Origin: Mesotaenium endlicherianum
Lineage: Eukaryota
Direction: 5' to 3'
NCBI GenBank assembly: GCA_009602735.1
Contig: WELA01000694.1
Location: 36,306-100,305, forward strand
Length of the DNA stretch: 64,000 nt
Each line of letters opens with the position of its first letter. Positions within the stretch are counted from its first letter, which is position 1. The position numbers were made by a program, and so were the translations under genes. Under the pieces are notes generated by a model, which was not told where the DNA came from, ran no database searches, and worked only from the letters and a program-made list of their open reading frames with translations. Positions 1-64,000 of this stretch are shown piece after piece.

Positions 1-839
1 GGGGGGGGGTTTCTTTCTCACAAAAGGAAGAGCTGGCTAATATCTTATGCGGGGTGTTGGGTTCAAATCGAGTGTCCATTAATAGGAAGAGATCATCGTA
101 GCCGCCAGCCTTGTTGCTTCTGCCTTTCTGAGGCAGCGGACCCCTTCCAGTGGCTTTTGTGAGGTGCTTTGGTCAAGTGGTGCGCTAGTGAACCTTTCTG
201 AGTTGCAATTGTCCAGAAGTGTTCACATCATTCTCGAAACACGGCATGAGCTATAAAACATGAGCTCACGTCCAAGTGCAGGAAGGGCAGAGGTTGTGCA
301 CGCTTTCAAAGACTGCCTTCTGGTCAGCGTTCACGGCACGTGCCGCCGCCACGTGCCAGCGAACGTGCATGCCCCTGGTTGCTTCCGTGTGTGCCGAAGA
401 GCGCTGCTCCCCTCCTCCTCGGCCGTGCCATGGCCAGGAGGTGGCGCTGCCCCCAGCCGCATCCAATTGCCACGTGTCGAGCTTGTCTTGTCTGAATGTG
501 TGATTCGAAGAGCGAGCTGCCCAAAGAAAAATCTGGAGGAGTCACTTGGGGGGCTTGTATCACACGATGTGCTTCAGGGGAGCTCGCCGATCTTCCCCGG
601 CAGACGCCGTAGGAATGGCAAAGTGTCTCTGAGACATCCAAAGGGTTCCACTGGTAGCAACTGCATGCATGCACGGCGCAACTTGTGCACGGCGCGCATG
701 TATGTACGTGGATGTCTGAATCTCACGCTCTTCGCAAGCCATCACTCCTGGCGTATACGCGCACGCATACCCATGCACACGCACGTCACGTGCTATCTCT
801 GGAGTCTGAACCGCTTGTACGGGCGAGTGCGACGCGCAG

Positions 840-2192
840 GTGGTGCTGGCCTTCTCGCACTGCTTCTGGCCGGAGGGCCTCTTCGACATCGTCTTCGCCG
901 GTTGCTTCCTCCCGGAGATCTGGATGACCGAGTACCCCCCTTCCGAGGTCGAATCCTCCCCTCCTCCCCCCTGTCTACGCAGTCAAGGCCAAAACACTTG
1001 GAGGCATGGCAACAGCGGCCGCCCTTCTTATCAACAGCATCTCGGCAGCTCAGAGGAAGGAAGGCCCCTCCACGTGTCAGCCCGTCCCAGAACCGAACAC
1101 GTGAGCTGTCGGAGTGACCCGGGAGCTGCCAGCAGGGCAGCTGCCGCTTCAGAAGGGCCAGCTGGCTGCGCTCGACAGGCTGGCAGTGGTTGGGCCGTAG
1201 CCCCCCATGACCAAAAGAAGGAGGGGTGTGCTCGAGTTGGCATCATCCCAGTCCACAATCTGCAGTACGGAGAACTTGGGAGTGGGGAAGCAGGGGCCGG
1301 AGTCTTGCGGCGCTCCTCCAATGCTGGGAAAGGTGTCGATGCGAGTGGAGCTGGTGCCTGCTGCTGCTGCCGCCCTGATAGCGATGGCGGTGGCGGTCGT
1401 GGCTGCGGCGGCGCCGAGGGGAGCTGCAGCCGCGACGCGTGTGCCGGAGATTCCACCGCAGGCTCAGGCGGGAGGGAAGGTTCGCTCGGCCAGTTCGTGG
1501 CTGTTGGGTTTGTCGCGGGCGACGCAGCTGACGCAATCTCGCGCATGCCTCCTGAAGAGGTGGTGGGCCGCGCTCTGGCACAGCTGGACGAGGTCTTCCG
1601 CGCCCGCACGACTGACGGCGACGACGCAGGGGCGCCACCTGTCAGCCCCCTGCGCCTGGCAGCCTCAAGGGAGGGCCCCGGCAATCGACGCACCAATGGC
1701 ACGCTGCCACGTCACGCCGCCTGCTGCTGCTGCAGTTGCCCTGGACCGTGTTCTTCCGGAGCCTCCAGCCCCTTTCTCACCTCCACGTGTCAATCCTCCT
1801 TTTCCCGCCCCTGCACTCCCTCTTCCTGCCCCAGCGCCTCCTCTCTCGCTCGCTCCTCCTCCTCCTCCTCCTCCTCGTGTGCCATGTACGTGTACCCCAA
1901 GGACGACCCCTTCAACTTTGTGAACGAGCACGAGGCGCCGGCGTCGAGCGCATTCGCGGGCGCGTGCATCGCCGACTGGTCCAAGGAGCCCTTCACCCGG
2001 GGGGCCTACACGCACCCCACGGTGGGGGCCGACGGCGCACGAGACGCGCTGGGCTCGCCCGTGGCCGGCCGGCTCTTCTTTGCGGGCGAGGCGACGCACC
2101 CCGGGGTGAACCCATGCATGCAAGCCGCGCTGGACACGGGCGTGCGTGCCGCGTTTCAAGTTATGGCCGCATCTCGTAGCAGCAAGTTATGA
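840..2192 (+). CDS. Last exon of a flavin-containing amine oxidase (polyamine oxidase/LSD1-like fold); upstream exons not identified, probably outside the window
   Basis: Acceptor gcgcag at 834-839, then VVLAFSHCFWP...EIWMT, GFVAGDAADAISRMPPEEVVGRALAQLDEVF and the C-terminal FAD-binding signature DWSKEPFTRGAYT...GRLFFAGEAT...MQAALDTGVRAA; TGA at 2190-2192. Confidence 0.85.
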   Translation: MVLAFSHCFWPEGLFDIVFAGCFLPEIWMTEYPPSEVESSPPPPCLRSQGQNTWRHGNSGRPSYQQHLGSSEEGRPLHVSARPRTEHVSCRSDPGAASRAAAASEGPAGCARQAGSGWAVAPHDQKKEGCARVGIIPVHNLQYGELGSGEAGAGVLRRSSNAGKGVDASGAGACCCCRPDSDGGGGRGCGGAEGSCSRDACAGDSTAGSGGREGSLGQFVAVGFVAGDAADAISRMPPEEVVGRALAQLDEVFRARTTDGDDAGAPPVSPLRLAASREGPGNRRTNGTLPRHAACCCCSCPGPCSSGASSPFLTSTCQSSFSRPCTPSSCPSASSLARSSSSSSSSCAMYVYPKDDPFNFVNEHEAPASSAFAGACIADWSKEPFTRGAYTHPTVGADGARDALGSPVAGRLFFAGEATHPGVNPCMQAALDTGVRAAFQVMAASRSSKL

Positions 2193-3537
2193 TCAATCTG
2201 TAGCTTATTAGGGGGGGGGGGTTGATAAGTTTGTGGCTTTGGGGTGGGGGGGGGAGGGCGGAATAAGGTGCGCTTCGATGGTCACCACTTCTCTTTCAAT
2301 GTGCGTCGCATCTGCGTCTTTGAGGGTGTCGGAGGAGCCAGCATCTTGCCCATGCTTAAAAAAGTATCGTGAGTGCTCTCAAGAGCATCTAGAGCATGCT
2401 GTAATATCCTTGTATTCAACAATAAATATCGAGCCATGGTGATGGACAAAAAGCATTGTCCACGATATTCACTAATTTGTGGTTTATTCAATGCACGAGT
2501 CTTGCAAAAGTGTCTTGATTAGCAGCATTGACCACGAAGACCTTTGAAACGTGCAACATTCGGACCAATCACAAACAATAAGTAAAATTGACTTATAAAA
2601 ATTTTGATGATATGACGGTCAAACATGAAACCAGTTTGGAAGTTTTGAGGGCACTGTTACTTTGAATTTTAGTACTGAATAATAATACTTTGAATGTAAA
2701 ACTTTTTCTGAAATTTATTTCGGGATTGTCATCCCAGGAATTGAAATGTGGGAAGGGTCAGATAACGTCAATGGCAGGGGTTCTAGAAAATTACCAGCCC
2801 CTCGCTAGTAAGTTTTTGAGAAAGCTAGGTTTTTCCCGTTGCGTCATGGATCATAAATGATTAACAATTTTGAAGACAAAAAAATCATATCGTACTTATA
2901 TTATATTTTATGTCAAGAAACCAGAAACCAGGAACCAGGAACCAGCTGAGAGGTATATATATGTCTTTGTTGCTGATTAGGAGTGACTTGAGATAAGTGA
3001 TGTATTACTTGAGACGCTTGGGGCTGTTTTGCATGACATTACAAAGAGAAGCAGCAACCGTTCAAAAAGCGACGTTCCACGTTCTTACAGTTTGGATGGT
3101 CATTTCGACGTGAAATAGGATTTGAGCTGATACATAGCAGTACATGTCAGTATGTAAATATATTCGACCTTCGTTCAGATGTGTGTACGAGCTCAGTGCG
3201 AGCCGATCTTGAGGCTGTCAGCGGTGGCCGGCCAGGACACGCATGGTAGATGGGGAGGACTTTACTCGTGAGGCCACGTCTACAAGTTTCGAAGCTCAAG
3301 CTCAACTCGAAGCTGGCATCCTCGCAGCGTGGTGGAGTTGGATGGAGTGGGATGGAATGGTGATCGGAGTGACGAAGATAGCCAGCTTTTCAACTTGATG
3401 CCTTAGCAATATTTTATGTGCCTGTCAATAAGTACCTGACGAGCCATAGAACAGTACAGGAGCAGGTACGCGTGCATGCCCGAGCTCAACTGATTTGCCA
3501 CTGGCTTTCTGAGCGCTCGTTAGTCCTGAGCTCAAAA

Positions 3538-5980
3538 ATGGCTCAATGCTTGGGCTCGCCAAGCATTGCTGCTTCTCTTTATGCCTACAGTGCCGCGCGC
3601 CAGAGCCCATCCGTACTGAGCTTGGCGAATCCTAAGAGTGCGTGTTCTCTGGCTTCCAGCTCACATATCTCCAGATTACCTCCATGTGAGCTTGCAGGCA
3701 GGTATTCCAGCTCTCGCCACTGTAGCAGTAGCCAGCGTAAGGGTAGCGTTCGGTCCGCCAATGCAGACAAAACTGGTCTAGTCAAAGCCTTGAGCCGCCC
3801 AGACCCTTCGAGCCAGGACGAGGCAGATGGTTTTTCAAACGTTGCCGCCCATCGGGAAGAGACCTCGTCTCATTTGGGACAAAGTTTCAGCCCTGCAGCC
3901 TCTGTGGATGCTATGGTTGTCCCGAGGAGGTCCGTGCTGACAACAGCTGCCACCTCAGCAGCCTGTGTAGCATACGCCGCGACAGGGCCTGTGGCCGAGG
4001 CCTTAGCGGGCTCAGAAGACACCCCCCCTGCTTTGGAAGGCAGCCAATCAGGGGCTGACTTGCAGCTCCCTGCGTGCCCCGAGGGGTCAACTGTGAGGCT
4101 CTCGATTTTGGGCAAGTGTGGGCTGGGAGTGTCCGTCTATCCCGACTTTGTGTACAATCCCATGGGGGGAGGAGGCGAGGGAACAGCAACGGACGTGGGA
4201 GATGGAAGGATATTCATCAAATTTGACCCACGGACGGTCAAGATTCCAGCTGTCGAGGGGAGCACGACCACGCTTCTGGGGGTGCCCCTGCCGCCGCCCA
4301 TCAGGATCGACATCCTCCCAGAGCGCCTGGAGGGATTTATCGAGCGGGCCACCGGCAAGGTGCGAGCACGATGCGCCATGTGTCCGTCTGCTGTCCGTCG
4401 CCTGGCTGCTTTGGCCTGCGCGTTCGCCTCCTTTCACCTTGGGGCAGCACACAAAATTCTGGTGGGAGGGTGGGAGCGTGGGAGGGTGGGCCGGTGGGCG
4501 GGTGGGCTCTGCGGAGACGCAAGAGGGCATGAGAGAGGGGAGTAGCGCGCATGGGGGAGTCTCGCAACTTGCACATGCAAAGAGAGAGTGTGCTTAAGCG
4601 ACGAAGGGCTTATGGCTGAGATTCTTAGAGGCTCTGGAGGATGATGCTGCTCGAGAAAGCTCCCAAAGCTAGAAGCGATCAAGAATGTGGAGTATGGCCT
4701 GCCAGCTAAGGGGAGCTCTCACACCAAACTCGTATCCTTTCGCTCGTAAGGGCACGGCATGCACGCCCTTGCTGGATGGGACGTACACGCTTTGCTGGTG
4801 TGCTGGCAAGAGAGTAGCCGGCGCTGCAGCGCGTGTAGCAGCAAGCACATGAGAGGGCGGGAAACTTCGCTTGAAAAAGGCGCCAGTGCGGGCATCAAGG
4901 AGGCGCAGCGAGACCATTGCACAGCCCTCGGCATGGAGATTCCGCCTCCCCTCTTTAGTTTGTTTGGATGACTTGGGGCCGTCTGTAAATTACAGTCAGT
5001 AGCCCAGCGGCAGTAAAGGGGGGGGGGAAGGGGACGGGGGGGGGCGATAGTTGCACTGTTGGCAATCGAACAAAGGGAGAGTCTGGGAAACAAAAAACAG
5101 CGAGGCAGCGCCACAGCAGAAGCCTCCTTATATGGATGGCGTGGATGGCAAGACACTTGGGGAGGGTAGTTCCTTCTAGAAAGACAGTCTCATGGATACC
5201 CTCTCAAGGTGCCACTTGGCGCCCAATGACAGGCTTGCCATTCAAACGGCAACCCCATGTACATCGGCCCACCGCTTCGCCCACCTGCAGCGGGTGCGGC
5301 TGAGCTCTCATTTCTTTCCACCTCATCTCATCGCCGTTGTGCCTTACTTCTCCTTGACCGTCTCCTTCTCTGCCTCCTCTGCCTCCTCCGCCTCCTTTGC
5401 ATCCTCCCCTTCCTCCTCCTCCACTTCCGCCTCCTCCTCTCTCCTACCTCCTCCTGCCCTCCTCATCCTCCACGTCCTCCTTTCCCCCCCCCACGCCTCC
5501 TCCGCCTCCTCCTCCTCTGCCGCGGCGCGCCCACGCCGCGTTCACTGACCCGTGCGCGCGCACGCCCACGCCCGTGCACACAACAAAGCTGTGATGTGCG
5601 TGCAGGTGGAGCTGGTGTTCCAGGCCAAGTTCTTCTTCTCCACGGGGCCCCTGTACCGCGCGCCGCCGCTGCTGGTGGACACGCTTCTCACCACTGAGCA
5701 CTCGCAGGGGGTCACGCGCAGCGCGCAGGGCCACCGCCTGGACCCCCAGGGGGCCTGCAAGATTGTAGGCACCGCACGCGTGCCGCCCGTGGACGACGCT
5801 TTTCTCACGAACTTCCTGATGCTCCCCGCGGACGTGCTGGCCGCGCTGCCCGCCCGCTTCGAGTTGATACCTGCGCCGGCAGGCGCCGCCGCCCCCCCCG
5901 CTCCCGATCCCCCGCAGGAGGTGCTGGAGCTGGCGCTCGCCAGGGGGCAGTTTGACCTGTACCATAAGCTTCTCGTGTGA
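3538..5980 (+). CDS. Two-exon conserved plant-type protein of unknown function, probably plastid-targeted (exons 3538-4359, 5606-5980)
   Basis: ATG 3538; Ser/Arg-rich transit-peptide-like N-terminus; donor AAG|GTGCGA at 4360, acceptor tgcag|GTG at 5605; spliced frame reads ...CGLGVSVYPDFVYN...LGVPLPP...ATGK|VELVFQAKFFFS...YRAPPLLV, resembling a conserved plant/cyanobacterial uncharacterised family from memory. Confidence 0.75.
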
Positions 5981-7370
5981 TTAACGCTTGTTTCTTTGTA
6001 TCCATACAGCAGGGGCACGGACTTAGCAGTCTGTGAGTGTGCACACGTTTACCCGTATGTGCATGCAGCGTGCGACATGCGCTGATGTAGTAGTGAATGG
6101 CTGACGGGTGCCTGCCAGCCAGGGGCGGGTAGCCTCCCAGGTCTGCACAGCCCGGGCTCTCCAATTGTCCGCCCCTGGGTGCCTACAAGCGTGTTTGTTT
6201 TGAGCTGTTGGCTCTGCTGCTGCTGCTGCGCAATGCAGCCAGCTCGTCTCGACATCCTTCAACTTTTTTTCCCTCCTTCAGCTCGATCCTGGCAGAATAC
6301 AAGGTCTCCAGCTCTATTGGCCATTTACTGCCTCTGGCCTCGTCAGGAAGGGGTGGGTCAGGCACTGCCAGCGAGCACTGATGGGGCGCAGCTGGCCTCC
6401 ATCAGTTTCTACAGTATGTAGGAGAGTACTGAAGCAGGGAATGCTGCTCATTGATCCCCTCTGCATGCATGGGCAGCTTTCCAACACACGTGTCGCCTTT
6501 GGATGTGCATAGGGCAGGATTTTGGAAACACTTGTGTAAATTCTTTTTGACATTTGTATGTCATGAGCCAGCATATATGGCACTTACGAGTACACCATGC
6601 TCAAGTGTACAGCTTGCCAATGCCAATGAGCACTTCCTCGATCATTTCTGAACGTTCATTCCAACTAGTGCTGATGTGAGCCATACGTCAGAAGTGGTCA
6701 AGAGCAAGTTCCGCGACATGACGTATTTGTCTGTTTGAGGTCATAATGTGAAAATAGATGCAGGGTTTTCGCACTACTTTCCATTGACTAACTCCTTGAT
6801 AAGAATTTTTAAACATTTTCCCCTGTTTTTTGTCATAAGGCCATATTAACCTCTTTGTAGCAAAGCCTGCCGACCTGACTTGTATTGCCTAATACTGCTA
6901 ATGCACGCCCCACCTCTTATACCTATAGATGACACACGCTTGATTTTCGTCAAAAAGTCAAGTTGATTACAATTCAATTTGGTACAACCAGGCACGACAA
7001 TTAACTACAACTTCAGGGTGCTATCAGCAAATGATGGACTATGACAACAGCCACCCTGAAAACACATGTTTGATACCTTAAAGCAGTACCATCCAGTGTA
7101 ACCCCAATTAATCCCCAGTCCCCAGTATGACGAAGGCCCCTGTACAAATAAACTGCTAACGACTACATTCAAAGTGAAGTAAGTCCACTAGGCTATAATT
7201 TTTCCCAAACAAAGAGGAGCTCAGCTCTGCACCCCCATATACATGAGTGATGAGCCGACCTACCATTAATGCTGGGATTTAGAGGCCAGTGTGCTGGTTT
7301 GCGCGCTTCTCAAATGGGTCTACTATGCGCCAATCTTTTATTCCCGCGCCTTCTACTCCCGCATCATATA

Positions 7371-18782
<11,412 letters not shown>

Positions 18783-20374
18783 TTTCGCCTGACTTCCTCC
18801 AGATATCCTTTTTTGGCTCACACAAGTCATGCAGAGCAGCTGCAGCTGTCTCCCCCGGCACCCTGATTCGCCCTTCTCTGATAGAGACACTTAGTACAGG
18901 TCCGGTTGCATGTGTTCTCCTGCCTGACGAACTTCAGTCGGTGTCTGCCTGCTTCAAAACTGTACCAGACTGTCTGAGGTCTGTAGGCTACCTCCAACGA
19001 AGGTGGCAAATGACAGTCAAGGATGGGTGTTGCAGAATATTGAAGACCATAATCATGTCTCATAGTTGCTGCATTTTTTAGGGCCATCGAACGCGAAGTG
19101 ATCAGCTTGTTCCTCATTTGTCTAGAGAACTTCAAAGAAATTCTTTCCAGACTTTTAGGTACTTTAGTGGTTGATAAGGTTAATGTGAGTCCCGTTCTAT
19201 TAACCTTGGATGCAACAGGGTGCAAGGATTGATCTCCGTACACCAAATGCTGGCTTTGGTAGGGGAAATAGTGAGCGCATCTCCAGGCCATTGTTGGACC
19301 CAAAGACCTGTTCTATGATTCCAGCCCCATGCAAGTCGTGAAAAAGCACCACGTACGTTCTATGAGCAACTAATGTCCGCATAGGTAATGATAACCAGTC
19401 TTCCTTCCATGAACGCGGGGAGCGGGCGCTTATTTCATTCGGTTTTTTTGACAACTTCAGTGCCGGAGTTTCAAGTTCTCGAACGTAACCAACTTTCGTT
19501 TCATAACGCTATGTGGGTGGTATGATGCAAATTCGTCATTCTGAGATTTAGACCGAGCGCAAACTTTTTGAGAGGACAATATTGGCAAGCAGGGCTTGTG
19601 TGTTACCATGCCATTGGCATCCATTCAGACAAGTATACAGCGAAGTCGAAGGAGAGCCAATTCGAGCCGTAAGCGAAAACCAAGCTGAGCCGGCGAAGGC
19701 CTCCAGCAAAACGCCATTGTTTGAACACTCCCGCATAGGGACGGGCACAGCCCGCCCAGCTTGTTATCGAAACTTGAAAGGTCGACGTCATGCCAATGGT
19801 ATCGACGTTTGACGTCATTTGACGTGTATGCGAAAAAGGGAGCAAATACCAGTGTGGGGAGGCTTCTTTGAGGGGTTGCACAGCTTGAAGTTGCGGAGTT
19901 GCTCGCAAGTATGCGGAGCAGAAGAGGCAAGTATGGTCAAGAATGTGTTCAATTAAGGAGCCGATTGAATAACTTGATTTTAATTCGATATACCTGATTT
20001 TACTTCGTTGTACTTAATTTTACTTGAAATTTTACTTACATACTAATCCCTCTCCATGACGTTAGGTGTCGTTAGGACATGGTAACTTGTCGTTGACGGA
20101 ACGGTTCTCAGCTTGGTTGCTCTGTGTGCTTTGTATTGTGCTGCTCTGCATGCTCAGTCGTCCAGCAAAGCCTCGCGGAGGTACTTGAATCCCACTTGGG
20201 TTTGCATGTATGGGACCGGGAGTGACATGCCTGCGTTTGCTTTTAACTACAGAGATTTTGACGTGGTGAGGTGTAGCCCAATTAGTCAAGGGCGTCGTTC
20301 TGATCACATGCATCTCGTCAAGCACCACGCGTCCTTCTTGTCTGCTACAGTTTGAAATCCCCTCGATTACGGCA

Positions 20375-22255
20375 ATGAATGGACTTGCCTCGAAGGTATT
20401 AGATCTGAACGTTGTAACCCTCTCCTCTTCAGGTGAGACGGAGGTAGAGGCCGCTAGTGACCATTTACCAGAAGTGACCTCCGTAGCAGCTTCAGTGACG
20501 GGAACCGAGTATTTGAAGCACATAACTTCATCTAACCCTGAGGCTTCACCGGGAAGAGGCCTTTTGATATCTCTCTCAGGGAGGCCTAGGGACACTAGCA
20601 AGCGTTCTTTTGATATCTTCAACGACGCGGGACTTAGACAGGTGTCACAGAGGCAAAAAGCCTGGAGAGATGATATTTTTCAGTGCCTTAACAATATTGG
20701 GGGAGAGCTTGCTGCAGTCATAGGGCAACAGACTGATGCAGCTTCGTGGGCTCCCAAGCACTCAATTGGCGCCTTCAAATCAGTTGCCTGCTCCCAGCAA
20801 AGTGAGAACCAGAGACAGGAAAAGCTCTTAGATTTTCTAAGCTTATCGTCCAGTGTGGATGCAGGGGACGTTAGTTACACGTTCTCTGACAGAATGGAGA
20901 GCGGTTGGGGTCAGAAGGGGCGGAGAGGTGTTGGCGGACTTTCCAGCAATTTCGCGGCGCCTCCTCCTGCAGGCGTAGGCAAGAGTGTGAGCAAGATGTG
21001 TGAGAGTGACAGAGGGGTGGCAACAGATAGAGGGGGAGGCAAAGGGGGCGAGCTGTGCCTTCAGGGGAAGATGGGCGCCACCTGTGAAGAGGAGGATAGC
21101 GATGACGATTGCTGCATCTTGGATGGGGACCCAACCCTAAAGGTCGAGAAGAGGGAGGACACAAGCGAGGAGGATGACATCGTTGTCACTGGCGAGAAGG
21201 GCCCCGTGAGTTGCTCTGAAACCTGGGTGCCTCTCTGTTTGACCTGCTTCACCTGTCCCGCGGTCTATCGGTCAGTAGGTGCTGTGTCTGCGACAGGAGT
21301 CCCTTGGGCAGGAGTGAAACCTAGAGGGGGCTTGTGGTTTGTCGGGGGGGAGCGCGAAGGGGGTTTAATATTTCAAGTAAACTGTCAGAAGAACTATCTG
21401 CTTATGCCAAGTTTACTAGCAGTCAAAGCGGTGCGGTGCCTTGGGGCTGCCAGCTGTGTAGCACAGCTGGTGGTCCTCTTCCAAGAGACTAGGGTTATTA
21501 GGGGTTGAACTCTCTGTCATCCAGCAGCTGGATAATGATGGCCAAAGGCACGCCGTCTGCTCCAGCAAAAAGAAAATTTTGAAGGAGGGAGAGAATAAGG
21601 CTGGTTCTATTGCCGCCTTTTAGTAATTCCACCTGTCAGTGCTGTACTCGTAAGAAATTTCAGCCAGCACAAGCGCTACGGTGCCAGACGGTAGCGACAC
21701 CTGCCCTGCGGCGGACGTGCTTATGAGCTTCCGTGGCACATAAGGACAGACTCGCGGCAGTCAAATCGCCTCTCTCCAGCTACCCACGAGCAGGATCACG
21801 TTAATAGTCATTGGGGGTCTCAGAATTAGCTTTCTCGTGGGTGTTTGGAGACGTTGTGTGTGTGTGTGTGTCTGTGTGTCTGTGTGTCTGTTTGTGGGTT
21901 TGTGTGTATGACACTGATCAAGGAGACTGTGGGCGCGGCGCCTTTGCTTCTCACAGGTGGCATGTCGTGACTACCCGCATGCGAGGCACAGTTGTGCGCA
22001 ATTCCCCTTTGCCACCTTGCCGCACCAGGAGCATTGTCCGCAGGTGCGTGCGTCCACCTGTCCCCCCCCCCCCCNNNNNNNNNNNNNNNNNNNNNNNNNN
22101 NNNNNNNNNNNNNNNNNNNNNNNNNNNNNNNNNNNNNNNNNNNNNNNNNNNNNNNNNNNNNNNNNNNNNNNNNNNNNNNNNNNNNNNNNNNNNNNNNNNN
22201 NNNNNNNNNNNNNNNNNNNNNNNNNNNNNNNNNNNNNNNNNNNNNNNNNNNNNNN

Positions 22256-22337
<82 letters not shown>

Positions 22338-25300
22338 AGAGTGATGGACACATACGCATGCACAGATTGCAGAAGAGGATTCCAGAGATAGATTGCAAGC
22401 GTATTTGCATGAGCACTGATTCACCAGGACCAGCTGTCCTCACTGGACTTTTGAAAGCAACCCAGTGGGTGCCCAAGGAGAGGAGGGACAGCAGCCAGAT
22501 GTTAGTCCTTGAGCAGGCTCTAGCCGTTTCAGGACTTTGCTGGAGGGGGGCACCACCTGCCACTTTCTTGAAGTCATTGAGGGTGTAAGGGAGTGGCTCG
22601 GCTGACTTAGAGCTTGCTTGTGCATGCATGGCTCCAGCATGTGATGCTTGTGAGGACTGGGGGGGCTGGGGTAATGTGATTTTTTTTTGGGTGGNNNNNN
22701 NNNNNNNNNNNNNNNNNNNNNNNNNNNNNNNNNNNNNNNNNNNNNNNNNNNNNNNNNNNNNNNNNNNNNNNNNNNNNNNNNNNCCCCCCCCCTTCCCCCC
22801 TCCTCCTGCAGTGCCACTGCTACGTGTGCGACCAGGTGGCGCCATGCTTCATGTGGGGCGACGGCACGCGCACCTCCGACCACTGCCACGCGAACGACAA
22901 GAGCTCCCAGTGGAAGCTGCTGCGCAAGTACAACCGCAGCAACCCCCCCCTCCTCGCGCCGCGGGGGGGTGCTCCGCGCGGCCCCGCCGGCGCCCCTCCC
23001 CCTCCTCCCCCTCCTTCTCCTCCTCCTGCTGCAGGTGCTCCGTCAAGTCTGCACCCCTTCTTCAACTCCTTCAGCGGCGGGTACTCGGACCGCACCAGTC
23101 AAAGCAGCAGTCAAGGTCAAGGTCAAGGTCAACGGCGCCGCCCTGGGGAGGCGGCCCAGGGGCGCGAGGAGCAAGGCAGCCGCGGGCGGGCGGCGCAGCC
23201 GACGGCAGCGGCGCTGGCACGGCCGCCAATCACGGGGCTCTGCGACGCGGCGCCCGCGCTCTTTGCCAGGGCCTGGGCCAACAAGAGCAGCAGCAGCAAC
23301 TGCAACAGCAACGGCAACGGCAACGGCAACAGAGGCAGCTTCAACCTGGGGCTGTCGTTCTCCATCGACAACCTGCCCGCCTCGGCCCCGTCCTCCGCCC
23401 CTGCCCTGCCCGAGGTTGTCTGGAGCGCCACCCATTCTTTTTCGGGGGGGGGCAGCACACCAGCGCCCTCCGCTGGCCCGGCGGCAGGTGGCGGGCAGCG
23501 GGGAGGCGTGGGAGCAGGAGGAGGAGGGTCGGGCCCGCCGGCCGCAACGACCACCTTCTGCGGGCGTCCAAATTCCGTCTCTGTTCCTCCTCTCCCTCCT
23601 CCGCATGTGCCCGCTTCCACTCCTAGCGGCGCTGCATCTGCCTTGGCTAGCGGTGGGCGGCGGCCAGGCGAGGCTGGGGGCACGAGCTGGATGGACTCGG
23701 TGCTCGGTGGCAGCCCAGAGGCCTGCCAGGTGTCGGCGCCTCAGGGGAGCGCCTGCCAGCCGGCGGCAGCAGCCGCAGACGGTCCCTCCACTGGAATGGG
23801 CGCTGGTGTCGCCTCCTCGCAGGTAGATTTTGACGCTGCTGCAGGCGGGTGTTGGGGCGCGGAGGAGCGGGCGGCAACAGGTGGCAGCGGTAGATGCGAT
23901 GGTGATGCGCGAGGGGGCGGCGGCAGGAAGAGGACGAATCAGAGCTGCGTGCTGGACATTGCCTCGGGAGAGCTGGAGGACTTCATGGCCAGGCTGCGGC
24001 AGTTCAGCCAGCTGGCAGCGCCTGCGAGCACGCCGCCGCCACCTGGCACGCAGCTGGAGGGAGGGACCGCAGACGAGGACGGGCGGGAGCGGGGGGGGCG
24101 CGAGCAAATGTTGCCTTGTTCTTCCTCCCCCCACCATCCAATGCCCCCGTCCTCTGCCCTTCGTTCCCTCGCTCACTATTCGTCCCCTGCGAACTTCAGC
24201 CCGGCCCCCACGGGAAATGGAGGGAGTGGAGGAGGCTACTCCACGCCTTATGGGGACAGCTTTCATGCCAACATCTCTCATGCGCCTCCTTCTGCCCCCG
24301 CACCTGTGCCCCCGGAGGAGCCCCCTCCGTACGTCCCCCCTCCCCCCCCTTCACCCCCGCCAGCGGTGGAGGAAACGACAGGTGGCCACGCCACAGATTC
24401 CACCCAGCAGATGTACAGCTGGCTGTCTTCGCTGGGCGATGCCAGGAGCGGGTTTCCTCCGCACTCAGCACCGCCAGGTGTCACGTTTGAGTGGTCTGGA
24501 TTCAACCCCCAGGAAACAGCACAGGACCTCAGCAGCCTGCCTCCTGCTGATGGTGCTAGTGGTGGTGGTGGAGAGTCGGGTGCAGGGGGAGGGGTAGGGG
24601 GTCAACTGGGTCAACTGCTCGGCTTGTCCTCCTCTGCCGACGCGCCGCCCGGCGACTACAGCCATGGGTGTTACGACGCTCAGCCCCCCCCTCCGGGCGT
24701 TCAGAGCGAGGCTCACACTCACGGTCACTCCCCCCCCTCGATGCAGCAGCAGCAGCAGCAAGGGGGGGGGGCGGAGGAGGCGGGGTGCGGACAGCTGTAC
24801 ATGCAGCAGCTGCAGCAGCAGCAGCAGCTAGGGGGCGTCTTTTCGGATGTGAACAACAGCAGCAACAACAATAATAGCAGCTATGCCAACGGAACTGGCA
24901 AATCTTCCTCCTATGGGCACGCCAGCGGCGCAATGCCGCCCGGGTTCCATCAGGGGCAACAGGGGGGCAACGGCAGCTTTTTCGGTCAAAGCCACAGCAT
25001 GGGGCTGAACCTGAGCCTGGGCCTGGACCAGGGTCAAGGCCTCGGCCAAGTGCAGCAGCAGACGAAGGTCCAGTACGTTCCGCCGGAACAGCAGCAGCAC
25101 CACCACCGCCACCACCAGCATCACCACCACCACGCGGGTCAACCCCCACCGTTCTTCGCCCCACCGCAGTTCATGTACCATCCCCAGGCGCATCCCGGTG
25201 GTCACAACCAGGGCCAGGTGCATGACGCTTACGCCCCCCAGCAGCAGCAGCAGCAGTATCCCCAGAGCTGGGCGCATGTGCCTCATGCTGACGGGGGGCA

Positions 25301-25760
25301 ATGGGCGGGCGGCATGCAGCCGCAGCTGGACTACAGCACTCCTGCTGGCGGGAACCACCCCCACCCCCACTCCCACCCCGGCCAGGTCACCGTGCAGGTC
25401 AACCAGCAGGTCAACTTCCACCAGTACATGCTGCCACCAAACACCGCCCTGCAGGGCGGGGAGAATGTCGCCCCGGGTCCGGCAGCGGGCGGGCAGACCG
25501 GATCCACCACTCGCTGGTGGGACGTGGGTGGCAGCGGTGGCGGCGGCGGCGGGGGCGATGCGGCCGGCGGAGCGACAGCTGGCGGCGCGGGCTCGCTGGC
25601 GGCCCCGCTGGTGGTGAACGGCTGGCTGACAGGTGGCATGGCGCCGGACGCGGCCGGCCAGCTGGGGCAGGTGGCTGCCATGGCCGGTGGGCCCGGCCCG
25701 TACGGCGCCGCCACTTCAGACTCCATCTTCTGGGCTTCAGCGCCGGGGTTTGCCATCTAG
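20375..25760 (+). CDS. RPM1-interacting protein 13 (RIN13)-like Cys/His domain protein with a long low-complexity C-terminus (exons 20375-21205, 21957-22043, 22812-25760)
   Basis: DDDCCILDGDP...DIVVTGEKGP|VACRDYPHARHSCAQFPFATLPHQEHCPQ|CHCYVCDQVAPCFMW...HCHA matches the plant RIN13-like motif as I recall it; phase-0 GT-AG introns at 21206-21956 and 22044-22811; the start codon is less certain. Confidence 0.8.
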
Positions 25761-28700
25761 GAACGACGCAGCGGACTCAGGCTTCGGGTCCAGGTAGGGC
25801 TCAGGGCTCTGAGGTTGGTGCTCAGGAATTGGGGATGGGGGACCCAGGATTAGGGCGAGGCCAAGGGAGCTCTTCTGAATTTTGCGAGGCGCAGATGCGG
25901 CGTGGAGGGGGAGTGAGCCTTGGGGGGTCCCCTACACACACACCAGGGGCTGTGGAGCAGTGGCGGTTGGCGCTGCAGGGGGGCTTTCTTTGGAGAGGTT
26001 GTGCTCAGAGACGAGGACAGGTGGCGGCGGTGGACGTGCGCGTGCCGAATCGCACTCTGACATGTGCTGCACACGGAAGACTTTACTGGGATGGAGGAGG
26101 CGGGAGGAGACGCTTTCCGTCGCTCATGCACTTGGTGATCCGGACGGCGCTGGTCGGGGGGTGGGGAGAGGCAAAGGAGGGGGTTGAGGAGGCGGAGGAG
26201 GAGGAGGCAAACGTTGTGGGACCGGAGGGGTGGCAGCGGCGGAGGTACGGCAGGAGGTGGAGGAAGAGGCGGACGAGGATACCACTTCTTTAGAAAAACT
26301 GGTAAGCGTCTTGTGCAAGCTCTTGAACTTTGCGAGGCTTGCGCATGCGCGCGTGCGCATGGGTGCGAGGCTTGGTCGCTTTTCGGTCGTGCCGCACTCT
26401 TCAGCGTGCGCGCCGAGCGAGCAAGGCTAGGCTGGCACGCTCGCTCGCTCGCTGCCTCCATCTGTCCTTGCATCTTCTGCGCTCAGGACTGTGCCCAGTG
26501 TGGCTGCCTGTGGGATGCTATTCACAGCCGGCTGGTGTGGAGGTTTGATGTGAGCTACTCAGCAATGTGTGTGCATAGTGGGCTAGCTGTGACGTCAAGC
26601 TGGGTGGTTGTTCATTGCAACTCGTGTCACAACAGGATGTCCTTTTTGCATCAGCCCCCTGAGCTTCCATCGGCTGTGTTGTTCCCCCCTCCTCCGCTTC
26701 TTCCTGGCATGGGAGCATCACTGTAGCTCCCAGCTCCAGCTGCATTGTCCCTTTGCCTTTTAAGGGGGTTGAGCCGGGACACATGAGCGCATGTGCGCGC
26801 GCGCGCATATGTGTGTGTGTGTATTATCGGCGCTCGGTCGCAGCACCAACAGCAGGAAACGAAGCCATGATCGGTCGTGGATATCGCCTTGTATGTGACC
26901 AGCGGTGTGGGGCTGCTTTCTACCAGGCAGTCCCCAACCTTATTTTACAACTGCAAATGGGGCGTGCTTGTGTTTGCATCGCAGAGGAGGGCGGCACAGG
27001 TGTTGCGAGGCCTAGTGTCTGGCTGTGGGCTCTTCTCCCCTCTGTCTAGCACACTGGGCACTCACCTGCAATGACTGTGGAACTGAGTTGCTCTTCCCCC
27101 TGCGCAGGGCGGAGGAGCCTCGAGAGGGACCAAGATGGGGAGCGTGTGGAGTGGGAGCAGGGGAAGTAACTGGGTCCGTAACGTGTGACACTTGCAGTCG
27201 TAGGATGCGGTGGGATGGGAGCTTGAGCAGACCCGCTAGAGAGGGGCAGCTGCGCGGGGGCCATGGCTGTCCATAGAAGTGTACGTCCTTTTCTCGCTTT
27301 AATTGCGAGTGGAAAAACTTTCCCCACCAAGCATTGAGCACAAGGCCTGGCGGGAAGACATCTTCCCAGCCGATTTAAGCCCATCTGTGCGTTCGCGAAG
27401 CAGGCAGTAGCAGCTGTTGAGTACTGCGTCAAGTGCGGTGTCAAGTCCTGGGTCAACTGCGAGTTTTAAATTTGACGCGCCGGCCTGCAACGTGTCGTCG
27501 TGTATACAAACCCGATCCTTTGAAGTTAGCATCTGATGCCTCTCCCGGAGCTGGCAAGCTGTTTGTAGACCTCTGCAGAGAACCATATGCGCTTGTTAAG
27601 CCACTGGTGCATGTCTTGTCAACGTGTATGCGGTGTGTATGTGGATGAGACCCATTCTGCCTAGCCAGATATGGCCTTCCCTTGCGCAGCATCCGTGTGT
27701 GCCCATGCCAGTTGAATACCGAAGCTATGGTCGCCTTTTCGCCCCCTATCCTCCGGCAATATCATCAGCGTCCAATGGTTGGCCACATGGTGTCTATATA
27801 TTCTTCACCGCCACACCCCTGTTGATATTTCTTTTCCTGGCGCTTTATTTCGCAATGAGCACACGTTGAAGTGTTCTTCCAATACCATTTCTCGCACGAT
27901 TAGGTGTAATTTGCACCTCCGATTCTGGTTAATAAATGGAATGAGAATCGCAAGATGCGTACTGCCAAGTGGCTTTCCTGCAGTATGGTCCTCTGTTATG
28001 ATCGATAATTTCAAGTTTGGCCAATCTATCTACTGGCCCATTCAATCAGAACGGTATGCTCTAAGGCTGGAGTTGCCAGCATGCAGCCATCCATTGCTCA
28101 TTCATACCTTATATCTGTCTACTTTGATGGTGGGCGTGGAGGCTGATTTATGGCGCAGAATCCAAATTGCTGCCGTGAAAATGTATTTCCTACATGTGAA
28201 AATACTCCCCACATGCTGAACAAAAACATTGACGGTGTCACCAGTGAAGAATGCCAACATACATTTTGCAACTATTAAATGGCCTCGGGACAGGTGACCT
28301 GAGATTCAAATTGCAGAATTATTAACGGAGGTAAGTTGTGCCTGTGTAGGCCATCCATCTCTGGGGCTGGTAAATAAGTTCGACATTACTGATATGGTAT
28401 GTTTCTTACACCATTGACGACACATTATGTGGAGCAGGGGGGGCATATCCCTCGCGGCTGGTGTGTTTGTGCAACTTGGGAAGTGTAACAACGCATAAGT
28501 CCAGAATGTCAGCGTCTGTACAGCTCAAGCTCAAGATCATGAGCAGTTTTGAAGCAATGCCGCCTCACAAGTGTCAGTACGTGGGCAGGTGATGGTGGGG
28601 GGCTGGAGGCCAGCACTGCATTTTTATTTTTTTGAACTTATGGTACAAGTTGGGGAGCCACCCCGGTTGCTTTCTAGCGACGACGCGCAGCTAGGATCAG

Positions 28701-29258
28701 CGTTGTGCATATGGAGTGGCTTTGTTCTTTTCTTCTTCTGCGTGCACGTTAGCCGTGCGTACCTTGTGAGAACCTGCAAATTACAGCAGCTAGTCACCCT
28801 GATGTCTACTAAGAATAAGAAATTCTAAGAATTTTAGAATCTGAATCTGAATATCTGCAACTACCACCTGTAGCAGCTACTGCTGCTGCTGCTGCTACTG
28901 CCGCTGCTCTTGCTGCTTGTCAGCCACTGCCAGGTACTTTCACCTGGATAGATGTACACGAGAAATGTACACGGTTATTTACCTCTCTGGACCTGAACCA
29001 GAATCAAATCCAAAACCAAAAACAACCTTCAATTTACCTTCGGTTGCATTCGTTTGCAACAACCTATTCTAAAAAAGGCCTGTAACCAGAAGCTTGCTGG
29101 CATCTCATAACTCCAGGCCAGCCGGCAAGCGATAAGCAGCGCATATCGTAATGCAGGTGCCAGGGGGCAGCCTCAGGAACACGCTGCCAGGTGCCAGGCG
29201 GCAGCCTCATGGACGCTCTGCCCCCAGAGGTTACCAAGGAAGCACTTGCGGACGGCTG

Positions 29259-32200
29259 CTAGCTTAGTATCATTGTAGCTCCTACCTCCGCTCGCGGTGA
29301 GCAGAGGGCGTGGGGCAAGTAGAGGTTGAACTGGGGCATCGCCAGGGGGGGATGCTGTGATTGTCGTGAGAGCACGGCGGCAACTGCCTGCAGCTTCGAG
29401 GCGTCCAGGGGGGGGGCAGGCAGCGCCATGTGGTCAATCTCTGCAACCACCCCAGGGCCGCCTCTGATGCGCTGCGATCGCGAGATCTCCGCAAAGGGCT
29501 TCCTCTGCGCGCTCCTTGCGCTCTCTGAAAGCGTCCCAAGCTGCCTCCTGGCAACGATCGAGCGCGCGTAGGCCTCGGCAGCCTGGCTCGCGAATCTGAG
29601 CTGACGATACCTGGACGCCTCCTCCTCTGCCGCCACCACCGCAACCGCCGCTGCTTTGGCTGCGGTTGACAAGAAGTCTGCGGGGAGGGCTGCAGCAGGG
29701 GCGCTCCGCAGCTGCTGGCAGAGAGCAGCAGGGGTGTCCAAGCAGGCCAAGTGGAGAGCTGGCAGCGCGCGCAGCTCCTCCCTGTGAGTCTCGGCTGACT
29801 GCTGCTCCCTGGCGGGCTTCCCGGGAGAGTGGACCACGATCCACTTGCCCTCGCCGCCCAGGTTGAAGCAGCTGGCCGCCGCCAGCTCGTCGGTGCACTG
29901 GCTCGTCATGCTCATCTGGTGCAGAGTGGACACGTGGCAGCGTGCATGATCGTCACCGCGTGGCGTCGCGTCGTCCCGGAGCGGCGGCGGGCTCTCGTCG
30001 TCGTCGCTCTTAACACTTGGCACGTCCACCTTCAGCCGCTTGGCTCTCTCCGCCCACGTTGCGCCCGCGCCTGCGTGCCCAGAGGGCAGCTGCAGCTCAG
30101 CTGATGGAGGAGGAGGAGGAGGAGTTGACGCGGCTGCAGCTGCTGCGGCGAGCTTTCTCTTCAGGTCAGATGCGACAGACGAGGCCGGGGCCGCCGACGC
30201 CAGCTCCTCCCTGCCCCAGCCTCCGCGCGTCTCCAATTCTGCCACCTGCCCTCTCCTCGTGGCACAGCGCTGCTCGGCGGGGCCGCTCAACGGCTGCACT
30301 GCACAGCTGAGGTCGCTGCTGAGCATGCTGTATGTGCGCGTGATCACGTTCCGCCCCGCAGGTGTGAACGGGGTGGGCGTCCCGGCCGCGGCCGCCGGCG
30401 ACGGCAGCGGCGCCGCTGCAACATTAATGGCGGCGGCAGCACCAGCAGCGCCGAGCCTTGCGTCGTTGCCGTCGCTCGAAGACAAGGAGAAAGGGAGATG
30501 GCTGCGTGCCGAGGGGGGCGCGCTCGCGAGGGGGGGAGAAGACGAGGGCAGGGAGGAAGCCGCCGTGGGCGGGGAGGCCAGCCAGGCGGAGCAGGAGGAG
30601 GAGGCGGCAGAGGAGGAGCAGGAGGCCATGAAGGGGTGCTCGAGGAGCTGCTGCGCGGTCCACCTCTGGGCGGCGTCGCGCTGCAGGCACTGCGCCACGA
30701 AGTCGCGCGCGACCGCCGAAAGCCGCGCGGGCGCCTGGGGCACCTCGGAGGTGCAGCCGATGCAGTAGAGCGCGGCGAACGCGCCCTTCACGTGCGGCCA
30801 CGGCCGCCGCCCCGTGGCCATCTCCACCACAGTGCAGCCCAGCGACCAGATGTCGACGGCAGGGCCCTGCTGGAGCTCCTGCCGCGCCGTCTCCGGGCTC
30901 ATCCAGTACGGCGTCCCCCGCATGGCCCGCTTCGTCGGCGCCGGCACGGGCAGAACCGCCCCAGCCTGAGCGCCGTTGATCTCGTTTGCCACCTGGCAGA
31001 GCTCGTCGTCCACGCTGGCAGCGGAGGCGGCTGCTACTGCGGCGGCGGGCACCCCCGAGGAGGCAGAGGCGGGCAGGGGGGCGGAGGGGGANNNNNNNNN
31101 NNNNNNNNNNNNNNNNNNNNNNNNNNNNNNNNNNNNNNNNNNNNNNNNNNNNNNNNNNNNNNNNNNNNNNNNNNNNNNNNNNNNNNNNNNNNNNNNNNNN
31201 NNNNNNNNNNNNNNNNNNNNNNNNNNNNNNNNNNNNNNNNNNNNNNNNNNNNNNNNNNNNNNNNNNNNNNNNNNNNNNNNNNNNNNNNNNNNNNNNNNNN
31301 NNNNNNNNNNNNNNNNNNNNNNNNNNNNNNNNNNNNNNNNNNNNNNNNNNNNNNNNNNNNNNNNNNNNNNNNNNNNNNNNNNNNNNNNNNNNNNNNNNNN
31401 NNNNNNNNNNNNNNNNNNNNNNNNNNNNNNNNNNNNNNNNNNNNNNNNNNNNNNNNNNNNNNNNNNNNNNNNNNNNNNNNNNNNNNNNNNNNNNNNNNNN
31501 NNNNNNNNNNNNNNNNNNNNNNNNNNNNNNNNNNNNNNNNNNNNNNNNNNNNNNNNNNNNNNNNNNNNNGCGAGGGGGAGGGGGAGGGGGAGGGGGGGGC
31601 TCCGGCGGCCCAGGCGCTGCCGAAGTCGGCGATGCGGGCCTCGCCGAGCGCGCCCAGGAGGACGTTCTGGCCCTTGATGTCGCCGTGCACCGTGCCCTGC
31701 GCGTGCAGGCGCAGCAGCCCCCGCAGGATGTCGCGCGTGTAGCGCTGGATCAGCGGCTCCTCCAGCCCGCCGTTGAGCATCTGCACGTCGCGTCGTAGAG
31801 GAGAGGCAGAGGCACAGATAAGATGGCTCGGTCAGTGCGCGTGCGCGTGCGTGTGCATGTGCGTGCTCGTGCAGGCCGACTTTGTGGGGAAAATTTAGAG
31901 GAGAGGCAAGGAGAGGAAGCAGTGCCTTCCTCAGAGAAAATGAGGGCGAAGAGTAACGGGGCCTCACGTGAAGGACGTCGGTGATGCTGCCACCTGTCAT
32001 GAGCTCCATGTGCAGGTTCCGGACCTCCACCCCATCCTCTATCGTCCAGTCGTCTCCGAGGTACTTCACAATCTGCAAGTAGGAGGGAATGCAAGGCCAT
32101 TGACCGTCAGCTTCAGATGAAGGGTGCAACTTGAGTAGGGCGCTAGCGGGGCTCTCAGCCGAATGCAGCATGCAGGGCAGGTTCCTGGAAGAAACTCGCT

Positions 32201-32866
32201 CTATGATTTGTAGGCCCCATGCATGAAGGTGGAAGCCTGACAATTCGTGACAAAGGACGACAGATGATAGAGCTCACAGGCTCCAGCCCTCTGACGGAGG
32301 AAGAATTATAAATCCCCAGGTCCTAACGTCTCTTCCCCTTCCTGAAGTTACGTAATGAAAGGGCTGATGTGCACAAGTTCTTGCCCCGAAATGACCTGCT
32401 TCTTTTCTTCAACACTTCAATTTGCTCATTACGGCCTATCATCATGGATGTACTATACGAAAATGTGGAGCACCCATTAGAAGAGCACACCACTTCTGCC
32501 ACGAATTATAATGCATTCCATGTGGCGTTGTTCACCTCAATCCAGTAGAAAACACATTCAGACAGGGGCGTCATATTGCGATTGAAGGACCGCAGCACAT
32601 GCATAGAATAGATGAACAGCCTCAATTTGTACCTGGGGGCAATCTCTTAATTGAGAAAGAATGCAAGCTTCATTTTCCAGCGCTTCCAACTCCGCAGCCA
32701 TTTTCCGAGGGCTGACGCCGCCTTTTCCAACCGACTTCACGGCAAAGATGTGTCCTGTTGTGCGATGAAATGCCATATGCACAGAGCCAAAAGACCCAGA
32801 ACCTAATAAGCGGCCCCTGACCCACGCCTGTTCTTCTTGTTGCCTTTCTGTAGTTGACGCTTCCAT
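29259..32866 (-). CDS. MAP kinase kinase kinase (MEKK/NPK1-like, resembling the MAPKKK15-21 group); exons 32866-32633, 32072-31968, 31780-29259 (the last spans an N gap and may hide an intron)
   Basis: WVRGRLLGSGSFGSV, FAVKSV, LENEACILSQL, IVKYLG, HGDIKGQNVLL, IADFG, MRGTPYWMSPE, DIWSLGCTVVEMATGRRPW, RDFVAQCLQRD...QLLEHPF; GT-AG introns. Confidence 0.9.
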
Positions 32867-33840
32867 CTGGATTCACTTAAAGCTACGAAAAACCGACTGG
32901 TCGTAAATTTTCTACCGTCTATATCTGAACGTTGATAATGCAAGAGTAGAGGCTTACACATGGGCACTTTTGTCCCTTTCCTTGCTAAGACTTCTTCCAA
33001 GCAATATTGGTCCTTTTACTAGCGAAAGCTGGTGTACATCAATGTGTCTGAAGTCTGCTCAGCTGCTCTAACATAAATTGGCAGCACTTATCACATTAAC
33101 TAGCTATTACCAGTCTTAGTCTCCTCGACTCTTCTTCTACCCGGCATTCAGACCGACAGTGAAGCAACTCGTGTTCAGCGCGTTCGATATAGAAAAGTTT
33201 GTCTTACGTGTCGAGGGCTGACATCTTCAAGGCTCAAATCAGTCAGAGTGAATTTGCGCCAAGACTCTTGCTGCACAAAGATTCGGGTACTGCAGATGTG
33301 GCAGCTCTTTGAGCCATGGAAACTGTCGCGGATTTACCTCCTACGTCAACCACGCCACCTCGGACCCGCCCCCGTTTCATTTTGCGTTTACAATGCTGCC
33401 AACGAGGACTTGGAAAATAGGGTCCTGACAGAACTTGTGGCTTTTGAATCATGGATCTTTAACTCCCAGGACAAGAACTCTTGACATTAGTGCACAGTAG
33501 GAAAATCTGGAAAGCCCACATGCAGAATCCAGACAAGCTACTCTAGGTGACTCTAGGCAACTCCAGCATCGCTGAAACCTGTAACCGTTACTCTCTAGAC
33601 CACTCTGTACGGTAAAAGCCACAACAAACCGAAAATGGACAGTTCAAAGGCACGCGAGGAGCATCTTTTTATCAATTTACCAATAGGCACACATTTACAA
33701 GGTACAGTGAGCATGCAAACGCTCAAAACGGCTTTCGATGTCACCGGTGGTGTCAGATGCTTGGCACCAAGTCTTGACCGTCGACGCCAGAGCCTTGCGT
33801 GAAGTTCAACTGCCAGGCTGCCACTGCCAGCAGATGAATG

Positions 33841-33890
33841 CCGAGTCCCGACTCCCGACTCTCCCGACTCCCGACTCCCGACTCCCGACT
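33841..33890. repeat. Short 7-bp tandem repeat (CCCGACT)n about 1 kb upstream of the MAPKKK start
   Basis: ccgagtcccgactcccgactctcccgactcccgactcccgactcccgact. Confidence 0.85.
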
Positions 33891-34536
33891 GTTGAGTGGT
33901 AATAAAGCCAACGACGTTGGATCACCGAGGTTTTCGTCACTTGACCTAAAGGCGAAGATCCTGTGTGTCATAATCAACTGCCATAAACTTGCGCAGTGGG
34001 GACGATGGCACATGCTGGTCCAAGCGAGTCCAAGCAGGTCCGAGGCTTGAGCTCACTCGCTAACCGCCAATACTCCCGAGTTCTACCCATGGTTCTGCAT
34101 GGTTCTACTAAAATGCTTGGCGCTGCTTGGCGCACACTACGATGAAAGTATCCCTTGTGTTCCGAGGGCATTGAAAGACAATATTTGTCGGCTGGTTCTA
34201 ACTTTTGGCCACAGCCTCAGACAAAGCCAGCAACTTGCAGTGACGTGAAAGTGACAAAAGTGTCACAACTTGGACCTGGCACCCGCCAGCTCACTGAGAT
34301 TTGCTCGGTCCGACCGGGTCGATTGAAGCTCAGGAGCGTGTAACGACTCACAGTTACTTTTCCATTACATTAAGAGGCCCATAAATTGTCAAACCTCAGT
34401 GCTGAATCTAGCAGATCTTTGAGATTAGAAGGCTCCTGAGTCCACACTCCAGTATCATGCATCGGTTTGTGGTCAGCGTGCGATCAGAGCAGACCAGAGC
34501 AGACCCCCTGGATTCAAAACTTTTGTAATTTGTCAT

Positions 34537-34980
34537 TTTGGATGTTATAAAAGTCGATCAAAATGAAAAGGATGTCAAATAACATCCAATTTAATGAAAG
34601 CAGATGTCACATAAAACCCGGAAATTCTTGATTTGGATGCCAAGAAAATCCAGTCATGAAATTTTGGGTGACTTTTTTAACCAATAGGGTACGGGGCTCC
34701 AGGGGCTAGGCCCTAGGAGCCACGGCCTACAACTTGTCATTGCATCGTCACAGTGAGGCTCCATCTGACGCCTGGGTGTTATTTGTGATTTTGGATGTTA
34801 AAAAACCCGATCAAATCAAAAAGGATGTCAAATAAAATCCACTTTGTTGAAAGCGAACGTCACATCAAACCCCGAAACTATTGATTTGGGTGCTAAGGAT
34901 ATCCTGTCATTAAATTTTGGATGTTTTTTCACCAATAGGGTACGGCACCAAGGGCTAGGGGCCAGAGCCTACAACTTATC
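34537..34980. repeat. Diverged tandem duplication, two copies of about 200 bp with a period near 253 bp
   Basis: Both copies (about 34537-34738 and 34790-34980) run tttggatgtta...aaaaggatgtcaaataa...ttgatttgg...aaattttgg...ccaatagggtacgg...gggctagg...gcctacaactt. Confidence 0.8.
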
Positions 34981-35282
34981 CAGGCAATCATCGCTAGTGG
35001 TCACTGGTGAGTAACCAGTCATAGCTCATGGATCACCGACGATGAACATTGAAGGAAGCCGAGGCCCCTCGCATAGCAAAGTTCGAATGCCGTACAGTGG
35101 CATCCCTGTATATTGTCACTTTTGTCGACTATAGTAGGTAGTAGGTACATGTTACAACCTGCTAACTGCTGCAAACCCCTACTTCAATCTTTGAAGGAAT
35201 TATGTATTTTCTAGTAGACTGAAACTGAGACTTGAACTGAGCCTGAAACTAAAATTGAGATTGAAACTACAAAGAGGAGAAA

Positions 35283-36600
35283 TGTCGCGACTTCCAACCT
35301 CTGAACGGTGCCACACGCCCAACACAAGTCACGACCGACCAAGTACGGAAAGTCAGCGTTGACTCACCGACCAAAGGACTGAATTATCTCAGTCAACGGT
35401 TATGTCAAAGTCGTTATCATTGCCAAAGTGGTCACGACCTGTCAAACCCCACACCCAAGGATGGATGGGGATTTGGACGAAGTAGTCAGCCGAAAGGCTA
35501 GGGGCCTGTAAACACAATTTGCAATAAATTTATGCTGGTGTGTGTTTATTTTCTTTGACTAACACAAAGTTAGTACAATTCAACAATTATATTATACCGT
35601 GGAAAACGAAAAACTTTGCTTCATTTCAACACCTCCAATTTTAATTTTTGTTGTTGTTTGTGATATGATGTAGGAAAAAAATTATTGAACCAGTAATGAG
35701 CCAGCCCAACAAGTGCCAAGAAAGGTGCTGATTAATTGGCTATCTAAGCCAAGTACAGCAGGGATGTTGCAGAGGCGTTGTGTGCCACCTTGGCCAAGAC
35801 CCTCAAGTGACTAAGCACGGCTTGAGCGTTCATCTCAAACGCTGCCAGCCGCCAGCCACCTAGGCATGATTGCCAACTGAAAGGCTAAGCAGTCACGCGC
35901 AACAGTCACAAGGCATGTATGCATGTTGAGTGACAACTTCGAAGCTGTTTGAAGGCTGCTAGGTAAGGACGGCATGCAAGCTAAGCGCTGTGACTAAGCA
36001 CTGGCATTCTCGAGAGAGGATAATGTGTGGTGCCTACGAAAGGCACAAGTCCCGTCTGAAGCTGCCTCATTCTGGCTCGTATCGCGTTGTCAAGAAAGCG
36101 GAAGACACAGGTACAAAAGGAAAGGAGAAGACGGAGCGCGAAAAAGAAGGAGTTCCCAAGCCCACAGAAGAGCCGAGACGCCACGCTTCTGCCGACGCTA
36201 GAAGATTTCTTCTCAAGTGTATCATAGAAAGGTTAGACCTCAAGATTTCCCAAGAGGGGATCTCGCTGGTAGAAGGTAGAGAGCTGCAGGATAGAATCTG
36301 TTAGGAGATTAGCACAGATTCGGGTCAAACACCACAAGCGTGCGAAAGCCGCTTAAAATGGTGAGTGCTGTGTTAGTTTCCAAGTTCTCAGAAGTCTCAA
36401 TTGCCGAATTGCTAAAAGCATGAGTAGTATTAACAAGTAAAGCTCTCAGTGAAGAACTGAGTGAGCCCAGCCAAGCAGTGAAGAACTGTTTAGGCGCGGT
36501 GTTGAGTAAAGAGCTCAGACCAGGCCAGCATAGATGTGCAATTCCAGAGTTTTGTAAGCTGTAACTTGTGAAAGTTAAGCGAAAGTTTTGAGGGACGATC
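35283..36600 (+). repeat. Terminal repeat A1 of element A (contains a 178-bp AT-rich insert at 35509-35686)
   Basis: Colinear and highly similar to 53488-54156 plus 55473-55954. Confidence 0.9.
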
Positions 36601-37764
36601 TTCTCTGGATCTGGCATGGCCTGTTAAGCTGCTTAGACGTGATTTTTGCAAACTACAAACTTGTTCATTCTGTAAACCCTCAACTTGGGCAAAAGCCTGT
36701 GTGGAAGTAAGACGCTTCTGTCCTTGTAAGGGAAACTGAAGATAAGCTAGCTTTTCGAAAATTTCTGCAAAGTGTTGAACGAACCAGTGGAAACGGTCTC
36801 ACTATCGAGTAGTTCGATGAGATCTATTGGGCAGAATTCTTTGAGAAGATTCGGAAGGATTCTCCTTATACGCAATGTGTCGCATTTATAAGCTTGGTTG
36901 AGTACTTGGATAAGGATGCCCTGTTGCTATATTGCCAATTTCGGAAGGATGAGGATCTCACCCAAAAATGGGCATTTGGAGAGCAAAGAAGGGCTAGGGA
37001 TTTGAAAATCCAGAAAGAGACTGCGAAAGCCTGAATATCTGCTTTGTCTTCACGAAGAGTATTGCCAACTGCACCTGTTGATAGCATAGACTTAGCTGCA
37101 CTAACACAAGAATTAACAGAGACCATGAGGCAACTCACTGAGGGCCAGCAACGGGCTGCTACTCGGAATGATGATGTCGGCTCTGTTGCAAAGTTGCGTA
37201 AGGTGTGTGCAGAATTGTCTGAAAAGATTGCTAATGCTCAGGAACGAGTAATGCGCAGAGCTGCACCTTTTAATGGTCAGCAAGGCGATAGCGCCACGAC
37301 AGAGGCAAGCCATGCGCAAGCCCTGGCTAGCTGTCGTAAGGATATGGAGGCTGGGGATGAACAGCTAGACTCCGAGCATTGCCTGCGTCGTTTCTTTAAG
37401 TTGCTTGAAGCACGAATCCCAGAGGATCGCAGTCTTAAGGTGCACCGTTATGTACATTTTGTCCGTCAGAAGAACGAGACAGTCATGGAGGTTAAATCCA
37501 GATTGGTAAACCTCGCCAAAAAGGCAAAAATCTACGAGCCCAGAATAGTGGCTGACAAATTTCTGTTATGCTTGGGCAAAGAAATAGATCGTGAAGTCAG
37601 GCCACACCTGTCCTCGAAGCACGGGATAGACTGGGACATTGACGAGGCGACTGAAATAGCACGCAATGTCAAAGAAGGTAAAGTGTGGTATAAGGAGGCT
37701 TCCAGGACGCTTATGGCTCCTGAGAGGAGGGAGGAATCCTCTCCCCCTAAGGCCAACAGCTCTA

Positions 37765-38706
37765 TGTAACGATTTGAGCTTTTTAGGCGTATTTGGGACG
37801 TTTTCCCAATTACCTAAAATACGTAATACTAATTATCATAAGTTATTTGATAAATGATTGCATCACATTGAATTATTCGCCACACACGTGTGCCGATTAA
37901 TTCCCGGTCGATTGGCGAAACGACCGAGATACTATTGTAAAAAGCGTCGTAACGTAATTTGACTACTTCGCAAAAGTACGACATAATTATTCATAAAGTT
38001 ACTTTGAATAATTATGAGATGATAATTTGATTAATCATTGTTTGATTAAGTTATTTTGATTGTCATTGTTACGAATAATGGACAATCACAGATTTCGGAT
38101 TACGACTAGTCGTAATACGAAGAAACTGTCGTATCATTAATACGAACAAACAGTCGTAAAGTCAAACGAAGCGAAATATGCAAAGTCGCTTTGCATCCGA
38201 GCGGATTCGAACCCGCGACTTTCGTTTGAAACGTTCACAGCTAACCAATTGGCCAAAGTAGCTTCTTAAACTACCGGTTCATGACGAAAGCATGTGTACG
38301 CGACTCCGCGATCAATCGCGACTTTTTCGGAAAGTCGCGAGAACGCGAAAACGCCCGTTTGGCGCGAAACGGTTTTTCGGAAACCGTCGAAAAGTCTCCA
38401 AACGGCCAACGGCGCGTTTCGAGCATTCGGCCGAATGGGACACGTCCCTTCGACCGTTTTCGTTGAACATGAACCAGTGCCCTAGCTGGTGACTCGAAGC
38501 ACTCCAGTGCCTCATGTTGTGCAGGTATAAATACCTACAGAGTCATTGTGAGTGCAACTCTCACAAGTACACATTCTACGTTAGTTTTCACTTTTGCTCT
38601 TTCGAGTATTCGTCAATTTCCACAAGTATACAGATTTTCCTCCCACTTGAATTAAATATTCCTTGAATACCGAGAAAAGATCCTCTCGAAAAGCAGAAAC
38701 GTCACA
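37765..38706. mobile_element. Solo LTR (942 bp) of an unrelated family inserted in element A gag
   Basis: TGTAACG...CGTCACA termini; 5-bp TSD CTCTA at 37760-37764 and 38707-38711; TATA-like tataaata near 38526. Confidence 0.88.
38193..38262 (-). ncRNA. Degenerate tRNA-like segment (Pol III A and B boxes) inside the solo LTR
   Basis: Minus strand reads GCTACTT-TGGCCAATTGG-TTAGC...GCG-GGTTCGAATCC-GCTCGGATGC; 70 nt with tRNA-like box spacing, but the acceptor stem does not pair. Confidence 0.55.
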
Positions 38707-39417
38707 CTCTAATTTTTGATTTAAGAAAAAGAGTGAAGGGCTGTTGAAATTGCGGAAAATCGGGACATCAGAAGAGAGATTGTCCGTACCCGGATGCTAA
38801 GCAACTATCTGCTAGCAAGGCGCAGATATGCGCACATTGCAGCAAGAAGGGACACTCAGAAGACGAGTGCTGGTCTAAGAATCCAAATCTAAAGCCACCA
38901 TGGGCAAATGCTGCCACGAAAGAGGCAGACAAGGAGAAAAAGAAAGAAAAGGGTAGCTCCGGTAATCGTAAGGATAACCAAAAGTATGACGCTATGAGTG
39001 CGGAAATCGCTGAGTTGAAAGCTCAAGTTGCGAAACTAAATGCGCCTAATGTCTACTATGATGCAGTTGTTGCAGAAAAGATTGTCTGCGAAGGCGAGAA
39101 GTTGACGCCTGAGAAGGCTGTGGGTACAACGGCTGCCGAGCGAGCAAATCACGGCTGTCTGGTACCAAGGAATGAAGCTTCCTCAGACTTTCCGGATCAC
39201 TCTGGATGAAAATGAGATCTCGCAGCTGCGACAAGCCAGGCCAGGGACGCGTAAGACATTTAGTTTTTCGCTGGAGAAGCTGAAGGCCCTGGTGGAACAC
39301 CGGATCCAGCATGCTCCTTTGCTTTCTCTCGCTGATTTTCATATCATCTACCCGTTTACGGTTGAAGAAGCCGAACATTAGCTGGATATAGCTGAGGAGG
39401 GTGCAAACAGCGCCTCA

Positions 39418-39819
39418 TTGCCTACCAATTTCAGCACCGTGAGAGTGCAAAATAGGGATGGTGCACTACTATTCAACAATTGGGCAGCCCCCAACATTCC
39501 GTTGGATACGGGTGCACAGCCAGTCATCCTGGGAAAGCGAGTTGTGAAAGCTCTAGGATTGACCGCAAGGAACATGAAAGAGAGTCCTTTCCAGTTGAGG
39601 ACTGCCTCAGGGCAAGTCACAAAGTCTTGTGGGATTACTCGCAAGCCTGTGGAAATCACAGTAAATTTAGGGAAACTTGAAGAGGCGTCACTACTCATGG
39701 AGTGCACAGTGACAGAGGCAGAGAACTATGATGCTCTCTTGGGAACAGAAGCACTGATTCCCTTGGGTATGGTCATTGATCTGCGCAAGCAGAGAGTGAC
39801 TTACCAGTCAACAGATTAG
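39418..39819 (+). pseudogene. Element A aspartic protease
   Basis: IPLDTGAQPVILG, LRTASGQ, YDALLGTEAL retropepsin motifs. Confidence 0.85.
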
Positions 39820-40152
39820 CAGCCGGCAGGAGAAAATCCCGTGAAGATGGTTTGCACAGGAGAAGCAAACTACGGGCTGCTAGACTGCTGCGTTAACAAC
39901 AGGTACCCAGAATCTTGCGACAACATCATGAAGCACGAAGTGGAAAGCTATACGAGCATCAACATGCCAACACCCTTGGTATGGCAATCTTGGAGTCTGG
40001 AGCAACTAAAAACTGTGAGTAACAGGGACCGCGGCCTGCAAGAGCTGCTGCCAGTACCTTACCCAGTTACCTCTGCTGCAAACCTGATGCCGGGAGTTGA
40101 GCCGCTGCCGCAAGGCATTATCAGGATGGGAGATCCTTTTTGTAAAAGGGGA

Positions 40153-41100
40153 GTGGTGGTGTTGGAATTGTTCGCCGGACTTGGGTCTGGGATCATAGCA
40201 TTGATCCAGCGAGGGATACAGGTGGCCAAAGTACTGTATGTGGACAATGATGACCACGCTTTTTGAGCACTCAGAAAAGTCATGAGTCAGATGTGGCAAA
40301 TGCATCACTTTCAGGGGTTGGTGCCCCCATACTCCAATGTTGAGCGCATCGCTAGAGGCAACATTATTGATGTGAAGCCTGAAGACCTGTATGGCTACAC
40401 GATTGACTGGATCTTTGCTGGATTTCCTTGTCAACCGTTTCCCAAAGTTGGGAACCGGAGGGGATTCAGTGATCCACAAGCACACTGGGAATGGATGGTG
40501 AAAATCATCAGCATGTTGCGGGAACGTCAGCACTATCACCCACCAGTGTTTGTGATTGAGAACGTGCATCTAGGAATGGATTACAAGCAGATGAAACCGG
40601 GAGAGCCATGGCTGATTTTTGACTCCACATTGGGACATCTTGTGCTAATCAACGACGCCAAGCACAAAGAATTATCCCATAGGGCCAGATAATTTTGGAC
40701 CAACGGCATCTCTATTGAGATCCTGTGAGAGATGGAGGACCTTATACGACGATCACCGACGGCATTGTCAGTGGGAGAGGCGCTGGCAGTACGTACCAGG
40801 CCAGTGACCAGGAGGGACTCCTATCCATAGTGCGTCATCAACGAACCAGGTCAGCCAAGGGTGGTACTGCCTACCTTCACAGCATATCCACGATCCCAAG
40901 CCTTCATAGGTGGTGGACCAGGAATGGTCAAAGACATGCATAAAAGAGATGCCGTTTGGAGAGAGCCTACTGCAATGGAGAAGGGAAACTGCCTTGGAAT
41001 ACCTGACACCAAAGCTCGGCAGATAGTCGGTGCTGTAGGGTCAGATGAAGCTGCGAAGATTTTTGGCAACATGATTGGACAGCACTCTATGACTTGGCTG
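40153..41100 (+). pseudogene. Element A-encoded C5 DNA cytosine methyltransferase domain (premature stops)
   Basis: Motif I VLELFAGLG (~40159), motif II-like YVD, motif IV AGFPCQPF (~40417), motif VI FVIENV (~40549), motif VIII HRAR*FWTN (~40678), motif IX-like REPTAMEKGNCLGIP, motif X-like IFGNMIG; all in the protease reading frame. Confidence 0.88.
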
Positions 41101-42762
41101 GTGGAGACACTCATGACGTGGCAGCAATTGACCTTCACCAACAAGCCTATGCCGAGGCCAAGATCAGGGACAATTGGGGCCAATGTGGTGCCAACATCTG
41201 ATCAGAGGGCTGTCAACATCGCACATCAGCAACAAGAAGAATGCGGTGCGCAAAGAGACAATGCGGCAGCTGCCAGAGACAGAGCATCAGGGAAGCTGAA
41301 GTAGCTGAACTGAGAGATGCCAAGATCTGTTGGACTGGATCGATAACCGGACCGCTGAATTACAAGCACCTCTGGAAAGAGAGGATACACCCATGAGGGA
41401 CCAGGCGCTTGAGCAGACGACGCCGTTGCCAAGCGCAGAATACGATACGCAGGACATCCCGTCATCTCTGAGAAACGCCACTCACAGTCAGATATTTGGG
41501 AGTCCATCTCCCGAAGCCACGACATCAAGGCGTGATGAGACCCTAGACGATGCCAGATCAGGGTATAATACCAACCTCAGCCCAAGAGCAGCTGGGCGCG
41601 GAAACCACTAGCAAGAAAGCTCAAGTAGCTGGGAAGCTAACCAAAAGTGTCCAGCGTCTTCACCAGAGCAAGCGCCGTTACAAGATATGTCAGAGGAGTC
41701 TGAGAAGAAGACCCCTGAGCCAATACTTGAAGACTTTAATTACTATTTAAACCAAGCATCAGTGCAAGAACGCCAGTGCAATATTGGTAAATGGGCCAAA
41801 GAGAGTAGCCAAAATTTAGGAGATTCTAGAGGATCTGCAAAGACCATATGCCTCTAAGTGATATTCGAAGAAAGTAAAGAGGAGTCAGGCAAGCAATTGT
41901 CCACAACACCTTCTTTGATGAGCCTAGAGCCACAGGCTAAGGGGCAACAGCAGGGTTCAGCCAGTCAGACAGCTGAAACCATTGCAAGGCAGATCATGGA
42001 GCAGCTCGTGACAGCAGACGCTAGATGGCACAAGGAAGAGTGTAATGAATCAGTATATTAGTTGACATAATATTCATTTAAATAATTTAGTTAAATAAGT
42101 TCAGCCTGCTGAACTCTAGTTAATGATCAGTCTGTTGGACTTTATATTTAATATCAGTTTAATGACTCGGCCCGATGTAGCAGGCTGAGGTCACCTTAAG
42201 TCAGCTTGCTGACACATTCTTTGACAGCCAGCTGACTTCCGTACTCGGTAGCAGCGAACTGCCTCGATATGCATCTAAGTGTGGTATGCTAGATGAATGG
42301 CCAGATGACATCCCTATGATGGATGACGATTCGGGATGATGGGACATGGCGGTGGATTTGGTTAACCGAGGTCCTACCAACGTGGTCAACTCCCGGGTAG
42401 GCGGTGCCATCACACTGGCCGTTGAACAGTAAACTCATTCCATGTACATATGCTAGGCATTGCTCTCGAGTTCGGCATTCGAAAACGAGGCCAACTCTCT
42501 TGTACAGCTTACTGAGAGAGATCTGAATCCAAGGCGAGAAGCCATTGATACGCACTGTCTTCTAACCTTGCTTATGTATGAGTTTACTGATTTGCATTAT
42601 TGATGCTAGTTTACTCGCATTTGACTTACGAGTATTATTCACTGCTAGTGTGTTGTCCTTTGCCGTTTAACCAGTTAACGGAAAATACCATAAAGATTAC
42701 TTGCTGATATAAAGATCTTTATTAATTGTTAATCGCCTATTTGGTAAGTCGATTCATTTCAG

Positions 42763-42774
42763 TGGTATCGGAGC
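42763..42774 (+). promoter_or_regulatory. Primer-binding site of element B (initiator tRNA-Met type)
   Basis: TGGTATCGGAGC one base after the 5' LTR; one mismatch to the usual TGGTATCAGAGC. Confidence 0.9.
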
Positions 42775-42795
42775 AATTATCACAATCTTCTTTGT

Positions 42796-44256
42796 ATGGT
42801 AAAGACAAGGTCTCAAACTAGCAACTCCCGAGACATGGAAAACCGGGATAACGAGAATGTCGAAAACCAGGCGGAAAGCCATGTAGCGGGAACCCGTACC
42901 TATTCTGAGGCAGTAGCAGATACTGCAGCTAGAGAGGCTGCAGATGAGGCAGCTGCTATTGCCGCAGTCGCAGCACAGCAAGCTGAGGAGGAGAGAGCCA
43001 GATTAGAAGCTGAACAAGTAGCAAAGGCCGCTGAAATACAGAAAGGAGGGAAGGACAGCCAGCTGATGAGCGCACTGTTGAAGAACTTATGGCATCAAGG
43101 GCCAATGTTCTGAACCCACCTTCTGCTGTACAACTCAATGTACCCCTAGGTCAAATACGTGACCAACTGAATGCGACAGGAATTGCTGCTGCAGGAGCGA
43201 AAGGGATTGTTGAGGACACTACTCAGCGAGTAGATGCCAATGCTGCTGCTGCTGCATTTGCTAATCTACCGCCCCAAAGTGTAGACTTGGGAGCATTGTT
43301 CGTTCAGATGCAGTCGCAAATGGCGACCATGTACCAGTCCCAGCAGGAGGACAAAAGAATAATTATGTCCCTACTTCGGGACAGAGACCAACTGGGGAGT
43401 CAAACCACTAGTGGTGGTGGCCGAGGGCCTAGTAAGCCCAAGCCGAAACCTCCCCAGGACTATGACCCTGAGGGAAATAGAAAATATTACCTGATCAAGT
43501 TACTCGCGGATGTTGAGCAGTGGCTGGAGAACTACCCGGAACTGCAAGATCACGAGAAGGTCAGGCACACCGGTGCGCTACTGAAAGGCAGTGCCGCAGA
43601 CTGGTGGCTTTACTGGAAGGAAGAGCGTAAGGCTCGGCAACTCGGTGACCCTACGTGGGTAGAGTTTGTCGAGAAGTTGCATGAGAAGTTTGATGTCATC
43701 AACCAGCAGGAGAAAGCTATCTATGCGATGATCTCCCTGACACTGAAGCAGACCACTTCAGTTGCTGAGTTTGCTCAAAAGTTCCAAGAGAACATGATGA
43801 AGCAGCCAGATTTGCCAGAACGGTATAGGATAGCATACTTCAGGTATGGCTTGAAATCCGAGGTCTCTGGTCATTTTGCTGAGAAAAAGTATGAGAAACT
43901 GGCTGACTTGATCCAGGATGCTGATGCCTGGGATCAGCAGCAGTTCAATCACAAGCGCCAGAGTAATGCTTTGGTGTCTAAGGTTGTCAAAAAGCCCCAC
44001 GGTTCCTACAATGCAATTGAAGGAGACCAGGCTGAGGATGATGAGGGTGATGGATAGGAGTATGAGTATAATGCCATACAGTCTAGAGGTAGAGGTAATT
44101 TCTCTCGAGGCGGCCATGGAAGAGGTGGTGGTAGGACTAAGCCGAGACCAGCCTCAACAAAATCCACTTGCTACCATTGTCAGCAGCCAGGTCACTTCAG
44201 AGAGCAGTTTTCAGTCAAGCACCTTCCTAAGGTCGAGAGAAAAGACCAGCCTTTAA
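42796..44256 (+). pseudogene. gag: Element B gag (frameshift and stops)
   Basis: MVKTRSQ start; LLKGSAADWW, PTWVEFVEKLHEKF, LKQTTSVAEFAQKFQ; zinc-knuckle remnant CYHCQQPGHFREQ near 44168. Confidence 0.88.
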
Positions 44257-44344
44257 AAGACAGCAACAGTCAGTAATCCAGTCTACTAACTGTGAGGATG
44301 CTAGAAACAGTGAGTCGTCACTAGCTGCCCTCGTAGCAGGTATT

Positions 44345-47300
44345 GTGGGTCCTGCTGAATTGGATTCACTATGCATGCCTGACAACCAGATAAAGGAGAC
44401 CATCAGTAATATAGACGTCCAGAGAGTGCACACTCTGGATGCTCTTGTTCCACCTGATGTCCAACATTTCTTTGCTACGTCAGGAGAACAATGCGAAAGT
44501 CAGGAAAAGACAGTCCCCCCTATCCTACTGCATTGCATGATTGCAGGTAGGAAGGTGAGGGCATTTGTTGACGGAGGGGCGTCACATACTTTTATCCACA
44601 AGGACTTAGTTAAGCGGCTAAGGCTGCCTACTGTCACCCAAGGGAATAGAAAAAAATTCCTTGGAGATGCCTCAAGTATCCCGGGAGGAGTTATAACCAA
44701 GCCTATTGAGGTCCAGTTAGGTTCTGGCATTGCAGTTCTAACTGAAACGCTTACATTTGAGGTACTCAACACTGGCTTTTATGATCTCGTGCTAGGCAGG
44801 TCCTGGCTTAATAGACATCAAGCTGAAGTGTGTTGGAGCAGAGGTACAGTTAAAGTGAGAGGAGCCAGTGATGGGCAGACTGACTTGGCACCCACCAGTG
44901 CTCTTCCTCTTGTCCTGTGTGGATGGCAAATGAAGGAAAAGAAGAGGCGTCCAGAAGGATGCAAATTGCTGAATGCAATGGAGTTCGTCAAAAGCTGGAA
45001 CCGGAAGGAAGACAGAATGTTCTGTCTGCTGCTAAGAGAGGTACCTCCTCAACCTGAAGAAGTGGTTGAGAAAAAGGTAAGCCCTCCGGAGCACCCTACT
45101 GCTGCAAACATTGTTGCTCAGTACACGGATGTGTTTAATATGCCTCCAGGACTACCCCCTAAGCGGGAAGTAGATCATAGGATTGATTTATTACCTGGTA
45201 GCCAGCCACCCTGGCAACGCACATATGGCTTATCTTATGTGGAGAGCGAGGAGTTGAAAACACAGATTGCAGAGCTTGAGGAAAATGGTTATATTTCTCC
45301 CAGTAAATCNNNNNNCGAACGGCGCACCCAACCTATTTGTTAAGAAAAAGGATGGCAGTATGCGAATGTGTGTGGATTACAGAGCCTTGAACAGAATTAC
45401 AGTAAAGAACAAGTATGCTTCACCCAGAATCAAGAACTTGCTTGATACCTTGTCTGGTGCTAAGGTGTTCAGTAAGATAGATCTCAAGAGTGGTTATCAT
45501 CAAATCAGAATTGCTGAGGGGGATGAACACAAGACTGCTTTCCGCACACGTTATGGACACTATGAGTTCAACGTGATGCCATTTGGACTGACTAATGCTC
45601 CTGCTACCTTTATGGGTGCTATGAATGACATTTTCAGACCTTATTTGGATAAGTTTGTGCAAGTTTTCCTGGATGATATTTTAATCTTCTCTAAAGATGA
45701 AGCTCAGCACACTGAACACTTAAAAGCAGTCCTGGACACTCTGCGGAAAAATCACTTATATGCTAAAATGAGCAAGTGTGATTTCTTTAAGGAAAGTATT
45801 GAATTCTTAGGCCACGTTGTCAGTAAAGAGGGCATCAGTGTGCATCCTAAGAAAGTCCAGACCATAAGGGACTGGCCAGTACCACAGTCTGTCTCTGAAG
45901 TTAGATCCTTCCTCGGGTTGGCTAACTACTATAGGAGATTTATTGAGAATTATTCCACAAAGGCCAGTAAACTGACTGACCTTACTAAGAAAGACATCGG
46001 GTATGTGTGGGGGGAAGAGCAGCAGGCTGCCTTCCAGACCCTTAAAGATGCCCTTTGTTCTGCCCCAGTGCTAGCCGTGTATGACCCCAGCAAACCGGTG
46101 CAGGTGGTTACTGATGCCTCTGATTTTGCCATGGGTGCTATTTTGTTGCAGCCTGCTGACAAAACCACAAAGGATGGTAAGGTACGGCAGGAGTGGCATC
46201 CTGTGTTGTATGAGTCTATGAAATTTAATCCAGCGGAGATTAATTACTCAGTGCATGATAAAGAGCTGCTAGCTATCATTCATGTACTCAAACAGTGGAG
46301 AGCATACTTACATGGTAAAGCTTTTAAGGTGATTACAGATCATCTAGCTCTGACCCACTTTCAGAAGAAGTCCAAGCTGTCGAGGAGGGAGAACCGCTGG
46401 AGCCAGATGCTGGAGCAGTTCCAAGTCCAGATCGACTACAAACCAGGGAAGTTGAATCCTGCTGATGCACTCTCTAGAAGACCTGACTTGCAAGAAAGGA
46501 ACTTTAGTCAGCATACTGTAGATAAAGTCCTGTGTGCACTCACTTCACTAAAGGTGAAAAAGTCCTTCCTTGAACAACTTAGGAAAGCCTACCTTTCTGA
46601 CCCAACATTTGAGCCCAGCCCCACTACTGGTATGTGTCGTGCTACCGCACTCGGGTATAAGCTCAAGGGAGGGGTCTGGGTGACTGAAACCACTTCAGGC
46701 AGGCTGAAGCTGGTCATTCCTAATAATTTGGAAATAAGGTCTCTCTTACTGAGTCAAGCTCATGACAGTCTCCTGGGTGGACATTTGGGGCAGGCCAAAA
46801 CTGTTGGCAAACTGGCAAAACATTATCATTGGGAGGGGTTACCCCGGGAGGTCTTGAAATATGTCAAGTCCTGTGACCAGTGTCAGAGAAATAAGTCTCG
46901 GCACACACCACCCGGAGGTCTCTTGCAACCGCTACCCATCCCAGCGGGACGCTGGGAAACTATATCCATGGACTGGGTGGTCTCACTACCAAGAACTGCC
47001 AACGGGCATGATTCAATACTGGTAGTCGTGGATAAACTGACAAAAATGGTCATTTTTATCCCCACAACTGTCAAAGTGACTGCACTCGAAACAGCGAGAC
47101 AGTTTTACAACCATGTAGTATGCCAACATGGGCTCCCTTCTAATATCATCTCAGACAGAGACTCAAAATTCACCTCTAAGTTCTGGAGAGCTTTAATGGG
47201 GTTAATGGGAGTCAAACAGCTGCTCAGCACAGCAAACCACCCTGAGACTGATGGGCAGACTGAACGAACTAACCGAGTTCTGCAGGAGGTGCTGAGAGCA

Positions 47301-48065
47301 TATATTAACCAAAAACAAGATAATTGGGATGACCTGTTGCCTCAAATTCAGTTTGCGGTCAACAGTGCGGTGCACACGTCAACGGGCAAGAATCCTGTTG
47401 AACTGAGCCTGGGTAGAGTCCCTAAGTCTCCTTTAGATGTACTGGGGGAGTCTTTAACTGACCCTAAAGGGATTGACAACCCGGTCTCCCTCCAGTTAAC
47501 TCAGGAGTTTGCTGACACCCTGTCAGATGTCCAACAAAACCTGCACAAAGCCCAAGAAAACCAACAAAAATACGCTAATCAACACCGTCGGGAGCTGACA
47601 TTTTCTAAGGGGGATTTAGTCAAACTGCACTCTCAGCACCTGTACCTCCCTGGTGTGGTCAAGAAAAAGCTTGGCCCTGTCTGGGTCGGTCCATATCCGG
47701 TGGTGCGTCGTGTCGGTCAGAATGCTTACAAACTGAACATGTCAGCTGAATACAAGGGTCACCCGGTCTTTAATGTCTCCTACCTGGAACCATACATCAA
47801 AGGTAATTCACTGTTCACAGGTCGGTAACCTGTCCAACCGGGACCGGTCCCCGCTGTCCGGCACGGCGATCCTGAGGAATATGAGGTCGAGGAGATTTTA
47901 AACGCTCGCTCGGTCCGTTGATCGTCTAAATATGTCATGAAGTACCTCATCCGATGGAAGGGTTACGATGCCTCTGGGGACACTTGGGAATTTAAAGACC
48001 AGCTGACCAATGCCAAAGGGGCGTTGAAACGGTTCCACCTCCGGGCGGCTGGGACACCGCCCTAA
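44345..48065 (+). pseudogene. pol: Element B pol: protease, RT, RNase H, integrase, chromodomain
   Basis: [74 protein letters not shown]...[33 protein letters not shown]; past stop 47826: EYEVEEIL...YLIRWKGYDASGDTWE. Small N gap at 45310-45315. Confidence 0.95.
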
Positions 48066-48350
48066 CTGTCCCTTCAGTAGACATGGGAAGGTGACAGGAG
48101 GTCCTGTCTCCATATAAGTTGGAGGGGGATGTGACAGTTAGTGACAGTTGTGACAGGCAGCCCACCTTTAAATTTAAGTTGGAGGGAGTGGTAGTTTCTG
48201 ATCACCATATTACACACTCAACCTGCGCTCACACTCACTTGCTCTCTAACTCAATTTTTCCTTACATTCACTCACACCAGGTATTCCACACTAGGAACTC
48301 TCCCGATCGCGTCCCTCTTCATCAAGGGCACTCAGTAGCGGCTAAATATC

Positions 48351-50048
48351 ATGGCTTCACTAACTGCATTGTGTTTATGATTGAGCAGGATGACTCAAAA
48401 GTCGGAACTCAAGAGGAAGAGAAGGGCGGGAGAGGCACATGCAGGATACTTGCAATTCCGTGGAGACATCGAATCATCTTCCATCACCGCGCGGGAATCA
48501 CAACGACTCCAACAACAGCGGGAGGCACAGAAGAAGAAGGAGGAGTAGGAACAGGCCAGACTGAGGCAGGAAGAAATGGACAGAAAAGCTGCAGAGGAGG
48601 CCAAGAAAGCGGAGGAGGAGAGGCAAGCTGAGGAGAAGCGGAAGCAGCAGGCTGAAGAAGAAGAACAGAGGAGAATCAGTAGCTACCGCTACACAGTGCT
48701 GGGCAAGGGCTTTGATCTACTGGAGGAGGCCTTCAAGTATGCCCAGAGGAGCCGCAGTGAGTCGCAGAAGGAAATCCTCCAGAAGGAAGGGGAGACATCC
48801 GAAAACTTTGACAAGTATATAGAGGTCGGCACAGGGCTCCTCCACTACCACGATTATGCCAGGATGGTAGGTTATACCATCGGAGAGGCCAAGGCAATGG
48901 CCCAGGTGAACGAAGCAGAAGCTGTCTCGATACCTGGTATCTGGGGGGCAAATAGGGTCAGGATGATCCCCATGGACGCGGACAGCTTCAAGGACTCAAC
49001 ACCCCATAACAGGTTCAAGGCCATGTACAACGAGGTGGAGAGGAGGAGCTGGGAATTCGTGGCCAGGGAAACCAGTCAGCTGGACTTTGCAGGGCACTGG
49101 TACCCTTGTACTCTCAAAAAGACAGACGCTGCCTTCTTCCAAAAGCCCACTGATTGGCGGTGGATGACCATCAACATGAGGGACCAGCAGAATGACAGGG
49201 CGACGGATGAGGATTTCCTGACAGACCTAAAGGGGAACATAGTATTGCCCCCTCACATTGCGGCTTGGGACCCAAGATTGGATGGAGTCAGAGACTGCAT
49301 GAGCCAAGAGATGCAGGGGGACAGAAGCAGGGCCCGAGAGTCATTCTCCAAAGGGAAGCACGCTTATGCCAAATGGGCAAGTAAGCAGGGGGAAAAGGAC
49401 CTCTATGCGGTCCGGACTCAGCAGCCCCCACCAGCACCCAAAAGGGGAAGGTCAGTAGGATATTCTTTTTCTCGGGAAGAGCTGGAGCAGCTGACAGAAG
49501 AGACCCCAGAAGTCTCAGAGGAACCCGGGGACGGAGAGGAGGAGGAGTCAGAGGAAGACGAGGAGGAAGGCGAGGAGGAGGACACTAGCCCCGCCGTGAT
49601 CCTGACGCCTGCCACATCCCCTATAAGGGAGAAGACGGGGTTGGCCATGCAGCAACTCGCTGAAGAGGAGGATATCACTTGGCTGGGGACTGCCAGAGGA
49701 CAGACCCCATCTCCAGGCAAGGAGACCCAGTCAGACAGGGCAGACAGGAGGGCTGCTCGGGAGATAGCCAGAGGCCTGCCAGCATCTCCCTCGCAGAGAG
49801 GGCATGTACCCTTGGCTCATGTCATGCAACATCCTTCTGGGATGCCGGTATACGTACCTGTCAGTTTGAGGGCTGCCCAGGAGAAGGCTGCCTCCCTCCA
49901 GACTGTGCAGGAGGAAACAGCCCAGTTACTGCGTTCTCCGCGGGGTCCTTACACGGAACCTCCCTCTCTGACAGGCTTCAGAAGACCCCAAGACAGAAGG
50001 AGGTCTGGCTCCCCTGAGTATAGAGCCTCAGGGACATCTCCCTCCTAA
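48351..50048 (+). pseudogene. Element B additional sense ORF between pol and the 3' LTR, unknown function (open from 48576, 490 aa)
   Basis: ATG 48351 is in frame with ORF 48576-50048, separated by two stops (TGA, TAG); charged coiled-coil-like N-terminus, globular-looking middle, acidic and Pro/Ser-rich tail. Confidence 0.7.
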
Positions 50049-52158
50049 TGGCAGCAGGATGGGGACGGAAGGGACAGCACGCTGTTATTTGTGTTAGTGT
50101 TGTCGAGGCGACAACATGATAAGTTGGAGGGATTGTAATGAATCAGTATATTGGTTGACATAATATTCATTTAAATAATATAGTTAAATAAGTTCAGCCT
50201 GCTGAACTCTAGTTAATGATCAGTCTGCTGGACTTTATATTTAATATCAGTTTAATGACTCGGCCCGAAGTAGCAGGCTGAGGTCACCTTAAGTCAGCTT
50301 GCTGACACATTCTTTGACAGCCAGCTGACTTCCGTACTCGGTAGCAGCGAACTGCCTCGATATGCATCTAAGTGTGGTATGCTAGATGAATGGCCAGATG
50401 ACATCCCTATGATGGATGGCGATTCGGGATGATGGGACATGGCGGTGGATTTGGTTAACCGAGGTCCTACCAACGTGGTTAACTCCCGGGTAGGCGGTGC
50501 CAACGCACTGGTCGTTGAACAGTGAACACATTCCATGTACATATGCTAGGCATTGCTCTCGAGTTCGGCATTCGAAAACGAGGCCAACTCTCTTGTACTG
50601 ATTACTGAGAGCGACCTGAATCCAAGGCGAGAAGCCATTGATATGCACTGTCTTCTAACCTTGCTTATGTATGAGTTTACTGATTTGCATTATTGATGCT
50701 AGTTTACTCGCATTTGACTTACGAGTATTATTCATTGCTAGTGTGTTGTCCTTCGCCGTTTAACCAGTTAACGAAAATTACCATAAAGATTACTTGCTGA
50801 TATAAAGATCTTTATTAATTATTAATTGCCTATTTTGTAAGTCGATTCATTTCAAAGAGGAAGTGGCTAAGACGGCAAGCACTCTGCAATAGGCCATCGT
50901 CAACCTGGCAAAGCTCAACACAAATAATGATGGAGAGCCACCACCACCTGGAGTGGAGAAGTCAATTGAAGATGAGGCAGAGATGCCAGACCTTCCAGAG
51001 TTTGACCTGTCGTCAGTCACCAATGAAGAGGAGATTCGGGAAGAAATTCCACGTTTCCCTACCCCAGAGCTGGACCTCTTGGAGTTACAGGAGCTCAGGA
51101 CGGATGAGTGGGTGGCCGACCACTTGATAATAAAGGGGCCCAGCCTGGCAGATCTATACAACGATCTGAGATCGCCTACATCCAGTACTCCAACCGCCAA
51201 TTTTCCAGCACCAGGAGCTACCCTGCATCAGCTACAACAGCCGCAGGAAGTGGCTGCCTGCACCGCTAAGGTGGAACCAACACAAGGTAATACTCACGGT
51301 CGCGCAAGCAGACCAAGAAAGGTGGCCCGGGAAGAAATGCACCTTTCAGGCGGATGCTGATGCGTTAACTCAAGTATAGGGAAGAAGCTCAGAGAGAAGG
51401 GGTTCCGAAAGGAACCATGGCTCCTCCTCCGCAATCAATCTTGGAGATTTTGCAAAGAGAGGGAGAGGATGGCTTGATTCGTAAAGCCATGGCATTTGGA
51501 ATTCCCATTCCCATGGTGCGACCTTCATCCACTGGAACGTGGGAGAAGGATAGTTCAGCTCCTAGGACACCTGCGATTTCTGAAAGGGAACTGGTAGAGC
51601 TGAGAAGCACCATAAGCCGCGTGACAGCAGAGAATGCTGTGTATGCACAACTAGCTGCGGCTCAAAGACCGCAGACTTTGACACAAGCATGGACGGTTAC
51701 GCCACCAGCCAGGGAGGAGTTTGGCACAACCGTTGCGCGTATTGCTACCATTGAGCGCGAGTGGGGTTGGACAATCGACTCCAGAGCCGATCCAGCAGGG
51801 TGGCCTTTGCCAAACCCGCCCCCACCACATAAAGAGGGAGGAACGGGGACCAGCTGGACTGCAGCCGATGAAGAAAGGTTCTTGAGGCAGCCCATCCGGA
51901 GGCGTCTCACATACTCCACTCAACAGGAGAGGCGACGATCCATCGGAAAGGTGAAAAGCCTAAGAAGCAGGCCGCCGAGCCTAGTTCAGCGGAGGAGCAA
52001 GCTCCAAAGCTTGCCACTCCACCGCCTAACAATCAGGCAGAAAAGCGTGAAGGTCAGGATAAGGGCGGAAAGCCCCCACCTGAACCCAAAGAGTAGCAAC
52101 TACTGGATGCCTGTGTTGGGGAAAAGCAGCCGAAAATTGAGGTTTTTACCATAGGAAA

Positions 52159-52711
52159 ATGGTCTCAGCCCAACAGAGACCACAAGTAGAAAGGCTGCTG
52201 AAGAAGCACCGCAAGGTGTTCGCTTTCACTAAGGAGGAGATTGGTAGAACCACTGCCAGTATGTGTGAGATCACACTAATTATTGATAACCCATTCAGAC
52301 TTACGCCGCATACGCTCAATCAGACCAAATGGGACTGTGTGGAGAAAACTTGCCAGGAGCTACACAAGCTCGGCATGATTGAGAAATCAATCTCAGTACA
52401 TGATGCTCCCACAGTAGTATTTGCCAAGAAGGATGAGGCTGGCAATTATACAGCCACTTGTATGTGTGGGGACTACAGACGACTGAATCTCCACACGGAA
52501 TCAGACAGCTATGTGATGCGCAATTGCCACCACCGGAAAGGTGTTCAGCATCATCGATTTACGCCAAGGCTTCAACCAGATCCCTGTGAAAACAAAAGAT
52601 CGAGGTAAGACCGCTTCCTGGGCTCAAAGGGAACTTTGGCAATGGACGGTAATGCCGTTTGGGCTGAAAAATGCCCCAGCTATCTTTCAGAAGACTATGG
52701 ATAAAGTGCTG
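52159..52711 (+). pseudogene. Element A reverse transcriptase, N-terminal part only
   Basis: CMCGDYRRLN, FSIIDLRQGFNQI, WTVMPFGLKNAPAIFQKTMDKVL; the YxDD motif, RNase H and integrase core are missing after ~52711. Confidence 0.9.
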
Positions 52712-53228
52712 GAGGCGTCATTTGAGCGCATGATGCCTGCTGCTCTGGACAATCTAAAAATTGCACAGGATAGAGACGGAACGTTACGCCAGGATGCAAG
52801 ATGGGAGCTATTGCCTGCGAATGACGCAGTTCCAAGAAGGAGACCTCGTCTATCGCAAGCGCCAGACCAAGACCACCATTGACACCAGTTCAGGTGCAGT
52901 GATCTTGCGCGTGAAACATGCGTTTGACAATGGTGGTTTGGAACTGGAAGGTTCTGATGGTAAGACCATGAGGGATCACGTGCAGAGCTGCTCGCTGTTC
53001 CATTTGCCCAATATCGATCCTATGGTTAAGGCTGTGCCAGAGGAATTGGTGCCAGCCACGCCTTGTGCCAGCTGCAAAGTGCTGGATGATCAAGAAGCAA
53101 TGGTAACTTGCAATAAGTGTAGTGCCCGTTGGCACACCTTTTGCATTGGTGAAGAAGAGATAATGGCAGGACGGTGGGAATGTCCTGATTGCCTTCCTAA
53201 AACCCCCAGCCGCAGAGCTAGGAAATAG
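52712..53228 (+). pseudogene. Element A integrase C-terminal region plus PHD finger
   Basis: ALDNLKIAQ...FQEGDLVY is typical of the region after a gypsy integrase core; CASC...MVTCNKCSARWHTFC...WECPDC is a C4HC3 PHD pattern (~53064-53193). Confidence 0.8.
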
Positions 53229-53274
53229 AAGCTTTCAGCGGAAAGGCAGGGACGCCTCAGCTGAAAGGGAGGGG

Positions 53275-53485
53275 TGTAAGGGAAATGAGTATAAAATAAC
53301 TTTTTTGAAGATTTCTACTGAGTGTGGAATGCGCCACCGCACGATGCCAGTGCAGGCAGACCAAGAATGGGTCAACCCCCAGCCAGCCTGCCACCGACAC
53401 ACGTGCGAGGGTCGATCAACCCGGTCGATTTCTCACGTGCCGCAACGCACGTGCCAGGGTAGGTCCGACGTTGTTAGGCACGACA
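53275..53485 (+). repeat. Repeat B1 of element A, directly after the PPT
   Basis: tgtaagggaaatgag...gttaggcacgaca, 211 bp, matches 55955-56166. Confidence 0.9.
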
Positions 53486-54156
53486 GCTGTCGCAACTGCC
53501 AACCACTGGACGGTGCCACACGCCCAACACAAGTCACGACCGACCAGGTACGGAAAGTCAGTGTTGATTCACCGACCAAAGGACTGAATTATCTCAGTCA
53601 ACGATTATGTCAAAGTCGTTATTACTGCCAAAGTGGTCACGACCCGTCAAACCCCACACCCAGGGATGGATGGGGATTTGGACAAAGTAGTCAGCCGAAA
53701 GGCTAGGGGCCTGGAACCAGTAATGAGCCAGCCCAACAAGTGCCAAGAAAGGTGCTGATTAATTGGCTATCTAAGCCAAGTACAGCAGGGATGTTGCAGA
53801 GGCGTTGTGTGCCACCTTGGCCAAGACCCTCAAGTGACTAAGCACGGCTTGAGAGTTCATCTCAAACGCTGCCAGTCGCCAGCCACCTAGGCATGATTGC
53901 CAACTGAAAGGCTGAGCAGTCATGCGCAACAGTCACAAGGCATGTACGCATGCTGGGTGACAACTTCGAAGCTGTTTGAAGGCTGCTAGGTAACGACGGC
54001 ATGCAAGCTAAGCGCTGTGACTAAGCACTGGCATTCTTGAGAGAGGATAATGTGTGGTGCCTGCGAAAGGCACGAGTCTCGTCTGAAGCTGCCTCATTCT
54101 GGCTCGTATCGCGTTGTCAAGAAAGCGGAAGACACAGGTACAAAAGGAAAGGAGAA

Positions 54157-55472
54157 TGAAATGAATCTTGCTTATTCAAGATTAATATATTTCATTTAAA
54201 TATAAAAAATCAGAGATAGGTGGAAGCGTGTGAAACCAGGGAGCGATCTTCGCCCTTATAATGAATACCGTTTACTCATCTATAGCCCTTGACTCACTTA
54301 TCGTAGTGTGCCATAGTTGCACACGAATACAAGGCACAAGAAAGAGGCGAGCTTGAGGACTAGAGCTTCTCCTTTAGAAACTCCTGACCTCTTGCCTACC
54401 AGGCATACAAGCATGTGTAAGCACATACACAACATCAGGGGACTGAATAGCAAAGGCGCTCTCATTCAGATGACCATAAAGTAGCTGAAACACATCCCAC
54501 TGACTTAGGTGCAAAAACCATGGAATCTGTCCGCTGTGTGACCCCAAAATTTCAGAGGGCATAACTCTGTCAATACTACTCCAAATTGAGCAAACTTAAC
54601 GGCAACGGATGCATCTTGACGAGACCTTTCCAAAAAGTCCTAGTTCGCTCCATTTAGAGCGCAAACAAAGCAGCCATGGCAATTTCCGTGAAGGCTGGTC
54701 ATTAGAACGAACCCAAAAAGTGCACACATCACTTGCAAGTAGAAATCCGACTGTAAAGCCTACTATCCAGAGTGAGGGACCACGAGATCCCAGCCTGCTA
54801 TGTGCCTAGTGACCACCTGGTTGACCACGGCGCAAGGTGCGCCGTTTCGTGGGAAACCCGTTAAGTTGGGACCCACGGATCTAGGTATAACGACCATATT
54901 AATTGGTCGGTTGACTGAAGTCCTAACTGTTCAGTTGACTGACGACGGCTCCGCCTACCCAGGAGTTAACCACACTGGTAGGACATCGGTTTACCGAATC
55001 TCAGTCGACCTCCCGACTTTCAGTATACTACGGTCACATGTGCCAATCTACAAATAACAATCTAAATGAATGTATCTATCCTCAGCGTACTGAAGCTAAG
55101 TATATTGACTAATATCAAGCGAGCTTACTATATGTCAACCTACTGATATTATATCCTATATATAACTGATATATAAATCTCAGCAAACTATACTATGATA
55201 CAAAAGTCATCCTGCTGACCTTTTCATCAATGTCAGCAAACCACACTATGATACAAAAGTCATCCTGCAGACCTTTTCAACAAAGTCAGCAAACTACACT
55301 ATGGTACAAAAGTCATCCTGCTGACCTTTTTGACAAAGTAAGTAAACTCGCATTACATCGACATACATTCATTTAGATGAACTCGCTCATGTGAGTATAC
55401 AGACATAATACTTATTTAGTGTTATATTTATATATGCAATTAATTGAATAAATAATGAACTGATTCATTACA
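54157..55472 (-). mobile_element. Solo LTR (1316 bp) of a family related to element B, inserted in A2
   Basis: Minus-strand termini TGTAATGAATCAG...GATTCATTTCA as in B; TSD GAGAA at 54152-54156 and 55473-55477; shares the box cgcctacccaggagttaaccac...ggtaggac with B-family LTRs. Confidence 0.9.
55180..55348. repeat. 53-bp tandem repeat, about 3.2 copies, inside the solo LTR
   Basis: tcagcaaactatactatgatacaaaagtcatcctgctgaccttttcatcaatg units start at 55180, 55233 and 55286. Confidence 0.9.
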
Positions 55473-55954
55473 GAGAAGAAGGAGCGCAAAGAAGAAGGAG
55501 TTCCCAAGGCCACAGAAGAGCCGAGACGCCACGCTTCTGCCGACGCTAGAAGATTTCTTCTCAAGTGTATCATAGAAAGATTAGACCTCAAGATTTTCCA
55601 AGAGGGGATCTCGCTGGTAGAAGGTAGAGAGCTGCAGAATAGAATCTGTTAGGAGATTAGCACAGATTCGGGTCAAACACCACAAGCGTGCGAAAGCCGC
55701 TTAAAATAGTGAGTGCTGTGTTAGTTTCCAAGTTCTCAGAAGTCTCAATTGCCGAATTGCTAAAAGCAAGAGTAGTATTAACAAGTAAAGCTCTCAGTGA
55801 AGAACTGAGTGAGCCCAGCCAAGCAGTGAAGAACTGTTTAGGCGCGGTGTTGAGTAAAGAGCTCAGACCAGGCCAGCATAGATGTGCAGTTTCAGAGTTT
55901 TGTAAGCTGTAACTTGTGAAAGTTAAGCGAAAGACTTGAAGGGCGATTTTTTCT

Positions 55955-56166
55955 TGTAAAGGAAACTGAGTATAAGATAACTTTTTTGAAGATTTCTACT
56001 AAATGTGAAATGCGCCATCGCACGATGCCACTGCAAGCAAACCAAGAATGGGTCAACCCCCAGCCAGCCTGCCACCAACACACGTGCGAGGGTCGATCAA
56101 CTCGGTCGATTCCTCACGTGCCGCAACGCACGTGCCAGGGGAGGTCCGACGCTGTTAGGCACGACA
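55955..56166 (+). repeat. Repeat B2, right terminus of element A
   Basis: tgtaaaggaaactgag...gttaggcacgaca; similarity to B1 stops exactly at CGACA. Confidence 0.9.
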
Positions 56167-57145
56167 GGAAGCTTGTAGGGCTCTGATTGTGCTCTATGTT
56201 ATAGTGTTAAATGCATTAACATTGGAAACCTTAAAAATACTTGAAATATACACTACTAGCCTCCTACATTATTTTGTCACATGTGATGATTGTTACTTTG
56301 CATTCATTTTTTGCAATCCGATTATGCATTTTTCCTTCACGGTAATTTTTTGTTGTTCATGTAATACTATGTACTTAATTTGTGTTCTTGGTGTGTCATT
56401 TGCCATCTTTTTGTCCATATATATTACTCAAGCGATTGTTGCAAATGCTACAGTTTGTAGTCAAAATGAATGTCAAAATATTTAAATACATTGAAAGAGT
56501 ATAAATAGTGATTTTGCGAGAAAATATCAGAGACCTTCATATTATTTGAACACCCGTGAGTTAGAAGACTTAAGCCCATGTTATCAAATCTATGTAAGAC
56601 CTTTGCCGACCTCTGCAAACCGTACAATTGTGCTTGATGTATTTTTCCTTGTTGTGGTAAGCTTTGAAAGCTATTGCCCGGCACGAGGATGCCTCTTAAA
56701 ATCCTTCACTTGAGTCGGGTGTTGGTTAAAATCCATATATTCACTGTCAGGGTGTTGTCGAAATCCGAGGATTTTGTCGAATCCTGGGGTCAGGGCCCCA
56801 TTGCGCACATTTACGGAGGTCAAAGCAGCTAAGATTGACTCCAGACCTCGTAGGCCTGTCAGATAAATCAGTTGAACCTCGGGGGTTCAATTGAAACCCC
56901 GGTTGACCTCCGTGAAGTCGCCCTAATAGGACCGCACAAGTACTTTAGTGACCTCCGATTATCACCGACCAGGCCGGGCATTTCAAATTCTTTTGCATTG
57001 TACAAGAAGATCAGAATTAGAAAAATTGTACAATGTACCCGAAATTCCTCACCAAATTCAGGCCTTGTGCTTGTATGTTGACACTGCAGCCAAAGACAAA
57101 AGTTATTCATTGCCGTGCCCCTGCATTAGGTCATTGTCGCCATCC

Positions 57146-58554
57146 ATGGCCGACCAACCAATTTCTCTCAGCTCAGATGTTGTTGCTGTCGTTGCTGCTG
57201 GCGGGTTGTTATCCGTGCAGGCCATTCGGGTCACGCTTCCTTCTCTCGCTCATGATGTTCATAATAGTGCAAAACATGTAGCTGACAAACTTGAGTTTGG
57301 CCCCCCCATTCTGCTCGAGCACCAGCAAAGATTCGTCCTAGGTGGACCTGCTGCTCGTGCATTTTTTGTAAACAGCTTTTTGGTTCAATTTGCAGACTTG
57401 GATGAAAGGATTGATGCCTTGTTCCAGACAGTTAATGCTGGAATGTGGTACATCAAGCCTCGTAGCACTCATTGGCATCACCATATGAAAGAGATAGTTG
57501 CCTTGCAGAATCGTGAGCAATGGACTTTCCACTTCCGAGTTTCCGTGCCCTTCTGGCATGACTTATGTTAGCAATTGCACAACAGAATCGCTACCAAAAC
57601 GCCGCACTCCTTCTCTGAGATAGGCAACAGGGTCATAGATGTCCAAACTATGGTCCTTGTTGGTCTCACAAAGTTGGCTACGGGGATGTCCTACAAGTGG
57701 CTGTCAACCTGTTTATGCTGGGCAAGCCAACTGTCATGAGAATCGCTGACAAGTTCGCTACAGCTGTTTGTGGGGAAGTGGGTCACAACCTGTCTATGTC
57801 CACGGAAGGAGAGGTTCTGCAGACAGCCATAGATGCCAACTTTGCAATGAAGGGATTTCCTAACTGTGTGGGGTTTTTGGATGTGACCCATATCCAAATA
57901 CAACCGCCTAACAATGCTCATTCGAGAGCCTATTTTGATAAGAACAAAACTACAGCATTTGTCTGCAGGCAGTTAGTTGTAGATCAAACAGGCTTGTTCT
58001 ACGATTGCAATATTGGTTGCATGGGTACCATGCACGATCAACGAATTTTTCGGCGGTCTTGGTTATGGGGCCGGAATGCTGGTGGCAACAGGCTATTTTG
58101 GGGACCTTCTGTGAGGGTTGGGGATGTGGATGTGCCCCCTCACAGTATCGCTGATGGAGGGTACACCCTTAATCATCGGCTCATATGTCCTTTCTGTGAG
58201 ACCAATGCCCACCCGCTCACTCAAGAGCACAAGGACTTCAACTATGCTCTATCTTCCACTTGCATGGTTGTGGAGAAGACCTTTGGGAAGCTGAAGCAGA
58301 CGTGGCGCATGCTTGGGGGCCGTGTCAATCAACCATCACCAGTTGGCCGCCTGGAGCGGCAGATTTGGTGCTGTTGCGTTCTCCAGAACATGATGATCAT
58401 GGAGAATCTGGACCCGCTGTACTATGAGCACCAACGAGGAGTATATGCACCTTATGCTGGGGCTTGGGCACGTGTTGCCCCACTTGGGCGGAGCGCGTGT
58501 TTGAAGACGAAGTGGCTGGAGCTACAATACGGGATGCTATTTTCCTGCATCTGA
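57146..58554 (+). pseudogene. PIF/Harbinger-type DDE transposase pseudogene
   Basis: WTFHFRVS, LTKLATG, GFPNCVGFLDVTHI, GTMHDQRIF, IADGGY, FNYALSSTCMVVEKTFGKLKQTWRML; stop at 57569 and a frameshift near 57696; TIRs not found. Confidence 0.85.
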
Positions 58555-58914
58555 TGATGTAGTTGAAGCAGTGGAGCAGTTTATGTTTTACATTAATGTA
58601 GGCAATTTGGGGTACTGTACTTTGTTGTAGTTATTACTTCATACTTGTTGCGTTATTGCACATTGCACTCCAACTGTGGTGGGGAATAAGGAGGAAAAGG
58701 ATGATGATGACAAGGGCGGAGCACGGGGCAGGAGGATGTGTATTCCCTGTTGACAACCTTATACGCCCTGCGCTGCATGGCGCGGACTAAGTGCTGCCCT
58801 CCCTATACACGATGTCAGCACCGCAGACCTAAACTGGCATACTACACAAGGCAAGCTGCCCTTCTTAGTGGTCATTGACCAGGGAACACTGGCCCGTCAC
58901 TCATGAGTCAGGAG

Positions 58915-59161
58915 CCTAGTTTAAAAATACTCTCGTACAGGCTCTTTTGGCCGCACCGTACGTATTGTAATACTCCGTATCGGCGTACTCCGTAATACTC
59001 GTATGAACCGATTTCCCGATTTATTTTTTATTTATAGTCGGTTTATATCACCGACACTCACGTATTCCGCCATATTCTAGCGTACAAATTTGACTCTCAC
59101 GTATCGTACGCACGGCGAATACGTAGATACGTATGCATCAAAACCAAATTTTTAAACTAGG
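58915..59161. mobile_element. hAT-type MITE, 247 bp
   Basis: 14-bp TIR CCTAGTTTAAAAAT / ATTTTTAAACTAGG; 8-bp TSD GTCAGGAG at 58907-58914 and 59162-59169; repeated internal CGTA/TACG motifs. Confidence 0.92.
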
Positions 59162-60672
59162 GTCAGGAGTCATAACTTACGGTCCACGGATCACCGACGA
59201 CTCACAAGAATTATGAAAATTAAACAGCCGCACACTGGCATCCCTTTTGTTGTACCAATACAAAATCCCTTCTTCAAATGTCGAAGGCAATTTCGAATAG
59301 ACTTCGACTTATAGGCTGAAACTTAGCGTGAAACTTAGACTGTAAAAGTATAGGGCTCGAGGGCGAAAGAGGAACGGGGGCGAGGGACTCCGAGATGTCG
59401 TCCTCCTATACGAAAGTTGAAACGGGGGGGGTCGGGTTAGGGTAATAGGGTCCAATTAGGGGTTGATGACCCCCCCTCCCGGGATTTGAAATAGTGCTTT
59501 GGTGAATTGAATCGACTTACAAATAGGCTATTAATAATATACTCTCAAGTCAAATGCAAGTAAACTAGCATCAATCATGCAATCAGTAAACTCCCCAAGC
59601 ACATATAAAGGAGAATTAGGGACTCTACCCAGACTAAGTTCAAAACGAGTCTTTCTCGTTGACGCATGCACCGCACTATTGATCGCAAATTTAATTTGAG
59701 GCAACAGGTCATCTCGATTATTTTGTTTTCGATTAATATATGCTCTCAGCACCTCATGCATAACTCGATTATTTCTTTCAATCTGCCCATCAGTCTGAGG
59801 GTGGTTTGTTTTGCTGAGCACCTGTTTGACTCCCATTAACCCCATTAAAGCTCTCCAGAACTTAGAGGTGAATTGTCAAGGTGGCTGACTCCCAGGTAAT
59901 TAATCAATCCTATGATCTACTTCCCTCTTAGGGGGCAGTCCTAGAGGCATATTAAAAACATCAGTATACTGAGCAACAATTTTTGCAGCAGTAGGGTGCT
60001 CCGGAGGGCTTACCTTTTTCTCAACCACTTCTTCAGGTTGAGGAGGTACCTCTCTTAGCAACAGACAGAACATTCTGTCTTCCTTCCGGTTCCAGCTTTT
60101 GACGAACTCCATTGCATTCAGCAACTTGCATCCTTCTGGAAGCCTCTTCTTTTCCTTCATTTGCCATCCACACAGGACAAGAGGAAGAGCACTGGTGGGT
60201 GCCAAGTCAGTCTGCCCATCACTGGCTCCTCTCACTTTAACTGTACCTCTGCTCCAACACACTCCAGCTTGACGTCTATTAAGCCTAGACCTTCCTAGCA
60301 CAAGATCATAAAGCCTAGTGTTGAGTACCTCAAATGTAAGCATTTCGGTTAGAATTGCAATGCCAGAACCTAACTGGACCTCAATAGGCTTGGTTATAAC
60401 TCCTCCCGGGATATTTGACGCATCTCCATTTTTCTATTCCCTTGGGTGACAGTAGGCAGCCTTAGCCGCTTAACTAAGTCCTTATGGATAAAAGTATGTG
60501 ACGCCCCTCCGTCAACGAATGCCCTCCTGTTTCTACCTGCAATCATACAATGCAATAGGATAGGGGGGACTTACTTTTCCGGACTTTTGCATTGTTCTCC
60601 TGATTTAGCAAAGAAATGTTGGACATTAGGTGGAACAAGATCATCCAGAGTGTGCACTCTCTGGAGATCTAT

Positions 60673-61393
60673 TGAAATGAATCGACTTACCAATAGGCGA
60701 TTAACAATTAGTGAAGATCTTTATATCAGCAAGTAATCTTTATGGTATTTTCTGTTAACTGATTAAACAGCAAAAGACAAACCCACTAGCAGTGAACAAT
60801 ACTCGCAAGTCAAATGCAAGTAAACGAGCATCAATAATGCAATTAGTAAACTCGTACATAAGCAATGCTAGAAGACAGTGCATATCAATGGCTTCTCGTC
60901 TTGGATTCAGATATCTCTCGGTAAGCAGTACAAGAGAGTTGGCCTCGATTCCGAATGCCAAACTCGAGACCAATACCTAGCATATGTACATGGAGTGTGT
61001 TTACTGTTCAATGGTAAGTGCGATGGCACCGCCTACCCGGGAGTTAACCACGGTTGTAGGACCTCGGCTAACCAAATCCACAGCCATCTCCCATCATCCC
61101 GAATCGCCATCCAGTTTAAGATGTAATCTGGCCACTCATGTAGCAAATCACATTTAGATGCATAGCTAGGTAATTCACTGCTGCCGAGTACGGCAGCCAG
61201 TTGACTGTCAAAAAATGTGTCTGCAAGCTGACACGAGTCAACAGGCTGACCTAAGGGACTACTTCCTGCTACTCTCGGCTGAGTCAATTAACTAAGTATC
61301 AAGTATCTAGCAGACTAAGTTCAACAGGCTAAAAATATTTAACTATTATATCTAAACGAGTATTATATCTATCCAATATATTGATTCATTACA
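60673..61393 (-). mobile_element. Solo LTR (721 bp) of the B/C family inserted in element C
   Basis: Reverse-complement homolog of the B LTR; TSD TCTAT at 60668-60672 and 61394-61398. Confidence 0.92.
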
Positions 61394-63451
61394 TCTATGT
61401 TGCTGATGGTCTCCTTTATATGTTTGCCAGGCATGCATAGTGAATCCAGTTCAGCAAGACCCATAATACATGCTACGAGGGAAGCTAGTGACGACTCACT
61501 ATCTCTAGCATCCTCACAGTCAGTAGACTGGATTACTGACTGTTGCTGTCTTTTAAAGGCTGATCCTTTCTCTCGACCCTTGGAAGGTGCTCGTTAGGGT
61601 ACTGCTCTCCGTGGTGGCCCAATTGTTGTCAATGGTAGCAAATTTGTTGAGGCTGGTCTTGGCTTAGTCCTACCACCACCTCTTCTATAACCACCTCGAG
61701 CGTGTCCACCCCTCCCTCTAGAGTGCATAGAACTACACTCATACTCATACTCACCACTCTGATCGTCCTCAGCCTGATCTCCTTCAATGGCATTGTAGGA
61801 ACCATAGGGTTTTTTGACAATCTTAGACACCAAAGCATTACTCTGGCGCTTGTGATTGATTTGCTGCTCATCCCAGGCATCAGCATCCTGGATCAAGTCA
61901 GCCAGTTTCTCATATTTTTTTTCAGCAAAATGGCATGAGACCTTGGATTTAAAGCCATACCTGAAGTATGCTATCCTATACAGCCCTGGCAATTCTGGCT
62001 GCTTCATCATGTTCTCTTGGAACTTTTGAGCAAACTTAGTGATTGAAGTGGTCTGCTTTAGTGTCAAGGAGATCATTGCATAGATAGCTTTCTCCTGCTG
62101 ATTGATAACATCAATTTTCTTATGCAACTTCTCGACAAACTCTACCCAAGTAGGGTCATCGAGTTATTGAGGCTTACGCTCTTCTTTCCATTACAGCCAC
62201 CAGTCTGCTGCACTGCCTTTCAGTAGAGCACTAGTGTGCCTGACTTTCTCGTAGTCATGCAGTTCTAGGTAGTTCGCCAGCCACTGCTCAGCATCCGCGA
62301 GAAACTTGATCAAGTAATACTTTTTGTTTCCCTCACGGTCATAGTCCTGAGGAGATTTTGGCTTAGACTACTAGGCCATTTGCCACCACCATCTGTGGTT
62401 TGAGAACCCAGTTGGTCTCTGTCACGCAGCAGTGCCATCGTGATCCTTTTGTCCTCCTGTTGGGACTGATACATGCATGCCATTTGCGATTGCATCTGAA
62501 CAAATAATGCTCCCAGATCTACATTCGGAGGTGGTAGCCCAGCAAACGCAACAGCAGCAACATTAGCTTGATTAGTAGCAGCTTCGGCATTGCCAATTGC
62601 TGCCGCTCCGGCTATGCGTGTTGCACTCAGTTGTCTACAAATCTGAGGGATAGGTATAACAGTAGGCACAACAGGAGGTTGGTTTAGGCGATTGGCCCTC
62701 TCTGCCATCTGCTCTTCCACCGTCCTTTCATCAGGGGCCCTCCTGTTTACTGCCTCCTCTACCTATTTGGCTATACGCTCATCCTCAGCAAGCTGAGCCA
62801 CTACTGCAGGAAGAGTTGCTGCCTCCTCTGCAGCTTCTCTAGCTCCTGCATCATGCAACGTTTCTAAGTAGGTACGGGGTCCAAAGCCGCGACATTTGTC
62901 CTGCCCTTCTACAATGTTATCAATGTCCTCACCCTCTATCTCCCAAGAGTTGCTAGTTTGAGACCTAGTCCTTACCATACAAGACTACTGTGATAATTGC
63001 TCCGATACCACTGAAATGAATCGACTTACCAAAAGGCGTTTAACAATTAATGGAAGATCTTCATACCAGCAAGGAATCTTTATGGTATTTTCTGTTTACC
63101 ACTTTAACAGCAAAAGACAACACGCTAGCGAGGAGTATATTTTCAAGTCAAATGCAAGTAAACTAGCATCAATCATGCAATTAGTAAACTCATACATAAG
63201 CAAGACTAGAGGTCAGTGCGTATTAATGGCTTCTTGCCTTGAATTCAGATCTCGCTTAGTAAGCTGTACAAGAGAGGTAGCCTCGTTTCCGAATGCCGAA
63301 CTCGATAGCAATACCTGGCATATACACATGGAATGAGTTTAATATTCAACGGCAAGTGCGATGGCACCGCCTACCTGGGAGTTAACCACGTCGGTAGGAC
63401 CTCGGCTAACCAAATCCACAGCCATCTCCTATCATCCCGAATCGCCATCTA

Positions 63452-63955
63452 TGTAGTAATTTGAATTATAATATATTATCTGGCATATAATTTAGTGCTT
63501 TTGAATATATTTGGAGTAGTATTGTGTGGAGTCAAGTGTGAATAGATACTCTAGTGACTTGGTTCATGTCTTTTGAACCTTCTAAGGCATTTTTGAAGTT
63601 AGAGGAAGGACCTAGAAGAACTCCATGTGGCAAAAGTCAAATGTGCCATTTTTAGGTCAAAAGGACACGTGTACATTATTCTAGAAAAAGGTGGCAAGTT
63701 TTGGGATGTGTTGGGTGCCAACACATCAACATGCACCTTCCTAGAAATTACTCATGTAGCAAGTATATAAACAAGAGCTACAACATAGAAAGACATTCCA
63801 GAATCACTCTTGTAATTGCCAAATTCCAGAAATATATTAACTTTCAAGAAGCCATCTCTCTTTGAAGAAGCTACCACTTGTGTTCAAAGATCCTTGTCTT
63901 GAAATAGATAAAGTATTATATTTCACTAAGTACTTTATCTATCTGTTTCACTACA
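63452..63955. mobile_element. Solo LTR (504 bp) of another family inserted in the 5' LTR of element C
   Basis: TGTAGT...ACTACA termini; near-TSD ATCTA/ATTTA; TATA-like tatataaa near 63764; C LTR sequence resumes after it. Confidence 0.82.
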
Positions 63956-64000
63956 ATTTACCTTAAGGGTGTCATCTGGCCACTCATCTAGCCTATCACA

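Follow-up and report, generated by a model that had tools for sequence, protein, structure and literature searches.

The window analysed here, a 64,000-nucleotide stretch of Mesotaenium endlicherianum contig WELA01000694.1, contains between positions 35283 and 56166 a retroelement whose repeats are split. Self-BLAST confirmed the order A1-ORFs-B1-A2-B2 and the repeat lengths given in the original prediction (A, about 1.15 kb; B, 211–212 bp). Except for the B|A palindrome and one inserted solo LTR, for which no strand is assigned, the features are read on the forward strand. Repeat A1 (35283..36606) begins with TGTCG, forms the left end and carries a 172-bp AT-rich insert at 35515-35686. Repeat A2 (53488..55954) is interrupted at 54157-55472 by a reversed 1,316-bp solo LTR flanked by the 5-bp duplication GAGAA, and subtraction of the two inserts gives the net A length. 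The A copies align in three pieces, as follows: 35283-35514 with 53488-53719 (93.5% identity), 35687-36129 with 53714-54156 (97.3%), and 36125-36606 with 55473-55954 (96.5%). High identity between them ends at 36583, and the final 23 bp are 74% alike. Repeats B1 (53275..53485), ending in CACGACA, and B2 (55955..56166), ending in CGACA, are 93% identical (E 2e-85). BLAST at word size 7 found no B copy upstream of A1, and the right end of the element is the final base of B2, both as predicted.

The termini are TGTCG...CGACA, again as predicted, and both coincide with the sequence of the B|A junction. At the B1|A2 joint, a 2-nt spacer creates the palindrome CGACA-GC-TGTCG (53481..53492), which is conserved in relatives and is the putative integrase attachment site. 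The flanks of the element, GAAA and GGAA, are a single transition apart and may be a decayed 4-bp target duplication. The original prediction mentioned neither the palindrome nor this near duplication, nor the C5 DNA methyltransferase described below.

Coding content and classification

The interior begins with a stop-broken reading frame of undefined start (36711..37770), which is probably gag, judging from its position and from the zinc knuckles beyond the insert that follows; the part from 37035 to 37766 has no Pfam match. Within the frame leading into gag lies b' (36725..36776), a partial copy of the first 52 bp of B, 79–80% alike (79% to B2, E 6e-6). That b' is a part recopied in every cycle is ruled out, since it is about 80% like B while A copies are 93–98% alike. 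A solo LTR of another family (37765..38706; TG...CA ends; 5-bp duplication CTCTA) is followed by two zinc-knuckle-like Cys/His motifs of gag, read by eye in the translation (38736..38860), and by an aspartyl protease (39382..39816; PF13975, E 3.2e-8). In frame with the protease, and placed between it and the reverse transcriptase (RT), is a stop-broken C5 cytosine DNA methyltransferase (40140..41150; PF00145, E 1.9e-12), whose closest solved structures are those of DRM2 (E 0.003). A nested ordinary Ty3/gypsy element (42041..50854), not part of its host, has two 721-bp LTRs (96.8% identity), an rve domain, a tRNA-type primer binding site and the 5-bp duplication AAGAG, and serves as an internal control. 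Beyond it are the frameshifted 5′ half of the RT (52141..52720), truncated by an internal deletion, an integrase C-terminal region with a PHD finger (52758..53225; PF00628, E 1.6e-5), and a polypurine tract (53260..53274) immediately before B1, which the original prediction had also placed there. That prediction held that the integrase core is deleted, as it is, but the loss is wider: the RT 3′ half, RNase H and the integrase zinc finger are gone as well, about 650 codons by comparison with the protein P0153.

The copy lacks the two equal terminal LTRs of Ty3/gypsy elements, has their purine tract before the 3′ repeat and their TG...CA ends, and shows the split direct repeats of the PAT, TOC and Ngaro groups. 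The RT tree, rooted at its midpoint and built on half-length RT, compares 36 clade members with 10 further gypsy rows and includes no DIRS rows. In it the element falls within the 36-row clade, which includes five Klebsormidium nitens proteins and has support of 100/99. Chromodomain-bearing rows lie outside this clade, this copy having a PHD finger instead, so that it does not belong with the chromodomain-bearing chromoviruses of the Tf1/sushi group. One K. nitens clade member, P0216, has the same order of protease, DNA methyltransferase (DNMT), RT, RNase H and integrase; the methyltransferase region matches it with E 3e-30, and the protease-DNMT segments are 24% identical.

Relatives of the integrase tail were recovered by a HMMER search. 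Among 28 long ones, rve is present in 27 and a tyrosine recombinase in none, and rve is also found in the related loci L015 and L072 and in the near-intact L027. The rve core of the element's own family is unseen because the core is deleted in this copy. No tyrosine recombinase occurs in 13 reading frames of the window, in which the deleted part of the copy is unreadable, or in four related loci (20 reading frames), in keeping with the predicted absence. Word-seeded protein searches with the integrase tail (against longer proteins only) and with the protease-DNMT read-through gave no matches. Viral contigs yielded no locus in one search and one distant locus in another. The REXdb material at hand describes no PHD or methyltransferase group.

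Priming signals and other copies

As predicted, no tRNA-type primer binding site was seen by eye after A1. In relatives, 11–16 nt of a site in A are complementary to the bases just after A (10 of 10 loci, three families); the site in A lies some 25–35 nt downstream of a TATA-like box, and the score was reached by 0–4 of 200 shuffles, counts that are optimistic for L027 and L072, where the tested window was chosen after a scan. The corresponding candidates here are a self-primer site at 36238..36250 (A2 counterpart, 55586-55598), complementary with G-U pairs to 36581-36593, and a putative non-tRNA primer binding site at 36581..36593, on the A1/A2 identity boundary. Both are weak: the score was reached by 38 of 200 shuffles for the A1 site and 4 of 200 for the A2 site, and no TATA box stands at the proper distance from the self-primer site. 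Alternative matches, 35491 with 36747 and 36208 with 36840, are no stronger. A candidate Tf1-like self-priming signature right after A1 is clear in the sequences of relatives and weak in this copy.

The B|A junction recurs elsewhere. Within the element's own family, four contigs depart from the window after 53485 and seven join it before 53488; their flanks are unlike (agreement 0.54 and 0.45), and summed depth is continuous over the junction. The full layout recurs in four independent relatives, in two of which the duplications are exact, and L062 represents a third family with B-A-B. Of 20 other loci, 9 carry the junction motif downstream of pol (7 of them independent; expectation, 1.1). An upstream repeat was seen in 4 of the 62 loci with at least 500 bp after pol, many of which have no upstream DNA; in all four the repeat is A and never the part adjacent to the purine tract. 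In one RNA run, of which about 6% was covered, 78 reads aligned to 52400-56700. Most of them fall on the solo LTR and a few on the A2 tail; 90% continue unlike the window, so that they have no bearing on expression.

A related AT-rich family provides 15 independent B-A-B right ends. The spacer is 2 nt long in every one (GC in 6, AC in 6, GT in 3), and at least 8 distinct A2|B2 joints occur, ranging from blunt joins to deletions of more than 200 bp. The joint differs even between close copies, with losses resembling those of end-joining. B1 and B2 diverge by 0.084 within a locus and by 0.11–0.13 between loci; by transversions and indels B2 is nearest to its own B1 in 8 of the 15 loci, and no fixed difference separates B1 from B2 across them. 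In this family B begins with AT, not TG, after the purine tract, and that end is therefore not an integrase end. In 18 of 33 independent right ends B stands alone. The left end is visible for four of these copies, and three of the four are flanked by a 4-bp duplication and carry no pair of terminal repeats, so that LTR finders would miss or misname them. No A-B-A left end was found among the eight visible, four of which belong to copies with a B-alone right end. Among eight two-ended relative loci the 4-bp duplication is exact in five, differs by one transition in two and is absent from one (L022).

These results bear on the checks named in the original prediction. Contigs of the element's own family share the two bases at which they begin and stop, and the relatives have the duplications, the B-A-B order at the 3′ end and rve in place of a tyrosine recombinase. 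Neither of the outcomes named there as contrary, that is, copies with ordinary LTRs and a primer binding site or copies encoding a tyrosine recombinase, turned up. The proposal that this is a retroelement with a DDE integrase, split repeats and a non-standard replication cycle is supported by the rve of the relatives, the shared termini, and a layout accompanied by 4-bp duplications.

A proposed route of integration and its alternatives

We put at roughly 0.55 the probability that the element is a decayed Gypsy-DNMT3-type retrotransposon with a working LTR that is probably B+A, and that its integrase cuts a mid-LTR palindrome of end-joined cDNA rather than the cDNA ends, a reading drawn from sequence comparison. 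The priming sites delimit a B+A LTR, but the integrated ends fall within it; an opening by integrase in the middle of the LTR is therefore proposed. The steps would be as follows. Transcription would begin within A1 and finish within A2. Self-priming at the end of A1, in the manner of Tf1, would start the minus strand, and the purine tract observed before B1 would prime the plus strand. The product, following general LTR retroelement biology, would be an ordinary linear cDNA, B-A-internal-B-A. Its ends would then be joined imprecisely, before or during integration, and this joining would produce the A2|B2 joint, the variation of which is observed. Integrase would cleave both strands after CA at the B|A palindrome, leaving 3′-CA ends and 2-nt overhangs, and insertion would follow with a 4-bp duplication; such ends and duplications are seen in relatives. 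Repeat-free A-internal-B copies could derive from one-LTR circles or from later B1 × B2 recombination. The present copy would afterwards have lost the 650 or so pol codons and gained four insertions.

Several observations count against this scheme: the weak self-priming match and the want of a well-placed TATA box in this copy, the 74% agreement of the A2 tail with the bases after the A1 boundary, b', which has no place in it, the missing duplication of L022, and the fact that B2 is nearest to its own B1 in no more than 8 of the 15 loci. A closed two-LTR circle, moreover, has two equal junctions, and A-B-A-internal-B should therefore be as frequent as A-internal-B-A-B; the lack of A-B-A left ends counts against the closed-circle route. 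That lack would be accounted for if the RNA extended into B2 and a linear A-internal-B-A-B cDNA, with the usual end processing, were rebuilt through template switching on the internal B1-A2 copy, and the diverged A2 tail could then be an inherited joint. We nevertheless regard such a linear route as unlikely, given that the joint varies between close copies with end-joining-like losses, that B1 and B2 show no fixed difference, and that the purine tract and the self-priming site delimit an ordinary B+A LTR. A variant of our preferred reading, with another order of steps and no free circle, is that the integrase cuts the linear cDNA at its left B|A junction alone, keeps hold of both halves and inserts them, after which host repair joins the free ends. 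The variable joint and the 4-bp duplication would follow, as would the absence of A-B-A forms, given a left preference; both junctions are copied from one template, however, and the sequence offers no visible reason for that preference, which makes the variant rather improbable.

The seven N gaps in the window, the lack of a spanning long read and the age and multiple insertions of the copy would suit a misassembly, or else ordinary two-LTR elements of which a tandem or recombined remnant survives. We consider this very unlikely, as contigs of the element's own family both terminate at the same two bases and extend across the junction, the full layout recurs in independent relatives, and the upstream repeat, where seen, is always A. 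Hardly credible is a tyrosine-recombinase retroelement that has lost its recombinase: the A1-B1-A2-B2 layout does define the PAT, TOC and Ngaro groups in the published account at hand (PMC4157794), but the protease, RT and integrase tail are of gypsy type, the TG...CA ends come with 4-bp duplications, and for the relatives, none of which shows a recombinase, the explanation is ruled out.

Returning to the mid-LTR reading, the part of the literature available to us offers a precedent in which a DDE integrase cleaves a circle junction that is palindromic (PMC1180852). For the wider group, our analysis gives about even odds that a streptophyte-wide PHD/DNMT gypsy clade has moved its integrase attachment site to a mid-LTR palindrome, primes itself, and relies on host repair to join its cDNA ends, the junction being opened like that of an IS3-type circle. 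Circles would then be the normal substrate, and about half of the copies would be repeat-free and missed by LTR finders. The opening of IS3-type circles is a parallel for integration through a junction; for most retroelements circles are dead ends. If the mid-LTR opening proves right, it would provide a natural instance of the circle-junction model long ago put forward for retroviral integration, and would form an intermediate step from LTR elements to recombinase elements with split repeats.

Comparison with known systems

The present copy is dead; it extends to a further host a layout that is not new. The original prediction knew of no described case; one is in print as a single figure-legend sentence (de Mendoza et al. 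2018, PMC5890265, Fig. 4c), which gives KnitGypsy-Dnmt3 of K. nitens Gypsy domains and DIRS-type repeats, A-coding region-B-A-B. The present element shares with it that repeat order, the Gypsy domains and a DNMT within pol, but belongs to a different host and family. P0216, with the same domain order and RT clade, is not necessarily a published KnitGypsy-Dnmt3 copy. The portion of that description available to us is silent on termini, target duplication, priming site and mechanism; the anatomy here provides the layout with a testable cause, B+A priming sites with integrated ends inside the LTR.

Split direct repeats A1-B1-A2-B2 are shared with PAT, TOC, Kangaroo, Ngaro and SymbioDIRS-Dnmt3, as far as the accounts at hand describe them (PMC4157794, PMC5890265), and a circular-type intermediate is likely to be common to all. 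Unlike those tyrosine-recombinase elements, ours shows no recombinase in its readable part and has a purine tract, TG...CA ends, a possible 4-bp duplication and relatives with rve. With Tf1/sushi and Tcn1 it shares, in the published material seen (PMC7175516, PMC6317226), the lack of a tRNA site; an RNA 5′ region that can pair with the bases following the 5′ repeat is clear in its relatives but weak in this copy. Those elements, however, carry ordinary LTRs at both ends and, for the most part, a chromodomain, whereas its own clade has a PHD finger. Troyka is likewise an atypical gypsy-like LTR element, but its CG...CG ends, 3-bp duplication, ordinary LTRs and restriction to animals, in the part of the report available (PMC12440569), mark it as unrelated. 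The foamy virus and HIV-1 integrases, acting on 2-LTR circle junctions, are also DDE integrases that cut an internal palindrome, according to the portion of the work at hand (PMC1180852). There, joining of the cDNA ends creates the palindrome, and ordinary LTRs are retained in the provirus; in the present element, the palindrome would be encoded by the LTR, and cutting at the circle junction would be the normal route.

Structure and kinship of the element

The element at 35283–56166 has the split-repeat layout A1-ORFs-B1-A2-B2 of the original prediction. A1 lies at 35283–36606, B1 at 53275–53485, A2 at 53488–55954 and B2 at 55955–56166; nothing B-like is found upstream of A1, and the element terminates with the final base of B2. 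A1 and A2 are 93.5–97.6% identical by segment, and B1 and B2 are 93% identical. The element measures ~9.6 kb without, and 20.9 kb with, four insertions, as follows: a 172-bp AT-rich segment in A1 (35515–35686), for which a clear target duplication was not found; a solo LTR of 942 bp within gag, flanked by the duplication CTCTA; an ordinary gypsy of 8.8 kb, flanked by AAGAG; and, in A2, a solo LTR of 1,316 bp in reverse orientation, flanked by GAGAA. The nested gypsy serves as an internal control, with two equal LTRs, a tRNA-type site and a 5-bp duplication. The outer flanks, GAAA and GGAA, would fit a decayed 4-bp duplication. The unique right flank is found letter for letter in sequencing runs X1 and X3, at depth 42–62; no single record covers the whole copy end to end.

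The domain order is a gag-like frame with zinc knuckles, a protease (PF13975), a C5 DNA methyltransferase (DNMT; PF00145, E 1.9e-12), which had been overlooked originally, the 5′ half of reverse transcriptase (RT) and, past a deletion of ~650 codons, the tail of integrase followed by a PHD finger. The DNMT-to-RT gap is ~2 kb (41300–42040 plus 50855–52140) versus ~250 bp in L027, a near-intact metagenome locus that is nearest to the element in protease and DNMT and has both an integrase core (rve) and the B/A junction. Neither of two open stretches in the gap (155 and 261 residues) has a credible Pfam match; the extra sequence is either an extended linker or an insertion that escaped recognition.

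With the 101-residue integrase tail as query, 255 proteins match at E ≤ 0.001. The top match among those listed is named jgi/Mesen1 (73% over 62 residues), a code that we take to mean Mesotaenium, which makes a zygnematophyte alga the likely host. Domains were scanned in 28 long proteins out of 150 listed matches. The integrase zinc finger and a PHD finger occur in all 28, rve in 27 and a tyrosine recombinase in none, in agreement with the DDE-integrase assignment predicted. In an RT tree of 46 rows (midpoint root, half-length window RT, DIRS rows left out), the element falls inside a 36-row clade (support 100/99) that includes five K. nitens, four Closterium and two liverwort proteins; 10 other gypsy rows lie outside. 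Locus L055 is its sister, at a support (95/78) that is not firm. The K. nitens protein P0216 shares the element's domain order and matches its protease-DNMT region at E 3e-30. DNMT precedes RT in P0216, P0211 and L027 and, in one subclade (P0064, P0107, P0130, L072), is placed after RNase H and before integrase; since its place differs between subclades, DNMT has moved within pol.

The layout is real, and the element is very probably a dead Gypsy-DNMT3 member, new to that kind. The original prediction named no described case, and here it did not hold: the layout has been reported once before, in KnitGypsy-Dnmt3 of Klebsormidium, to which the legend of Fig. 4c in de Mendoza et al. 2018 (PMC5890265) assigns DIRS-type repeats with Gypsy domains. 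The available text of a 2026 preprint (10.64898/2026.05.21.726589) names Gypsy-DNMT3 of streptophytes and gives no mechanism. In the literature text available, outside subscription journals and Repbase Reports, we found no account that places the attachment site of such elements within the LTR.

Neighbouring sequences

Two tandem ~210-bp copies, diverged (80%), lie immediately left of the element (34524–34980). In the nested gypsy, an additional frame of 499 residues, without a Pfam match, lies between integrase and 3′ LTR (48549–50045, + strand). Copies of the nested gypsy's family, 81–93% alike, reversed and rearranged, one apparently inside another, occupy 59527–64000 (− strand). A PIF/Harbinger-like transposase (PF13359, E 2e-28) lies at 56930–58551 (+), with an open frame upstream. 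Host genes resembling an amine oxidase (810–2189, +) and a subtilisin-type protease (8400–14600, −) were judged by eye from translation. Seven N gaps occur across the window; one of 6 bases (45310–45315) falls at a frame change in the nested element's RT.

A constant B/A junction and a variable A2/B2 joint

Related loci were sought with an alignment of 20 pol proteins, and the best 80 of at least 367 confirmed metagenome loci were studied. One AT-rich family with DNMT ahead of RT accounts for 45. After exclusion of seven with a flank common to another locus, four cut by contig ends and one truncated, the right ends of the remaining 33 read purine tract-B-A-B in 15 and purine tract-B in 18. In all 15 B-A-B loci, the last bases of B are (C)GACA or differ from it by a transition, A begins TGTC or TATC, and the spacer is 2 nt (GC in six, AC in six, GT in three). 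This junction is the same as the window's palindrome CGACA-GC-TGTCG. The A2/B2 joint takes at least eight forms among the 15, including blunt joints, 2-nt overlaps and losses of >200 bp. B1 and B2 differ by 0.084 within a locus and by 0.11–0.13 between loci.

Both ends are visible in eight loci. Four are A-internal-B-A-B, with a 4-bp duplication that is exact in L026 and L046 and off by one transition in L004 and L055. Four are A-internal-B, with an exact 4-bp duplication in L015, L071 and L080 (which also has a partial extra A) and none in L022. The gypsy copies at L015:538–9666 and L071:4587–13256 have TG...CA ends without a terminal repeat pair. Beyond the AT-rich family, the junction motif occurs 3′ of pol in nine of 20 loci, seven of them independent (shuffling expectation 1.1), and L062 represents a third family showing B-A-B.

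Thousands of short contigs in X1 and X3 match the element. In X1, 98 contigs were placed on 53425–53550, and eight of 21 loose-end rows were seen; among those listed, at least four contigs exit after 53485 and at least seven enter before 53488, with unlike flanks. One listed contig spans the junction (~44 + 31 bases), and summed depth across it runs 20,809, 18,154 and 16,268 in successive bins. A contig of X6, from a separate study, likewise ends at 53485. From these ends and depths, it follows that other copies start and stop at the junction, a point that the original prediction proposed to check, and that the junction is common.

Priming signature and proposed route of integration

In the AT-rich family, A terminates in CA, and the bases that follow are reverse-complementary to a site ~30 nt past a TATA box in A. 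The complement score is beaten by 0–4 of 200 shuffles in each of 10 loci: eight AT-rich ones, plus L027 and L072, which were chosen after a scan. The window's own match, 13 nt long and including G-U pairs, lies where the A1/A2 identity breaks off; its score is reached by 38/200 shuffles for the A1 site and 4/200 for the A2 site; no TATA box was found at the right distance.

With the purine tract flagging where B starts and the priming site where A stops, reverse transcription should yield a linear B-A-internal-B-A. Inserted copies, unlike that expected cDNA, start and stop at the B/A junction. We propose that the cDNA ends would be joined and then cut at B/A, giving A-internal-B-A-B; joining and cutting would leave a sloppy A/B joint, a fixed B/A junction and a B1 close to B2. 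If both palindrome strands were cut after CA with a stagger, the resulting 3′-CA ends would be of the kind that DDE integrases insert. Element ends, junction, duplications, joints and the priming signature were observed; the RNA ends, the joining and the cut are inferred.

The chief finding against a free circle, which has two equal junctions, is that no A-B-A form appears among the eight left ends in view. A cut on the left only, with later repair, would account for this absence, as would a linear template-switch route. Integration at the mid-LTR palindrome after end-joining is given a probability of about 0.55, and, once the variant that joins the ends only after insertion is pooled in, mid-LTR integration is likely. 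The partial B-like piece b′ (36725–36776) and the diverged tail of A2 are not accounted for by the proposed mechanism. There is precedent for the proposed cut: the integrase of foamy virus is reported to cleave circle junctions (PMC1180852).
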